Below are positions 1-59,760 of a stretch of 59,760 nt of DNA, in pieces. Source of the stretch: a virus (Duplodnaviria; Caudoviricetes); the IMG/VR virus record IMGVR_UViG_3300045135_000357, positions 1 to 59,760 of that record. One strand, written 5' to 3'. Under the pieces are notes generated by a model. The model was not told where the DNA came from and ran no database searches. It saw nothing but the letters and a program-made list of their open reading frames with translations. A program made the translations under genes and the position numbers. Numbering within the stretch: position 1 is the first letter of the stretch; every line of letters begins with the position of its first letter.

Positions 1-977
1 TTATACTGCGCCTTCAGCTGCGCATCAGTTTCGGCCTCGTTGTATAGCGATCTGATATATAGCGTCATCGCCAATGCCAGATGCAGACGCATCGGGTGTT
101 CCTCGTCGGCAATCACATCACGTGCTAGCTTGTCAGTGAACATATGCTGAATGTCCCAGCGCCCGATTAGTTCGACTTTGTTAACCTCGGCCCACTCGTT
201 CATCTGGTTGCGCATGTCGTTGCGATACGAGTAGTCCCGCACATGCAGCATGGGTGCGATAGCAAACGCCCAGTCACGGAAGGTTTCGATGTGTGGTTTC
301 AGCATAGCTTTGCGTTCTTTATCCACACGCACCTTCGGTGGCACGGGGACGTCGTTACCACCATCGACCCACTTGAACGCGCCGTCCACGAGACGGAATG
401 TAAGTGATGCCTTGTCGTCCTGTGCCATGGCCCACTCGGCGCGCTTCGTGACGTAGTGCGACTTCGGGCTTTGTTTGGCGTCTGCTTGTATCTTGTCATA
501 TAGCGCACGGGGCACGGTGCGGGTCTTGGCGAGGAAGTATGCCTGCCCACCTGCGCTGATGAAGTGCTTGCCGTTGCGGTTGATGAAGCTGAGACCCCAT
601 GGTGTATGACGCCACAGGAACGCGTAGCGCATGTTGTGTTGATACGGACCCCAACCGTTGCGCAGTGTAACTTCTTCTGTTCCGTCACGATACTTGCGCC
701 ACACGATGGGTGCATACTTCTCCATGTCCTTGAGTGTTGGTCGGTATTTCGCATTAAACCAGTGGTAGTGGCCGAAGTGCTCGTCACCCATGTGGTATCC
801 GTCCGACAGGGCGTAGCAGTAGTCGCTGATCTTGACGATGCGCTCATACTTGCGCTTGCGGTCGCCGATGGGGCGGATGTCCTTGCCCTTGTTAGCTGCG
901 CCGCCGAGCGGCTTGATGTTGTTATAGTATGCTTCGACTTCTGCGAAGTTGCTAAACGATGTAAATGTACGTGCCAT
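1..977 (-). CDS. Hypothetical early phage protein, 3'-truncated by the window edge (>=325 aa, MARTFTSFSNFAEVEAYYNNIKPLGG...)
   Basis: Not in the ORF track because it has no stop codon in the window. Manual translation from ATG at 977 stays open to base 1; SD AGGAG 6 nt upstream. Confidence 0.85.
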   Translation of the reverse strand, partial: MARTFTSFSNFAEVEAYYNNIKPLGGAANKGKDIRPIGDRKRKYERIVKISDYCYALSDGYHMGDEHFGHYHWFNAKYRPTLKDMEKYAPIVWRKYRDGTEEVTLRNGWGPYQHNMRYAFLWRHTPWGLSFINRNGKHFISAGGQAYFLAKTRTVPRALYDKIQADAKQSPKSHYVTKRAEWAMAQDDKASLTFRLVDGAFKWVDGGNDVPVPPKVRVDKERKAMLKPHIETFRDWAFAIAPMLHVRDYSYRNDMRNQMNEWAEVNKVELIGRWDIQHMFTDKLARDVIADEEHPMRLHLALAMTLYIRSLYNEAETDAQLKAQY

Positions 978-993
978 TCTTAGCTCCTAGTTT

Positions 994-1010
994 GTTAGTG
1001 TCGCACTAAC
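994..1010. promoter_or_regulatory. Conserved inverted repeat copy 1, GTTAGTG-tcg-CACTAAC
   Basis: Perfect 7-bp arms; contains the TAG stop of 1006..1422 and lies 5 nt upstream of the SD of the 977 gene. Confidence 0.85.
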
Positions 1011-1422
1011 CGAAGTTGTGCTTGATCTCGCGGCTCACACCGCACATGTCCCACAGGTATTCCCGCAGGTCTCCGTTGTCGTCATTCTCTATAAGTTCTT
1101 CCTCGATGTCCGGTGTCTCCTCTCCGATGCGATACTTCACCCACGCATACTGCATGTTTCTGTTATCGGCGAACTGCTCCGCCACCGCTTGCAGGTGCTC
1201 GTAACCCTGCACGTCCTCATACTCTTCATACCATTTCACACAGCCAATCTCCCACCACAGGCAGTATATGCCAGCCTCCTCGTCGTCGTGGTTATTCCAC
1301 GCCTCTGCGATGTTGTGCTTCTGCACACGCGGGTCCATGCAATACACAGCCCACACCTCGTCACGATCCTGCTTACGTGCGAAGGCGATAGCCAATAATA
1401 CTTCGCTTCTATATCCCATCAC
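1006..1422 (-). CDS. Hypothetical protein (138 aa)
   Basis: ATGA overlap with the upstream VWA gene; natural acidic/aromatic composition. Confidence 0.8.
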   Translation of the reverse strand: MMGYRSEVLLAIAFARKQDRDEVWAVYCMDPRVQKHNIAEAWNNHDDEEAGIYCLWWEIGCVKWYEEYEDVQGYEHLQAVAEQFADNRNMQYAWVKYRIGEETPDIEEELIENDDNGDLREYLWDMCGVSREIKHNFG

Positions 1423-2648
1423 ATGTCCCTCGATTTGATGTGCACGGTCTTGCCCACGTCAGGCTTGGCGCGCTCGTTATCCAACACAGTCCACAGCACG
1501 GGGTGGTGCCACTCACCCCAGCCACCGAACAGATAGCCATCAGTCAGCACGATCACAGCCTGTGCTTTGATCTGGTTGTCTTGTATATACTGCGGCACAC
1601 ATTCGACGTTGGTGCCACCGCCACCCTTGGGCTTGGTTGACTGCACGATGTTGTCCACCTCGGCACCCTCGTAGCGTTCATCACCTGCCACGTCCGTGTC
1701 CCAATACAGGATGCGGATAGCCTCGGGGTGCACAGTGTCCGCCACCTCTTTGATCTCGGCGAGGAACACACCCAGTTCACGCGCACCGATAGAGCCTGAC
1801 GTGTCAATGGCCACGACGATCTCGCCGATCTGCTCACTGATACCGCTTGGCATGTAGACACCCGCGCCGATGTAGCGACGGTTGGGCCTACGCCATGTCG
1901 AGTAGTCTGTGCCCTGACAAGTTGTCTGCACAAAGGCACGCAGCACCTCACGCCAGTCCACTTGTGGCTGAAGCAGTTCAACCATGTCACGGTCAGCACC
2001 ATTGCCCAGCTTGCCTGCGGCCAGCGCACCTTGGCGCACAGCTTCGTCGATCTCACGTGCGAGTTCGCGCTGCTCGTCTGCGGTCATAGCCTGCGCATCT
2101 TCCCATCCGTGCTCGTCGAAACCTTTACCGCTGCCATTTGGCATACCCTGTCCATCACCTTGTCCTGAGCCGTTACCCTGTCCTTGGCCTTGTTGCTTCA
2201 GGTCGTTGAACACCTGCGCGCTGTCCCACCCACGATACTTCTCATCGAAGCAGCCGATGTTGAGCGGCCCGTCCATGGTGGCGAACAGGTCCGCGTTGTC
2301 GTCCACCAGCTTGATGTTAATCACGTAGTCACACGCCATGTTGGCCAGCTGCGGGTCTTCGTCATACAGGTGCTTCCACGTTGTCAGGTGACGATACAGC
2401 TTGTGATACTCCTCGTGCAGCACAAGGAAGCGCAGCTGCCGGTCGTTGAGGTCGGCGATAAAGTCAGCACCGAACACCACGTCCTTGCCGTTCGTGTATG
2501 CTGTCGGACACTTGGATGCGTCATACTCGACGCGACGTGACCCGATCATCAGCACACCAGCCAGCGCCATGTATTTGGGGTTGGCCATGATGTCGATCAC
2601 GGCCTTCTGCACCCTCTGGTCTGGCGATAAGTTGTTCATCATTAACAT
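1419..2648 (-). CDS. Metallopeptidase-like (HExxH) plus VWA domain protein, DUF2201-like; partner of MoxR-type ATPase
   Basis: LHEEYH motif, TAYTNG, Gly/Gln linker, MIDAS DTSGS, GGGGT and LTDG; start reassigned to ATG 2648 after SD GAGGAG. Confidence 0.85.
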   Translation of the reverse strand: MLMMNNLSPDQRVQKAVIDIMANPKYMALAGVLMIGSRRVEYDASKCPTAYTNGKDVVFGADFIADLNDRQLRFLVLHEEYHKLYRHLTTWKHLYDEDPQLANMACDYVINIKLVDDNADLFATMDGPLNIGCFDEKYRGWDSAQVFNDLKQQGQGQGNGSGQGDGQGMPNGSGKGFDEHGWEDAQAMTADEQRELAREIDEAVRQGALAAGKLGNGADRDMVELLQPQVDWREVLRAFVQTTCQGTDYSTWRRPNRRYIGAGVYMPSGISEQIGEIVVAIDTSGSIGARELGVFLAEIKEVADTVHPEAIRILYWDTDVAGDERYEGAEVDNIVQSTKPKGGGGTNVECVPQYIQDNQIKAQAVIVLTDGYLFGGWGEWHHPVLWTVLDNERAKPDVGKTVHIKSRDM

Positions 2649-2659
2649 GTGTGTTCTCC

Positions 2660-2947
2660 TCACAGTCCTAGTATGCGTTTCCACCACGGCTTCTTCTCCA
2701 CCGTCGGTGCCTCGTCGTAAGTTGTTAGTGCGACACTAACAGTCTCGTATCGCTTGGGTTGCTTGTGCAGCTGCATGGAATAGATGCGCTGCGTTACTGC
2801 GCCGTGTGAACGGCCCAGCTGCTTGGCGATGTCCCAGTTGCTTGCACCCGTGTGATACATGTTGACGAGCGTATCCACTTCGTCGTCGGTCCACCGTGTG
2901 TTGGTGCGGCCTTCCTTGCGCTTGTATTTCTTCTGGTATGGTTTCAT
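2660..2947 (-). CDS. GcrA/Myb-like helix-turn-helix protein
   Basis: RWTDDEVDTLVNMYHTGASNWDIAKQLGRSHGAV resembles the GcrA N-terminal HTH; SD AGGAG; amphipathic C-terminus KKPWWKRILGL. Confidence 0.65.
   Translation of the reverse strand: MKPYQKKYKRKEGRTNTRWTDDEVDTLVNMYHTGASNWDIAKQLGRSHGAVTQRIYSMQLHKQPKRYETVSVALTTYDEAPTVEKKPWWKRILGL
2724..2740. promoter_or_regulatory. Conserved inverted repeat copy 2, GTTAGTG-cga-CACTAAC, inside a CDS
   Basis: Encodes VSVALT within the HTH gene; ~75 nt upstream of the VWA start. Confidence 0.8.
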
Positions 2948-2959
2948 TGGTCTGTCTCC

Positions 2960-4051
2960 TTAGCGTTTGTCTGCTGCGAAAAGGTAGTTGTTCTGCATGG
3001 CCCATGCGGTGAACTTCTTGTTGGTCATCACCATGGACTGCTTGGAATACTTGGGTGCACGGACACCGTTGGCGAACATACCCTGTGCTTCCTTGTCGAG
3101 GCGCACCATGTAGTCGAGCCACGCATCCACCCAGTCTTTCTCCAAAGATGCAAGGGTGCGATACACCACCATACACACGGCAGCTGCACTGTCTGGCACC
3201 TTGGCGTTCTTCGGGTCGTCCTTGATAGACTGCAAAGACGGAAGCTGGTCGGCCATCTTGACGAACGCCATCAGGTCCATCGCCGCACGATCACCGATAG
3301 TGCCCATGAGTGTGCCCGTCAGGGTCTGGTCATCGAACAGGTGGCGTTCTTTCAGGATGTCAGACGCAGCTTCGAGTGAGCGAGGCGTGACAAACGCAGC
3401 GCGCTGTGCCTTGGGGTGGAATATATACGGGTTATCATCGGGGTCGCGCACATCTTCGAACGACAAGAACAGCTGCGGGTTATCCTTACACCAACCAAGC
3501 AGGGTGTGATCCACGCCGTTGTTGATGCCCCACTCGATCCACTCCATGTTGCTCGGCTTGCGAGCGGTGATGACGGTGATGCGGTTCCGTGCATGTGGTG
3601 GTAACAAGTCACCGACACCCTCGGCCCCGAGGTTCGTGGTCGCAAAGATAATGCTGTCAGGGTGCAGCGTGTAACTGCCGATCTTGCGCTCCAACATGAG
3701 GCGCAGCAGTGCCAGCTTCACGGACGGGTTAGCCTTGCCATACTCGTCGATCATCAGGATGATGGGTGCCTTGATGTGCGCGCCCAACTCCTCGTTCGTT
3801 GCGTATGTGACGTAGCCCTGCCCGTCTGCTGTTGCGATGTTAGGCAGCGTGATGTCGCCCAAGTCCTTCGTGGTGCAGTCGAAGTAGCATGGCGTATGCG
3901 TGGGCAGGCGTTTAGCCAGTGCGGACAAGAGCGAGGACTTGCCCGTGCCCATGTGGCCTTGCACCAGTGAGGTGCGCTTGTGGCCTGTCGCTGCGATGAA
4001 CGCTTCGATCTGATCGAGGTTCAGCTGATACATTTGCTGTGCTGTAGTCAT
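2960..4051 (-). CDS. MoxR-like AAA+ ATPase
   Basis: Walker A GHMGTGKS, Walker B LMIDE, sensor FATTN, TPRS motif; start MTTAQQ at 4051 after SD AGGAG (alternative in-frame GTG at 4087). Confidence 0.85.
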   Translation of the reverse strand: MTTAQQMYQLNLDQIEAFIAATGHKRTSLVQGHMGTGKSSLLSALAKRLPTHTPCYFDCTTKDLGDITLPNIATADGQGYVTYATNEELGAHIKAPIILMIDEYGKANPSVKLALLRLMLERKIGSYTLHPDSIIFATTNLGAEGVGDLLPPHARNRITVITARKPSNMEWIEWGINNGVDHTLLGWCKDNPQLFLSFEDVRDPDDNPYIFHPKAQRAAFVTPRSLEAASDILKERHLFDDQTLTGTLMGTIGDRAAMDLMAFVKMADQLPSLQSIKDDPKNAKVPDSAAAVCMVVYRTLASLEKDWVDAWLDYMVRLDKEAQGMFANGVRAPKYSKQSMVMTNKKFTAWAMQNNYLFAADKR

Positions 4052-4100
4052 GGTAGTTCTCCTGTTTGTTTGCCGTGGCGTAGCCACGGGTTCTCCGTTT

Positions 4101-4118
4101 GTTAGTGGCGGCACTAAC
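4101..4118. promoter_or_regulatory. Conserved inverted repeat copy 3, GTTAGTG-gcgg-CACTAAC
   Basis: Intergenic; followed on the - strand by aaacGGAG. Confidence 0.85.
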
Positions 4119-4132
4119 ACCGCCTGTTAAGT

Positions 4133-5047
4133 TTACATGTCGAGCGAAGGCAGAGACTTGATCGCCTCGTCCACCGCACGTTTGGTTTCACGGCGCAGAT
4201 ACTCGTCCTCGCGCAGCGCACTCGGCGTCACACCTCGCATCGCGTCGTCCAGCTTGTCGGCCATAGCTGACATCTGACTGTCGTTGTTCACGTTGCACAC
4301 GCGCAGCAGCTCAATCATCTCGGCCACGTTATCGACCAGCGTGTCACGGAAGATTTTCTTCTGCTCGTGGTCGCCGTAGTCGAGCCGCTCGGACATGCGG
4401 GACAGCGCATCGTATGCACGTTTCCACACGTCGTTCATGGCGTTGCTGAGTTGAGTGCTGTAGTAGTTCGAGTAGTGCGCCTTGAGTTCTTCGGCTGCGT
4501 CGTTTTGCAGGTCGATGCGGAAGTCACCCGCGTCAGGCAGCGGGATATACGTCAGGCCAAAGCGAAACTTTTTGCGCAGGCTGTCGAGCGTGGGGTAGTC
4601 ATCACGCAGGAACAAGTCACCCAGCTTGGTTTGGGCTTGGCTGATCTCCCAGTCATACGCGTCGAGGAACAGCTGCACGAGCCGCTCGTATTCGTTCTGC
4701 AACGCGGTCATCTGCTCGTTGTATTTGAAATACTGCGCCGTAGGCAGCAGGCGCAGGCCGGTATCGGACCACGGCATTGTCATGGCGTAGTGCGCGTTGC
4801 GCAGGTTGGCCGTGAATTTCTGCACCGCGACGAGTTCGGCGCAGTCACCCAGCAGTTTCTTGTTCACCGCTGCGACACCTGCCGCTGCGTAGTTCTGCTG
4901 CGTGACGTCTTCCGATGCGCGCTTGTCTTTCTTGCGGCCCGTCCATGTGCTGATGCTGAGTTCGACGAGCATCGAGGACGACGAGATCGTGGGGGTGTGC
5001 GCCTCCGGTGCAGGAGTGAGCGGGTTGAGGTGAGCGACGTTTGTCAT
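4133..5047 (-). CDS. DUF3150-like phage protein (304 aa)
   Basis: MLVELSISTWTGRKKD, TMPWSDTGLRLLP and DYP motifs recalled from the family found next to phage AAA/VWA pairs; SD GGAG. Confidence 0.6.
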   Translation of the reverse strand: MTNVAHLNPLTPAPEAHTPTISSSSMLVELSISTWTGRKKDKRASEDVTQQNYAAAGVAAVNKKLLGDCAELVAVQKFTANLRNAHYAMTMPWSDTGLRLLPTAQYFKYNEQMTALQNEYERLVQLFLDAYDWEISQAQTKLGDLFLRDDYPTLDSLRKKFRFGLTYIPLPDAGDFRIDLQNDAAEELKAHYSNYYSTQLSNAMNDVWKRAYDALSRMSERLDYGDHEQKKIFRDTLVDNVAEMIELLRVCNVNNDSQMSAMADKLDDAMRGVTPSALREDEYLRRETKRAVDEAIKSLPSLDM

Positions 5048-5061
5048 GGTAGTTCTCCGTT

Positions 5062-5078
5062 GTTAGTGCCGCACTAAC
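5062..5078. promoter_or_regulatory. Conserved inverted repeat copy 4, GTTAGTG-ccg-CACTAAC
   Basis: 3 nt upstream of SD GGAG of the 5047 gene. Confidence 0.85.
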
Positions 5079-5146
5079 AAGTGGCGGCGTTTGGTGGTTG
5101 AGATTTGGTGTCTCGTGGTAGGCGGTTATTTTTATTGTTATATCTT

Positions 5147-5175
5147 ATCATACCATAGTGCGCCCACTATGGCAA
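5147..5175 (-). promoter_or_regulatory. Sigma70-type promoter TTGCCA-N17-TATGAT
   Basis: Reverse complement reads TTGCCA TAGTGGGCGCACTATGG TATGAT; intergenic and oriented toward the DUF3150-AAA-VWA genes. Confidence 0.75.
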
Positions 5176-5195
5176 AGTTGTGGGCCTCGAACTCC

Positions 5196-5408
5196 CTATC
5201 TTACCTTCTGGTTCAGGTGCTTGAGTTCTTCCTTGCGTGTCACGCGGGTGTAGTGCCCCTTCGGGGTCGGCACGATGCACCATCCCATCCGTGCTTCACG
5301 CGCTGCTTCTTCGCCGCAGGTGAGGCAGGTGTTGTAGCCGAGGGCCTTCCTTTTGGGGTGGTATGTCTCCCCGCACTCGATGCACTCTGGTTTGTCATGC
5401 TGTGTCAT
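5196..5408 (-). CDS. Small C4 zinc-finger protein (DksA/TraR-like finger)
   Basis: CIECGETYHPKRKALGYNTCLTC; SD AGGAG. Confidence 0.65.
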   Translation of the reverse strand: MTQHDKPECIECGETYHPKRKALGYNTCLTCGEEAAREARMGWCIVPTPKGHYTRVTRKEELKHLNQKVR

Positions 5409-5704
5409 GCCATTTCTCCTTTGTTAGTGTCGGCACTAACAGGCACCAACATCTCCACGTCGTAACAGTCACACGCGAGGACGCCGTATTCGGCAGCGTC
5501 GTGGTAACGCGCGAAGTATGTCTCGTCTTTGATTGTGCCGATCAATGGCGCTTGGCCGTGGCCGATGTCGCGGACCGTGTCCGCAAGCCAGCGTTCGAAG
5601 GCAGAGCCTTCTTCCTCGTCGAGGCCGCTGATGTCGCCGTAAAGCACAGGGCAAATCCAGTGGGCAGGCAGGCTCAGGGTGATGTGTTCGAAGCGCGTAG
5701 TCAT
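5405..5704 (-). CDS. Hypothetical protein (99 aa)
   Basis: SD AGGAG; ATGA overlap with the downstream gene. Confidence 0.75.
   Translation of the reverse strand: MTTRFEHITLSLPAHWICPVLYGDISGLDEEEGSAFERWLADTVRDIGHGQAPLIGTIKDETYFARYHDAAEYGVLACDCYDVEMLVPVSADTNKGEMA
5423..5440. promoter_or_regulatory. Conserved inverted repeat copy 5, GTTAGTG-tcgg-CACTAAC, inside the end of a CDS
   Basis: Encodes VSADTN; 2 nt upstream of SD AGGAG of the zinc-finger gene. Confidence 0.85.
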
Positions 5705-5745
5705 ATCTTATCTCCTATTTGTGGTCTCGGGGCTTAGCCCCGATT

Positions 5746-5763
5746 GTTAGTGTCGGCACTAAC
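5746..5763. promoter_or_regulatory. Conserved inverted repeat copy 6, GTTAGTG-tcgg-CACTAAC
   Basis: Intergenic; followed on the - strand by a second hairpin TCGGGGC-taa-GCCCCGA and then the SD. Confidence 0.85.
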
Positions 5764-5768
5764 ATGCC

Positions 5769-6020
5769 TTATTCCTGTGCCCAGCGTTTGGGCGTGTTGG
5801 GGTCGCGGCGCATGGGGTTGTTGCGCGTGGCGCGCTTGGGCGGGGTGATCGACGCATCCGCACGTTCTTCTCTGGCCCACTCGGCGCGGGTCGCCTTGCT
5901 GGTGCCGTGGTATCCGGCCTTGACGCGGTGGATGAAGAACTTGCCTTGGGCCTCGCGGGCAACAGCGGCACGATAGTGCATGGCGCAGAACTTGCGTAAT
6001 TCCTCTTTGGTCATGGTCAT
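5769..6020 (-). CDS. Hypothetical basic protein (83 aa, MTMTKEELRKF...)
   Basis: Start reassigned to ATG 6020: SD GGAG and ATGA overlap with the stop of 6017..6217. Confidence 0.7.
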   Translation of the reverse strand: MTMTKEELRKFCAMHYRAAVAREAQGKFFIHRVKAGYHGTSKATRAEWAREERADASITPPKRATRNNPMRRDPNTPKRWAQE

Positions 6021-6217
6021 TCTCCGTTCATGGCGGCTTCTAGGGCCAGCATTTCTCTGAGGGCAGCTTGGACGCGACGCGAGGCGGTATCGAACGCTTC
6101 GATCTCCAACGCGTCCTGCGCATCTTGCAACAGGGCGCGAACCCACGTTGATTTTGAGCGCACCAGCATTCGGGTTTCGGCGTGGTCCCAGTGGGCAAGT
6201 ATCTCAGCATCAGTCAT
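6017..6217 (-). CDS. Hypothetical protein (66 aa)
   Basis: SD AGGA; first gene after the 6314-6342 promoter. Confidence 0.75.
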   Translation of the reverse strand: MTDAEILAHWDHAETRMLVRSKSTWVRALLQDAQDALEIEAFDTASRRVQAALREMLALEAAMNGE

Positions 6218-6231
6218 ATCTTGTATCCTTT

Positions 6232-6248
6232 GTTAGTGCGGCACTAAC
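6232..6248. promoter_or_regulatory. Conserved inverted repeat copy 7, GTTAGTG-cgg-CACTAAC
   Basis: 2 nt upstream of SD AGGA of the 6217 gene. Confidence 0.85.
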
Positions 6249-6313
6249 AGTGCGGCGGGGTGGAAGCTGGTAGTGGTTAGTGTTAAGCGGTTAGTTTTGG
6301 TGGTATTTCTTAT

Positions 6314-6342
6314 AGAATACCGCAAGTGGACCACTATGTCAA
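6314..6342 (-). promoter_or_regulatory. Sigma70-type promoter TTGACA-N17-TATTCT
   Basis: Consensus -35, 17-nt spacer TAGTGGTCCACTTGCGG, TAnnnT -10. Confidence 0.8.
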
Positions 6343-6360
6343 ATGTTTGGCCTATCAGGC

Positions 6361-6657
6361 GGTGGTATCTGGTGGTATCTGGTGTAATGTCGCTGAATGT
6401 CGCAAGATGTCGTAGGTAGAGGGTCTGTAAGTGTATGAAAATAAAAGAATGTTCATAAATAATAAATGTTCCTAAAATTGTATACTCATGTTTGACGCGG
6501 ATATTTGGGGGGAATCGGCCCCAGCCCCTGCCTTAGTTTCGGTGCCTCAAAATCCGAGGACACTACCTTACCCCCCCGACATTAGGAACATTTCGTAAAA
6601 TCAATGGGTTACAAGGGGTCCTACCACCGACATTAGCGACATTATCACGGATACCAC
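6361..6657. repeat. Long imperfect inverted repeat with iterated ATGTCG/AATGTTC motifs; candidate replication origin
   Basis: Left arm ~6372-6454 mirrors right arm ~6585-6657; ATGTCG at 6387, 6397, 6407; CGACATT at 6577, 6628, 6637; IHF consensus WATCAA-N4-TTR at 6599-6611. Confidence 0.6.
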
Positions 6658-6721
6658 TATTTACCATTTCCTGATAGGCAGTTTTGGGGGGTCCGAACCC
6701 GTGCCTTCTCCCCGAACTATC

Positions 6722-7009
6722 AGGCGCTATGCAACTCTAAGAACTGGCATCGTTTGTTAGTGTCGGCACTAACAGTAAAACGGAACATTACTTTCTTATC
6801 AACGTATTAGCACAAACCGCTTATTGACGAGTTGTCAGGCGCTACGCAACTCTAGGAACTGGCATCAGTTGTTAGTGTAACACTAACAAAAAAAGCCCCG
6901 CGCGAGGCGGGGCAGTGGGCAGTGGTAGGCAATGTAGTAGAACCATAGCATAGTGCTAGGCGCTGCGCAACTCTAAGAACTGGCATCGTTTGTTAGTGCG
7001 GCACTAACA
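6722..7009. repeat. Three-copy 52-53 bp direct repeat with unique 62 and 69 bp spacers; each copy ends in the conserved inverted repeat (copies 8-10)
   Basis: AGGCGCTRYGCAACTCTARGAACTGGCATCRKTTGTTAGTG-N3-4-CACTAACA at 6722-6774, 6837-6888 and 6958-7009. Confidence 0.9.
6888..6913 (-). terminator. Intrinsic terminator inside array spacer 2
   Basis: GCCCCGC-ctcgc-GCGGGGC followed by T7 on the - strand. Confidence 0.75.
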
Positions 7010-7022
7010 AATCAGCGGGCAC

Positions 7023-7054
7023 AAAAAAGCCCCACCCGCCGGAGCGGATGGGGC
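7023..7054 (-). terminator. Intrinsic terminator after the 174-aa gene
   Basis: GCCCCATCCGC-TCCG-GCGGGTGGGGC then T6; UNCG-type tetraloop on the - strand. Confidence 0.85.
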
Positions 7055-7061
7055 GAAGATG

Positions 7062-7586
7062 TTATTTGACCATCTTGTTTAGGTCGCGCAGCGCTTTGAG
7101 GAAAGCCGCGGCGTCGAACGTCAGTGCCTCGGCACCTTGGACGATCTTTTCAATCGTCTCGATCTGGGCGCGGATTTTGTCCTCTGGCGACTTGGGCGGC
7201 TGCGGTGCGCGCTTGTCATCGACGCCCTCGCGCTTTTCCAAGGCGCGCTTGAAGTCGTTCCGGCGTGCGCCGATCTGTTGCTGCCAGTAGCGACGATCCG
7301 CCTTGTCAGCGTCGCCAAGCGACTTGGCAGGCGCGGCCAAAAGTTTCTGCACCCGCGCCGTGAAGCCCGCGACAATCGCCGCGTTGATCTTCTCGAAGAT
7401 TTCCTCGGTCGCGGTTGATTCCCCGCCCTTGGACTTGGGCGAGATGAAGTCGGTCGACTTGAAATCTGCCGCGTGCAGCTCATCCGCGGCGCTTGCCATC
7501 TTGCGGGCTGCGCCCTCGACGGCCGCGACGGCGGTGGTGATGACCTTGAAGGCCGCGACGGCCTGCTTTTCGTTTGCGTTTGCCAT
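7062..7586 (-). CDS. Hypothetical Ala/Lys-rich protein (174 aa), apparently monocistronic early gene
   Basis: SD AGGAG, strong codon bias, own candidate promoter and terminator. Confidence 0.85.
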   Translation of the reverse strand: MANANEKQAVAAFKVITTAVAAVEGAARKMASAADELHAADFKSTDFISPKSKGGESTATEEIFEKINAAIVAGFTARVQKLLAAPAKSLGDADKADRRYWQQQIGARRNDFKRALEKREGVDDKRAPQPPKSPEDKIRAQIETIEKIVQGAEALTFDAAAFLKALRDLNKMVK

Positions 7587-7644
7587 GATGTAACTCCTAT
7601 CTCATAGCTAATAAACCGGTCGAACCGTTCGATCCGGTAAGTAA

Positions 7645-7673
7645 GTTATGCCAAGTTATGGTGTGGTTTACAA
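7645..7673 (-). promoter_or_regulatory. Possible promoter TTGTAA-N17-CATAAC
   Basis: Correct spacing ~60 nt upstream of the 7586 start; both hexamers imperfect. Confidence 0.4.
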
Positions 7674-7727
7674 TAGATAACGCCCAAACGATAACGCCTG
7701 ATAGCGTAGCGTAGCGCGTCGAAACGT

Positions 7728-7746
7728 GTTAGTGAGCGGCACTAAC
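7728..7746. promoter_or_regulatory. Conserved inverted repeat copy 11, GTTAGTG-agcgg-CACTAAC
   Basis: 5-nt spacer variant in the divergent early/late intergenic region. Confidence 0.8.
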
Positions 7747-8055
7747 AAAACGCCAACAGCGCAACCATACCCCACCCCCACCCCCCGAATTGGTTTTGGG
7801 ACTCCGCTGACTTCCTATGTATTACTAATCCAGACGAACAATCCCGCCCCAAAACATTTCGACATAATTTTTCCTAATAAAAACAAAGGCTTACATTTTA
7901 CCCACCCACCGGATTCGGCGCGCTCAGGGAAACACCCCCCTTATGGGACCCACGGGTCCCTCCGACCCCCAAAAATTTCGCTATGCTACCGAGTCTTGCG
8001 AAATCACACCGTAAGAACTACACTGATGCCATCGGCCACTAGCCTGCGACATGAC

Positions 8056-8646
8056 ATGACAATACATCTGACCCCGGAAAGCGGGATACCGGCAGAGGGC
8101 CGGACCCCGAGAGTGGACTTAAAAGAGCGTGCAGCCGCGTGCGCACGCACGGTTGAGTTGTTGTCAGAACATGGTCTCTCCACTGTAAAGACCCGCGAGG
8201 ATGACGAGCTTGCTGCTCAGCTCTCCGTCGCCTATGCCGAAAACCCTGAACACGCATCTAAAGTCGTTACACCGAAGCGAGTGGCTACGATGACCCCCGC
8301 TGCGATCCTAGAGACGAACAAGATTCTCAAGGAGTACGGGCACCACGTCGTGGAGTCCGCTGTTACAGTGCGTAACCTCGTGACTAACAAACTCCTGCTG
8401 GAGACGGAGAACCCGGACCCTCGGGTGCGTATGAAGGCGCTGGAGCTGCTGGGTAAGATCAGCGACGTTGGGTTGTTCGCGGAGAAGTCCGAGGTGACTA
8501 TCACGCACCAGACTACGGACGATCTGAAGGAGAACCTGCGTAGAAAACTGCAGAAGCTAAGTCAGCCCGACGAGATCGAGGACGCCGTGGTCATAGACGG
8601 CGATGCCATCGACGTGGATAAAGAGCTTGGGTTCGACGATGAATAA
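8056..8646 (+). CDS. terS: Probable terminase small subunit
   Basis: Directly upstream of and overlapping terL; RMKALELLGKISDVGLF motif; start probably MTIHL at 8056 rather than 7726. Confidence 0.65.
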   Translation: MTIHLTPESGIPAEGRTPRVDLKERAAACARTVELLSEHGLSTVKTREDDELAAQLSVAYAENPEHASKVVTPKRVATMTPAAILETNKILKEYGHHVVESAVTVRNLVTNKLLLETENPDPRVRMKALELLGKISDVGLFAEKSEVTITHQTTDDLKENLRRKLQKLSQPDEIEDAVVIDGDAIDVDKELGFDDE

Positions 8647-10189
8647 GGTGTTGGACTTTAGCGAGGAGGAGATCGAGCACATGCTCGCGAACCTCGACGC
8701 GTTCAGTCCAGAAGAGATTGCCGAGATCGACCGGATGGTGGACGAGCTTGCGACACGCAAGTCAAACCAAGCGGCGCATGACGATCTGCTGGCGTTCTGT
8801 AAGAAGATGGACCCGAACTACCTCGTGGGGCGGCACCACCGCATACTTGCCAACATGCTTATGGCCATTGAGCGTGGAGACAAAGACCGTATTTGCGTGA
8901 ACATGCCGCCCCGCCACGGTAAATCACAACTCGTGTCGATATTCTACCCCGCATGGTTCCTTGGGCGGAATCCCGACAAAAAAGTTATGATGGTGTCCCA
9001 CACCACGGACCTCGCGGTGGATTTCGGGCGTAAGGTGCGTAACCTCATCGCCACCGACCTGTATAAAGAAGTGTTTCCCGCTGTGGCGCTGTCCATCGAC
9101 TCAAAGTCAGCCGGCCGGTGGAACACAAACCACAAGGGCGAGTACTTCGCCTGTGGTATCGGTAGCTCCATCGCGGGTCGCGGTGCTGACCTGCTGCTGG
9201 TAGATGACCCTCACTCCGAACAAGACGTGCTGAACGGTAACTTCGAGGTGTTCGAGCGCGCATACGAGTGGTTTACCTTCGGTGCACGTACACGTCTGAT
9301 GCCCGGTGGGCGCGTGGCTATCGTGCAGACCCGCTGGCACTTGGACGACCTAACAGGCCGTGTAACACGTGACATGGCAAAGAACGACAAGTCTGACCAG
9401 TACGAGGTGGTCGAGTTCCCAGCGATCCTCGATGTAAAAGACAAGAAGACCAAGAAGGTCACGCAGAAGCCGCTGTGGCCGGAGTTCTTCGATCTGACAG
9501 CGCTGGAGCGCACCAAAGCCTCAATGCCGGTGTTCCAGTGGAACGCACAGTATCAGCAGCAACCCACCGCCGAGGAAGCCGCGCTGGTCAAACGGGAGTG
9601 GTGGTTGGAGTGGCCGCACGACGAGCCGCCGCCCTGCGAGTACATAATAATGTCGCTCGACGCCGCAGCAGAAAAGCACAATCGCGCTGACTTTACCGCC
9701 CTAACAACTTGGGGTGTGTTCCTCAACGAGGAGACCGGCGACTACAATGTAATATTGTTAAATAGCATAAAACAGCGTATGGAGTTTCCTGAGCTCAAAA
9801 AGCTGGCGATGGAAGAATACGCCGAATGGCAACCTGACTCGTTCATCGTTGAAAAGAAGAGCGCTGGCACGGCGCTCTATCAGGAGATGCGCCGTATGGG
9901 TCTGCCCGTGCAAGAGTTTACGCCACATCGTGGGTCCGGTGACAAGCTGGCCCGCCTGAACAGTGTGGCGGACATTGTTGCATCTGGTATGTGCTGGGTT
10001 CCGCAGACGCGCTGGGCCGAAGAAGTCGTGGAGGAGATTGCTGGATTCCCATTCATGTCGCATGATGACTTGGTGGACTCCACAGTCATGGCTCTTATGC
10101 GATTCCGTAATGGAGGGTTTATCCGCCTACCCACCGACGAACCGGAAGAGCAGAGATATTTCAAGCAACGCCGGGGCGGCTACTACTGA
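8639..10189 (+). CDS. terL: Terminase large subunit
   Basis: Walker A MPPRHGKS, GRGADLLLVDDP, QTRWH, YQQQP, RNase H-like C-terminus HDDLVDS. Confidence 0.95.
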   Translation: MNKVLDFSEEEIEHMLANLDAFSPEEIAEIDRMVDELATRKSNQAAHDDLLAFCKKMDPNYLVGRHHRILANMLMAIERGDKDRICVNMPPRHGKSQLVSIFYPAWFLGRNPDKKVMMVSHTTDLAVDFGRKVRNLIATDLYKEVFPAVALSIDSKSAGRWNTNHKGEYFACGIGSSIAGRGADLLLVDDPHSEQDVLNGNFEVFERAYEWFTFGARTRLMPGGRVAIVQTRWHLDDLTGRVTRDMAKNDKSDQYEVVEFPAILDVKDKKTKKVTQKPLWPEFFDLTALERTKASMPVFQWNAQYQQQPTAEEAALVKREWWLEWPHDEPPPCEYIIMSLDAAAEKHNRADFTALTTWGVFLNEETGDYNVILLNSIKQRMEFPELKKLAMEEYAEWQPDSFIVEKKSAGTALYQEMRRMGLPVQEFTPHRGSGDKLARLNSVADIVASGMCWVPQTRWAEEVVEEIAGFPFMSHDDLVDSTVMALMRFRNGGFIRLPTDEPEEQRYFKQRRGGYY

Positions 10190-10198
10190 GGGTAAGAA

Positions 10199-12679
10199 AT
10201 GGCTATCGAAAAAGGACTATACAGCGCCCCAATGGGCCTAGATGACGAGATGGAAGACCAGCTGGAGGGCGAATTGCCCGGTGAGGAGCTGGAAATCGAG
10301 ATTATTGACCCAGAAGCGGTCATTCTTGATGACGGGAGCATGGAAATCACACTGATTCCCGACGTCGAAACCGCCGATCTGGCGGATTTTGGGGCTAACT
10401 TGGCGGAATTTCTGGACGAGGGCGACCTCCGCGAGCTGTCTCAAGACCTCGTGGGGCTCATCGAAGCGGATATCGATAGCCGGAAAGACTGGGTTGAGTC
10501 CTATGTGCAGGGTCTAGACGTGCTTGGGTTCAAGTACGAGGAGCGTACAGACCCGTGGGAGGGTTCCTGTGGGGTGTATTCTACGATTTTGGCTGAAGCA
10601 GCCATCCGGTTCCAAGCTGAAACTATGTCTGAGACTTTCCCTGCCGCAGGGCCGGTCAAGGTAAAAATCCTTGGTGACGAGACTAAGGAGAAGATCGAGG
10701 CCGCGGAGCGCGTCAAGGCCGATATGAACTACGAGATCACCGAGCGGATGGTCGAGTACCGGTCTGAGCACGAGCGGATGCTCTATTCGCTGGGTCTGGC
10801 TGGGTCTGCGTTCAAAAAGGTTTATTTCGACCCCAATATGGGCCGTCAGGTATCGCTGTATATCCCTGCAGAAGACGTGATTGTGCCGTATGGCGCGAGC
10901 CACATCGAGACGGCGGAGCGCGTCACCCACGTGATGCGTAAAACCAAGAACGAGATGCAGAAGTTGATGGCCGCTGGGTTCTACCGCGACATCGATCTTG
11001 GCGATCCCGTGCCCTATCACTCTGATATTGAAGAGAAAAAGGCCGAAGAGGGCGGCTACAGCCTGACTGACGACAACCGCTTCGCACTCTACGAGTGCCA
11101 TGTCGAGATGGTTGTGCCGGGCGTGGACGACGAGGATGACCTCCCGAAGGCATACGTCGTTACTATTGAGCGTGGTTCTGGTGAGGTTCTGGCAGTCCGT
11201 CGTAACTACGAAGAAGGTGACGAACTGGCCCTGAAAAACCAGTATTTCGTACACTATCCGTACGTTCCGGGGTTTGGGTTCTATGGCCTTGGTCTAATCC
11301 ATATCATCGGTGGGTATTCGCGTGCTGGTACGTCGCTGATTCGCCAGCTGGTGGACGCAGGTACGCTGTCTAACTTGCCGGGTGGTCTGAAGACACGTGG
11401 CCTGCGTATTAAGGGCGATGATTCTCCCATCGAGCCGGGTGAGTTTAAGGACGTAGATGTGCCGTCGGGGTCTATCCGCGACAACATCATGCCCCTCCCG
11501 TACAAAGAACCGTCGCAAACACTGCTTGCCCTGCTTGATCGCATCACGCAGGAGGGACGTCGCCTCGGGGCTATCAGCGACCTGAATATCTCCGATATGT
11601 CGGCTAACGCACCAGTGGGTACCACACTTGCCCTGCTGGAGCGTACGCTGAAGCCGATGGCCGCGGTACAGGCGCGCGTACACTACGCGATGAAGCAAGA
11701 GTTCAAGATGCTCAAGGCTATCATCGCAGAGCACGCTCCCGAGGATTACTCGTACCAGCCAGCTCGTGGTGAGGTAGGCGCACGCCGCGCTGATTACATG
11801 ATGGTGGATGTGATCCCCGTCAGTGATCCTAACAGCTCCACGATGGCACAGCGTGTGGTCCAGTATCAGGCCGTGCTCCAGATGGCTCAGCAGGCTCCGC
11901 AGATTTACGATCTACCGGTCCTGCACCGCGAGATGATGGAGGTTCTGGGTATCAAGAACGCGGACAAGATCGTGCCGACTCGCGACGACGCGAAGCCGAC
12001 AGACCCGATCAGCGAGAACATGGCTGCACTGATTGGCAAGCCGATGAAAGCGTTCATCTACCAAGATCACCAAGCGCATATCGCTGCACACACATCGTTC
12101 CTACAAGACCCGATGATTGCGCAGATGATTGGCCAGAACCCACAAGCAAAGCAGATCATGGCGTCTTTGCAGGCCCATATCGCCGAGCACCTCGGGTTCC
12201 AGTACCGTCAGCAGATCGAGGAGAAGCTGGGCGCACCGCTGCCCGCACCGAACGAGGAGCTGCCAGAAGAAGTCGAGGTACAGCTGTCTCGCCTCGTGGC
12301 AGACGCTGGTCGCCAGCTTACGCAGGCACACCAGCAACAAGCCGCACAGCAGAAGGCACAGCAGCAACAACAAGACCCGATGTTCCAGCTGCAGCAAGCA
12401 GAACTCAAGGTCAAAGAGGCCGAGGTTCAGCGCAAAGCGGCAAAAGACCGTGCCGACGCAGCTGTCAAGCAAGAGCAGCTTAAACTGCAGACTGCGAAGG
12501 CCGCTACGGACGCCATGCTCAAGGCCGAGGACATCAAGGTTGCGAAGACTGAGCTCGCCATTGATGCAGAAGTCCGTGGTGTGGAGATGAGCCAAGCCCG
12601 CAGAGCTGCGCGCGACAAGACGCAGCTAGAGGTGGCGAAGCTCATGCAGCAAACCAAGCCAAAAGGGGAGAATAAATAA
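10199..12679 (+). CDS. Portal protein with long Gln-rich coiled-coil C-terminus (P22-like barrel)
   Basis: Position after terL, 826 aa, GFYGLGL and NAPVGTTLAL motifs, helical tail. Confidence 0.85.
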   Translation: MAIEKGLYSAPMGLDDEMEDQLEGELPGEELEIEIIDPEAVILDDGSMEITLIPDVETADLADFGANLAEFLDEGDLRELSQDLVGLIEADIDSRKDWVESYVQGLDVLGFKYEERTDPWEGSCGVYSTILAEAAIRFQAETMSETFPAAGPVKVKILGDETKEKIEAAERVKADMNYEITERMVEYRSEHERMLYSLGLAGSAFKKVYFDPNMGRQVSLYIPAEDVIVPYGASHIETAERVTHVMRKTKNEMQKLMAAGFYRDIDLGDPVPYHSDIEEKKAEEGGYSLTDDNRFALYECHVEMVVPGVDDEDDLPKAYVVTIERGSGEVLAVRRNYEEGDELALKNQYFVHYPYVPGFGFYGLGLIHIIGGYSRAGTSLIRQLVDAGTLSNLPGGLKTRGLRIKGDDSPIEPGEFKDVDVPSGSIRDNIMPLPYKEPSQTLLALLDRITQEGRRLGAISDLNISDMSANAPVGTTLALLERTLKPMAAVQARVHYAMKQEFKMLKAIIAEHAPEDYSYQPARGEVGARRADYMMVDVIPVSDPNSSTMAQRVVQYQAVLQMAQQAPQIYDLPVLHREMMEVLGIKNADKIVPTRDDAKPTDPISENMAALIGKPMKAFIYQDHQAHIAAHTSFLQDPMIAQMIGQNPQAKQIMASLQAHIAEHLGFQYRQQIEEKLGAPLPAPNEELPEEVEVQLSRLVADAGRQLTQAHQQQAAQQKAQQQQQDPMFQLQQAELKVKEAEVQRKAAKDRADAAVKQEQLKLQTAKAATDAMLKAEDIKVAKTELAIDAEVRGVEMSQARRAARDKTQLEVAKLMQQTKPKGENK

Positions 12680-12681
12680 CC

Positions 12682-12879
12682 ATGGCAAAAACCGTCTTTG
12701 ACGTGCTTACAGACAAACTCGACGAGCAAATCTCGTCTGCACAAGTATACCTGACCGGTGGTGCTCCAAAGGACTACGCCGCGTACAGGGAGGTTGTTGG
12801 CTTAATTCGGGGTCTCGAAGCTGGCAAATCTTACATCGAAGACCTCTCGCGAAACTATATGGACAACGATGATGACTGA
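12682..12879 (+). CDS. Hypothetical protein (65 aa)
   Basis: SD GGAG; coupled between portal and GroES; DYAAYREVVGLIRGL. Confidence 0.75.
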   Translation: MAKTVFDVLTDKLDEQISSAQVYLTGGAPKDYAAYREVVGLIRGLEAGKSYIEDLSRNYMDNDDD

Positions 12880-13249
12880 AGCAGCAGTTAAAATCAGCGA
12901 AGAACAGGCATTCGAGCAGCAGCTTCCGAAGCCTGTAGGCTACCGCCTACTGATTGCCCTCCCGCAGGCTCCTGAGACCTACGAGGGGACTAAAATCCTG
13001 AAAACCGACACGGAGCGTAACCGTGACCACATCATGTCTATCATTGGCGTGGTCGTGGATATGGGTGACGACGCATACAAAGACGCGTCGCGTTATCCTG
13101 ACGGTCCTTGGTGTAAGCGGGGCGATTACGTCATGTTCCGTATGAACTCAGGCACTCGCTTTAAGATGGGTGATATTGAGTACCGATTGATGAATGACGA
13201 TTCCATTGAGGCAGTGGTCGCTGATCCTCGTGGCATCCAGCGTGCGTAA
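12869..13249 (+). CDS. groES: Phage co-chaperonin, GroES/Cpn10-like
   Basis: PKPVGYRLLI...GVVVDMG...KRGDYVMF...EYRLMNDDSIEAVV follows the Cpn10 pattern. Confidence 0.8.
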   Translation: MMTEAAVKISEEQAFEQQLPKPVGYRLLIALPQAPETYEGTKILKTDTERNRDHIMSIIGVVVDMGDDAYKDASRYPDGPWCKRGDYVMFRMNSGTRFKMGDIEYRLMNDDSIEAVVADPRGIQRA

Positions 13250-13261
13250 GGGGGATACGGC

Positions 13262-14317
13262 ATGGCATTCCAAAAAGTCGAATACGAGTTCCCGGGCGAT
13301 AGCGACGAGGACACCGTAGACATCGAGATTGAGCCCTCCTCGGCTCAGCCTATGAAGCGCGGCGCAAAAGCCGAAAAAGAGATTGAAGTCGAAGTAGAGG
13401 ACGAGGCCCCTAAGAAGGCCAAAGCCAAAGCACCGGTGGAAGACGACGATATTGAGATCGACGTCGTTGACGATACGCCCCCAGCAGACCGCGGGCGTAC
13501 ACCATCAGAGCCGCCAGAAGACGTTACCGACGAGGAGCTCGAAGAGTATTCCGAGAAAGTACGCAAGCGGATCAAGCACTTCACTAAGGGCTACCACGAC
13601 GAGCGTCGCGCCAAAGAAGAAGCAATGCGTGAGCGGGCTGAACTGGAACGCCTTGCGCAGCAGCTTATGGATGAAAACCAGAAGCTGAAGACGTCAAGCT
13701 CCAAGAGCCAAGCAGCCCTTATCGAGCAGGCGAAGCGCACCGCAAAGTCAGACCTAGACTCCGCTAAAGCTGCGTACAAAACTGCGTATGATTCTGGGGA
13801 CGCAGACGCTGTGCTAGAAGCGCAAGAGAAGTTAACGGCTGCTACCAATAAGCTCGAAAGAGTAAGCAACATCAAAGTACCAGCTTTACAGGCGAAGGAA
13901 ACACCTGTACAAGTTAAGGGAGATGATACACCCGCCCCGGCTCCACAGGTCGATCCGCGGGCCTTGGATTGGAAAAATCGCAATCCTTGGTTCCAGAACG
14001 ACGACGAGATGACGAGTTTTGCGCTGGGGTTGCATAACAAACTCGTCAAAGAGGGCGTAAGTCCTCAAAGCGACACCTACTACGAGCGAATTGATGCTCG
14101 TATGCGACAAGTGTTCCCCGACCAGTTCGAGGACGCTAAACCGGATAACCCGGAGCCGAAGCGAAAGGCCTCGGTCGTGGCACCCGCAACGCGCAGCACT
14201 GCGCCAAAAAAGGTGACGCTGACCCGAACGCAGGTCCAAATCGCGAAGAGGTTGGGGCTAACTCCCGAACAATACGCCAAACAGGTTGCACTAGACATGA
14301 GGAAACAAAATGGCTGA
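13262..14317 (+). CDS. Probable capsid scaffolding protein
   Basis: Acidic N-terminus, coiled coil, NPWF and C-terminal AKRLGLTPEQYAK; located between portal and capsid genes. Confidence 0.65.
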   Translation: MAFQKVEYEFPGDSDEDTVDIEIEPSSAQPMKRGAKAEKEIEVEVEDEAPKKAKAKAPVEDDDIEIDVVDDTPPADRGRTPSEPPEDVTDEELEEYSEKVRKRIKHFTKGYHDERRAKEEAMRERAELERLAQQLMDENQKLKTSSSKSQAALIEQAKRTAKSDLDSAKAAYKTAYDSGDADAVLEAQEKLTAATNKLERVSNIKVPALQAKETPVQVKGDDTPAPAPQVDPRALDWKNRNPWFQNDDEMTSFALGLHNKLVKEGVSPQSDTYYERIDARMRQVFPDQFEDAKPDNPEPKRKASVVAPATRSTAPKKVTLTRTQVQIAKRLGLTPEQYAKQVALDMRKQNG

Positions 14318-14759
14318 GAATCGCATTAACCGCGAGCTTGAGACCCGCGAAAAGGCTACCCGCAAACGCAGCTGGCAGCGCCCGGAACTGCTTCCGTCGC
14401 CAACTCCTGAAGCTGGGTACGACTACCACTGGGTACGTATCAGTACTCAAGGCCAAGCCGACGCCACGAACGTTTCTTCGAAATTGCGTGAAGGTTGGGA
14501 ACCCGTCAAAGCGGCGGATCACCCGGAGATCACCATGGTTACCGTCGAGAACGACCGGTTTGCCGACAATGTGGTGATTGGCGGGCTGATGCTCTGCAAG
14601 GCACCAAAAGAGTTGGTTGAGGAGCGTAATGAATATTACGAAACCCAGACCAAGTCCCAGATGCACTCGGTGGATAACAACTTCATGCGTGAGAACGATC
14701 CTCGTATGCCCCTCTTCAATGAGCGGAAGACGAAGGTCACCTTTGGTAACGGAACTTGA
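14310..14759 (+). CDS. Conserved head-module protein (149 aa)
   Basis: YHWVR, REGWEPV and GGLMLCK motifs; overlap coupling. Confidence 0.7.
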   Translation: MAENRINRELETREKATRKRSWQRPELLPSPTPEAGYDYHWVRISTQGQADATNVSSKLREGWEPVKAADHPEITMVTVENDRFADNVVIGGLMLCKAPKELVEERNEYYETQTKSQMHSVDNNFMRENDPRMPLFNERKTKVTFGNGT

Positions 14760-14771
14760 TAGGAGCTTAAG

Positions 14772-15368
14772 ATGGCTTATCCTACTGTTAGCGGGCCCTA
14801 CGGCCTAGTTCCGGTGAAACTGTTGAGCGGGACCCCCTTCGTTGGTGGTGTATATCGTCAAATGAAGATCGCAAGTGGCTACGCTACTTCGATTTTCTTC
14901 GGCGATGCCGTGAAACTCGTCACCGGTGGTACTGTTGAGCGTGATACGTTTGACGCCGCAATGACGCCCGTTGGTGTCTTCATGGGTTGTCGGTACACTG
15001 ACCCGAATCTGGGTTATGAGCTGTACAGCCAGTCGTTCCCTTCGGGCACTGTGGCAGACGACATCGTCGCGTATGTCGCAGACGCAACCGATCTGCTGTT
15101 CAAAGTAGCCGTCGTGTCTTCGGGCACCACCATCGGCGATCTGGCACAGACCGACATCGGTGCGAACGTCGCAGGTGTGGACAACACCGGTGATTCGACT
15201 TCGGGTAACTCCCGTTGCGCGATCTCGGACACGTCCGCCACCACCGCAACTCTGCCGTTCCGCATCGTCGGTCTGGTAGAGGAAACCAAAAACAGCTCGG
15301 GTGGTTATACCGAAGCCTACGTTAAATGGAACGCAGGCCACCAGTATAGCAACACGACTGGTGTATAA
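14772..15368 (+). CDS. Probable capsid decoration/minor capsid protein
   Basis: Beta-rich 198 aa directly before the major capsid gene; strong SD. Confidence 0.6.
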   Translation: MAYPTVSGPYGLVPVKLLSGTPFVGGVYRQMKIASGYATSIFFGDAVKLVTGGTVERDTFDAAMTPVGVFMGCRYTDPNLGYELYSQSFPSGTVADDIVAYVADATDLLFKVAVVSSGTTIGDLAQTDIGANVAGVDNTGDSTSGNSRCAISDTSATTATLPFRIVGLVEETKNSSGGYTEAYVKWNAGHQYSNTTGV

Positions 15369-15380
15369 GGAGGCTGACTA

Positions 15381-16289
15381 ATGGCTATTTCACGCGCCCA
15401 GCTACTTAAAGAACTCCTTCCCGGGCTGAACGCTCTGTTCGGTATGGAGTACGCCAAATACGGTGAAGAGCACGCCGAAATCTTCGAAACCGAGTCTTCG
15501 GACCGTTCGTTCGAAGAAGAAACCAAGCTGTCGGGCTTCTCCGCAGCTCCGGTTAAAGGTGAAGGTGCTGCTATTGAGTATGACAATGCTCAAGAAGCAT
15601 GGACCGCCCGCTATACCCACGAAACCATCGCGATGGGCTTCTCGATCACCGAAGAAGCTATCGAGGATAACCTGTACGACTCGCTGTCGTCGCGTTATAC
15701 CAAAGCGTTGGCTCGTGCTATGGCATACACCAAGCAGGTTAAAGCTGCAGCCATCTTGAACAACGCGTTCGCGGCTGGCACGACTTACGGCGACGGCAAG
15801 TCGCTGTGTGCTACCGATCACCCGTTGGTCTCTGGTGGTGCTAACTCGAACCGTCCGGCAGTCGCTGCTGACCTTAACGAGACTTCGCTTGAAGCCGCCG
15901 TTATTGCTATCAGCCAGTGGACTGACGAACGTGGCCTGCTGATTGCAGCCAAGCCGCGCAAGCTGGTTATCCCGCCTGCCCTGCAGTTCGTTGCTACTCG
16001 CCTGCTGGACACCGAAGGTCGCGTTGGCACCGCCGACAACGACATCAACGCACTGCGTAACAACGGGTCTATCCCCGAAGGCTACACCGTGAACCACTAT
16101 CTGACGGACACCAATGCTTGGTTCCTGATGACCGACGTTCCGAACGGTCTGAAGCACTTCGTACGTGCGCCGATGTCCACCTCGATGGACGCGGACTTCG
16201 ACACCGGTAACTCGCGCTACAAAGCACGTGAACGTTACTCGTTCGGTGTTTCGGACCCGCTGGGTATCTACGGGTCGCCCGGGGCGTAA
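15381..16289 (+). CDS. Major capsid protein (HK97 fold, Mu gpT-like family)
   Basis: MAISRAQLLKELLPGLNALFG, ITEEAIEDNLY, KLVIPPAL, KARERYSFG; SD AGGAGG; downstream terminator. Confidence 0.9.
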   Translation: MAISRAQLLKELLPGLNALFGMEYAKYGEEHAEIFETESSDRSFEEETKLSGFSAAPVKGEGAAIEYDNAQEAWTARYTHETIAMGFSITEEAIEDNLYDSLSSRYTKALARAMAYTKQVKAAAILNNAFAAGTTYGDGKSLCATDHPLVSGGANSNRPAVAADLNETSLEAAVIAISQWTDERGLLIAAKPRKLVIPPALQFVATRLLDTEGRVGTADNDINALRNNGSIPEGYTVNHYLTDTNAWFLMTDVPNGLKHFVRAPMSTSMDADFDTGNSRYKARERYSFGVSDPLGIYGSPGA

Positions 16290-16321
16290 ATGTTCTCCCC
16301 CGAATAGCGCTCTGGCGCGAC

Positions 16322-16359
16322 GGAAGAGGCGGCGTAAGTCGCCTCTTCCTTTTTATTTT
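16322..16359 (+). terminator. Intrinsic terminator after the capsid gene
   Basis: GGAAGAGGCGGC-GTAA-GTCGCCTCTTCC then TTTTTATTTT. Confidence 0.9.
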
Positions 16360-16432
16360 GTTATGGTGTATTTTAGTGGCATCCCTGACAGCCGCATGGT
16401 GTGGCTGACTTGACCCACGACAGGAGATACAC

Positions 16433-16669
16433 ATGGGTACTACGACCTTTAGCGGTCCGGTTGTCTCGAACAACGGCTTCACCGGTGACGTAACCGGCGC
16501 AATCAAAGTTCCAACTTACACTGTTGCTACTGCACCTTCGGCTTCCACCGCTGGTGAAGGGACTGTCGTCTACGTCTCTGACGGCGCTGCAGGCTCCGCG
16601 ATTCTTGCGTTCTCGGATGGCACTAACTGGAAACGCTCCGATACTGGCGGCACCATCGCCGCATCGTAA
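16433..16669 (+). CDS. Small virion protein (78 aa), possible head fibre
   Basis: MGTTTFSGPV start; VYVSDGAAG...AFSDGTNWKR motif; SD AGGAG. Confidence 0.7.
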   Translation: MGTTTFSGPVVSNNGFTGDVTGAIKVPTYTVATAPSASTAGEGTVVYVSDGAAGSAILAFSDGTNWKRSDTGGTIAAS

Positions 16670-16680
16670 GGGGGTAGGTT

Positions 16681-16782
16681 ATGACTATCAAATGGGAACA
16701 AGCATCTAAGGAAGAGCTAGCCGAGCGTGACGCTGCGGCTAAGCCCGCTCCGAAGAAGGCCTCCAAGAAAAAGGAGGACTAA
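16681..16782 (+). CDS. Small Lys-rich protein (33 aa, MTIKWEQASKEELAERDAAAKPAPKKASKKKED)
   Basis: Below the ORF-track cutoff; fills the gap between neighbours; purine-rich SD-like sequence upstream. Confidence 0.6.
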   Translation: MTIKWEQASKEELAERDAAAKPAPKKASKKKED

Positions 16783-16785
16783 CGA

Positions 16786-17064
16786 ATGTCTAATTCAGAC
16801 GTCCGTTCCAAGCGAGTAACTACAGCGGCTTCTCTGGCTGTTGGTCCCGCACGTGTACGCCAAGTACAGGTTCTGACCACTTCTGGGGGCGCTGGTAGGC
16901 TCACTATCACCGACGGTGACGGTGGGCCCACAGTGTTGGACCTAGACTTCCTCGCCTCTGACTCGCACTCTGTTAACATCCCTGACTGGGGCATCCGTTG
17001 CGAAAGCGATGTGTTCATCACCACGATGACCAACATCAGCGCGATGACGGTATTCTATAGTTAA
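16786..17064 (+). CDS. Small beta-rich virion protein (92 aa)
   Basis: SD AGGAGG; IPDWGIRC...TVFYS ending. Confidence 0.75.
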   Translation: MSNSDVRSKRVTTAASLAVGPARVRQVQVLTTSGGAGRLTITDGDGGPTVLDLDFLASDSHSVNIPDWGIRCESDVFITTMTNISAMTVFYS

Positions 17065-17074
17065 GGATGGCAGT

Positions 17075-17362
17075 ATGCGCGTGTACTACAAAAAGGGTGG
17101 ATCGGTAAAATCCCCTGCTTGGCAACGTAAAGAGGGTAAGAACCCGGAAGGCGGCTTGAACGCCAAGGGCCGTGCATCTGCTAAAAAGCAGGGCATGAAC
17201 CTTAAACCTCCGGCACCGAACCCTAAGACCAAGAAAGACGCGTCGCGCCGCAAGAGCTTTTGTGCCCGTATGCAGGGCATGAAAAAGAAGAACACTAGCT
17301 CGAAGACCGCAAATGACCCGGATAGCCGGATCAATAAGAGCTTGAGAGCGTGGAACTGTTAA
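17075..17362 (+). CDS. Small basic phage protein (95 aa)
   Basis: GKNPEGGLNAKGR, RRKSFCARM and LRAWNC motifs. Confidence 0.75.
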   Translation: MRVYYKKGGSVKSPAWQRKEGKNPEGGLNAKGRASAKKQGMNLKPPAPNPKTKKDASRRKSFCARMQGMKKKNTSSKTANDPDSRINKSLRAWNC

Positions 17363-17796
17363 TGCCAGCGAAGTCGGAGAAACAACGCCGCTTCATGGCA
17401 GCTGTCGCAAACAACCCCAAGTTCGCAAAGAAGGTCGGGGTTCCTCAAAGCGTAGGAGAAGAGTTTATGGAACCGAAGAAGTACAAGAAGGGCGGTAAAG
17501 CCGCCAACAAACAGCTCGGCGGACGTCGCGGGCTACGTGGTATGGCGGAAGATGACTCGCTCGCACCTCGCAGTGCCCCGGTTCCGAAGATGCGCCCGTC
17601 GCTCGCGCCCCGCCGCGCTCCGGTTCCGAAGATGCGTCCAGAGGACTCGATGTCTCCCGATTCCGCAGTGGGTCGTGGTAACCGCGCAGCGATGCGTGAA
17701 GCCGAAGATATGCCGCCGATGGGCATGAAGAAGGGCGGCAAGGTCCGCGGTGCAGGTATGGCTCGTAAAGGTGTCCGCCCCTGCAAGATGTGCTGA
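17362..17796 (+). CDS. Small basic phage protein (MPAKSEKQRRFM...) with a 14-aa tandem duplication
   Basis: TAATG coupling at 17362; SLAPRxAPVPKMRP twice; two xKKGG motifs. Confidence 0.75.
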   Translation: MPAKSEKQRRFMAAVANNPKFAKKVGVPQSVGEEFMEPKKYKKGGKAANKQLGGRRGLRGMAEDDSLAPRSAPVPKMRPSLAPRRAPVPKMRPEDSMSPDSAVGRGNRAAMREAEDMPPMGMKKGGKVRGAGMARKGVRPCKMC

Positions 17797-17993
17797 TGCG
17801 TCGGGATTACCGAAATAAGGGCTGTCACTGCTACGCAAAAGGTGGAGAGGTCTGGGATAAGCCCCGCCCCAAAAAGGCGGGGAAACCTAAGAAGCTCTCC
17901 ACTAAACAGAAGGCTAGCGCAAAAGCGGCAGCACGCAAGGCGGGGCGTCCATACCCCAACCTTGTAGATAACATGAGAGCGGCGAGAAAATAG
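17790..17993 (+). CDS. Small basic phage protein (~65 aa)
   Basis: AGRPYPNLVDNM motif; overlap coupling. Confidence 0.7.
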   Translation: MLMRRDYRNKGCHCYAKGGEVWDKPRPKKAGKPKKLSTKQKASAKAAARKAGRPYPNLVDNMRAARK

Positions 17994-17994
17994 C

Positions 17995-18678
17995 ATGACC
18001 ACATCGGGCACAGCAGCGTTCAACATGGACTTCACGGAAATCGCCGAGGAAGCATGGGAACGTGCGGGCCGCGAACTGCGTTCTGGTTATGATCTGCGTA
18101 CCGCTCGCCGGTCCATGAACTTGATGACCATCGAGTGGCAAAACCGTGGCATCAATATGTGGACCATCGAGGAGGGCTCTATTTCGCTCTCCACAGGGGT
18201 TGGGCAATACGACCTTCCCGCTGATACCATCGATCTCTTGGAGCAGGTGGTACGTACGGGTAGTGGCACGACGCAGCAGGACCTCAATCTGTCCCGCATT
18301 AGCGTCAGCACGTATTCTTCTATCCCGAACAAGACTAACACCGGGCGTCCGATTCAAGTATACATTGAGCGCCTGCGGGATAACCCGCGTATAAACGTAT
18401 GGCCTGTACCGGAGAGCGACGCCTATACAGTGGTTTACTGGCGTATGCGCCGCGTTGAAGACGCCGGGGCCGGTGCGCAGACCCCCGACGTTAATTTCCG
18501 ATTCCTACCGTGTCTCGTGGCTGGGTTGGCATACCATATCGCCATGAAAGTACCCGAGTTGGCGGAACGTGTCCCGATGCTGAAGCAGGACTACGAAGAG
18601 CAATTCCGCCTTGCTGCTGAGGAAGACCGAGAAAAAGCCCCAGTTCGCTTTGTGCCGAGGGTAGGTATGATGCGATGA
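17995..18678 (+). CDS. Probable head-tail adaptor
   Basis: EEAWERAG, WQNRGINMWT, GRP...VWPVP motifs; synteny. Confidence 0.6.
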   Translation: MTTSGTAAFNMDFTEIAEEAWERAGRELRSGYDLRTARRSMNLMTIEWQNRGINMWTIEEGSISLSTGVGQYDLPADTIDLLEQVVRTGSGTTQQDLNLSRISVSTYSSIPNKTNTGRPIQVYIERLRDNPRINVWPVPESDAYTVVYWRMRRVEDAGAGAQTPDVNFRFLPCLVAGLAYHIAMKVPELAERVPMLKQDYEEQFRLAAEEDREKAPVRFVPRVGMMR

Positions 18679-18986
18679 CGAACCGTTTTGCGTCTAGCCA
18701 GAAAGCTGCAGGCATCTGCGATGTATGTGGATTCCGTTATCCGCTACGCAGGCTACGCACTACTTACGTTAAGGGTCGCAAAACAAACGTGTTATCCTGC
18801 CCTGAGTGTTGGGACCCGGATCATCCGCAGCTTAGATTGGGTGAGTTTCCGGTTAACGATCCGCAGGCATTGCGCAATCCGCGCCCGGATAGCGGAGAAT
18901 ATGCGCAAAGTCGCGCGCTTATCATCCCTGTACGTCCAGCGGTTGGGACTGGATTTATTGGACAAGTCACGGTAATAACTTCTTAG
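18675..18986 (+). CDS. Zinc-finger protein (103 aa)
   Basis: CDVCG...CPECWD, DPQALRNPRPD. Confidence 0.75.
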   Translation: MTNRFASSQKAAGICDVCGFRYPLRRLRTTYVKGRKTNVLSCPECWDPDHPQLRLGEFPVNDPQALRNPRPDSGEYAQSRALIIPVRPAVGTGFIGQVTVITS

Positions 18987-18998
18987 GAGTGATACGAC

Positions 18999-19148
18999 AT
19001 GGCAAACTGTGGTACGAAGAAGATGAAGAGCGGCGGTAAGGTCGCGAATCAGACGAAGAAAGCAAAGAAGCCCTCTAAGAAGGGCGTTAAGGTACGCGGT
19101 ACCGGCGCTGCTACTAAAGGGCTGTATGCACGGGGGCCGATGGCATAA
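18999..19148 (+). CDS. Small basic protein (49 aa, MANCGTKKMKSGGKV...RGTGAATKGLYARGPMA)
   Basis: Below the ORF-track cutoff; SD AGGAG; fills the gap; shares motifs with 17362..17796. Confidence 0.8.
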   Translation: MANCGTKKMKSGGKVANQTKKAKKPSKKGVKVRGTGAATKGLYARGPMA

Positions 19149-19151
19149 CCC

Positions 19152-19781
19152 ATGGACTACGCTGAGCTGAAGACAAACATCGAGGACATTTGCGAAACGT
19201 CGTTTACCGACGCGCAGCTTGCTATGTTTACTCAGCAGGCGGAGCAAAAAATCTACAACGCAGTGCAAATCCCCGAGCTTCGCAAGAACGTCACGGGGAC
19301 AGCCTCGAATGGGAACAAGTACCTCCAGATGCCGGAGGATTTTCTCTACTCGTACAGCATGGCCGTTGTAGATGGGTCCGGTAACTATTCGTACCTGCTG
19401 AATAAGGACGTAAACTTCATTCGTGAGGCCTATCCGGCCCCAAGTGGAGTGGGGCTACCCAAGCACTACGCGTTTTTTGACGGTAACACGTTTATATTAG
19501 GCCCAACCCCAGACGCAGATTACTCGGTTGAGCTGCACTATGGTTATTACCCAGAGTCTATCGTTACCGCAGGTACGACGTGGCTAGGGGATGAATTTGA
19601 TTCAGCGCTACTTAACGGTGCGTTGGTCGAAGCGATCCGTTTCCTTAAAGGAGAGCAGGATGTGGTGAATATGTACAATCAGATGTACGTACTCGCTATC
19701 GGACTACTCAAGAACCTTGGCGACGGGAAATTGCGTCAGGACATGTATCGTTCTGGCGAAGTTCGAACTGCCGTGAGCTAA
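19152..19781 (+). CDS. Probable tail adaptor / tail tubular protein A-like
   Basis: GLPKHYA...GPTPDADYSVELHY, LLNGALVEA; synteny. Confidence 0.6.
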   Translation: MDYAELKTNIEDICETSFTDAQLAMFTQQAEQKIYNAVQIPELRKNVTGTASNGNKYLQMPEDFLYSYSMAVVDGSGNYSYLLNKDVNFIREAYPAPSGVGLPKHYAFFDGNTFILGPTPDADYSVELHYGYYPESIVTAGTTWLGDEFDSALLNGALVEAIRFLKGEQDVVNMYNQMYVLAIGLLKNLGDGKLRQDMYRSGEVRTAVS

Positions 19782-19792
19782 GGAGATAAGAC

Positions 19793-20212
19793 ATGGCTAT
19801 CACACAAGCGATGTGCACGAGCTTCAAGACTGAGCTTCTTGGCGGCGTGCACGACATCGACACTGACGTAATCAAGATCGCGCTGTACACCAGCTCGGCG
19901 ACTCTTGGTGCGGCTACCACCGCGTACAGCACCTCGAACGAGGCTTCGGGTACGGGCTACACAGCCGGTGGCAACACACTCACTAACGCGACGATTAGTT
20001 CAGATGGCACAACCGCTATCGTGGACTTTGACAATACTACGTGGGTGTCGTCTACTATTACCGCACGCGGCGCGTTGATCTACAACTCGTCCAAAGCAAA
20101 CCGCGCGATTGCAGTTTTGGATTTCGGTTCGGACAAAATCTCGACTGACGGTGATTTCACCATCCAGTTCCCGGTTGCGGACGCATCGAACGCGATTCTG
20201 CGCATCGCTTAA
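19793..20212 (+). CDS. Conserved virion structural protein (139 aa)
   Basis: MAITQAMCTSFK, KIALYT, GYTAGG, VLDFGSDK; strong SD. Confidence 0.75.
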   Translation: MAITQAMCTSFKTELLGGVHDIDTDVIKIALYTSSATLGAATTAYSTSNEASGTGYTAGGNTLTNATISSDGTTAIVDFDNTTWVSSTITARGALIYNSSKANRAIAVLDFGSDKISTDGDFTIQFPVADASNAILRIA

Positions 20213-20225
20213 TAGGAGCTAACCT

Positions 20226-21977
20226 ATGGTCACGCTTGTTAACCGCGCCTTTATGACCACCACGACCACTGGGACTGGTACGATTAGTTTGACTGGTACG
20301 GAACCCAGCTACCAGTCGTTTGCGGATGCAGGTGTGACGGACGGCGCTACGGTCCGCTACACAATCACAGAGGGGTCATCTTGGGAGATCGGTACGGGTA
20401 CGTACTCCTCCACTGGTCCCACCCTGACCCGCACTCCGACAGAGAGCTCCTCTAGTGGTTCTGCGATTACCCTTGGCGGTACAGCCAAGGTGTTCCTCAC
20501 TGCGGCGGCTGATGACATCCTGCAGCCAGCCAACAACCTGTCTGACCTTGCAAGTGCCGCAACTGCCCGCACCAACCTTGGCCTCGGAACCGGCGACAGC
20601 CCGACGTTTGTCAACGTAACTGCTACCGGCACCGTGTCGGCTAGCGCCCCATCCGGCAACCCTACGTTCAAAGGCTACATTGGCTTAAAGGCTTACACAT
20701 CTACGCAGACAATCAGCAGTATGACGCTTTCTACGTCTGGGTCTGCTGATGCGACTGGCGGAACCCTGTCAGATGGTGATTGGGTGCTACTTGTTACCAG
20801 TTATACTCTATTTAGCAGCTCCCTTAATTTGGCTGTTGCCATAGGTGGCACAGTACAAACTACTAGCCTGCTAAATTCCTTAACCGCAAGTGACCTTTTA
20901 ACCACCAGATTGCGGATTGAAAAATTCCAGATTTCAGGTACCCCAAGTTCTATTGAGTTTGGTGCGAATTCTTCTGGCACGCTTGTCGCCCCTGCGGATG
21001 GCTCGAACTATGACTACGAAAGTGGTCTTGGGATTATGCTGGTTTTTGAAGATGAGCCAAGCATCACAAGTTTCACCGACACAACAGTTAAAGATGGCGG
21101 AACCATTTCAGGAGAAACTCTATCTTCAACATCTGGGGCTTGGACGTTTAGCGTTCTTGGCGGTTATGTTAACTCCAGTCAGTCAACCATCTACACAAAC
21201 CCATCAGCATCCAATAACTATGTGGACACTGAGACTAACACTAGTCTCGATGCAAGGCTGTATGCTTCGTTTGGTTATGAAGAGTCCATCACGACAAACG
21301 ATGTCGAGGGGGCGAGTTCCATTAGTGCATTAGCCCGTACGACATTTACATGGTCGCAGGCGGGAGCGGCCAGCGGCACTGCCATCACATCAGACGGTGA
21401 TATTTCTGTCACTGGCACTGTAGACGGACGTGACGTTGCTGCTGACGGCACAAAGCTGGACGGCATTGAGGCAGGCGCTGATGTAACGGACGCGGCCAAC
21501 GTCACTGCGGCTGGCGCGCTCATGGACAGCGAGTTGACTAACATCACCGCCGTTAAAGCCCTAAACCAAGGCGTCGCGACGACCAACAGCCCGACGTTTG
21601 CTGGTATGACTGCCAACGGCAACATCACAGTCACTGGTACTGTCGATGGCCGTGACGTTGCTGCTGACGGCACAAAGCTAGATGGTATTGAGTCCGGGGC
21701 AGATGTTACTGACGCGGCCAACGTAAACCCGCTGATTGACAGTCACCTAAACTACTCAACCGCTACTGCTGGGCAAGTTCTTAGCTACAGCGGCAGTGAC
21801 TACGACTGGGTTGATGCTGCTGGCCCGGCTGGCGACGTATTCTACGAAAACTCTACGACGGTTGATGCTAACTATACGATCACGTCTGGCAAGAATGCGG
21901 TCTCCGCGGGCCCAGTGACGATTTCTAGCGGCGTAACTGTAACGGTGCCTTCGGGCTCTAGATGGGCGGTGGTCTAA
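20226..21977 (+). CDS. Tail fibre-like protein (583 aa)
   Basis: WEIGTGTY N-domain, NNLSDL...ARTNLGLG, duplicated VDGRDVAADGTKLDGIE, C-terminal SAGPVTISSGVTVTVPSGSRW. Confidence 0.75.
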   Translation: MVTLVNRAFMTTTTTGTGTISLTGTEPSYQSFADAGVTDGATVRYTITEGSSWEIGTGTYSSTGPTLTRTPTESSSSGSAITLGGTAKVFLTAAADDILQPANNLSDLASAATARTNLGLGTGDSPTFVNVTATGTVSASAPSGNPTFKGYIGLKAYTSTQTISSMTLSTSGSADATGGTLSDGDWVLLVTSYTLFSSSLNLAVAIGGTVQTTSLLNSLTASDLLTTRLRIEKFQISGTPSSIEFGANSSGTLVAPADGSNYDYESGLGIMLVFEDEPSITSFTDTTVKDGGTISGETLSSTSGAWTFSVLGGYVNSSQSTIYTNPSASNNYVDTETNTSLDARLYASFGYEESITTNDVEGASSISALARTTFTWSQAGAASGTAITSDGDISVTGTVDGRDVAADGTKLDGIEAGADVTDAANVTAAGALMDSELTNITAVKALNQGVATTNSPTFAGMTANGNITVTGTVDGRDVAADGTKLDGIESGADVTDAANVNPLIDSHLNYSTATAGQVLSYSGSDYDWVDAAGPAGDVFYENSTTVDANYTITSGKNAVSAGPVTISSGVTVTVPSGSRWAVV

Positions 21978-23084
21978 ATGACGACGATTAAGGTAGATAC
22001 GATTACCGACGCAGCGGGCACGGGTGCCCCGAACATTCCTGACGGTGTGACTATCGCAGGCACTGCGCTGGCGTCTGCTGATTCGATGGACTACACGGCC
22101 TCGGCCACAGAGCCCGGATCGCCTAAAGGTGGCTCGATTTGGTGGAATACCGATACTAGCAAGCTCTACCAGTATATGAATAGTGCTTGGCAAGAAGTGA
22201 CGCAGACGACTTATGTTCCCCCCGCAAACTTGGGTGGTAGAGGCGTATCCGGCGGTGGTGGCAATTCCTCTGCGGGCATCATCCAGTACATCACCATTGC
22301 CACTACAGGTAATGCCACTACCTTTGGTTATCTAACCCAAGAAAGGTATGATCTAGGTGCATGTTCCAACGGGACTAGAGGTGTTTTTGGGGGCGGATAC
22401 TGGACCTCATATTTTAACATCATTGACTACATTACTTTTTCTACTACAGGCAATGCCACAGATTTTGGTGACTTGACTGTAGCTAGAAGAGGAATTGCTG
22501 CGGTATCCAACGGAACTAGGGGTGTTTTTGGACCTACGTCTAACGTACTGGACTATATAACCATTGACACCCTCGGCAATGCTACAGACTTCGGTGATCC
22601 TTACTATAATCAGGACTATGTCGGTGGTGCCGCTGACCGGACTTACGGCTTATTTGCGGGTGGTAGATACGACAGAGACTTAATCCAGTACATCACCATT
22701 GCCACCCTCGGTAACGCTACAGACTTCGGGTTATTAAGTACGTCATTTCAATCCCCAGCGGGTTGTTCTGACTATACTTATGCGCTATTCGGTGGCCAAT
22801 ATGATGCGACTGGGTCCGCTACCAATAAAGTGGACTATGTGACTATTGCCACCCCCGGTAATGCCACTGATTTTGGTGATCTCACCGTAGCACGGGCACA
22901 CGGCGGGGCGTGTTCAGACGGGACTAAGGGTGTGTTTATGGGTGGCCTCGACGACTGGTTTGGCACCAAGTATAACACCATTGACTACTTTACTATTGCC
23001 ACTCCGGGTAATGCTACTGATTTTGGTGATTTGGTATCGGCAACAGCGGGCTCCTACTGGAACGCAAGCACGTCAGGAGATTAA
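21978..23084 (+). CDS. Six-repeat Kelch/beta-propeller-like virion protein, paralog 1
   Basis: Six copies of FGG...IxYxTIxTxGNATDFGxL; ends SGD. Confidence 0.7.
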   Translation: MTTIKVDTITDAAGTGAPNIPDGVTIAGTALASADSMDYTASATEPGSPKGGSIWWNTDTSKLYQYMNSAWQEVTQTTYVPPANLGGRGVSGGGGNSSAGIIQYITIATTGNATTFGYLTQERYDLGACSNGTRGVFGGGYWTSYFNIIDYITFSTTGNATDFGDLTVARRGIAAVSNGTRGVFGPTSNVLDYITIDTLGNATDFGDPYYNQDYVGGAADRTYGLFAGGRYDRDLIQYITIATLGNATDFGLLSTSFQSPAGCSDYTYALFGGQYDATGSATNKVDYVTIATPGNATDFGDLTVARAHGGACSDGTKGVFMGGLDDWFGTKYNTIDYFTIATPGNATDFGDLVSATAGSYWNASTSGD

Positions 23085-23087
23085 TAC

Positions 23088-24179
23088 ATGAGCACATTCG
23101 ACGCGCAAAACATAGAGAGTACCTCTGGTGGAGCACCTGACTTCAGCCAAGGGCTAAACGTCGGTGGGGTGGACATCAATACGATAGTCACGATGACCGA
23201 GTACTACGGTCAAGCTGGTCAACCTAGTAGCCCTGCTAATGGTGCAGTGTGGTGGGATGGTACTACTGCTAGGCAGTACGTGGGTAGTGACTGGCGTGAC
23301 TTGAGTGTGACTGCCCCCTACCGTTCAATAGGTGACAGAGGTCTGTTTGGTGGTGGCTCAAGCACTACAAACCTCATTGACTACATTGACATCACCACCC
23401 CCGGTAACGCTGTTGACTTCGGTGATCTGACTGTTGCTCGTTATGGCCTTGCCGCTTGCTCTAACGGCACTTACGGCCTGTTTGGTGGGGGTACTACTGG
23501 CAGTAACTCCAACGTTATGGACTACGTAACCATTGCCACTACTGGTAATGCCACTGACTTCGGGGACCTTACTGTAGCTCGCTATGGCATAGCGGCCTGC
23601 TCAGATAACACTTACGGTCTTTTTGGTGGTGGTACTACTGGCAGTTACTCCAACGTTATTGACTATGTTACCATTGCCACTACGGGCAACGCCACTGACT
23701 TTGGTAATCTGACTTTATCTAGGCAGGATTTGGCTGGGTGTGGCAGTGTTACATACGGTTTGTTTGGTGGCGGTAATAATGGCAGTAATTCCAACGTTAT
23801 TGACTACGTGACTGTTGCTTCTCCCGGCAACGCCACTGACTTCGGTGATCTAACTGTAGCACGTTATGGTCCTGGCGCTTGCTCTGATGGTACTTATGGC
23901 CTGTTTGGTGGTGGCAACCAGAACTCGGGACGGTCGAACATCATTGACTACGTAACCATTGACACCCCCGGCAACGCCACCGATTTCGGTGATTTGACTG
24001 CAACAACGCGGTTATTGGCTTCCTGTTCCAACGGGACTTACGGCGTTTGGGGTGGCGGCTTTGACGGCGCGGTCACCAATACCATTGTCTACGTTACCAT
24101 CGCTACTCCCGGCAACGCTACAGACTTCGGGGACCTTACTGTAGTACGTTATTACTTAAGCGCATGTTCAGGAGACTAA
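23088..24179 (+). CDS. Six-repeat Kelch/beta-propeller-like virion protein, paralog 2
   Basis: Six ~46-aa repeats; ends SGD. Confidence 0.7.
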   Translation: MSTFDAQNIESTSGGAPDFSQGLNVGGVDINTIVTMTEYYGQAGQPSSPANGAVWWDGTTARQYVGSDWRDLSVTAPYRSIGDRGLFGGGSSTTNLIDYIDITTPGNAVDFGDLTVARYGLAACSNGTYGLFGGGTTGSNSNVMDYVTIATTGNATDFGDLTVARYGIAACSDNTYGLFGGGTTGSYSNVIDYVTIATTGNATDFGNLTLSRQDLAGCGSVTYGLFGGGNNGSNSNVIDYVTVASPGNATDFGDLTVARYGPGACSDGTYGLFGGGNQNSGRSNIIDYVTIDTPGNATDFGDLTATTRLLASCSNGTYGVWGGGFDGAVTNTIVYVTIATPGNATDFGDLTVVRYYLSACSGD

Positions 24180-24182
24180 CAC

Positions 24183-25268
24183 ATGAGTACACTTAAGGTA
24201 GACTCCATCGAGAACAACGGCAGCACGGTCAACTTCACGACTGATTTGGCTGTCGGTAACGGCACCGTGATACGCGAGTACTACTCCCAATCCACTGAAC
24301 CAAGCACCACCACTAACGGCGCTGTCTGGTGGGATACGTCTGCCAGCACATATAAGATGCTGATTGCTGGTGCGTGGTACACTGTGGACTTGACACCACC
24401 GCCCGGTGTTTGGTCTGGCGATACCGGGTTGTTTGGTGGCGGTAATAATGGCAGTAATTCCAACGTTATTGACTACGTTACTATTGACACCCCCGGTAAC
24501 GCCACTGACTTCGGTGATCTGACTGCAGCACGTAACGGCTTAGCCGCTTGCTCTAACGGGTCTAGGGGTCTATTTGGTGGCGGTTATAGCCCTTACGAAA
24601 ACACCATTGACTACGTTACTATTGCTACTACTAGTAACGCTACTGACTTTGGTGATCTGACTGCAGCACGCACCCAGCTAGCCGCTTGCTCTAACGGGTA
24701 TAGGGGTCTATTTGGTGGTGGTACTACTGGCACTAACTACAACGTTATTGACTACGTAACTATTGCTACTACGAGCAACGCCACTGACTTCGGTGATTTA
24801 ACTGTAGCTAGAGATTCCCTAGCGGCCTGCTCTGATGGTACGTACGGCTTGTTTGGTGGGGGTATTGGTGCAGGTGTTATATCGGACGTTATTGACTACG
24901 TAACCATTGCCACTACGGGCAACGCCACTGACTTCGGTGATTTAACTGTAGCACGTTATGGCCCTGCCGCTTGCTCTGATGGTACGTACGGTTTGTTTGG
25001 TGGTGGTTATAATGGCGGTTACTACAACGTTATTGACTACGTAACCATTGCCACTACGGGCAACGCCACTGACTTCGGTGATCTGACTGTTGCGCGTCGT
25101 GAACTAGGTGCCTGCGCCAATGCAACTAGGGGCGTCTGGGGTGGGGGTATTACTGGCACTTACTCCAACGTTATTGACTACGTTACTATTGACACCCCCG
25201 GTAACGCCACTGACTTCGGGGACCTTACTGTAGCACGTAAATACGTATCTAGCTGTTCGGGGGACTAG
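24183..25268 (+). CDS. Six-repeat Kelch/beta-propeller-like virion protein, paralog 3
   Basis: Six ~46-aa repeats; ends SGD. Confidence 0.7.
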   Translation: MSTLKVDSIENNGSTVNFTTDLAVGNGTVIREYYSQSTEPSTTTNGAVWWDTSASTYKMLIAGAWYTVDLTPPPGVWSGDTGLFGGGNNGSNSNVIDYVTIDTPGNATDFGDLTAARNGLAACSNGSRGLFGGGYSPYENTIDYVTIATTSNATDFGDLTAARTQLAACSNGYRGLFGGGTTGTNYNVIDYVTIATTSNATDFGDLTVARDSLAACSDGTYGLFGGGIGAGVISDVIDYVTIATTGNATDFGDLTVARYGPAACSDGTYGLFGGGYNGGYYNVIDYVTIATTGNATDFGDLTVARRELGACANATRGVWGGGITGTYSNVIDYVTIDTPGNATDFGDLTVARKYVSSCSGD

Positions 25269-25273
25269 AGACA

Positions 25274-26083
25274 ATGACCGCACTTACAACAAAAGACGAC
25301 ATCACATTCAGCCTACCGGCTGTATCCGCAGACAAGATTAATGCGGCAGCGGTGGCCAAGGTGAACGCATACCTGCCCGAACTGGAGCAGAAGACCCGCG
25401 CGTTTGACCGCAACAACAGCCAGCATACGCTGTCTCTGATGACGCTGACCATGCTCAACGGCCAGTCCCCAATGCGGATGATGCGCCAGATCATGGCTGA
25501 GGTTGAAAAGCGCAAGATGGCGCTGGCAGAGGCGCAGGTAAGTCACGCTGAGTCGATGCAGGAGCTCGAAGAGCTTGAGGGCTCTGTTGACCCCGTTAAG
25601 CAGGCGAAATACCGCCAGAAGCGGTTCAGCATCGACATGCTGGAGTCCAAGATCAACGGCTCGTTCAAGGACATCGCTACGCTGATCGACGCCTACGAGA
25701 ACGTCAAGGCGAAGAACGGTATCGATGAATGGGATGAAGAGGCGTTTGAACGCGAAGAGAAGCGGCACCACGTACGCCGCGGCTTCGAGCTCATGTACCG
25801 TAATCTTCTCGATGGTGGTCGCGCTCAGACCTCTACTATCGAATATCTTCAGCAGTATGGGGTCCACCCTCAAGTTGCCCTGACTGAGGCGAGTGGGTAC
25901 GTGAAGTACACCGCAGAGCGTATCGCGAAAAAGGACATTCCGCACTCGAATGACCTTGAAGACTTCCTCGACCAAATGGCGGACAAGTATTGTGCCAATG
26001 TGGACAAGACTTCTGAGCGTTTATTTGGTAAAACTGAATTTACCAACCCGGAGTACATGCTTCGACTGGAGGCCTCGAAATGA
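25274..26083 (+). CDS. Helical coiled-coil hypothetical protein (269 aa)
   Basis: Long ORF with strong codon bias directly after the propeller genes. Confidence 0.75.
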   Translation: MTALTTKDDITFSLPAVSADKINAAAVAKVNAYLPELEQKTRAFDRNNSQHTLSLMTLTMLNGQSPMRMMRQIMAEVEKRKMALAEAQVSHAESMQELEELEGSVDPVKQAKYRQKRFSIDMLESKINGSFKDIATLIDAYENVKAKNGIDEWDEEAFEREEKRHHVRRGFELMYRNLLDGGRAQTSTIEYLQQYGVHPQVALTEASGYVKYTAERIAKKDIPHSNDLEDFLDQMADKYCANVDKTSERLFGKTEFTNPEYMLRLEASK

Positions 26084-26382
26084 TTATCGAATACATGTTG
26101 GTCCGCGAACTGGATCGTAAACGCGCCCCTTCGTGGGTAGAGGACGGTGGATATTTCCACGACCCTGACAACAAGACGCTGATTGGCTGGTCCCCGGATT
26201 TTGCTGACCGCGACTACTATGTCCCTGACTCGGTTACGGAATATGACCGTGCGGGCCTGACGGGCTATGTCATGGGGCTTCACACCCGTTACCCGTTCCA
26301 GAACGATGACGGGAACAACATGACTGACGCAGAAGTCGAGGCCATGGTCAACGCTTGGTGTGACGCGCACGGAGAGCCGTAA
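26080..26382 (+). CDS. Hypothetical protein (100 aa)
   Basis: ATGA overlap; SD GGAGG. Confidence 0.75.
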   Translation: MIIEYMLVRELDRKRAPSWVEDGGYFHDPDNKTLIGWSPDFADRDYYVPDSVTEYDRAGLTGYVMGLHTRYPFQNDDGNNMTDAEVEAMVNAWCDAHGEP

Positions 26383-26385
26383 TAG

Positions 26386-26883
26386 ATGCTTGGCTTTGCT
26401 CCATTAGCAGCTGCACCTCTCGCCGCATACCCTGAAGGGGATGTGTACGTTACGGGTGTGGCCGCGACCGGGCAAGTCGGCGATACGGTAGTCGTCGGCG
26501 GTGCGACCGTCTCAGTCACCGGTGTTGCCGCAAATACTAACGTAGGCGCACCCACAGTAGTTGGGGGAGCGACCGTCACTCTGACTGGTGTTGACTCGAC
26601 GGGTGAGGTTGGTGACGTAGGTGTAGCTATCAACGCCGTCGCAACCCCAACCGGGGTATCGGGTACAAGCGCAGTTGGTACGGTTTCCGTTGTCGAAGGG
26701 CAGGGTGTTCGCGTACTGCTCTCTGGTGTAACAGCCGCTGGTGGTACCGGCACGGTGAAAGTGGTGTTCAGCACCCGTGTGGTCGCGGTTGGTGTCTCTG
26801 CGAGCGGGCTGGTGGGCAGTACCAACATCTGGAGTCTGATTGACGACTCGCAAGACCCATTCTGGGTTAGAATCCCGACGTAG
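26386..26883 (+). CDS. Gly/Val/Thr-repeat virion protein (165 aa)
   Basis: MLGFAPLAAAPLAA start; repeated VTGVxAxxxVG units. Confidence 0.7.
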   Translation: MLGFAPLAAAPLAAYPEGDVYVTGVAATGQVGDTVVVGGATVSVTGVAANTNVGAPTVVGGATVTLTGVDSTGEVGDVGVAINAVATPTGVSGTSAVGTVSVVEGQGVRVLLSGVTAAGGTGTVKVVFSTRVVAVGVSASGLVGSTNIWSLIDDSQDPFWVRIPT

Positions 26884-26891
26884 AGGTTAAC

Positions 26892-28286
26892 ATGGCAAGC
26901 ACGTATTCAAACCTGAAGATTGAGCTCATCGGAGACGGTGAACAAGTCAGCGTGTGGGGCGCTACGACGAACAACAACTTCGAGGCGTTCGAACAAGCTA
27001 TCGGCGGCTACGCGGATGTCGACTTCGCATCGGATGCAGATAAGACGCTTAGTTACTCCGATAGTAACGCGCAGCAAACGTTCCGCGCTCTGTATCTGAA
27101 CGTCACCTCTTCGGTATCTTTAACCGCTACGCGTAAGCTGGTCGTCCCTGCGGTCCAGAAGATGTACATCGTCAAGAACGGCACGACTGGCGACCAAACG
27201 CTGACTGTTGAGATCAGCGGCGGCACCGGCTCGGATATCCCGAACGGTGAGACCTACATCCTCTATGCAGACGGCACTGACGTTGTGTACGCTGCACCGG
27301 GGCTGTTCTACTTCGATGAGGTAAAGAGTGTAGCTTCGCCTAACGCTACGGTGCCGGTAATTGCACTGGAAGCCGCTGGCGCTGAAACCAACATTGATGC
27401 CGCCCTCGTGCCCAAGGGGACTGGCGCAGTTCTGGCCGGTGTACCTGACAGCTTGGCTGCTGGGGGTAACAAGCGAGGCGATAACGCGGTAGACCTGCAA
27501 ACACAGCGCGGCGCGGCCACTAACGTCGCTGCGGGGGATACGTCTACACTCGCTGGTGGCTCCGACAACACCATTACCTCGGCAGGCACGAACGCGGTTA
27601 TCTCTGGTGGTACATCTAACCAGAATGCCGCAAGCTCCGGGGTAGTGGCTGGAGGTACGACAAACAACCTTGCGTCCACTGCCACTGCAGGTGTGATTAG
27701 CGGTGGTCGAGATAACTCTAACCAAGCCCCGTACGCCGCTGTTGTAGGTGGGCGGGACAACGAGACAAGCGCCAACGCCGAGTACGCCACAGTGCTTGGT
27801 GGATATCAAGCGTCAGCTACTCGGTTTGGGCAGAACGTGCACGCGTCGGGGTCGTTTACTACGACCGTCGGTACGGCGCAGGTATCGCAGCATGTGCTGC
27901 GTATCGAGACGATTAACGAGTTTGTCACACGCGCTACGGCAGACGGTTCGGGTACGGCGGATGCGTACAACACTGTCAACCTGCCAAATAACAGCCTGTA
28001 TGCAGTGCATGGGTTCGTTGCGGCTCAGGATACAAGCTCGGTCGCAGACGCTAAAGTCTGGGAAGTCCATGCGGCCATTCAACGGGGCAATACCGCGGCA
28101 AACACTGCCATTCTAGGTACGCCGACATTGACCGTCATAGCCGAGGACTCCGGTGCAGCTGCATGGGATGTTACGCTCACTGCAGATACAGGCAATGGCG
28201 GTCTGGCCGTATCCGTGGAAGGCGCGGTCGGTACTACGATCCGCTGGGTCTGCTCACTAACTACAACTGAAGTCGTTAACGGGTGA
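26892..28286 (+). CDS. Tail fibre/spike-like protein (464 aa)
   Basis: MASTYS...GEQ...WGATTNNN anchor, KMYIVKNGT, beta-roll-like ISGGxxN repeats. Confidence 0.7.
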   Translation: MASTYSNLKIELIGDGEQVSVWGATTNNNFEAFEQAIGGYADVDFASDADKTLSYSDSNAQQTFRALYLNVTSSVSLTATRKLVVPAVQKMYIVKNGTTGDQTLTVEISGGTGSDIPNGETYILYADGTDVVYAAPGLFYFDEVKSVASPNATVPVIALEAAGAETNIDAALVPKGTGAVLAGVPDSLAAGGNKRGDNAVDLQTQRGAATNVAAGDTSTLAGGSDNTITSAGTNAVISGGTSNQNAASSGVVAGGTTNNLASTATAGVISGGRDNSNQAPYAAVVGGRDNETSANAEYATVLGGYQASATRFGQNVHASGSFTTTVGTAQVSQHVLRIETINEFVTRATADGSGTADAYNTVNLPNNSLYAVHGFVAAQDTSSVADAKVWEVHAAIQRGNTAANTAILGTPTLTVIAEDSGAAAWDVTLTADTGNGGLAVSVEGAVGTTIRWVCSLTTTEVVNG

Positions 28287-28290
28287 TAGT

Positions 28291-28620
28291 ATGGACTGGT
28301 CATGGCTTAACAAATTCTCCGGCGGTCTGGATGTAATTCCGGTATTCATCGCGCTTGGCGGGCTTGTTGCTATGCGCAGACTTGGCCGGGCGCAGGGGAT
28401 TGAGCAGCACTTAGCCCGGCTGTTGGCTATCGTTTGCTTCGTCGCTCTCCCTGTTGCTCAGATCGGCTGGATTGCAGCGGTTATTCAAGGCATTCCCTTT
28501 ATGGGGACGCTGCTCGACAACGTCTGGACTATCTATAATTTCGCGTCGCTGTTTGCGATTCTCCTCCTGCTCCACACTACCGAACCAAGGCAGCGCGGCA
28601 ATGATTCGGCAACTGACTAA
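28291..28620 (+). CDS. Membrane protein with ~3 TM segments (holin/antiholin candidate)
   Basis: Three hydrophobic stretches; upstream of the endolysin. Confidence 0.5.
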   Translation: MDWSWLNKFSGGLDVIPVFIALGGLVAMRRLGRAQGIEQHLARLLAIVCFVALPVAQIGWIAAVIQGIPFMGTLLDNVWTIYNFASLFAILLLLHTTEPRQRGNDSATD

Positions 28621-29032
28621 AACCCTCGAAGCGGTCTGGTACGCCGCAGGTCCCGCGCAGTATCTGCTGTACGGCTTGTGGACTATCGTTGTTTCGGGGA
28701 ATTTTGTACTCGACGGTTGGCACGTGATGTTTCCTGTCATCTGGAAACTGAATGGCGTAGCGGTCATTCTTATCACTGTCTGGGGGTCCATGCGGGCTAA
28801 GCAGTATGTTATTCTGCTTAACGCTATGATTGCGATTGCAGTAGGGGCTATATACACGTCATGCGCCATTATGGTTGGCGCTCAGATTGGCGCGGCAGAT
28901 ATTGATTATCTGCGAGGCTCCACTCAGTCTAACTACTTATCCTTGGTATTGATGGTAGTATGGGGGTATTACTTAGCTAATCTGGTATCGCGTCAGCGTA
29001 TGGAGTTTCGGAAGGTCGGGATCGATGAATGA
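28601..29032 (+). CDS. Membrane protein with ~4 TM segments (start MIRQLTK)
   Basis: Start reassigned to ATG 28601; four hydrophobic stretches. Confidence 0.55.
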   Translation: MIRQLTKTLEAVWYAAGPAQYLLYGLWTIVVSGNFVLDGWHVMFPVIWKLNGVAVILITVWGSMRAKQYVILLNAMIAIAVGAIYTSCAIMVGAQIGAADIDYLRGSTQSNYLSLVLMVVWGYYLANLVSRQRMEFRKVGIDE

Positions 29033-29324
29033 ACAACTTGTAACGATCATCGTTGCGCTGATCTCTGTAATAGGTGGAGCGGGATTCTGGACTTGGATGC
29101 AGAGGAAAAGTGAGTTGTCCCATAGCAGTCAAGCCGCGGAGGCTAAAGAACGCAATGAGTTCCGCGAAACTCTTAAAGTACAAGTTGACCGCTTGGCTGA
29201 ACAAGTGAACGACCTCGTTAAGGAGAAGGAGCAGCTTCTCCGCGAGATGGCTGAAGTGCGCGCAGAATTAGCCGCTGCTCAGACCACTATAAAACACCTC
29301 GAAGAAACATTGAGGAACCGATAG
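29025..29324 (+). CDS. Single-TM coiled-coil protein (holin-like)
   Basis: N-terminal TM (VTIIVALISVIGGAGFW) plus coiled coil, adjacent to the endolysin. Confidence 0.55.
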   Translation: MNEQLVTIIVALISVIGGAGFWTWMQRKSELSHSSQAAEAKERNEFRETLKVQVDRLAEQVNDLVKEKEQLLREMAEVRAELAAAQTTIKHLEETLRNR

Positions 29325-29334
29325 GGAGACACAC

Positions 29335-29964
29335 ATGCCGACCGCATACGAACTTGCACGGAAAGAACTCGGTACTTTTGAATGGGCTGACGGGAGCAAT
29401 CCCCGGGTAGTGCAGTACTTCAAGGACGCTGGACATCCCGAGGTCGTAGACGATGCCGTGGCATGGTGCGCTGCGTTTGTTGGCGCTATGAACGCCCGTG
29501 CCGGTACTCCGAAGACCGGCAAACTGAATGCGCGCAGCTACCAGAGCTGGGGCGAAGAGGTCCCGCTTAGCTCCGCACGTGAAGGCGATATTGTCGTGTT
29601 CTGGCGGAACTCTCCTGATAGTTGGCAAGGCCACGTCGGTTTCTTTGTACGTCGCGATGGCAACAGCATTATCGTGCTTGGCGGCAATCAACGTGACCAA
29701 GTAAGCGAAGCTCCTTACAACGTAGATCGGCTACTTAGTGTTCGTCGCCTACCAGCTACCACGCGCGCAGCACCGGCACAGTCCCGCACTATGCAAGCAA
29801 GCGCACTGGATATCGGTACCAAGGTCGGTGCAGGCGCAACGGCTATCGCGGCACTGGATGGATACGCGCAGTACATTGTGCTCGGGTTTGTCGGGTTCGG
29901 GTTGCTTATGACGATCTGGATTATGCGTGAGCGCTTGAAGAAATGGGCTAACGGGGTACGTTGA
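29335..29964 (+). CDS. Endolysin, TIGR02594-like cysteine peptidase (NlpC/P60-CHAP clan) with hydrophobic C-terminus
   Basis: DDAVAWCAAFV, ARSY, GDIVVF, GHVGF, LGGNQ. Confidence 0.85.
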   Translation: MPTAYELARKELGTFEWADGSNPRVVQYFKDAGHPEVVDDAVAWCAAFVGAMNARAGTPKTGKLNARSYQSWGEEVPLSSAREGDIVVFWRNSPDSWQGHVGFFVRRDGNSIIVLGGNQRDQVSEAPYNVDRLLSVRRLPATTRAAPAQSRTMQASALDIGTKVGAGATAIAALDGYAQYIVLGFVGFGLLMTIWIMRERLKKWANGVR

Positions 29965-30200
29965 TGCTGTTCGGACGCCTAAAATTATACGCTGCGGCGG
30001 TGGGGGCGTTCATCGTAGCTTTGGTGTTGGCGTTCTTTGGGGGACGCCGCTCGGGGATTATCGAAGGTAAGGTTAAGAGCACACAAGATACGCTGGACAA
30101 GATGCGAACGGCTAAGGGGATCGAAAATGAAATTGAACTTCTCGACGACGCTGGTCTTGCTGATCGGGCTTCTAAGTGGGTGCGCGAGCCTGACCAATGA
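29961..30200 (+). CDS. Inner-membrane spanin (Rz-like)
   Basis: N-terminal TM, helical remainder, after the endolysin, overlapped by a lipoprotein gene. Confidence 0.7.
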   Translation: MMLFGRLKLYAAAVGAFIVALVLAFFGGRRSGIIEGKVKSTQDTLDKMRTAKGIENEIELLDDAGLADRASKWVREPDQ

Positions 30201-30333
30201 CTCATACTGCGACCTAACAGAGCCGCATTTATTTGCACGCGAAGATGTTGTAGACTGGCTGTTAACTAATGACCGTGAGTTGCTGCAAAGCATTGTAACG
30301 GCTAACGAGAAGTATGACCGCCTATGCCGCTGA
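30127..30333 (+). CDS. Outer-membrane spanin lipoprotein (Rz1-like)
   Basis: MKLNFSTTLVLLIGLLSG-C lipobox; overlapped in another frame with the i-spanin; two further Cys. Confidence 0.75.
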   Translation: MKLNFSTTLVLLIGLLSGCASLTNDSYCDLTEPHLFAREDVVDWLLTNDRELLQSIVTANEKYDRLCR

Positions 30334-32192
30334 AGAAACTTGTATTTAAGCCCGGGATCAACCGCGAACGCACTGACTACACCAATGAAGGTGGTTGGTA
30401 CGACTGCGATAAAGTCCGCTTCCGTCAGGGATTTCCAGAGAAGATCGGCGGTTGGAGCCGCATCTCCGCGTCTACGTTCCTTGGCACGTGTCGCTCGCTC
30501 CTGAAATGGATTACGCTGTCAGGGGTTAACCACATTGGTGTTGGCACTAACCTCAAGTTCTACATCGAGGGTGGCGGTATCTATAACGATATCACCCCGA
30601 TCCGCCTGACGACCTCAGCTGGCACCACTACGTTCGCCGCATCTAACGGGTCCAACATCCTCACAGTGACGCATACTGCACACGGTGCAGTGAGTGGCGA
30701 TTTTGTTACGTTTGCGAATGCGGTTTCTCTCGGAGGCAACGTCACCGCCGCAGTGTTGAATCAAGAGCTTCAGATCAGCCACGTCGTCGACGCCAACACG
30801 TATGAGATCACGCTCGATGTAACCGCAAACGCCTCGGATACGGGCAACGGGGGCTCGGCCACTACCGCCGCCTACCAGATCAATACCGGTGCGGAGTATT
30901 CAATCCCCCTGCTTGGGTGGAGTGCCGGTGGCTGGGGTTACGGCCCATGGGGTGAGGGGGAGTCGGACGAGCTACCGCTGCGTTTGTGGAGCCAGACCAA
31001 CTTCGGTGAAGACCTGATCTTTGGCCCCCGTGGCGGAGGAATCTACTACTGGGACGCCACAAACGGCGTGCATACACGTGGAGTGGCCTTGTCGTCGCTT
31101 GCTGGGGCGTCGAATGTTCCGACAGTGCAGAACTTCATCCTCGTATCCGACGTCAGCCGCTTTACGTTTGCGTTCGGGTGTAACGAGCTTGGCTCAGCCA
31201 CCCAAGACCCCATGCTGATCCGCTGGTCGGACCAAGAAGACCCCACAAATTGGACTCCTGCGTCAACCAACCAAGCCGGTGGGCTTGGCCTATCTCGTGG
31301 TACTGAGATCGTCACAGCGATTCAGTCACGTCAGGAAATTCTGGTCTGGACAAACTCGTCGCTATATTCCCTGCAGTATATAGGCGGTGCCGAAGGCTGG
31401 GGTGCACAACTCGTTGGGGACAACATTTCTATCGCTTCCCAGAACGCCGTGGCATACGCCAATGGCGTAGCCTACTGGATGGGGCGTGATAAGTTCTACA
31501 TGTACGATGGCCGCACGATGCCGCTGCCGTCTGACGTCCGCCGCTTCGTCTTCGAAGACTTTAACAGTAAGCAGATCGAGCAAGTGCACGGCGGCACTAA
31601 CGAGTCGTATCACGAAATCTGGTGGTTCTACTGCTCTAGCGGGCAGACAGAGATCGACCGGTATGTAGTGTACAATTACCTCGAAAACACATGGTACTAC
31701 GGCACCATGGCTCGCACTGCATGGTTGGATACTGGACTACGGGAAAAGCCGCTTGCTGCTACGTATGTGAACAACCTCGTCAACCAAGAGTCTGGTAACG
31801 ACAGCGACGTCACGGGCACAAACGAGCCCATCAACGCGTATGTCACATCTACACAGTTTGACATCGAAGATGGGGACAGGTTCTCGTTTATCTGGCGCGT
31901 ACTGCCGGACATTACGTTCGACGGGTCTACCGCGTCTGCACCGGCTGCGACACTGACGATGATCCCGATGAACAACTCTGGTTCTGGATACAACACCCCT
32001 GAGTCCATCGGCGGTAACAGTTCCGGTGCCGTTGCTCGGACCGCGACTATCCCAGTAGAGGCGTTCACACAGCAGCTGAACATCCGAGTGCGAGGGCGTC
32101 AGCTTGTGCTAAAATTAGAATCCGATGCCCTTGGGGTACAATGGCAGCTCGGGTCTCCGCGGATCGACCTGCGCCCTGATGGGAGGCGGTAG
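30324..32192 (+). CDS. Tail tube/nozzle protein (P22 gp10 or tubular protein B-like)
   Basis: FKPGINRE, KIGGW, IRWSDQE, EIWWFY, DLRPDGRR; beta-rich 622 aa. Confidence 0.7.
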   Translation: MPLKKLVFKPGINRERTDYTNEGGWYDCDKVRFRQGFPEKIGGWSRISASTFLGTCRSLLKWITLSGVNHIGVGTNLKFYIEGGGIYNDITPIRLTTSAGTTTFAASNGSNILTVTHTAHGAVSGDFVTFANAVSLGGNVTAAVLNQELQISHVVDANTYEITLDVTANASDTGNGGSATTAAYQINTGAEYSIPLLGWSAGGWGYGPWGEGESDELPLRLWSQTNFGEDLIFGPRGGGIYYWDATNGVHTRGVALSSLAGASNVPTVQNFILVSDVSRFTFAFGCNELGSATQDPMLIRWSDQEDPTNWTPASTNQAGGLGLSRGTEIVTAIQSRQEILVWTNSSLYSLQYIGGAEGWGAQLVGDNISIASQNAVAYANGVAYWMGRDKFYMYDGRTMPLPSDVRRFVFEDFNSKQIEQVHGGTNESYHEIWWFYCSSGQTEIDRYVVYNYLENTWYYGTMARTAWLDTGLREKPLAATYVNNLVNQESGNDSDVTGTNEPINAYVTSTQFDIEDGDRFSFIWRVLPDITFDGSTASAPAATLTMIPMNNSGSGYNTPESIGGNSSGAVARTATIPVEAFTQQLNIRVRGRQLVLKLESDALGVQWQLGSPRIDLRPDGRR

Positions 32193-32815
32193 TGGCTAAC
32201 CGTATCGAGCGCCCACAGCCACCTGCATTGCCGCAGGCACCGCTAAGCTACAATCGTAGCTATAAAGACCAGTTCAACAACGTGTTGCGCCTGTTCTTCC
32301 GACGCTTGACGGGTACGCTCGACGACCTACTCAGCACCAGTGACGGGGGTAAATTCCTCTACATGCCACGTGGGCTGTTCTACAGCACTACAGCACAGAC
32401 CGCTGCCGCTACTAGCACAGGCTACCCCGTCGAGTTCGAAAACGTGTATATTGGCAATGGTGTCAGTATTGCTGGTACGGACGATACACGCATTACGGTG
32501 ACAGCGGACGGAGTTTATAACTTCCAAGTCACCCTAATGACGCAGCACACGAACTCGTCTGACGCTACGGTTTGGACTTGGATAAACAAGAACGGCACAG
32601 ACGTGCCATACGGCGCTAAAAAACAGACAATCAAGGGCAACGCTGACCAACCTATCTACTGGAACTTCTCCATCGATGTAGAGGCAGGGCAGTATATCGA
32701 GATGTATTGGGCAACTGACGACCTCACGCTGAGTCTTCATGCTGAAGCGGCTACTTCGCCCCATCAGGGAATCCCGTCTGCAGTCGTTGCGGTATCCTTT
32801 GTAAGTAACCTATAA
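32192..32815 (+). CDS. Tail-tip/needle-like protein with C1q/BclA-like C-terminal domain
   Basis: Helical N-terminus then RITVTADGVYNFQV...AGQYIEMYW jelly-roll pattern. Confidence 0.55.
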   Translation: MANRIERPQPPALPQAPLSYNRSYKDQFNNVLRLFFRRLTGTLDDLLSTSDGGKFLYMPRGLFYSTTAQTAAATSTGYPVEFENVYIGNGVSIAGTDDTRITVTADGVYNFQVTLMTQHTNSSDATVWTWINKNGTDVPYGAKKQTIKGNADQPIYWNFSIDVEAGQYIEMYWATDDLTLSLHAEAATSPHQGIPSAVVAVSFVSNL

Positions 32816-32847
32816 TGGTGGCACCCTGAACAGAAAGGTGCGAAACC

Positions 32848-33129
32848 ATGGATTTCCTCGAAGTCTTCAACCAAGTGATAAACCACGCGGTGACTAGGCC
32901 CGAAAACGCAAAAGATGCAACGGACTACAACGTAGAGCCAATAGATATTGGACTTGACAGTCTGGATGTGGTAATGGTCGTGGCAGTCCTTACCGATGTG
33001 TATGGCATACCAGATGACGCCGAGTTCGATGACGTGTCTAAAGTCACCGTTGGCACACTGCGCGACTACATAAACACCAACAAAACCAAAGACCCGAAGT
33101 CTATGGAAGATGTTATGGGATGCGTGTGA
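32848..33129 (+). CDS. Acyl carrier protein-like
   Basis: 93 aa, acidic, DIGLDSLDVV phosphopantetheine-attachment motif, YGIPD and TVGTLRDYI. Confidence 0.8.
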   Translation: MDFLEVFNQVINHAVTRPENAKDATDYNVEPIDIGLDSLDVVMVVAVLTDVYGIPDDAEFDDVSKVTVGTLRDYINTNKTKDPKSMEDVMGCV

Positions 33130-33602
33130 TGCCCACAGTCGTAGACAGCAGACAGAACCAGCTTCCTGCACCGGAGATCATTATCCGGTTTACGCAGGAG
33201 ATGAACGACACTGAGTACCCTGTACAGAACGTACTCGCGGCTATCGCCAAAGAGCTAACCATGCCAAACACCGATCAAGTCCAGATCGGGAACACGGTGT
33301 TTATTGGGAACCGGGGTAAGGGCAAGCACAAGAACGCGATGGTGGGGCGAGCCCTTAACATCGACACCGGACAAAATTTCGTGCGTAGCGGGCTAAAGTA
33401 CCTCTCCTACCTGCAAAACAAGGGCATTCGCTACTACCGTACCGAATTTAACGCACCGGAGTATGTATCTGCGTTCAAGTTCTGGTATAACAAATTAAGT
33501 GGCACTGACACCGAAGTCGACGTGGTACAATTAGATAACGGCTCGTATCGTGCGTACATCTATATCGGGGATGACTCCCTGAAAGCGTTTTGGAGATTGT
33601 AA
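33129..33602 (+). CDS. Hypothetical protein (157 aa), possibly GNAT-like fold
   Basis: TGATG coupling to the ACP; alpha/beta pattern; occupies the slot before ejection proteins. The fold is inference only. Confidence 0.5.
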   Translation: MPTVVDSRQNQLPAPEIIIRFTQEMNDTEYPVQNVLAAIAKELTMPNTDQVQIGNTVFIGNRGKGKHKNAMVGRALNIDTGQNFVRSGLKYLSYLQNKGIRYYRTEFNAPEYVSAFKFWYNKLSGTDTEVDVVQLDNGSYRAYIYIGDDSLKAFWRL

Positions 33603-36600
33603 ATGCCACCACTTGTAGCAGCAGCCATAGGATATGGTGCAGGTGCCATCGCCGTATCTGCGGGCGCAACAGTTGGCGCGGCGGTAGTCGTCGGTGCGGG
33701 TACCGCAATCCTAGCGCATGAATCCGGCGCAGCGGACTGGGTTTTCGACAACATAGTTGAGCCGATAGGTGAGGGTATACAGGACGTACTAACATCTGAC
33801 GTTGGTCGGGGCCTCCTTAAAGCAGCCGCTGCAATTACCCCGGGTATGCAGTGGGCTATCCCGCTCATTGACGCCGCAGGTGCTCTTGCAGAGGGTGGTA
33901 ATATCGGGGACGCGCTGAAAGCCGCCGCGGTTTCCTATGTTGGTGGTAAACTTGGTAGTGCTATTGGCGAGTACGCTGGGCAAGTTGCTGTCGAAGCTAC
34001 AGGTTCGCAGGTCGTGGGGCAGATCGTCGGGGGCGGCGCAGGGAGAGCGACCGTTGCCCTTGTTATGGGGCAAGACCCCGTAGAGGCATTCCTCCAAGGT
34101 GGGTTAAGTGCAGGGCTTAGCGCTGCCGCTGGCTGGATCGAGCAGCAGGGCATCGAATCCGGTGCGGGTCAGACGTGGTCTAACCTGCCGGACGCTGCAC
34201 AGAACGTCATCACGGCGTCGCTTAGCGCTGCGTTGTCTGGGGAAGACATAACTGAAGAGCTTATCTGGAACGCCGTTCTGTCTTCGGAGGTAGTATCTAA
34301 AACGGTTAGCGGGTTCCTAGAGAACAATACCGGGCTCAATGATGGTCAGATAGCTGCGCTGACTATGGGTATCCAGCGTACCGCCGCAGTTGCGTTTAGT
34401 GGTGGGGACGTATCGCAGGAAATCCTTAACCAGATCGACAACTACGCAAACAATGCGTTTACTGAGTGGTTTGACAATACCGAGGCTGGTATTGCGGTTA
34501 ACACCACCATGGACAAGATCACCGGGGACTACCAGCGGGTAGCCGCCCAAACTGAAGCCATGGATGCGAAAGGTGCTGAATACAACGAGGCGTTTGCGGC
34601 ATACGAAGCTACGGTAACGGCTATCAACGAGGGTGTGGCTAAGAGTACCGAACTGCAAACCGCATACGAACGGGCACTCCAAAACTTCCAAGCGAACGAA
34701 TCGCAAGAGAACGCAGACGCGCTATCGGCAGCACTCGATGCGTATAACGAACACAATACCGCCTTTAACGAGCGGTACGAGAACACGCTGAAACCGAACC
34801 TAGACTATTACGAGGGGCGGATACCCGAGATCGAAGCTGAGTTCGCCGAGCTATCGGATGAGTACGGTGCGCTCGTGGCTGATCTGACGATAACCACAGA
34901 GCAGCTCGGCGATGAGCTAACTCCGCTGTACGGAGAACTGGATCGTACATTCGTGCAGTTTATGAACCCTGACTTTGACGAAGAGGTGTATCGGCAGGTT
35001 GCTGGGCTAGACGCCGATGAGGATGCTTATCTGCACTGGCTAACCACTGGTAAGGAGCAGGGGCTACCTACGAACGCCGCTGACGCCAAGCAGGCGTACA
35101 ACACCAAGTTCACCCAAATCCTCCAGACGACGCTCGAACGTAACGGGCTGACTCTAGGCGACATAAGTAAGACGCAGTTCGACGCGTTTGTAGCGGGTAT
35201 TAGCGAGCAGTACCCAGACTACAAATCTATCGACATGGCACCGCAGTACGAGATCGCCGATCAGTTCGCGGAAGACTACGCTCTGTTCCTGCGGATGCAG
35301 CAGGCGTCGCGGGACGAGGCAGCGGATATACAAACAGTTCTTGATGACTGGGCATACCTGCAGGGAAACGAGGAGGAGCAAGCAGAGTTACGCGCACAGG
35401 CTGGTGCGATACAGGATATTATCGATAGCTACCAAATTGCAAAAGACGACCCGCCCACGACCCCTGCGGCGGAAGGCGAGATCGAGACCTTGCAAACCCT
35501 GTTTGCGGCTTACGATTACGCAAAGGCAAACGACCTATCGTTCTTTGGAGACATTACCCCCGAAATCGTTGAACTCTTAGCGCTTGTCGGTGTCGACGAC
35601 GCTCTTGTGGGGGAGCCCCTAACTGATTCGGACCTTACTGCGCTGCGCTATAGGCTGAGCCAGCTTACCGGGGGCGTAATCACCGACACCATGACGCGCG
35701 CCTTATCCGCGGCCGGTGTCGATGGCTTTATGGAGGGGGAGTCCCTAATTGATTCGGACATTGCTACCCTACAGGGCAGCTTGGACCGGCTTGATGCGGG
35801 TGTAATTACCCCAGAGATCGCTGAACTTCTACGTAATGTAGTAGGTATCGACGACTTCTTCGTCGGGGAAAATCTATCACCGGATGATATTGACGCACTG
35901 CAAAACAGGGTGATCGCACTTACCCAAGTCGCAGATTTAAATGATGTAACTTTCGAAGATGCAGGCGTATCCGATGTAAACATTGGGAGTGGTATAGCGC
36001 GCGCCACTTACGATCCTGAATCTGGGCTGTGGGACTGGGACGAAATAGGCTTAAGCACGGGGTTCTGGTCCCCGGAACTAGGCCGCATGGTGCGGCAATT
36101 TGAATACTATAAATCCGAAGGCGAACCGACGGGGGACTTTATCCAAGGAGAGGGTCTCCCACCCGGAGTGGGTATCACGCCGGGCCTCACGCTCACCGAC
36201 GAGAAGGTGTATTATTACCAAGACGCTATCACTGGTGAGTGGATTACGAAGCCAGCCGCTGACGGTGTTAGTATTTCTTTCGGAACTGGCTCGGCGTACC
36301 AATTTGACACCCCCTTACAAGGTGTGCTTGAGACGACGGGCGTCGGGCAAACACTTGCTGACCTGAGAGAAACTGCACCGGTAGCGTTCATCGAAGAGAC
36401 CGCTAAACTCTCGGCTGACGGTGCCGCAGCTATCGCAGGCATCGTTGGCGACGCAGTAGTTGACTTCTCACGTAATGTTGTCGAGTACGCCGATAACAGC
36501 GACACCGCCGTAGGCGATGGGTTCCTTAACGGTGCTGGTCTTGTCCTAGAGGCAGGCGGCGAGTTGCTTGAGACGTTTAACAACATGTTGTTACTGGCCA

Positions 36601-39600
36601 ACATTAACCCGGCCAGCACTCCTCTAGGCGCATTTGCGCGTGATATGGTCGAGCTAGGTGGCGACACCAAAACGGTAGAGTGGCAAGAAGCTGTTACTCG
36701 AATGAACGACCGCATGTCGGAAGGTGAGGGTTGGGGTAAAGTCGCGGCAGTTTGGGGTGGGTTCCAAGAAGCCCCGGTGCAGTTTGTTGCTGAGATCATA
36801 GGTAAAGAAATCCTGCAGGAGATTCCAATTCTTCTCGCAAGCGGGGGTACGGGTAATATTACGAAGCGGTTGTTGTCTGAGGCAGGCGAACAAACTGCAC
36901 AGGTGATAGCACAGCGCGCGGCTCTTGGTACGGGCGCGGCTCTCGATCTCGCCGAATCCTTCGGCGGCGCAGCTGGTTCGGCGTATGACTCTGCGTACGC
37001 TACGGCACTTCAGTCGGGTATGTCTGAGACCGAAGCTGAATCCTACGCCCGTGACCTTGCTGTGTCGGCGGGCATGATCGGTGCGACCACGACACTTATT
37101 AGCATGGGTGTTATGGATGGTAACGCGTTCGAAAAAGCTATCTTTGCGCGGGATGATAGCGGTGTAACCGCACAGGCATTCGATTGGCTTACCCAGCGTG
37201 TAGCTGAAGGGGCCGAGGTGTCGTGGAAAGAAGGGGTACAGGAATCCATTGAGGAGGGCCTGCCGACTCTCTTCTCTGAGACAGTGCTTACCCAGCTGGA
37301 CCCGGGACGGGATGTGCTCGGCGCTGTCGCACAGGCAGCAACTCTTGGTGCAATCGCTGGGTCCGGTACGGCGGGCGGTATTTACACTGGGGACGCAATC
37401 GCAGACGCACTGATCCGCATGAATCCACAAGTTCGTACGGCTATTGTGAACGGTGGCTCCGACCCAGAAGGTGTCAAGCAGGCGCTCGCAGACCTCGGTA
37501 TTGACGATGCGCTCGTTGAAGCTGGGGTCGACCCGACGCTCGTGCAGAACAACCTACTCAGTGTAGTAAACAGCGATTACCACAGCACGGGTGACATCTC
37601 CCGTGCGTTCTCTGCGCATCCTGACTTTGTAGTTGGTAACGCTGACATCCTTAACGGGGTGTTGAACTCCGTAGGACAAGACGTCACCACGTATGTGAAC
37701 ACATATGTCGATCAGCGCTACGTCGATATCGACGAGGTAAAGGCTGCTGCCGCTGCAGAAGGCGTCACGCTCACCGACGAGCAAGCCGCGGCTATGGTCA
37801 CTCAGACGACTGACCCCGAGGCTACCCAAGGTGTACTGTATTCGATCCAGCAGACATACGATCCGCAGGCGGTAACCGAGCAAGAAGCACGAGACGCGTT
37901 TGCGGCTCAAGGGTTTAACCCCTCTGACGAGCAAGTGCAGCAGTTTGTTGCGGAAGGCGACGAAACTACGCTGCTTGACGAGCTGTCCCAATACGTTGAC
38001 GCTAACCAAGTCACGGAAGCAGAAGCCCGGCAGTACTTCGCAGATATTGGGTATGATCCAACCGATGAGGAAGTTGCGCAGTTCGTGGGCCAGCAGGCCG
38101 AGGACGAAGCACAGCAGGCAGTCGCTGACTATGTAGACCCCCGTACTGTCGACGCCGAGGAAGTGCTCGCCGCGTACCAAACACTGGGGCTCACACGCCC
38201 AACAGATGCCGATATTCAGGAGCTGGTAGGCCAGTACATGGAGACCGAGCTCGCAGGGCGTGCAGAAGAATACCTGCCGACTGCGCGGTATAACGCGATC
38301 CTTGCCGCTATAGACAACTTTACTGGTGAAGTCGGTGTATCTGACGAAGTGCAGGCCGCACTAGATGTTGTCAAAGCTGACATCATGGAGTCTTTCGGTG
38401 AGCTTGGCCAAGAAGTCGTTGCAATCGACGAGGCTACGCAAAACCTCGAAGCCATAATCGGCAGCATCGCATCTGGCGAAGAAGAAGCCTCTGGCTTGTA
38501 TGCCTATATCGACGACGCGATTGCGACATTGACCGCCGCTGGACTGACCAGTGACGAAGTAGACGCTGCGATCTCTGATATCGTCGGTGCACCCGCGACG
38601 ACCGATGCAGATGGAAACGAAGTTGCTGCCACAGGTATCTACGCGACACTTGCGGAGCTGGGCACGACCGTCGATAACCTCAGCGACCTGAGTACCGAGG
38701 ATATTAAAGGTATTGTCGCAGATGCAGTCGGCGATCTGAACAACCTCAGCACCGAAGATGTGCGGGCCATTGTAACTAACGCGCTGAGCGGCTTTGAGAA
38801 CCTTAGCGAAGAAGACGTACAAACTGTTGTCGGCGATATCATCGGCGCACCTGCAACAACCGATGCAGATGGAAACGAAGTTGCTGCCACAGGTATCTAC
38901 GCAACTATTGAAGGCGCGGTTGGCGATCTGAACAACCTCAGCGCCGCAGACGTACAAGGTATTGTGTCCGAGGCACTGAGCGGCCTTGAAGACAGTATTG
39001 GGATCGACGTACAAGGTGTTGTCGACGATATCGTCGGTGCGCCTGCAACAACTGATGCGGACGGAAACGAAGTTGCTGCTACAGGTATCTACGCAACTAT
39101 CGAAGATGCAGTCGGCAACCTGAACAACCTCAGCACTGAAGACGTACAAGGCATCGTGTCAGATGCACTAAGCGGCTTCGATACCCTAAGCGAAGAAGAC
39201 GTTACGTCTATCGTCGACGGCATTGTCAGTGACCTAAATAATCTAGGTACCACTGACGTTGAGACGATTGTAGCTGACGCGCTGAGTGGTCTTGAGAACC
39301 TTAGCACAGCTGACGTACAAGCTGTTGTCGGTGATATTGTCGGTACCCCTGCTACCGAAGGTGTGGAGTCGACGGGTGTTTACGCGGTTATTGATAACCT
39401 CAACAACCTCAGCGAAACCGATGTAGACAGTATCGTTAACGCGATTGTCGGTACCCCTGCAACCGAAGACGCCGAGGCTACTGGCCTGTATGCTACAATC
39501 GGCGACCTTAACAACATCAGTGAAGAAGATGTTACGGCTATCGTAACTGACGCGCTGAGTGGGCTTGAGAGCCTTAGCGCAGACGACGTTGCATCGGTCG

Positions 39601-41336
39601 TTAATGGCATCATCGGTGCGCCCGCAACAACAGATGCGGATGGAAACGAAGTCGCTGCTACTGGCCTGTACGACTACATCGACGACGGGCTATCCTCCGT
39701 ACAGAAGTCTGTCCTTGATACACTGAGCGAATACGAAACTGCGGGTATCGCGCGTGACGACGCACTGGAACTAGCAATTAGCGACGTCGCTACTGATCTA
39801 GGTGTCACAGAAGAAAATATCCTTAACCGGATCGGTACCGCTGCAACGGAAGACACTCAGGCGACAGGCATATACGCCGCGCTAGAGAGCAACACCGCTG
39901 ACATCCTAGATATACTTGGCACCCCTGCGACAGAGGACGCGGCGGGCACTGGGATTTACGGATATATCGACACCGCAATCGGTGCCATTGGTGAAGACGT
40001 AACTTCGCTGATCGACACTGTGGGCACCCCCTCGATTGCCGACGATCCAACTACGGAAGGCGTAGACGAGAGCCAAGCCGCTACAGGCATATTTGCAGAC
40101 TTAGAGTCCCTGCAGGATAGCGGACTGACTCGTGACCAAGCAATCGAACAACTGGCATCTGACCTTGGCGTAGCACAGTCGGAGCTAGCATCCGCTATCG
40201 GCGACGTAGAAGCCACGTTGCAAGGAGATATCACGGAGCTCGGGGAGCTTATCGGTACTCCTGCAATCGCCGACGATCCAACTACGGAAGGCGTAGACGA
40301 GAGCCAAGCCGCTACAGGCGTATTCGCGGACCTAGAAGCTCTGCAGGATAGTGGGCTGACTCGTGACCAAGCAATCGAACAACTGGCATCTGACCTTGGC
40401 GTAGCACAGGCGGAGCTAGAGTCCGCTATTGCTAATATCGACGTCACTGAGCAAATCACGGACGTGCTTGGTACTACGTTAGGTACCCCCTCGATTGCCG
40501 ACGATCCAACTACGGAAGGCGTAGACGAGAGCCAAGCCGCTACAGGTATATTTGCAGAGCTAGAAGCACTGCAGGAAAGCGGGCTGACGCGTGACCAAGC
40601 GATTTCCGAACTTGCCGCTGCTACGGGTACGAACTTCGATACGCTAAACGATGCACTGCTTTCTACGCAGGAAGACCTGACAGCGCAGATCGGTGACTTG
40701 CAGCTCGATACGCAGGCCGAACTCGACGCTATCGCCGAGCTTATCGGCAAACCCGCACGGGATGTTACACAGGTTGACATCGACTTTGTCGCAGACCTGA
40801 TTGCCCAGCAGGAAGCCATTGCAGAACTCACAGCTGAGCAGCTGCAGTATGACGTGAACCAAGACAACGTAGTTGACCAAGCCGACTACGATCTCCTCCT
40901 GCAGGCTATGGAAGACCCGACCTTCCAGTTTGAGGGAGACACCGTATTCGGCCCGGCTACTGGCTTGTATGCGCAACAGGAACAAGACCTGCAGACTATT
41001 CTGGATACTATTGAGGCTAGTACGCAGGCACAAATTGATGCGCAAACTCAAACTCAGACAGAGCTCTCCACTCAACTACAGACGCAGCTCCAAACACAGT
41101 CGGAAGAGCAGCGACGCCGTGATTTTGGGGACTACCTCCTTCGGCAGGACGATCTGTATGGGCAACGCGTTGACGTTAAAACACCTGATCCAATGCGGAT
41201 TAACTATATGTACGACTGGCAGAGCATATTTGCTACGCCTCAACAGGCCTCACTATTCCCCAGCCCCTATGCAGAGGGTGGACAAGTGGAGGACACAACT
41301 GATAAGTTGTTAAGGATACTAGGAGAAACACGATGA
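33603..41336 (+). CDS. Giant acidic repeat-rich virion/ejection protein (2577 aa)
   Basis: Gly/Ala hydrophobic N-terminus, coiled coil, ~12 GxPA...TG[ILV][YF] repeats, dockerin/EF-hand-like DVNQDNVVDQAD, C-terminal YAEGG. Confidence 0.75.
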   Translation: MPPLVAAAIGYGAGAIAVSAGATVGAAVVVGAGTAILAHESGAADWVFDNIVEPIGEGIQDVLTSDVGRGLLKAAAAITPGMQWAIPLIDAAGALAEGGNIGDALKAAAVSYVGGKLGSAIGEYAGQVAVEATGSQVVGQIVGGGAGRATVALVMGQDPVEAFLQGGLSAGLSAAAGWIEQQGIESGAGQTWSNLPDAAQNVITASLSAALSGEDITEELIWNAVLSSEVVSKTVSGFLENNTGLNDGQIAALTMGIQRTAAVAFSGGDVSQEILNQIDNYANNAFTEWFDNTEAGIAVNTTMDKITGDYQRVAAQTEAMDAKGAEYNEAFAAYEATVTAINEGVAKSTELQTAYERALQNFQANESQENADALSAALDAYNEHNTAFNERYENTLKPNLDYYEGRIPEIEAEFAELSDEYGALVADLTITTEQLGDELTPLYGELDRTFVQFMNPDFDEEVYRQVAGLDADEDAYLHWLTTGKEQGLPTNAADAKQAYNTKFTQILQTTLERNGLTLGDISKTQFDAFVAGISEQYPDYKSIDMAPQYEIADQFAEDYALFLRMQQASRDEAADIQTVLDDWAYLQGNEEEQAELRAQAGAIQDIIDSYQIAKDDPPTTPAAEGEIETLQTLFAAYDYAKANDLSFFGDITPEIVELLALVGVDDALVGEPLTDSDLTALRYRLSQLTGGVITDTMTRALSAAGVDGFMEGESLIDSDIATLQGSLDRLDAGVITPEIAELLRNVVGIDDFFVGENLSPDDIDALQNRVIALTQVADLNDVTFEDAGVSDVNIGSGIARATYDPESGLWDWDEIGLSTGFWSPELGRMVRQFEYYKSEGEPTGDFIQGEGLPPGVGITPGLTLTDEKVYYYQDAITGEWITKPAADGVSISFGTGSAYQFDTPLQGVLETTGVGQTLADLRETAPVAFIEETAKLSADGAAAIAGIVGDAVVDFSRNVVEYADNSDTAVGDGFLNGAGLVLEAGGELLETFNNMLLLANINPASTPLGAFARDMVELGGDTKTVEWQEAVTRMNDRMSEGEGWGKVAAVWGGFQEAPVQFVAEIIGKEILQEIPILLASGGTGNITKRLLSEAGEQTAQVIAQRAALGTGAALDLAESFGGAAGSAYDSAYATALQSGMSETEAESYARDLAVSAGMIGATTTLISMGVMDGNAFEKAIFARDDSGVTAQAFDWLTQRVAEGAEVSWKEGVQESIEEGLPTLFSETVLTQLDPGRDVLGAVAQAATLGAIAGSGTAGGIYTGDAIADALIRMNPQVRTAIVNGGSDPEGVKQALADLGIDDALVEAGVDPTLVQNNLLSVVNSDYHSTGDISRAFSAHPDFVVGNADILNGVLNSVGQDVTTYVNTYVDQRYVDIDEVKAAAAAEGVTLTDEQAAAMVTQTTDPEATQGVLYSIQQTYDPQAVTEQEARDAFAAQGFNPSDEQVQQFVAEGDETTLLDELSQYVDANQVTEAEARQYFADIGYDPTDEEVAQFVGQQAEDEAQQAVADYVDPRTVDAEEVLAAYQTLGLTRPTDADIQELVGQYMETELAGRAEEYLPTARYNAILAAIDNFTGEVGVSDEVQAALDVVKADIMESFGELGQEVVAIDEATQNLEAIIGSIASGEEEASGLYAYIDDAIATLTAAGLTSDEVDAAISDIVGAPATTDADGNEVAATGIYATLAELGTTVDNLSDLSTEDIKGIVADAVGDLNNLSTEDVRAIVTNALSGFENLSEEDVQTVVGDIIGAPATTDADGNEVAATGIYATIEGAVGDLNNLSAADVQGIVSEALSGLEDSIGIDVQGVVDDIVGAPATTDADGNEVAATGIYATIEDAVGNLNNLSTEDVQGIVSDALSGFDTLSEEDVTSIVDGIVSDLNNLGTTDVETIVADALSGLENLSTADVQAVVGDIVGTPATEGVESTGVYAVIDNLNNLSETDVDSIVNAIVGTPATEDAEATGLYATIGDLNNISEEDVTAIVTDALSGLESLSADDVASVVNGIIGAPATTDADGNEVAATGLYDYIDDGLSSVQKSVLDTLSEYETAGIARDDALELAISDVATDLGVTEENILNRIGTAATEDTQATGIYAALESNTADILDILGTPATEDAAGTGIYGYIDTAIGAIGEDVTSLIDTVGTPSIADDPTTEGVDESQAATGIFADLESLQDSGLTRDQAIEQLASDLGVAQSELASAIGDVEATLQGDITELGELIGTPAIADDPTTEGVDESQAATGVFADLEALQDSGLTRDQAIEQLASDLGVAQAELESAIANIDVTEQITDVLGTTLGTPSIADDPTTEGVDESQAATGIFAELEALQESGLTRDQAISELAAATGTNFDTLNDALLSTQEDLTAQIGDLQLDTQAELDAIAELIGKPARDVTQVDIDFVADLIAQQEAIAELTAEQLQYDVNQDNVVDQADYDLLLQAMEDPTFQFEGDTVFGPATGLYAQQEQDLQTILDTIEASTQAQIDAQTQTQTELSTQLQTQLQTQSEEQRRRDFGDYLLRQDDLYGQRVDVKTPDPMRINYMYDWQSIFATPQQASLFPSPYAEGGQVEDTTDKLLRILGETR

Positions 41337-42148
41337 GCTTCTGGACTGACGTTACAGATTGGCTTGGGGGAGCCACCGAAAACATTAACTGGGGTAATGT
41401 GCTGTCTCTTGGGGCCAGCTATGCGCTGAACCAGTCTGGTTTTGCTAATTCGTCCGCACCGCAGACTGGATACCAAGGCGGCATCCCGCGGTACACGCTT
41501 GAGCGTGCCGAGGTGGCCAATACTTACGACCCAAACCGCCGACCGGGTAGCAGTGGGCAACGGTATTTCTCCGACCGTGTGTACACTCCAGAAGGTGAAG
41601 AGAGCGTAATGCCTGCATTGCAGGAACAGGCTCAGGGGCTTGCGGCGTTGAATGCTGCAAATCCCGCACGTCAAGTCCGTCCGCCCAGACCGGAAGCGTC
41701 GACTGGAACACAGGGAAGCCAGCCAGCGAGCATGGCACCAATCTTATCCCGTGCCCCTGCGCGTGTTATTGAGGACGCTCCAGTGCCTCGCCCCGTTGAG
41801 GGTCTCGCGGGTTTTAAACCGCAATACGCCGAAGGTGGCATCACTGGGTTATATGGACCTCGTAGCCCAATGGCTGACAAAACTCAGCAAAAAAACGGGT
41901 ACTATCTTGGTGGTTCGACTGATGGTATGGCTGACCAAGTACCCGCACAGATCGACGGCAGACAACCCGCTGCACTGAGTGATGGTGAATTTGTTATCCC
42001 TGCAGATGTCGTCAGCCACCTTGGCAACGGCAATTCAGACGCAGGTGCGCAACAATTACACAGCATGATGGACCGTGTGCGTAAAGAGCGCACCGGCACA
42101 ACCCAACAAGGCAAGCAGATCAACCCTGCTGCCTTTATGCCGAAGTGA
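41333..42148 (+). CDS. Internal virion protein with a tape-measure-type SDGEFV domain
   Basis: YAEGG and GSTDGMADQVPA...LSDGEFVIPADVV. Confidence 0.65.
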   Translation: MSFWTDVTDWLGGATENINWGNVLSLGASYALNQSGFANSSAPQTGYQGGIPRYTLERAEVANTYDPNRRPGSSGQRYFSDRVYTPEGEESVMPALQEQAQGLAALNAANPARQVRPPRPEASTGTQGSQPASMAPILSRAPARVIEDAPVPRPVEGLAGFKPQYAEGGITGLYGPRSPMADKTQQKNGYYLGGSTDGMADQVPAQIDGRQPAALSDGEFVIPADVVSHLGNGNSDAGAQQLHSMMDRVRKERTGTTQQGKQINPAAFMPK

Positions 42149-42156
42149 GGTAAGCC

Positions 42157-42996
42157 ATGGTTGATGACGTCGCTACAACCGTAACGGACCCGCTAGCAGG
42201 CCAACAGACCGGTACTGAATCCTCCCTGTCTAGTTGGGCGGGCCCTTATGTTACGGACATGCTTGGCCGTGGCTGGGCAATGTCAGAGGAGCCATATAAG
42301 GCGTATACGGGGCCGCTCACTGCTGGGGCCAGCGAAGCGCAAACGGCTGCATTTGAGGGTATTGGGGGGCTGACTATCCCAACCGACCAAATGGGTGCGT
42401 TCACTCCTCAACAGTTTACCGCCGAGTCCGCACAGCAATATATGAATCCGTATCTGATGTCTGCGCTGCAGCCCCAGATCGACGAAGCACGTCGCCAAGC
42501 AGAAATTCAACGCGTTGCTGACGCTTCGCGACTGACTAAAGCCGGTGCATACGGCGGGTCTCGCCAAGCGATTATGGAAGCGGAAGCTAACCGCAACCTG
42601 CTAAACAACCTCGCGGGCATCACTGCTACGGGCTATGCCACTGCCTATGATAAGGCCATGGGGCAGTTCAACACCGAACAAGATCGCGCGCAGGCTGCGC
42701 AGACTGCGGCTAATACCTACGGGCTAGCGGCACTACAAAAACAGGCTGACCTCGGCGGTATCCAACGTGACATCACGCAGGCGGGTATCGAAGCGGATCG
42801 CCAGCAGTTTGAGGAAGAGCGCGACTTCCCGTATAAGCAGGTGCAGTACATGCAGTCGCTGCTGCAAGGCTTGCCGATTGCCGCACAGTCGTATTCGTAC
42901 ATGCAACCCAGCCAGCTTTCGTCGGTACTGTCTGGCGCAGGTGGTATCACAGAACTATTTGATCTTATCACCGGTGGCGGTGGGGAGTCTGCGTAA
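42157..42996 (+). CDS. DNA ejection/pilot-like protein (279 aa)
   Basis: QQYMNPY, AGAYGGSRQAI; Gln/Ala-rich; Gly-rich hydrophobic tail. Confidence 0.65.
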   Translation: MVDDVATTVTDPLAGQQTGTESSLSSWAGPYVTDMLGRGWAMSEEPYKAYTGPLTAGASEAQTAAFEGIGGLTIPTDQMGAFTPQQFTAESAQQYMNPYLMSALQPQIDEARRQAEIQRVADASRLTKAGAYGGSRQAIMEAEANRNLLNNLAGITATGYATAYDKAMGQFNTEQDRAQAAQTAANTYGLAALQKQADLGGIQRDITQAGIEADRQQFEEERDFPYKQVQYMQSLLQGLPIAAQSYSYMQPSQLSSVLSGAGGITELFDLITGGGGESA

Positions 42997-44852
42997 TGGC
43001 AAACGGTATCGACCAAGAGATTCAGTCCAAGGTAGACGCGTACCGGGGCAACCCGCAGGCACTTCAACAGCGTTATGCCCAGAACCAACAGCTCGTAGAC
43101 TTGCTTGCATTGCAAAAGCTCAAGTCTGAGAAGGAAGCCGCTGCACGTGAAATGCAGATGCAAATGCAGCAGCAGCCGCAGACCATCAAACAGCAGCGTG
43201 AGGCCGAACTACTCGGCATGACGAAGCAAGAGATGATGAAGCAGACGCAGGGCATTCTACAGCAGCGTCAAGCTGAGCAGCAGAAAAACATGCAGCGAGT
43301 GGCTCAAGGCGGTATCGGCGCACTTGCGGGCCAACGCCCTGCCGCGCCACAACAAGCCCCCCAAGGTCAACCTATGCCGAGGATGGCTGGTGGCGGGATC
43401 GTAGCGTTCCAAGAGGGTGGGATTACTGAAGCTGATCTGTACAACCTTACCCCCGATGCCTTGGCTCAAATCCGTCGCACTGACCCCGAACGTTACCGTG
43501 CAATCCGTAACGAGTTAGCGCGTAGGCAACGGGAATCTGCTTCTGACTATGGTATGTACGGCCCCACCTCTCAGAGCCGTACCGACACCGACGCTGTCGC
43601 ACGGGCGGGGCGGCAAGACCCGTCACTGGTTGCGCAGGGCTTACAAGCACTAAAGATTGGTGACAGCCCCAACCTCGTACCGGGTGCCGTGGCTCCTCGA
43701 CCCATGCAAGGGCCTACTCCACTTGGCCCTGAGACATTTGCGCCCGGTTTCGAGCGGCAAGGCCCAGAAGATTTTGCATTTGGCATTGGTGCTGATGCTA
43801 CTCCTCGCACCGTAGTGCCTAGCGCTGCTCCGACCGATATGGGTCCTTCGGGGCGCGGAGGTCGACGTGGCCCCGAGGTTGCTGCGGAAGCGGTAGAAGA
43901 TGCTACTACCCCAAGCGGCATTGCAAGTCTTGGCGAATATGTAGCGAAGACCGGTCTTGGTGGGGGCAGCGCAGACGCCGCTATGCAACGTGGTTTCCAA
44001 GCTGCTGATGCGTATACAGGTCGTGCTGAGAAAGCCGGACGTTTTGCCGATATGGAAGCAGAGCTCCGCGCATTTGACGAAGCAACGTATGACCCGACGG
44101 AAGACCGTAGAGACCAGCTTAAAGCGTTCCTCGCAGGCACCGCCAATACCACGAACTTCGGTGCGACTATGGCAGGTGGTACCGTGGCCTCTCTGAACTT
44201 GCGCCGCAAGCAGAAAGCTGAGCGTCGTGACCGCCTCAAAGACATCTTCGCTATGGCAGAGCGGGGGATGGACCTCGACGCTACGCTTGCAAGCGGGGGT
44301 CTAAAGTTGGGTCAGCAGATGTACGCAGATGCTATGGCCAACCAACGAGCAGCCCTGCAAGCGGCGACATCTATGCGTAACGAAGACTTGCGGGCCGCAA
44401 CCGAACGTGCGAAGCTTGAATACCAACAGCTCAAAGACGACCGGCAGTTCGGTCTGGACGAGCGTGAGTTGAATATTGAAGAGGCATATAACGCCGCGCA
44501 GGTCGCACTCACAGCCGAACAGAATGATACCCAGAGATTTACGGCGGTGTCGTCGGCCCTTGACCGTATCCAAGGGCAAGAACTGGCTGTTCACGAATAT
44601 GTGGTAGAGAACTCGCAGCTCCCGGACTTGCAAGAGAAGCTGTATCTCACACAAGACCCCGACGAGATAGCGAGACTAGAGGCCGCTATCGCTGCAGAAG
44701 AAGCAGAAGTTGCTATCAAAACAGAAACAATCTTCGATAACATGGGTGGCGTTGAAGCGCGTGATACACTGGCTGCAGAGTTGCTAAACCTTACCAACAC
44801 CGGTGCAACTATGTTAAGTCGGGAAGACGTGACTGCTATTACGAAAGAGTAA
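42996..44852 (+). CDS. DNA ejection-like protein (618 aa)
   Basis: Gln-rich coiled coils; MAGGGIVAFQEGG; TAATG coupling. Confidence 0.6.
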   Translation: MANGIDQEIQSKVDAYRGNPQALQQRYAQNQQLVDLLALQKLKSEKEAAAREMQMQMQQQPQTIKQQREAELLGMTKQEMMKQTQGILQQRQAEQQKNMQRVAQGGIGALAGQRPAAPQQAPQGQPMPRMAGGGIVAFQEGGITEADLYNLTPDALAQIRRTDPERYRAIRNELARRQRESASDYGMYGPTSQSRTDTDAVARAGRQDPSLVAQGLQALKIGDSPNLVPGAVAPRPMQGPTPLGPETFAPGFERQGPEDFAFGIGADATPRTVVPSAAPTDMGPSGRGGRRGPEVAAEAVEDATTPSGIASLGEYVAKTGLGGGSADAAMQRGFQAADAYTGRAEKAGRFADMEAELRAFDEATYDPTEDRRDQLKAFLAGTANTTNFGATMAGGTVASLNLRRKQKAERRDRLKDIFAMAERGMDLDATLASGGLKLGQQMYADAMANQRAALQAATSMRNEDLRAATERAKLEYQQLKDDRQFGLDERELNIEEAYNAAQVALTAEQNDTQRFTAVSSALDRIQGQELAVHEYVVENSQLPDLQEKLYLTQDPDEIARLEAAIAAEEAEVAIKTETIFDNMGGVEARDTLAAELLNLTNTGATMLSREDVTAITKE

Positions 44853-44855
44853 CCG

Positions 44856-47800
44856 ATGGCGAAGTATACTCTGGCACTGAAAGACGGGTCGTCAATTCAG
44901 GTCGAGGCCCCGGATAACGCCTCAGATGCGGAAATCTTACAACGGGCGAATCGGCAGCTTTCGGTGCAGAGTCTGCGCCAACGCCGTGAGGGGCGTGAGG
45001 CTGAGCGGCAAGCGCGACTTGCCGAACTTGAGGCAATGCGCCCTGCGGCTCCTGAAGAAGAGTCGGGCTTCCTTGGCGACCTAGCTGGTGGTTTTGCCTC
45101 TGGTGTCGTCGGTCTCGGCGAAATGGGTGCACTCGGTGCGGCTACCATGCTCGACGAAGAGGCAGAACTTGCTGCCCGCGAGCGTATTCAGGGCCTTGCA
45201 GACACGCTGACCCCGAGCATGGGAGATGAGGGAGACCTCACCTACAAGGTCGGCCAAGCCTTCGGTTCTATCGCAGGTGCAATCGGTGTCGGTGCCGCCG
45301 CTACATATGGCGCTGCCGCTGCAGGTGTTGGTGCTGTCGGCGCAGGTCTCGCGGGTCTTCTCGGTGCAGGGACTATTGGTGTTGCCGCTGGTGCTGGTGA
45401 AGCAAGCGAGCGTGCCCGTGAGTACGGCGCTACCGAAGCAGAACGTAATCGCGCCGCCCGTATTGGCGCTGCGATTGGCTCGACAGAAGCACTTCCGCTT
45501 GGCCGTGTTTTCGGTCCTATTGCCAACCGCCTTGTCCGTGACCTCGGCGAAGAAGCTGTTCAAACTATTGGTGGCCGTATCACACGTGCCGCACGCACTG
45601 GCGGCGAAGAAGCCGCACAGGAAGCTGCAGCCAATATTATGCAGAACCTCAACGAGCGTGGGTATAACGCCGAGCAGGCCATCCTAGAAGGTGCTGGTGA
45701 AGCCGGTGCTATCGGTGGCGGAGCAGGTGCGGCTGTACAAATTCTCGTAGATACTTTTGTGGGTCGTCGCGCACCCGGGACTACTGCGCCCGCTGAAGCG
45801 CCCCAAGCCGAGCCCCTCGGCCTACCGGCACCAGAAGGTATCGCAGGGCTAATCCCCGACCAACGTGCAAGCCAAGCACGGGCGATCATTGGGCAGGTTC
45901 TCGACGAACGCGGTGGCGTATCTCTCGAAGAGATGCAGGGTATTGTGCAGCAAACGCAAATCCCCCTGCCCCAGCTTGAGCGGGTTGTCGCTGAAGAAAT
46001 GGAAAAGCGCGGTGCAGCTATGGCTGGACGCGCACAGGGTGAGATGGAAGCCGAAGCTGCCGCACCCTCACTTGAGCCCCGTGTTACTCCGCGTATGGAA
46101 CAGGCAGTCGCCGATGCTCGTGCCGGACGTAGCGCGGTACAAGCTGACAGCGCACGACGTGAACAAGAAGTTCAGGCAGCAGCCCGTGAGCGTGAAGCCT
46201 TACGTGCAGCAGGGCGTGGAGACGAAGCCGCGTTTGAGCAGCCTGACTTGTTTGCCCTACAGCTGGAGCAAGAGCGCCGCCGCCTCGGCCCGGAAGAACT
46301 GCGTCGGCCTGACCAGTATATGGATGTCCCAGAAGACGCAGAGGTTATTACACCTGAAGAACCTGCCGCCATGGGCGACCTCGTCGAGATGGCAGATCAG
46401 CGTCAACGCGCAGCACGGGAAGATGCCGAAATCGCTGACCAGCTGGCCGCTATTGAAGCGGAGAGCCAAGCGACGCGCGCTGCATCGGACCTTGAGACCA
46501 TCACAGGTCAGCAGGAAACACAGCGTCAGCAAGCTACCGAGCAGGGTCGGCGCAAAATCCTACAAGACGTCATCGAGAAGACACCGAGCCGCAACTACAA
46601 CCGTGTGTCTCGCGTGTTCGAGGATGCGCTTGCTAAGGCTGGATACAAGGGAGACCGCGCCAAGGCTACGGAAGCCGAAGTACAGTCGATCCAACGTGCG
46701 GTAAACTTCCAACGCGCCGAGCGCCCTGCGCCGGAAGTAAACCGCGCCGAGCCTGTAAAGCTGCCGCCAGAGGCGACACAGCTGCAGAGTATGGAAGCAC
46801 GCATTCCCGAGGCGGGAACTCGCCGTACAGAAGGCCAGCCCTCCCTGCCGGGACTTGGTAGGAAACAGAATCTCGGACAGGCACCTGCACGTCCAGCTGA
46901 GCCGCAAGCTACACCCAACGTCGTCACCGACGCCATGCTTGATGAGATGGGCATCGCACCCAAATCGGCGGTACGTCAACGCCTACGTGGAAAAGACCTG
47001 AATGACCCTACAACGCGTCAGATTCTTACTTCTTTCGCAAACAAGCCTCGCACTCCTAAAACTGCAGAGTTGGGTATTAGCCGCACTCTTGCGGGAGTAC
47101 CCGCAGCTCAACCCGACCTGTTTGCGCCCCGTGGAGCGCGTCGAGCCCCCCAAACAGAAGCAGCTCCTAGCCCCGTACCTGCAAGCGGCGTTACTCCTCA
47201 GCAGAACGCAGCGCAGCAGCTTGAACTATTCCCTGAAACCGAGAAAGGGGTTGCCGATGTCACTCCAACACCTGTCGCAGGACGAGATAGAACAAGCCCT
47301 CCGCGTGGTGGACGCGGCGTGGCAGTCCCCGGAGGGGTCGGAGGTCGAGGTGCGGGTACCCGAGCACCTGCAGCACCTAAGCGCCGAGGACTGGGAGCAA
47401 GTGTCGCGGATACTGTTCCTACTGCAAAACCAGCAGCGGCTAAGCGCCCTGCACTAAAACCAGCAGAACCGGCAGGGCAAAAACGTCCGGTGCTACCTGT
47501 CCTTGAGGTAGGTAAGCGTCGTACCGAGGCGTTGGCTCCGAAGCCCAAGCCAAAGGCAACCAGCCGCACTGGAGAGACTAAGGCATCCGTCGAGGCTAAA
47601 CTGCTGGACGCATACGATGCGAACACGAGCGCTGACCACAAGCGTTTTGTTAAGGCTATGAAGGTCGAACCAATCAACGACCCGATGACCATTGAGGACA
47701 AGAGCTCTGTACTGAAAGTTCTCAACACGAAGTCTAGCAAAGCGCTGAAGACCACCGTCGGTGCGATCAAGAAATACCTCGGTGCATATGAAGACCCAAT

Positions 47801-50800
47801 CCAAGGTCTGCAGGATGCTATCGATGACGTCGTTTCGCAGACTCCAAACTTCCGCAGTGAAGCCGACACGACTGCGTCGGAGAAAGCCTTCTTCGGATCA
47901 GACAACAAAAACTACCTGCCAGCGCGTGGTAAGAACTCCGCACAAGCGGTGTTAGACTGGGCTGCTGATAACATGTCTGCCGCCACTAAGCGGTGGATGG
48001 CCATAACCATGCGCGATGCCAAGGCAAACAACACCGGTATCGAAGCATTCCAGTCTACAGACCTCGTGGCTAAACGTCGTGAGCTCGAAAAGCTGTTCAA
48101 AGACGGGTTCGACCCCAACGTAGATGCAGATGCAAAAGCGCTAGAAAAACTCATGCAGAAACTTGGCATCGACGAGTCCGATCCGATGCTGCTGAGCATG
48201 ATGTACCGGGGTAGCCTGTTCAGCCTGCAGGCATCGCCCGATGTGGCCCCGCTCACATCCGTGGTTAAAAACATGCTGCGTGGTGGTGACCTTGCTGGTG
48301 CCCTTCGGGTTGTCTCGGCTACGAGCACTGACCCAGAGGTTTCGGCGGTAGCCGCTAAGCTGGCCAAGATGGTTGGCGACACCAAAGTAAAAGTAGGCAA
48401 GTCACTTGAGGCCGGTGCCCTCGGCAAGTTCTCCAGCGCTGACAACACAATTAGCCTGCTCGACGGGTCGGGGCTTAACGTCGAAACACTCCTGCACGAG
48501 ATGACTCACGCCGCGACGGTTGCAACGCTGGCCAACAAGGGCCACCCGCTGACCCGTAAACTGCAGAAAATCTTTGATGAAGCTCGGGAGTACCTGCCGA
48601 CTGCGTACGGTTCGACTACGCTTGAAGAGTTCGTCGCTGAGGCGTTCTCCAACCCGCAGTTCCAGACACAGCTTGCTGGCCTGAAGATCAAGGGCGAGCC
48701 GCTGACGCCGTTCGCTAAGTTCAAGGCAGCGATCTCCAACTTCCTGCGCAGCTTGATCGGCAAGCCTGTGAAGCCTGTGGAGTCCGCACTGGAGCAAACC
48801 ACGAGCCTGATCGACAACATCCTTGCACCTGCACCGGATAACCTCGGCACTGGTGAGTTCTTCATGCTATCGCCCCGCGCCGCTGGTAAGCGCGTCGCCG
48901 ATATGCTCGACGGGGTACAGCAGAACATCAAACCCACCACCAAGAAGTTCCGTCAGGACTTCTCCGATCAGGCGATTGAGTTCCTTCGGGGCACAGGCAA
49001 AGACAAGGCGAAGCGCGCTATGCTCGGCCTATTGCCTTCTCAGGCTGTGGCTGACGTCGCCGACCGCGCAGGCATCACCGGTGCAATGGACCTGCACGTG
49101 ATGATGGAAGAACAGCGCGGTGCGATTAACAAGGCCGACCAAGAAGTCGAAGGTGTGCTAGAGTCCGTGTCTAAGTGGGTGAAGGCTCACAAAGACCAAG
49201 TCGATGCGTTGAACCGCGTCGTCTACAAGAGCACCATAGAGCAGGTTGACCCCACCAAGCCTGTTTCGGCGTATGCCAATGACCCTGAAAAGGCCAAAGC
49301 ATGGAAGGCCATGCGGAACGACTGGCGCGCGCTGTCGTCTACGGGCGGCGATAAAATCTATGCGCAGATGCGCGATACGTACAAGAAGCAGTACGAGCGT
49401 ATGCGGGACGTCATCTACGGCAAGATCGACGAGACCATCACCGATGAAGCTGCGCGCAAGAAGCTGAAGAACGAGGTGTACGCGCGCCTGTTCGAGACCG
49501 GCACCATCGAGCCGTACTTCCCGCTGACACGTTCTGGTAATTACTGGCTGTCCTATGTCGCCGACGGTGAGTTCACTGTCGAGGCGTTCGAGACCCTTGC
49601 TGCACGTGACCGTGCTATCGCAGACCTCAAGGCAGACAAATCGGTCAAGGATGTCGAGAAGTTCGTCAATGTCAGCAACGCTAACTTCTCTAAGGCACCG
49701 CCGAGTTCGTTCGTCGGCCAGACCCTGCAGACCCTGCAGGCGAACAAGGTACCTCAAGAGGTACAGGCCGAGATCATGCGCATGTTCGTGGAGGCGCTGC
49801 CGGAAACGTCGTTCGCCAAGTCGCTCCAGCGGCGTAAGGGCACTGCGGGTTACCAAGAAGATGCGATCCATGCACTCAAGACCAAGGCCTTCGACCTTGC
49901 TCGCCAAGTTGAGCGTCTGCGGTACAGCGCAAAAATCCGTGATCTACAGGATCGTATTCAGGAAGAGAACGCCACTCGACTTACTGACGAGAACAAGTTC
50001 ATCGTTGATGAACTACAGCAGCGCGCGGACTTCGCACGTACGCCGCCGAAGGATGGACTGGCGCAAGCTGCTAACCGTGCAGCGTTTGTGTTTACTATTG
50101 GCTTCAACGCATCGTCTGCGCTGGTCAACCTCTCGCAAGTACCGATGTTCGTGTACCCAATGCTTGGCGGTAAGTACGGCTATGGCGCTACGGGTCGGGC
50201 GATCAAGAACGCATCTAAGCTCGTCACTAGCAGTGGTTTCGACCGCAAAAGCGCCATGGTTGCTCCGTATGGTAATGAGGCCAATATCAAGGTCAACGCC
50301 ATGCCCAGCGTTGATAACTACTTCGAGCTGGATGCCAACGGTGACTACGTAATCCGCAAGGACCTCGAACTTGATGAGGATATGCGCCGCGTTGTTGATG
50401 AACTGAAGCCTTTGGTGCAGATGATGGCGGAGCGCGGACAGCTGAACCGCTCCTTGTTTGCCGATAACCTCGGCGTTGACAGCTCAGGACGTGATCGTAG
50501 CATCACGGACACTGTGGCAGCGGCGTCGGCCTTTATGTTCCACAACGTCGAAGTTTATAACCGTCAGGTCACCGCAATCACTGCGTATCAGCTTGAACTG
50601 GATCGCTTGAAGCAGGCGGAGCCAAGCCTGTCTACTGCAGAGCGTCAGCAGAAAGCCGCAGAAACTGCGCTGTACAACACCCAGATGACCAACGGCGGGT
50701 CGGTGCTTGAAACCGCACCTCGCCTCGGCCAGAAGGGTATTGGTCGGGTCGCCATGATGTACAAGACGTACGGCGTACAGATGTACTACTCCATGTTCAA

Positions 50801-51713
50801 GACCGTCCGAGACGGGATTGAAGCGCACTATGCTGGTGACAAAGCATCACGCAACATCGCAATGAAGCAGATCGCCGGGGTAATGGGTGCATCGTTTGTG
50901 TTGGCCGGTGTCGTGGGTATGCCGCTTGCACGTGAGATCATGCAGCTGCTTGACCTGTTCTTCTTTGACGAAGAGGAAGACGACGTCGAGACCGTCGTGC
51001 GTAAGGCTATCGGGGAAGGGTTCTACAAGGGGCCGCTCACTGCACTGCTCGGCGTTGACTTGTCCAGCCGTATCGGCCTGTCGGGCCTCATCCTGCAGGC
51101 CAACCGGTATAACCACGATGCGTCGCTCGAAGAGGATGTATTCCACTATCTCGGTGGCCCTGCATGGAGCGTTGTATCCTCGTACAATCGCGGGTTCAAA
51201 GACATCATGTCCGGCAACATGGAGCGTGGCGTTGAAACCATGCTGCCAGCCGGTGTTCGCAACGCGTACCAAGCAGCGTTCCGCTTCCCGCGTGACGAGG
51301 GCATCCTCACACGTCGCGGTGACCCGATTATGGACGACTTGTCCTTCGGTGAACTTGCAGCCAAGTTTATTGGTTTTGCCCCAGCGGAGTACACCCGCAC
51401 TCAGGAGATGACCCAGCAGGGCAAGCGGATCGACGTTGCGGTAAACACTAAACGTACTGCCCTACTGCGTCGTTACTATGTGGCGCAGCGCATGGGGGAC
51501 TACAGTGAGAGCCGCCAGATTATGAAGCGCATCCAAGAGTTCAACCGCCGCCACCCCACTGCACGGATCGATGCGGATTCGTTCCGACGCTCTATGCGAC
51601 AGCATATGGAGACCTCGGCCCGCATGTATAACGGGGTGTCTATCAGCCCGAACATGCGTCAGGCTATCCAAGAGAGCGACCAAGAATGGAACCAAGGTTG
51701 GCAGCTCTTCTAA
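44856..51713 (+). CDS. Large polyvalent/ejection protein (2285 aa) with zincin-like metallopeptidase and PLxRFG-like regions
   Basis: LLHEMTHA...EEFVAEAF; PYFPLTRSGNYW; N-terminal Gly/Ala hydrophobic segment; last late gene. Confidence 0.75.
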   Translation: MAKYTLALKDGSSIQVEAPDNASDAEILQRANRQLSVQSLRQRREGREAERQARLAELEAMRPAAPEEESGFLGDLAGGFASGVVGLGEMGALGAATMLDEEAELAARERIQGLADTLTPSMGDEGDLTYKVGQAFGSIAGAIGVGAAATYGAAAAGVGAVGAGLAGLLGAGTIGVAAGAGEASERAREYGATEAERNRAARIGAAIGSTEALPLGRVFGPIANRLVRDLGEEAVQTIGGRITRAARTGGEEAAQEAAANIMQNLNERGYNAEQAILEGAGEAGAIGGGAGAAVQILVDTFVGRRAPGTTAPAEAPQAEPLGLPAPEGIAGLIPDQRASQARAIIGQVLDERGGVSLEEMQGIVQQTQIPLPQLERVVAEEMEKRGAAMAGRAQGEMEAEAAAPSLEPRVTPRMEQAVADARAGRSAVQADSARREQEVQAAAREREALRAAGRGDEAAFEQPDLFALQLEQERRRLGPEELRRPDQYMDVPEDAEVITPEEPAAMGDLVEMADQRQRAAREDAEIADQLAAIEAESQATRAASDLETITGQQETQRQQATEQGRRKILQDVIEKTPSRNYNRVSRVFEDALAKAGYKGDRAKATEAEVQSIQRAVNFQRAERPAPEVNRAEPVKLPPEATQLQSMEARIPEAGTRRTEGQPSLPGLGRKQNLGQAPARPAEPQATPNVVTDAMLDEMGIAPKSAVRQRLRGKDLNDPTTRQILTSFANKPRTPKTAELGISRTLAGVPAAQPDLFAPRGARRAPQTEAAPSPVPASGVTPQQNAAQQLELFPETEKGVADVTPTPVAGRDRTSPPRGGRGVAVPGGVGGRGAGTRAPAAPKRRGLGASVADTVPTAKPAAAKRPALKPAEPAGQKRPVLPVLEVGKRRTEALAPKPKPKATSRTGETKASVEAKLLDAYDANTSADHKRFVKAMKVEPINDPMTIEDKSSVLKVLNTKSSKALKTTVGAIKKYLGAYEDPIQGLQDAIDDVVSQTPNFRSEADTTASEKAFFGSDNKNYLPARGKNSAQAVLDWAADNMSAATKRWMAITMRDAKANNTGIEAFQSTDLVAKRRELEKLFKDGFDPNVDADAKALEKLMQKLGIDESDPMLLSMMYRGSLFSLQASPDVAPLTSVVKNMLRGGDLAGALRVVSATSTDPEVSAVAAKLAKMVGDTKVKVGKSLEAGALGKFSSADNTISLLDGSGLNVETLLHEMTHAATVATLANKGHPLTRKLQKIFDEAREYLPTAYGSTTLEEFVAEAFSNPQFQTQLAGLKIKGEPLTPFAKFKAAISNFLRSLIGKPVKPVESALEQTTSLIDNILAPAPDNLGTGEFFMLSPRAAGKRVADMLDGVQQNIKPTTKKFRQDFSDQAIEFLRGTGKDKAKRAMLGLLPSQAVADVADRAGITGAMDLHVMMEEQRGAINKADQEVEGVLESVSKWVKAHKDQVDALNRVVYKSTIEQVDPTKPVSAYANDPEKAKAWKAMRNDWRALSSTGGDKIYAQMRDTYKKQYERMRDVIYGKIDETITDEAARKKLKNEVYARLFETGTIEPYFPLTRSGNYWLSYVADGEFTVEAFETLAARDRAIADLKADKSVKDVEKFVNVSNANFSKAPPSSFVGQTLQTLQANKVPQEVQAEIMRMFVEALPETSFAKSLQRRKGTAGYQEDAIHALKTKAFDLARQVERLRYSAKIRDLQDRIQEENATRLTDENKFIVDELQQRADFARTPPKDGLAQAANRAAFVFTIGFNASSALVNLSQVPMFVYPMLGGKYGYGATGRAIKNASKLVTSSGFDRKSAMVAPYGNEANIKVNAMPSVDNYFELDANGDYVIRKDLELDEDMRRVVDELKPLVQMMAERGQLNRSLFADNLGVDSSGRDRSITDTVAAASAFMFHNVEVYNRQVTAITAYQLELDRLKQAEPSLSTAERQQKAAETALYNTQMTNGGSVLETAPRLGQKGIGRVAMMYKTYGVQMYYSMFKTVRDGIEAHYAGDKASRNIAMKQIAGVMGASFVLAGVVGMPLAREIMQLLDLFFFDEEEDDVETVVRKAIGEGFYKGPLTALLGVDLSSRIGLSGLILQANRYNHDASLEEDVFHYLGGPAWSVVSSYNRGFKDIMSGNMERGVETMLPAGVRNAYQAAFRFPRDEGILTRRGDPIMDDLSFGELAAKFIGFAPAEYTRTQEMTQQGKRIDVAVNTKRTALLRRYYVAQRMGDYSESRQIMKRIQEFNRRHPTARIDADSFRRSMRQHMETSARMYNGVSISPNMRQAIQESDQEWNQGWQLF

Positions 51714-51714
51714 G

Positions 51715-51743
51715 AAAAAAGTCCCCGCCGTTAAGCGGGGACT
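51715..51743 (-). terminator. Intrinsic terminator between convergent modules
   Basis: AGTCCCCGC-cgttaa-GCGGGGACT with an A6 run on the left (U-tract for - strand transcripts). Confidence 0.8.
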
Positions 51744-51800
51744 AGTGCAGGGAGGAGAACATGATTTGACATAAGTCGTACCATGAGTACTGACATGTTA

Positions 51801-52037
51801 TCATAAAGTCCTCCAAACACGTACCCCAAATTTACCATCCTCTATGCGCGGCTGGGATTTGAACTTCCAACCGCGCTTTCGTGCCAGCTTATCTACCTGT
51901 TTCTTGGCTTCTTCGGTGTTGATGCAGGGGATGAATACGGACATATCCACCCCCATTGCGTCCCAATCGACCGATATGGTCACCCCGTCAGGGTACAAGT
52001 CTCCGATCTTTGGCACCTTAGTCATCTTCATCCCCAT
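51801..52037 (-). CDS. Small hypothetical protein ending GVRVWRTL
   Basis: SVFIPC...VRVWR pattern; overlaps the primase stop; exact start uncertain (52037, 52031 or 52025). Confidence 0.7.
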   Translation of the reverse strand: MGMKMTKVPKIGDLYPDGVTISVDWDAMGVDMSVFIPCINTEEAKKQVDKLARKRGWKFKSQPRIEDGKFGVRVWRTL

Positions 52038-54840
52038 GCAACCCGTCGAACTTAACCTCAATGGTGTCCTGTGGTGGCAGGTTCAGGTGTGTACCCTTGG
52101 TGATGCGTATCCGCTTCTTCTTCGCGCCCATGGTCTCGATCAGGTGCGATAGGCAGGCACCGAAGTCGATCTGCTGTTCAGTGCACCAAGCCTTGAACGG
52201 CTTTACGAGGATGAACGCGATCTTGGTATCGGTCTCATACCGGGCAACCAGCTTGCTGCGTGGGTTAACCTCGGGGACGATAAGTGAGTCCAGTCCGTCA
52301 GACCCGACACCGCGCAAGTCGCTGGTGCTCTTGATCCACAGCACGTTGCCATGGTGTTCACTGAAGAAGTCAGAGACGATCTGCGACACACTAGAGTTCA
52401 TGTCATCTGCATCGTTTCTGTTTTGCTTCAACAGCTTCACACAGAACTGAAACAGTTTGGCCATGTCGTAGTTAACCAAGCCGATCTTGGTGGCAATCAT
52501 ACCTGCCAATAGTGAACGTGAGATAAGTTCTGACCAGAAGCGATGCGGCTGCGACAGCCCCGCGGCCTCGTCTACACGCCGCTGCACCTTCTTGTACATC
52601 TCAGCGTACTGCTCCTTGTTCTTCATGTAATGCTGCAGGAACCCGATACCGGCGTGGCCGTAGTGCGATATGACCTCGATAGCGAAGTTATCCGTCATCG
52701 CCTTGTCACCGGCGTTGTCGAAATACTTGTCAACACGTGCCTGCAAAATCCGCATAGCCTCAGCTTTCGGCATCGCTTTGTACAACGCAGCACGGTCGAG
52801 CAGGCTGGTGTTCCCAGTGGACATAGACAGCAATCGCCATGTACCACCCCGAGCGCGCTCGACGTTGCCGCCGCCACCCATGCGGCCCTTCTGGCTACCA
52901 CGAGGAACAGCGTACGCGAAGTCCGACACGTCCTTGGGGCGCATATTGGTAAGTTCGTCTAGCACGTAGGGCAGACTGCGGTAAGTCTCGGCGCGCAGCA
53001 TTCTGAAGTTAGCGGTGTCCGACTCCCCAAGAATAAGGTGTTCTGGTGACCCCCATACGGACAGCCCGAGCAGGGTGGCCGTGGTCTTACCGAGACCTGA
53101 CTCTTTACTGTGCAGGTGTAGGATTGCACCGTGTATCGGCGAATTGTGCATCAGCGCCGAGCCGAAACTCGCGCAGACCACGAGCTGATACAGCTCCATG
53201 CCTTCTTTGTTGAAGAACTCCGCGTTCTTCTTCCAGCCGTCTAACGTACCAACAGGTTCGAATGCGGGGAATAGCGCAGCGGTGTTAGTCGACGGGGGGT
53301 TGAAGTCGATGCGGTCCGCGAAGATTTCTTGGTTCCCAAGGATGAACGACGTGGCCTCGGGTGTAGTCCATCCAAACTGATTGTGTGCCTTATCGGCTGC
53401 GTTCTTTGCTTGCAATTCTTCTACCCATCTCAGCGTATATGACATTAGTTCATCCAAGGCTTTGCCCGATGCGGTCACGCCCCTAGAGGACACCGCTTTA
53501 CGGAACTCCTCTTTAGACGTGATAGCCACTTGCGGGACTGTGAACTCACGCACCCCGTCTCTCGGGAGGTGCAGGCGGAATACCAACGCATCTTGCTCTC
53601 CGTCATGCACACGGCGCACTGCATAGATGTCGTTGTGGTATATGCACTTCTCGACCGGATCACCGTCAGCATCTACACTGCGGATGTAGACACCCCCACC
53701 AGACCCACGAAAGTACGGGCGCGGGAACACAGGAATTACGTATTCTTGTTCTGGTGCGTTCGGCAGCGTATTCGACGGTGCGACTACGTGGTTGTCTTCC
53801 TCAGTAGCCTCTTTGTATTTACCACCGAGGACAATGGGTGATTTGATCTTACCCCACAGCGGACACCCGGTGCAGACGTCAGGGTTATATTCGTCGAACG
53901 TGGTGCACAGGTACGGACCTTTGATGCGATCCATCTTGTCGTACATCTCGTCCGGCGTGAAGTCAGGGTGCTTGCTAGAGATACGCGCCGCTGCCTTGTC
54001 CGCATCGACGCAGTGCTTGGCAATCGACAGCCCTGCGCGCCACATGGGTTCTGACATGGTCTCTTGGTTACGGTAGATATAGGCCAGCTGCATACAGCCT
54101 TTGCCTTTACCCGTCTTCACCATGATGTCTTTGAAGAAGTACTCGCGGCTCCCCATCAGTGCGTCCATCACTGAGTTGGGCCCGTTTATAGCGGGAACTT
54201 TGACGGGAACTGGTATCGGTTCAGCGCCGAGCAGCTCCGCAAACCGGTCAAGCGAGATCGGCTTTACAGCCTCAAACCCTAGCACTTTGACTTCTTTTGG
54301 TGGGTTGTCCTTGTGGTTATGTGAGCCCGGCATACGTAGCACACGCGCCGCGTCGGCGGTCACGGCAGTGTCGGCCTTGAACTTGTGGTGCTTGCACACG
54401 GCCTTCAGGCGGTCAGCAACCGGGGCCCATTCGTCAAGGGTCACGTCCTCATCGAGCGGCCAGTATACGTGGATACCACGCCCCGAGTTGACGAGTACCG
54501 GCTTGGGTAGCTTAACAGCCTTACAGAACTGCTGCAGTTCTTTCAGTGCGGTGTTCTGGTCAGGGAACTTCTTGGGGTCATCGGGACCGCAGTCTAAGTC
54601 CAAATAGAACGAGCGCTTGCGCGCTACGTTGTCAGCTTCGCGTGAGCCAGCTTCGCCGAAACTAGCCAGTGCATAGTATGTGTTGTTTCCGTTTGCATCC
54701 ATCTCGTGAACGGCGTCCATCAGATGATCTACGCTGTCATAGAACTTCTGCTTCTTCCGACCTGTTTCTGCATGGATTGCAAGAACGCAGTACCACCCCG
54801 ATTGCGGCAAAACGCTCTGTAAAAATCTTCTTGTTTCCAT
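52018..54840 (-). CDS. Primase-helicase (AEP/RepB-like N-terminus, DUF927-like region, P-loop C-terminus)
   Basis: YLDLD, NSGRGIHVYW, RVLRMPGSHN, Cys cluster CTGCPLW, Walker A SGLGKTT, Walker B VLDE. Confidence 0.85.
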   Translation of the reverse strand: METRRFLQSVLPQSGWYCVLAIHAETGRKKQKFYDSVDHLMDAVHEMDANGNNTYYALASFGEAGSREADNVARKRSFYLDLDCGPDDPKKFPDQNTALKELQQFCKAVKLPKPVLVNSGRGIHVYWPLDEDVTLDEWAPVADRLKAVCKHHKFKADTAVTADAARVLRMPGSHNHKDNPPKEVKVLGFEAVKPISLDRFAELLGAEPIPVPVKVPAINGPNSVMDALMGSREYFFKDIMVKTGKGKGCMQLAYIYRNQETMSEPMWRAGLSIAKHCVDADKAAARISSKHPDFTPDEMYDKMDRIKGPYLCTTFDEYNPDVCTGCPLWGKIKSPIVLGGKYKEATEEDNHVVAPSNTLPNAPEQEYVIPVFPRPYFRGSGGGVYIRSVDADGDPVEKCIYHNDIYAVRRVHDGEQDALVFRLHLPRDGVREFTVPQVAITSKEEFRKAVSSRGVTASGKALDELMSYTLRWVEELQAKNAADKAHNQFGWTTPEATSFILGNQEIFADRIDFNPPSTNTAALFPAFEPVGTLDGWKKNAEFFNKEGMELYQLVVCASFGSALMHNSPIHGAILHLHSKESGLGKTTATLLGLSVWGSPEHLILGESDTANFRMLRAETYRSLPYVLDELTNMRPKDVSDFAYAVPRGSQKGRMGGGGNVERARGGTWRLLSMSTGNTSLLDRAALYKAMPKAEAMRILQARVDKYFDNAGDKAMTDNFAIEVISHYGHAGIGFLQHYMKNKEQYAEMYKKVQRRVDEAAGLSQPHRFWSELISRSLLAGMIATKIGLVNYDMAKLFQFCVKLLKQNRNDADDMNSSVSQIVSDFFSEHHGNVLWIKSTSDLRGVGSDGLDSLIVPEVNPRSKLVARYETDTKIAFILVKPFKAWCTEQQIDFGACLSHLIETMGAKKKRIRITKGTHLNLPPQDTIEVKFDGLHGDEDD

Positions 54841-54897
54841 TGCCTGCGCCTACCAAAGAAGAGGCCGTGGCCAACATGACCACGGCCCGGGTTGAGA

Positions 54898-55788
54898 TTA
54901 CTCGTCGTCCCACTCGGCTACGAGATCATCAATACCCTCATCCTCGGAGGCTTTTACCTCTTCTTTCTTCGGGGTCTTCTTCGGCTCTGCGATAGGTGCA
55001 TCGTCTTCTTCGTCTGCGAGGACGTTGTTCGACTTCTTCGGCTCAACCTTCTTTGCAGGCTTGTCCGCCACACCGTCGCTCTGCGACACGGTCATGGTAA
55101 GAGCTTTAGCTACGTCTTCGTGCTTGCGAAGTTCCAGCACCTCTTTCAGTTCAGCCTCATCCACAGGACGCGCTGCCTTGAAGAACAGCTTCGGTACGTC
55201 GCTGTTTTCGTCGAAGTACATGGTCGTGACCACTGCTTGGATCGGTGCGTTGTGCGCCTTCAGATAACGTGCGTATGCCTGCATCGGCATCTTGCCATCC
55301 TTGTTCTCACCGAACACCGAGGTCGCCGACAGTTGGACTTGGTAGACTTTGTCGTAGCTGTTCTCCAGTGCGACAGCGATACGCTGCGAGAAGCGGCATG
55401 CACGGGTGTCACCCTGACCAGAGCCACGGACATTCATCGGGCAGTCAGCACAACGAGATGCTTGGCGCTGTTCGGCAGGGACGTCGGGTGCGGGTGTTTG
55501 AGTATCTGCCGACCAGCAGGTGGGCGGTGCCGGGTTCTCAGGGTCATAAGTCCCAGCGTAGTAGGTACGTGCCACCTTGGCGGCGTCCAGTACCACGACG
55601 TTCAGCGAGCCGCTGCTGTTCACGTTGACTTGTTCACCGCCAACCAACTCACGAAAGCGTGAGCCGCGGAAGCTAATACGGCGCATGCCGCTGCCGCCAC
55701 CGGCGAGGTTGTCATTGGTGTTCAACAGGTCTTTGAACAGGTCGCTGGTTACGAGGCTGTTGCCTTTGAAGAGGTCCAGTTCACTCAT
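54898..55788 (-). CDS. Putative single-stranded DNA-binding protein
   Basis: CWSAD...CADCPMN...ACRFSQRIAV; acidic tail ending EWDDE; in the replication cluster. Confidence 0.6.
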   Translation of the reverse strand: MSELDLFKGNSLVTSDLFKDLLNTNDNLAGGGSGMRRISFRGSRFRELVGGEQVNVNSSGSLNVVVLDAAKVARTYYAGTYDPENPAPPTCWSADTQTPAPDVPAEQRQASRCADCPMNVRGSGQGDTRACRFSQRIAVALENSYDKVYQVQLSATSVFGENKDGKMPMQAYARYLKAHNAPIQAVVTTMYFDENSDVPKLFFKAARPVDEAELKEVLELRKHEDVAKALTMTVSQSDGVADKPAKKVEPKKSNNVLADEEDDAPIAEPKKTPKKEEVKASEDEGIDDLVAEWDDE

Positions 55789-55800
55789 CGCATGTTCTCC

Positions 55801-56133
55801 TTATGCGTCTTCGTCTGCATCGAAATCAAATTCGAGTTGGTCTTCGTCATGGGTTACTTCGCCCATTGACAGTACTGAGCCTTCCACACCGGTCACTTCT
55901 ACTGCGACGTCTGCGGATGCTGCTTCTTCCTCTTCTTTCTGCATCGCCATAAGCGCTTCGGCTACGGCAGGGCGATTGAAGCGGTAGGTGTTGCCCAGCT
56001 TGATGTAGGTGTTCTCGGGGATGTACCCCTGCCGCACCCATGCACGGATCGTGGACACCGACACGCAGAAATACTGCGATAGGTTCTCGATGGTCACAAA
56101 CGGGCTTTTCTCTTTCACGACTTTGTCGGTCAT
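55801..56133 (-). CDS. Excisionase/MerR-like HTH protein with acidic tail
   Basis: TIENLSQYFCVSVSTIRAWVRQGYIP...KLGNTYRF. Confidence 0.75.
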   Translation of the reverse strand: MTDKVVKEKSPFVTIENLSQYFCVSVSTIRAWVRQGYIPENTYIKLGNTYRFNRPAVAEALMAMQKEEEEAASADVAVEVTGVEGSVLSMGEVTHDEDQLEFDFDADEDA

Positions 56134-56531
56134 TTCTTCCTCACAGAAATTACGTACTCGGAATCCACGTTGAGGCCCGGCGGTAGCAGGTCGGGGTTTT
56201 CCTCTAGGAATTGCTGCACGTTGGTTTGGTTAAGGCTCTTGGTCAGAAACTCAGGCACCTCATGCGCAAGAATAAACTTGTGCATCGACTCCCAGTCGCT
56301 GGTCCAATACTTCTTCTTCACAGAGCGGTAGAACAGCCCTGCATCGGTACGAACGCTCTCGACGCCATGTTCTTTGCAGTAGTCGAGAAGTGCACGCTTC
56401 ACGCGATCTTGCTTCTCCTTCAGTTCGGCGTCTTCTTTTTTGAACGCCGCCGAAATCGCTGCCCGCTTATCGCGTATCTTCAAGTACACGCGGGTCAACT
56501 TTTCGACTGATACTTTTTCGTCAGTCATCAT
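56130..56531 (-). CDS. Conserved phage replication-module protein (~132 aa)
   Basis: Coiled coil, SVRTDAG, SDWES, LPPGL; SD AGGAG. Confidence 0.75.
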   Translation of the reverse strand: MMTDEKVSVEKLTRVYLKIRDKRAAISAAFKKEDAELKEKQDRVKRALLDYCKEHGVESVRTDAGLFYRSVKKKYWTSDWESMHKFILAHEVPEFLTKSLNQTNVQQFLEENPDLLPPGLNVDSEYVISVRKK

Positions 56532-56574
56532 GTTCTCCTTTGCCTAGACCTTATAGATACTGACTTATAATGCG

Positions 56575-58110
56575 CTAGTCAAGTATCTGTTTGTACAAGT
56601 CGATAATTCTTGTGTGCACGTCTATTCTGTTATCAAGCAGCGCGTAAACGTGTTTTTCTACGGGTGCGCCTTGCAGCTGCACGACAGTACACGGATGCTT
56701 CTGTCCAGAACGATGCACACGAGCGTTCGCTTGTGCGTAGGTCTCTAGTGAGGACGTAGGTCCCCACCATACGACAGTGTTGGCTGCGGTTAAAGTCACA
56801 CCATGTGCTGCCGATTGGGGCTGGATCACCAATATCTTGGGGTCAGGGGTCTCTTGGAACCGTTTGAATATCTCCGTGCGCTTCGCTGCTGGTACGTCTC
56901 CGCGAATCACTTCGGCGGTGTGTCCGTCCTTCCGCAGCTTCTCGACAAGCACGTCGATGGTGTGCCTAAACGGTACAAACACGAGCACCTTCTGGCTGCT
57001 CTCGTCTATAACTTCTTTCAGCACGTTGTATCGGTTCTTGATGTCGAACTCTAGCGTCGAGCCGTCGTCGGTATACACAGCCCCAGCGCTGATCTGCAGG
57101 AGTTTGTTCATAGCAATCGCCGCATTTGGTGCGGTGACCTCTTCTCCTGCGGCCTCCATGACCAGTCGGTTCTTCAGTTCGTTGTAATACTTCTTCTGCT
57201 GGCGGGTAAGTTCGACGTCGCGCTTCACGTACGTCATGTCCGGCAGGTCGAGGCATTGCTCCTTGGTGAAGCGGATGGCTGGTTGCAGTGCGTTATACAC
57301 GGTCTCCGTCGCATTCGGCTTCGCTATCCATTTGAACTGCGTGATCTTCATCATCACTTGGTCGCGGAACGCACCGAAAAAACGCGGTACGGCAGTGGGG
57401 TTTACCAGCTTAGCTAGACCGAACGCGTCGAGCGGGGACTGCGCGGCGGGTGTACCCGTCATCATCCACAGCCACGTATCATCAGTTACTAATCGGTTGA
57501 GGCACTTCCACCGCTTGCTCTGTGCGTTCTTGTAGTGTGTTGCCTCGTCGATAATGATGAGGTCGAACCCGCCGTTACGTATCTCCTCTTCGACGATCTC
57601 TACGCCATCGAAGTTGATGACGATGAACTCCGCCCCACCGTTGATAATCTTCTTGCGCTTCTCCGCTGAGCCATGGGCCACGTCTACCGTGCGGTGCATA
57701 GCAACCTCGAACAGGTCTGCGCGCCATGCTGAGTCCATGATCGACAGCGGGCAGATCACCAGTGCACGACGCACCTTGCCTTGCTTCATCAGGAAGTCCG
57801 CTGCCCAGATAGCAGAGGCAGTCTTGCCGGTGCCCTGTTCGTTGAAGCAGAATGACTTCTTGTGCAGTGTGAGGAACTCGGCGGTAGTGCGCTGATGGTC
57901 CATAGGCTTATAGCGACCGGGCCAGTCGTATCGCCCAGAAATCGGGGACGGTGCCTTTACACCCAAGCTGCGCAGGGTCTGCACCTCATCCACACCCCAG
58001 CTAACCGCAACCTCGTGAGGGCCGGTGGCCTTACTCTTGGGGATGGTTTCAGTGACACGTTTTGGATTGCGCAACCTAAGTAGGAGCGCCTTGCTGTTGA
58101 TAATCTTCAT
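56575..58110 (-). CDS. SNF2-family superfamily 2 helicase
   Basis: EQGTGKT, IIDEATH, MTGTP, HGVTLTAA, QANARVHRSGQ. Confidence 0.92.
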   Translation of the reverse strand: MKIINSKALLLRLRNPKRVTETIPKSKATGPHEVAVSWGVDEVQTLRSLGVKAPSPISGRYDWPGRYKPMDHQRTTAEFLTLHKKSFCFNEQGTGKTASAIWAADFLMKQGKVRRALVICPLSIMDSAWRADLFEVAMHRTVDVAHGSAEKRKKIINGGAEFIVINFDGVEIVEEEIRNGGFDLIIIDEATHYKNAQSKRWKCLNRLVTDDTWLWMMTGTPAAQSPLDAFGLAKLVNPTAVPRFFGAFRDQVMMKITQFKWIAKPNATETVYNALQPAIRFTKEQCLDLPDMTYVKRDVELTRQQKKYYNELKNRLVMEAAGEEVTAPNAAIAMNKLLQISAGAVYTDDGSTLEFDIKNRYNVLKEVIDESSQKVLVFVPFRHTIDVLVEKLRKDGHTAEVIRGDVPAAKRTEIFKRFQETPDPKILVIQPQSAAHGVTLTAANTVVWWGPTSSLETYAQANARVHRSGQKHPCTVVQLQGAPVEKHVYALLDNRIDVHTRIIDLYKQILD

Positions 58111-58122
58111 GTTCTCTCCGGT

Positions 58123-58139
58123 GTTAGTGCGGCACTAAC
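58123..58139. promoter_or_regulatory. Conserved inverted repeat copy 12, GTTAGTG-cgg-CACTAAC
   Basis: Contains the TAG stop of the upstream gene; 3 nt upstream of the helicase SD GGAG. Confidence 0.85.
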
Positions 58140-58419
58140 GCTTCTTGCCCTTGCTCAGAGCACCTCCTGCAGCGCGGTTTTTTGCGCGGCTTTGGACGGT
58201 GTACCCGTTCTTGTTGCTACCGCCTCGGGACAGCGGCTTCTTGTGGGCAATATCCTTACCCTCACGCTTGTCCGCTACGCCATTCTTGTTGGCGTCTTTA
58301 CCTGTCTTGTCCATGGCCCGACGAGCACGTTGCCGTTCCATACGGTCGGCGTGTTCACCGCGCGCCTTCTGCTGCTGGTACTCTTTCTTGTACGGACGTG
58401 GTTTGTTTTTGTAGGGCAT
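58135..58419 (-). CDS. Small basic HNH-like protein (94 aa, MPYKNKPR...)
   Basis: KDIAHKKPLSRGGSN...SRAKNR resembles an HNH core; TGATG coupling at 58419. Confidence 0.55.
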   Translation of the reverse strand: MPYKNKPRPYKKEYQQQKARGEHADRMERQRARRAMDKTGKDANKNGVADKREGKDIAHKKPLSRGGSNKNGYTVQSRAKNRAAGGALSKGKKR

Positions 58420-59084
58420 CAGTTTGCTCCATTGTGGGGACATTCAGTTACAGGGCAGTGGCGCTTACACAAGCCGCTTGGCCGTGGGTTCCACACCTCT
58501 ACCTCGAACGCTTTCTTCATGGCACCATGCTTAGCCAACCACTTCCGCCACAGTTCGTCCTTATCAAACTCCGTGTAACTTCCTTTGACAAGGGCAGTAG
58601 CAATCACGAACAGTAGTCCTGCTTTGATACGCTTGACCTGCGGGAAGTGTGCGAACACAGTCAGAGCCATCAACTCCAGCTGACCCTTGTCGGCATACTT
58701 GGCTGACTTACCAGTCTTGTAGTCTACCACCCATGCCAGATCGCCGTCGATGATGATGAGGTCGGCAATACCCCGGAACCACACGTCCTTCGCGAAGAAG
58801 TCGCAGGGTTCTAGGTTCTCCGTTAGACCCATCTTACGTTCGCACAGCTTCTCCCCCGGCTTCGCTTTGAGCCGCTCGATTGCCTTGGTCGCGAAAGAAA
58901 ACTTGGCAGGGATCGGCGTGTCATCACGTACGAAATCCTCTGCCGCCTTATGAAACTCAGTCCCGTACCGCATCGCCTCAGTCTCCTGAAACGGAAACTG
59001 CTTGAGGACGTTGACGTGGTAAAACTGCTTAGGACAGGTCTCGAAGGCTTTCAATCGACTGTAGGACCAAGGCGCTGCGCTCAT
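58419..59084 (-). CDS. PD-(D/E)XK exonuclease (RecB/Cas4-like)
   Basis: WSYSRLKAFETCP, GTEFH, RGIADL, VDYKTGK, QLELMA, C-terminal Cys cluster. Confidence 0.88.
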   Translation of the reverse strand: MSAAPWSYSRLKAFETCPKQFYHVNVLKQFPFQETEAMRYGTEFHKAAEDFVRDDTPIPAKFSFATKAIERLKAKPGEKLCERKMGLTENLEPCDFFAKDVWFRGIADLIIIDGDLAWVVDYKTGKSAKYADKGQLELMALTVFAHFPQVKRIKAGLLFVIATALVKGSYTEFDKDELWRKWLAKHGAMKKAFEVEVWNPRPSGLCKRHCPVTECPHNGAN

Positions 59085-59760
59085 TCACATTCTCCGTAAC
59101 TTTTTGCTGTTCCGGCTTCGCAGTCCACGGGCAGACCTGCTGCCCAATCCGGTGTCCACCGCATCGACTCTTCTACGTAAGCCACTGCGTCGGCCACTTC
59201 GGCGTCGGGTACACAGCATACGATGGAGTCATGAACAGTTAACACTACTTTGTATCGCTTGGCAATCCGTAGCATCTGTTCGCCAATGATGCACCTTGCA
59301 ACGCCTTGGCACACGTTCTCGACCACTTTACCGCCGTAGATTTTGTTGTCTCCCGAGCGGACCTTGTAATAATACTGTGGCCCCTTCTCTTCCTCGACTG
59401 CGAATAGGCCGTGGTAATACATGGGTAGGCCACTTGGCAGGATGATGGCTTTCTTATTGGGGTCTACCCCCAGCACACCTGCGCGACCTAAGTTTAGTTT
59501 GTCACCCTGTGCCATATAGCGGAGCATGTTCTGTGCCGACCGCCACAGCTGACTAATCTTCCAGTTGGTGTCACGGTAGATGTTGATGACCCGCCGTGCC
59601 TCGTCCAACTCCATGTCAAAGCCGAACGTCTTTAGCTGCGCTTGGAACTTGACGGCACCCATGCCGTAACCTGCACCGAGGATTGTGGTCTTACCCACGA
59701 ACCGCTGGTCTTTGGTCACGTCGTCTACGTCCACACCGTAGATGCTAGACGCCATCTTCT
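59081..59760 (-). CDS. Family A DNA polymerase, C-terminal part (5' end outside the window)
   Basis: Motif B RFVGKTTILGAGYGMG, ENVCQGVAR, motif C TVHDSIV; frame open to the window end. Confidence 0.9.
   Translation of the reverse strand, partial: KMASSIYGVDVDDVTKDQRFVGKTTILGAGYGMGAVKFQAQLKTFGFDMELDEARRVINIYRDTNWKISQLWRSAQNMLRYMAQGDKLNLGRAGVLGVDPNKKAIILPSGLPMYYHGLFAVEEEKGPQYYYKVRSGDNKIYGGKVVENVCQGVARCIIGEQMLRIAKRYKVVLTVHDSIVCCVPDAEVADAVAYVEESMRWTPDWAAGLPVDCEAGTAKSYGECE

Follow-up and report, generated by a model that had tools for sequence, protein, structure and literature searches.

Tandem palindrome-and-box units adjoin a likely replication origin in an uncultured marine phage

RESULTS

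Three composite units on the minus strand

The window, by which we mean the whole stretch of 59,760 nucleotides analyzed, was searched for repeats along its full length. The search placed three 54-nt repeat units at 6722-6775, 6837-6890, and 6958-7011, with spacings of 115 and 121; the copies are 52 to 54 nt long and 74 to 87% identical to the reference copy. These coordinates agree within 2 nt with those of three repeats reported in an earlier note, made by reading the sequence. When two DNA-contig runs were compared, assemblies broke at the repeats, and one contig covered 6731-6996 unchanged. The units read on the minus strand. The earlier note had described each one as a conserved block fused to a palindrome, and each does resolve into two separable elements, a palindrome and a 29-nt box. 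A terminator scan likewise recovered both minus-strand terminators that had been described there, with stems at 7054-7029 and 6913-6895 and a T run after each. The features of the region, in the order in which the minus strand is read, are as follows.

7023..7054, minus strand: intrinsic terminator of the 174-aa gene (7586..7062); 11-pair stem 7054-7029 with 9 GC pairs, then TTTTTT
6989..7011, minus strand: palindrome/hairpin of repeat 3; core 6992-7008, 3-nt center, stem extendable to 10 pairs
6959..6987, minus strand: 29-nt box of repeat 3, read from 6987 down to 6959
6888..6987, minus strand: candidate small noncoding RNA unit of 100 nt, comprising the box, a 45-nt body, and an intrinsic terminator
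6869..6889, minus strand: palindrome/hairpin of repeat 2; core 6871-6887, immediately after the terminator T run
6838..6866, minus strand: 29-nt box of repeat 2
6776..6837, minus strand: 62-nt stretch from box 2 to palindrome 1, weakly orthologous to that of the related contig L324; iteron-like AATGTTCC at 6789-6782
6756..6773, minus strand: palindrome/hairpin of repeat 1, with a 4-nt center
6723..6751, minus strand: 29-nt box of repeat 1; no terminator after it, continuing into the iteron region
6576..6643, minus strand: two pairs of direct iteron-like sites, AATGTCGS / AATGTTCC
6434..6493, no strand: AT-rich patch, 82% A+T over 60 nt, between the oppositely oriented iteron sets
6350..6403, plus strand: inverted iteron set, AATGTCGC twice on the plus strand and GATACCAC twice on the minus strand
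6314..6342, minus strand: sigma-70-type early promoter, TTGACA-17-TATTCT, 10 of 12 consensus matches
6232..6248, minus strand: palindrome in the 5' leader of the first early gene (6217..6017), 14 nt before the ATG

Rfam yielded no family for the units, either over the window at the gathering threshold or over 6200-7800 by E-value; the best E-value matches in the latter interval were terminator driven and far below the gathering score. A tRNA/tmRNA scan found none. BLAST of 6000-8000 and of one unit against phages and plasmids returned no match or the terminator only, and in the comparison of the spacers with phages and plasmids that the earlier note had proposed, a generic terminator was the only match.

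The array adjoins a likely origin and an early promoter

The terminator at 7023..7054 ends the transcription unit upstream of the array; in relatives, TTTTTTTGTGCC follows at the equivalent position. On the other side of the array, direct and inverted repeats flank an AT-rich stretch near replication genes, as in iteron-type origins. The inverted set at 6350..6403 is one arm of a 45-nt inverted repeat, I1, the other arm of which lies at 6635-6679, and 8 of the 21 iteron-like matches in the window fall within 6200-7100. On these sequence features, we infer that 6250-6720 is likely the replication origin, which the array adjoins, and that the AT-rich patch is likely its unwinding element. The suggestion of the earlier note that the units are origin associated fits because the array adjoins the iterons and the AT-rich patch, but the units are poor candidates for iterons proper: they lie 49 to 155 bp apart with no phasing, whereas iterons are ∼17 to 22 bp and closely, regularly spaced.

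The relatives that we compared are IMG/VR and metagenome contigs of uncultured marine phages, and they share one layout: terminator, boxes, direct iterons, AT-rich patch, inverted iterons, sigma-70 promoter, palindrome, and first early gene. Every one of the 10 loci printed shows it over as much of the region as that locus covers (L015 stops inside the iterons), and so do 14 metagenome relatives whose printed stretch passes the boxes; outside those 14, L285 and L330 end within the array and L301 begins within it. At all nine loci covering the position of the early promoter, a TTGACA-like −35 element, 17 nt, and a TAtAaT-like −10 element are found in the same place. The last box runs directly into the first iteron in several lineages. 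In several, too, only 4 to 25 nt separate the upstream terminator from the first box. Such a gap is too short for a separate promoter, so that a start here, if there is one, must take its signal from the box.

An orientation-specific palindrome lies before many early-gene starts

The palindrome, GTTAGTG-N3-5-CACTAAC, is present in 12 copies in the window, all in or beside the minus-strand early/replication module; a search of the window for GTTAGTG-N1-8-CACTAAC found 12 against 0 expected. Nine copies stand alone outside the array, mostly before gene starts. Among 125 distinct copies, the center measures 3, 4, and 5 nt in 107, 15, and 3 copies, respectively. The palindrome lies 11 to 23 nt before a start codon in 38 of these copies, and a Shine-Dalgarno sequence plus a start is found within 70 nt of 60 of them, compared with 224 of 920 random-position controls. 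The box occupies, in the array, the place held at genes by the ribosome-binding site.

Of 58 oriented copies, 56 have an A immediately after the palindrome, whereas 25 have the mirroring T immediately in front of it. The palindrome is thus direction specific, which fits action on the transcript or on one strand. Of 22 near-miss variants, none is compensated, and the outer 5 bp are invariant, in the manner of DNA operators. A distant cultured relative carries an analogous start-associated palindrome with a 1-nt center; the cultured relative Pag-Yong1 has an analogous palindrome and iterons, and no box array was recognized in it. Literature searches with the letters of the palindrome retrieved unrelated papers only, and searches by the names of the cultured relatives retrieved nothing relevant.

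A 29-nt box confined to the array

The box has the consensus GATRCCAGTTCYTaGaGtnGCGynGmGCC and within the window is confined to the array: its 23-nt core was found at three sites in 59,760 bases (both strands, ≤3 mismatches) and at none in 100 shuffles. Related contigs brought the collection to 22 distinct arrays with 54 boxes. Each array has two to four boxes, all on one strand and oriented in the same way as the early genes, with none on the opposite strand; their spacings, 49 to 155 bp, show no helical phasing across the 22 arrays. A palindrome ends 4 to 6 nt upstream of 37 of the 54 boxes, and the other 17 lack one; in 13 of the 22 arrays, the first box has no palindrome and follows a terminator T run. 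The best-kept positions among the 54 boxes are G15, G17, G20, C21, G22, G25, and G27, and the sequence is conserved without covariation. A stem inside the box proposed by RNAalifold was discarded, being kept in the clade of the window only and broken in the other clades when inspected by eye.

The 10-nt core of the box, GAnRCCAGTT, recurs in the relatives after a terminator-like stem-loop and ahead of a gene downstream of polA. There it lies 5 to 6 nt before the Shine-Dalgarno sequence of that gene at seven of the eight sites printed, the eighth (L118) ending at the contig edge. This polA-side position is a place where a new expression unit begins. The genomes of relatives carry core copies elsewhere outside the array as well, and some fall inside ORFs.

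The earlier note had pointed out a hexamer, TAGAGT, ∼16 nt after the palindrome. It is present in three of three units, 16 nt after the palindrome. Across the boxes it departs from the pattern of a sigma-70 −10 element, with the last T kept in 35 of 54 boxes and the position-5 G in 51 of 54; the hexamer 17 nt upstream is CACTAA, which is not TTGACA-like. A sigma-70 scan of 5900-7900 gave no promoter at the boxes, the sole one being at 6342-6314 on the minus strand, and comparison by eye with consensus sequences for sigma-54, sigma-32, sigma-28, ECF-sigma, and T7-type promoters gave no consistent fit. Bacterial and archaeal genomes were scanned for a palindrome arm plus the box core, and the full palindrome was present in 0 of 120 among the matches listed; because it is absent from them, we regard these matches as chance and as no clue to the host.

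The repeat 3 unit is a candidate small RNA

Within the window, only repeat 3 heads a unit that is closed by an intrinsic terminator, whose 7-pair GC stem (6913-6895) is followed by a T7 run at 6894-6888. In eight of eight distinct versions from relatives, the unit is 99 to 100 nt long, with a mean column identity of 82%, and the terminator is kept through three different but complementary stems; the body contains conserved single-stranded motifs. The unit has two of the attributes expected of a small-RNA gene, namely, a 3' intrinsic terminator and conservation of length and sequence beyond that of the neighboring noncoding DNA. Two terminated units each are found in L115 and L294/L295, and the clades of L048, L131, and L108 have none. 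No conserved fold other than the terminator was evident in the 100-nt unit (z-scores of −0.35 to −1.6), and a target search over 50 phage translation-start regions found no pairing better than that of shuffled controls. The idea in the earlier note that the array makes small RNAs is plausible for this unit, because the box heads a terminated unit of fixed 99- to 100-nt length, but not in its guide-like version; repeat 3 likely heads a small RNA of 100 bases, judging from these sequence comparisons.

The spacers had been called unrelated. This holds between the two of them, yet both have counterparts in L324: identity to L324 is 83% behind box 3 and 62% behind box 2, values that mark these spacers as orthologous (shuffled maxima, 66% and 59%), versus 55% behind box 1, which is no better than shuffled sequence. 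These comparisons bear on whether the repeats are the handles, and the unique spacers the guides, of a CRISPR-like mini-array or guide-RNA cassette, to which the outward repeat-spacer-repeat form and the hairpin in each repeat might point. The units, however, are 52 to 54 nt long and 74 to 87% alike, where near-identical repeats of ∼23 to 47 nt are expected; a terminator between repeats 3 and 2 argues against one precursor transcript; the spacers are orthologous and partly conserved in L324, with phage and plasmid matches limited to a terminator; the palindrome stands alone at nine other places, mostly gene starts; and no cas-like protein was found among the ORFs scanned. The earlier note had proposed comparing copy number and spacer turnover among relatives, and the number of boxes varies (two to three, once four), and the spacers of the window are orthologous to those of L324. 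With that and a terminator inside the array, the proposed guides with exchangeable spacers do not stand; the evidence contradicts a CRISPR-like guide array, to which we give next to no probability.

Coding is another use to which the boxes might be put. Although the earlier note saw no ORF in the region, a 44-aa ORF at 6852..6986 on the minus strand covers part of it, and its ATG sits inside the repeat 3 box. Indeed, each box of the window contains an ATG. The frame it opens in repeats 1 and 2 closes after 7 codons and would encode MPV(L/P)RVA, and repeat 3 would contribute the 44-aa ORF, so that the boxes could be mini-ORFs or encode leader peptides. This is highly improbable: no Shine-Dalgarno sequence precedes the box ATG, and many boxes of relatives have no ATG. 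Across the 54 boxes, T stands at position 3 in 42 and G at position 4 in 29, and the box starts include GATA, GAAA, GAGA, and GAAG. We do not read the 6852..6986 ORF as coding because its ATG is not conserved in relatives.

Phage proteins that might act at these sites

The phage encodes an AEP-type primase-helicase (52018..54840) that combines a prim-pol domain with a DUF927 helicase. Among ∼37 ORFs scanned, no phage RNA polymerase or sigma factor was found, and PDB sequence searches and a search for the DxDGD motif were negative. Two giant ORFs considered as candidates for a virion or phage RNA polymerase were rejected, as they had no PDB relative and no DxDGD motif. A 2,577-aa protein gave only a weak, subthreshold holin match, and a 2,285-aa protein has an LPD39 domain and DarB-like matches. 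When the small early proteins were compared with NCBIfam, Pfam, and PHROGs, the sole nucleic-acid-binding candidate was an excisionase-family HTH protein (55801..56133). No repressor or integrase was recognized. A TerS-like ORF at 7726..8646 has a weak PHROG match, and the record is cut inside polA.

DISCUSSION

We tentatively favor the reading that, next to the origin, each box heads a short noncoding transcription unit on the minus strand and that one of these units is a terminated small RNA. The array would then be a conserved set of two to three (once four) composite cis elements in an uncultured marine phage family and would form the promoter-distal arm of an origin and early-control region. 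One part of each unit would be the orientation-specific, start-associated palindrome, which also precedes early-gene start codons by 11 to 23 nt; the other, the asymmetric 29-nt box, would be the head of a short minus-strand noncoding transcription unit, with transcription starting at or in the box. Repeat 3 may give rise to a small RNA of ∼75 to 100 nt that stops at the terminator at 6913-6888, and unterminated transcripts from repeats 2 and 1 may extend into the iterons and the AT-rich origin. There, such transcripts could activate the origin, prime it, or add to early transcription. Through the palindrome, the units would come under the control of whichever phage factor acts at early-gene starts.

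We favor this reading because the palindrome and the box are separable and conserved and the boxes are co-oriented with the early genes, because repeat 3 heads a terminated unit of constant 99- to 100-nt length, and because GAnRCCAGTT recurs between a terminator-like stem-loop and a Shine-Dalgarno sequence near polA. Against it, the box matches no recognized promoter class, and its kept positions do not form a −10/−35 pattern; the gap of 5 to 6 nt between the core and the Shine-Dalgarno sequence is tight for a promoter; some core copies of relatives lie within ORFs; and the 100-nt unit lacks a conserved fold or target, with no terminated unit at all in the L048, L131, and L108 clades.

The same features can be read at the level of DNA. 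The boxes and extruded hairpins could be origin accessory sites, that is, binding, loading, or priming signals for the primase-helicase or another initiator, comparable to ssiA/ssiB of RSF1010 or to a cis-acting replication enhancer, with the terminators merely keeping transcription out of the origin. In the oriV of RSF1010, ssiA is a 40-nt signal beside an iteron and AT-rich origin, a hairpin plus flanking single-stranded DNA sequence that is read by a dedicated AEP-like primase (PMC8567376). A similar form, a palindrome with an adjacent conserved sequence, is seen at 37 of the 54 boxes but not at the 17 without a palindrome, and the phage encodes the prim-pol plus DUF927 helicase protein. 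The array also adjoins iterons and an AT-rich patch flanked by inverted iterons, the last box leads into the first iteron in several lineages, an iteron-like site lies within the repeat 2 spacer, and conservation of the box without covariation, like the 22 uncompensated near-miss palindromes, fits protein-read sites. However, ssiA and ssiB occur once each, as an inverted pair on opposite strands, whereas the boxes come in two to four tandem copies on one strand, 17 of 54 of them without a palindrome (including the first box in 13 of 22 arrays), spaced by 49 to 155 bp without helical phasing, and one is followed by a conserved terminated unit. Sites of this kind would leave unexplained both the fixed length and conserved body of that unit and the core copies 5 to 6 nt before Shine-Dalgarno sequences in relatives; we regard them as the main alternative, somewhat less likely than the reading above.

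Processed or decoy RNAs are an improbable alternative. A phage protein, either a translational repressor or a hairpin-specific endoribonuclease, would recognize the palindrome as an RNA hairpin at every early cistron, and a read-through transcript of the array would yield hairpin small RNAs that titrate this protein or box-headed RNAs cut at the hairpins. The distances to start codons (11 to 23 nt in 38 of 125 copies) and the 60 of 125 copies with a Shine-Dalgarno sequence and start within 70 nt speak for it, as do the center varying from 3 to 5 nt, the asymmetry (A after 56 of 58 copies), and the replacement of the ribosome-binding site by the box in the array. One precursor transcript is unlikely, however, because strong terminators stand before and inside the array; the ORFs scanned yielded no candidate RNA-binding protein or nuclease; the 22 near-miss palindromes show no compensatory stem changes, with the outer 5 bp fixed as in DNA operators; and the 1-nt-center palindrome of the distant cultured relative is hard to fold as a 7-bp hairpin. 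Still less probable is packaging, with the direct repeats bound by the small terminase as pac or cosB-like sites. The array does lie ∼0.7 kb from the TerS-like ORF (7726..8646), and the cut of the record inside polA is as expected of a permuted, headful-packaged genome, but between the array and the terminase genes lie a divergent gene and its terminator, iterons and an early promoter accompany the array in all relatives, and core copies occur elsewhere in the genomes of relatives.

Short RNAs and tandem signals at origins are familiar from other systems. The oop RNA of lambda is a short terminated transcript at the origin, the primary origin of T7 has tandem promoters, and PrrF1 and PrrF2 are tandem duplicated small-RNA genes that share a conserved 5' part. 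The origin promoters of lambda and T7 are of the known sigma-70 or T7 type, whereas the boxes of the window match neither, and the RNA here is a candidate only. Stoperators are asymmetric 13-bp repressor sites of temperate phages, present in many copies in intergenic gaps and in one orientation. The palindrome resembles them as a short, putatively protein-read site with many copies in intergenic gaps and one orientation relative to transcription, but it differs in being a palindrome with a variable center, in a phage in which no repressor or integrase was recognized.

The Cluster K mycobacteriophages, described in a paper that also names the stoperators of Cluster A mycobacteriophages, show a comparable behavior at gene starts (PMC3203893). 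Their SAS and ESAS are short conserved elements in the nonstructural half of the genome, in one orientation and directly upstream of many start codons; ESAS is an inverted repeat with a variable spacer, conserved across subclusters, and a role in translation initiation has been suggested (PMC3203893). The palindrome of the window is similarly in one orientation before many nonstructural gene starts, a likeness of behavior only, with no sequence relationship. Unlike SAS, which contains the Shine-Dalgarno sequence, it lies upstream of an ordinary one, the phages and their hosts are unrelated, and a tandem noncoding array beside the origin is not described for Cluster K in the available part of that paper (PMC3203893). 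In the PeSL cassettes of T4-type phages, a repeated intergenic stem-loop is joined to an expression signal, and the cassette ends with the Shine-Dalgarno sequence plus start codon of the next gene downstream (PMC2839356). The units described here also join a stem-loop to a putative expression signal in repeated composite elements. PeSL cassettes, however, have a demonstrable sigma-70-like promoter and a terminating stem-loop (PMC2839356), whereas our units have no sigma-70 match, the palindrome is followed by A and not by a T run, and the box array heads noncoding DNA.

A bolder proposal, which we consider a long shot, is that the palindrome and the box make up a one-strand punctuation system. 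At each early cistron, a phage protein would read GTTAG...CTAAC as a hairpin formed either by RNA or by unwound single-stranded DNA. The units at the origin would then have one of two roles. They would serve the AEP primase-helicase as priming signals, or they would be small RNAs, excised or retained by that protein, whose action as a timer or sponge couples early translation to replication initiation. If true, this would be an undescribed regulatory system common to a widespread uncultured marine phage family.

The window comprises the nearly complete genome of an uncultured marine phage, in which the control region has become legible. It contains an early promoter of the host type, a likely origin that has inverted iterons, a candidate small RNA of 100 nt, and two cis elements specific to the family. 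A guide-RNA or CRISPR-like cassette, tempting as that reading was, is set aside as wrong. The palindrome and the box recur in dozens of related contigs despite the divergence of other intergenic sequence, and together they form a sequence tag by which phages of the group can be recognized in metagenomes and their origins located. The strict conservation of both elements implies phage-encoded factors that read them; such factors, once found, would show how this group times early expression and replication.

Three conserved units in the early module

Three units of 54 nt, 74-87% identical and spaced by 115 and 121, lie at 6722-6775, 6837-6890 and 6958-7011 (repeats 1 to 3), where the earlier note had claimed three near-identical repeats. 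Read on the minus strand, each is a palindrome (GTTAGTG-N3-5-CACTAAC) followed by a 29-nt box, with repeat 3 first. The 23-nt box core matched the window three times at ≤3 mismatches and never in 100 shuffles. Our scan recovered both minus-strand terminators proposed in the earlier note; its statement that no ORF covers the region did not hold, since an ORF of 44 aa (6852..6986, minus strand) overlaps the array. The three-unit feature is real and conserved, and its surroundings are clearly established. A full-text literature search with the letters of the palindrome returned unrelated papers only; we found no description of palindrome or box, and no cultured phage in the collection searched matches the unit.

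The whole IMG/VR virus record (59,760 bp) is an estimated 96% complete. Its ends fall within a family-A DNA polymerase gene (3..977 and 59081..59755, minus strand), from which ∼0.6 kb is seemingly missing compared with the relative L095, in agreement with the completeness estimate. The replication and early module occupies the minus strand from 7586 down across the record ends to 52018 and encodes a prim-pol/DUF927 primase-helicase, an SNF2 helicase, a PD-(D/E)XK nuclease, a Gam-like protein, an excisionase-family HTH protein, an AAA ATPase, a DUF2201/VWA protein and a DUF3150 protein. Packaging and virion genes fill the plus strand (7726-51713) and include two giant ORFs:

33603-41336, plus strand: 2577 aa, no match to a family or solved structure, only a weak sub-threshold Pfam holin match
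44856-51713, plus strand: 2285 aa, LPD39 domain, DarB-like antirestriction matches

The head-gene region also contains a match to the Rfam Mu-gpT-DE RNA (16383-16435, plus strand; 70.5 bits versus a gathering score of 49). TerL is ∼46% identical to that of phage 023Pt_psg01 and Pelagibacter phages HTVC027P and HTVC023P, the closest, still distant, cultured phages; Planktothrix phage Pag-Yong1 is a further match for TerL and DUF3150. The DNA runs containing the stretch come from seawater metagenomes.

A direction-specific palindrome marks early genes

A pattern scan of the window found 12 copies of GTTAGTG-N-CACTAAC, where none is expected:

Starts at 994, 2724, 4101, 5062, 5423, 5746, 6232, 6756, 6871, 6992, 7728 and 58123: palindrome copies

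All fall inside the early module or at its borders, a span of 9.4 kb (994-7746 and 58123-58139), and the late genes, which take up 50 kb, have none. Most stand 11-40 nt ahead of a start codon. On the minus strand, AA, a Shine-Dalgarno sequence and an early-gene ATG come after eight of them, within 3-60 nt; the remaining four are the three array copies and one in the divergent region heading the late operon. To judge from coordinates, the preceding ORF has its stop codon in the TAG of the 5' arm in 3 of the 12.

For statistics, we used 125 distinct copies from 23 loci with at least three exact copies (IMG/VR relatives and the window). A center of 3 nt is usual (107 copies); 15 copies have 4 nt and three have 5 nt. 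A Shine-Dalgarno sequence with a start codon (ORF of ≥40 codons) lies within 70 nt of 60/125 palindromes, 38 of them at 11-23 nt, compared with 224/920 random positions in the same loci. The palindrome is direction-specific: of the 58 orientable copies, 56 have A directly after them, and only 25 have T at the mirrored upstream position. Dozens of related contigs share its stem and have diverged elsewhere in their intergenic sequence. Near-misses (n = 22) contained no compensated double changes and varied at the two inner pairs; thus, GTTAG...CTAAC itself is selected, as expected for a site that a protein would read as RNA, single-stranded DNA or duplex DNA.

In behavior, the palindrome is like the start-associated sequences (SAS) and extended SAS of Cluster K mycobacteriophages (PMC3203893). 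The cultured but distant Pag-Yong1 has its own start-associated palindrome of different sequence (GGTTCAG-N-CTGAACC; locus L336, 600-9850), located ∼10-15 nt ahead of many early-gene Shine-Dalgarno sequences and preceding 12 or more early genes. In the same phage, GTATGACA iterons lie in the divergent control region (L337).

A C-rich plus-strand run, CCATACCCCACCCCCACCCCCC (7747-7790), directly follows the palindrome at 7728-7746, and relatives have a similar run behind the equivalent palindrome heading the late genes; late control or packaging may be its role. In the divergent region that separates the 174-aa gene from the late genes (7671-7716), the plus strand carries the direct repeats CAATAGATAACGCC and CAAACGATAACGCC and the minus strand a triple CGCTA run. 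Contigs of two DNA runs connect 7543 to 7725, omitting 181 bases, and seem to represent a related strain in which the 174-aa gene lacks its start and the divergent region is partly missing.

The box and its core in related phages

Relatives were gathered by exact-pattern scans of IMG/VR and JGI metagenomes. Many single box matches arise by chance; the palindrome is present in only 17 of 65 metagenome loci. Box statistics were computed from 22 distinct arrays with 54 boxes, which yield the consensus GATRCCAGTTCYTaGaGtnGCGynGmGCC. Positions 1, 2 and 5-10 were preset by the search pattern; free positions are strongly kept, with counts out of 54 of C11 50, G17 51, G20 52, C21 53, G22 49, G25 48 and G27 52. 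Nine arrays have two boxes, ten have three and one has four; of the two single-copy arrays, L301 is a fragment at a contig edge and L109 a lone core. Boxes are spaced 49-155 bp apart, most often by about 102 or 120 bp. A palindrome ends 4-6 nt upstream of 37/54 boxes, and the first box of 13/22 arrays lies directly behind a terminator T run without one; thus, palindrome and box are separable. Reading the box as a mini-ORF is hardly credible, because the ATG of the window boxes varies in relatives (GATA, GAAA, GAGA, GAAG) and has no Shine-Dalgarno sequence.

The core, GAnRCCAGTT, occurs in the window only in the array. Two related records, G002 and G004, hold six and five copies, respectively, all on the same strand, and a reversed control pattern gave none. 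At seven of eight secondary sites compared, the order is palindrome, GC stem-loop, A/C-rich or T-rich spacer of 7-13 nt, core, 3-6 nt (5-6 in most), Shine-Dalgarno sequence and ATG of the gene downstream of polA; the eighth stops at a contig edge. Further copies lie within ORFs. One of these, the core GATRCCAGTTCYT in a homologous ORF of L340 (G002) and L138 near 8702, keeps its nucleotides but is read in a different frame in each, which points to a signal of the nucleic acid itself inside a coding region.

A terminated unit of fixed length

In repeat 3, the box opens a 100-nt stretch (6888..6987, minus strand), a candidate small RNA, which ends in a terminator:

6913-6888, minus strand: terminator of the repeat-3 unit, 7-pair GC stem plus T7

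We found eight distinct versions, all of 99-100 nt (window, L324, L005, L007, L334, L276, L294 and L295); a ninth match, L280, is unrelated, lacks the palindrome and was excluded before alignment. Alignment columns average 82% identity; only columns 4 and 11 vary among the first 22 nt, and conserved body motifs lie near columns 38-42 and 54-58. Three versions of the terminator stem differ in sequence and keep complementarity. RNAalifold predicted the terminator, a weak stem within the box and nothing more, and single-sequence folds were unremarkable (z-scores of -0.35 to -1.6). Two terminated units each are present in L115 and L294/L295 and none in the clades of L048, L131 and L108.

Between the window and L324, identity is 83% behind box 3 (shuffled maximum, 66%), 62% behind box 2 (59%) and 55% behind box 1 (62%), indicating that the spacers are orthologous and that the stretch behind box 3 is the most constrained. 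Orthologous spacers leave the earlier idea of guide-like RNAs without support, and we give a CRISPR-like cassette practically no credence.

Conserved layout around a putative origin

We compared 10 loci, as far as each extends, and metagenome relatives whose stretch passes the boxes. Along the early strand, the shared order is upstream-gene stop, intrinsic terminator, TTTTTTTGTGCC, boxes, direct iterons, G+C patch and AT-rich stretch, inverted iterons, near-consensus sigma-70 promoter, palindrome, Shine-Dalgarno sequence and first early gene. The direct iterons are AATGTTCG in most lineages and AATGTCGS/AATGTTCC in the window; thus, iteron sequence varies by lineage. The window has direct and inverted AATGTCGS/AATGTTCC and GATACCAC repeats at 6250-6720, and 8 of its 21 iteron-like matches are located in 6200-7100, together with the following:

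6434-6493: AT-rich patch (60 nt), 82% A+T
6350-6394 and 6635-6679: 45-nt inverted repeat, from a repeat search
6342-6314, minus strand: sigma-70 promoter TTGACA-17-TATTCT, preceding the early operon

By its form, 6250-6720 would be the origin of replication together with the region of early control. All 9 loci that cover the place of the promoter have it, so the host polymerase is probably the one used for early transcription. The layout also shows the palindromes to lie within predicted transcripts (in leaders and between cistrons) and not to be promoters themselves.

Possible functions of the units

We tentatively favor a reading in which each box heads a short noncoding transcription unit: the box of repeat 3 would give a small RNA stopping at the intrinsic terminator, and transcripts from the remaining boxes would run into the origin. 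A role in RNA or transcription is favored because the boxes share orientation, the first begins a few bases past a terminator, the terminated unit has a fixed length and the core heads another expression unit in relatives. Analogies are offered by small terminated RNAs or tandem promoters next to phage origins, such as lambda oop and the T7 primary origin, and by sRNA paralogues in tandem. Counting against transcription units, the box fits none of the promoter classes compared, including in a sigma-70 scan; they are further weakened because the window ORFs scanned yielded neither a phage polymerase nor a sigma factor and because the core ends very near the Shine-Dalgarno sequence at secondary sites.

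The main rival, that the units act as DNA in the origin, is less probable, if a serious contender. In a phage that encodes an AEP-type primase-helicase, a hairpin with a conserved flank next to iterons and an AT-rich patch is reminiscent of ssiA/ssiB of RSF1010 (PMC8567376), but the analogy breaks on the single-strand, multi-copy arrangement, and the terminated unit is not accounted for. Processed or decoy RNA is a rather unlikely role, as terminators stand before and inside the array, and packaging sites are more improbable still.

As a composite cassette, the unit is similar to the PeSLs that T4-type phages carry (PMC2839356), from which it differs in having no shared sequence and no sigma-70 promoter and in belonging to unrelated phages. 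The unit is best filed with the start-associated repeats of phages and with origin-proximal small transcription units.
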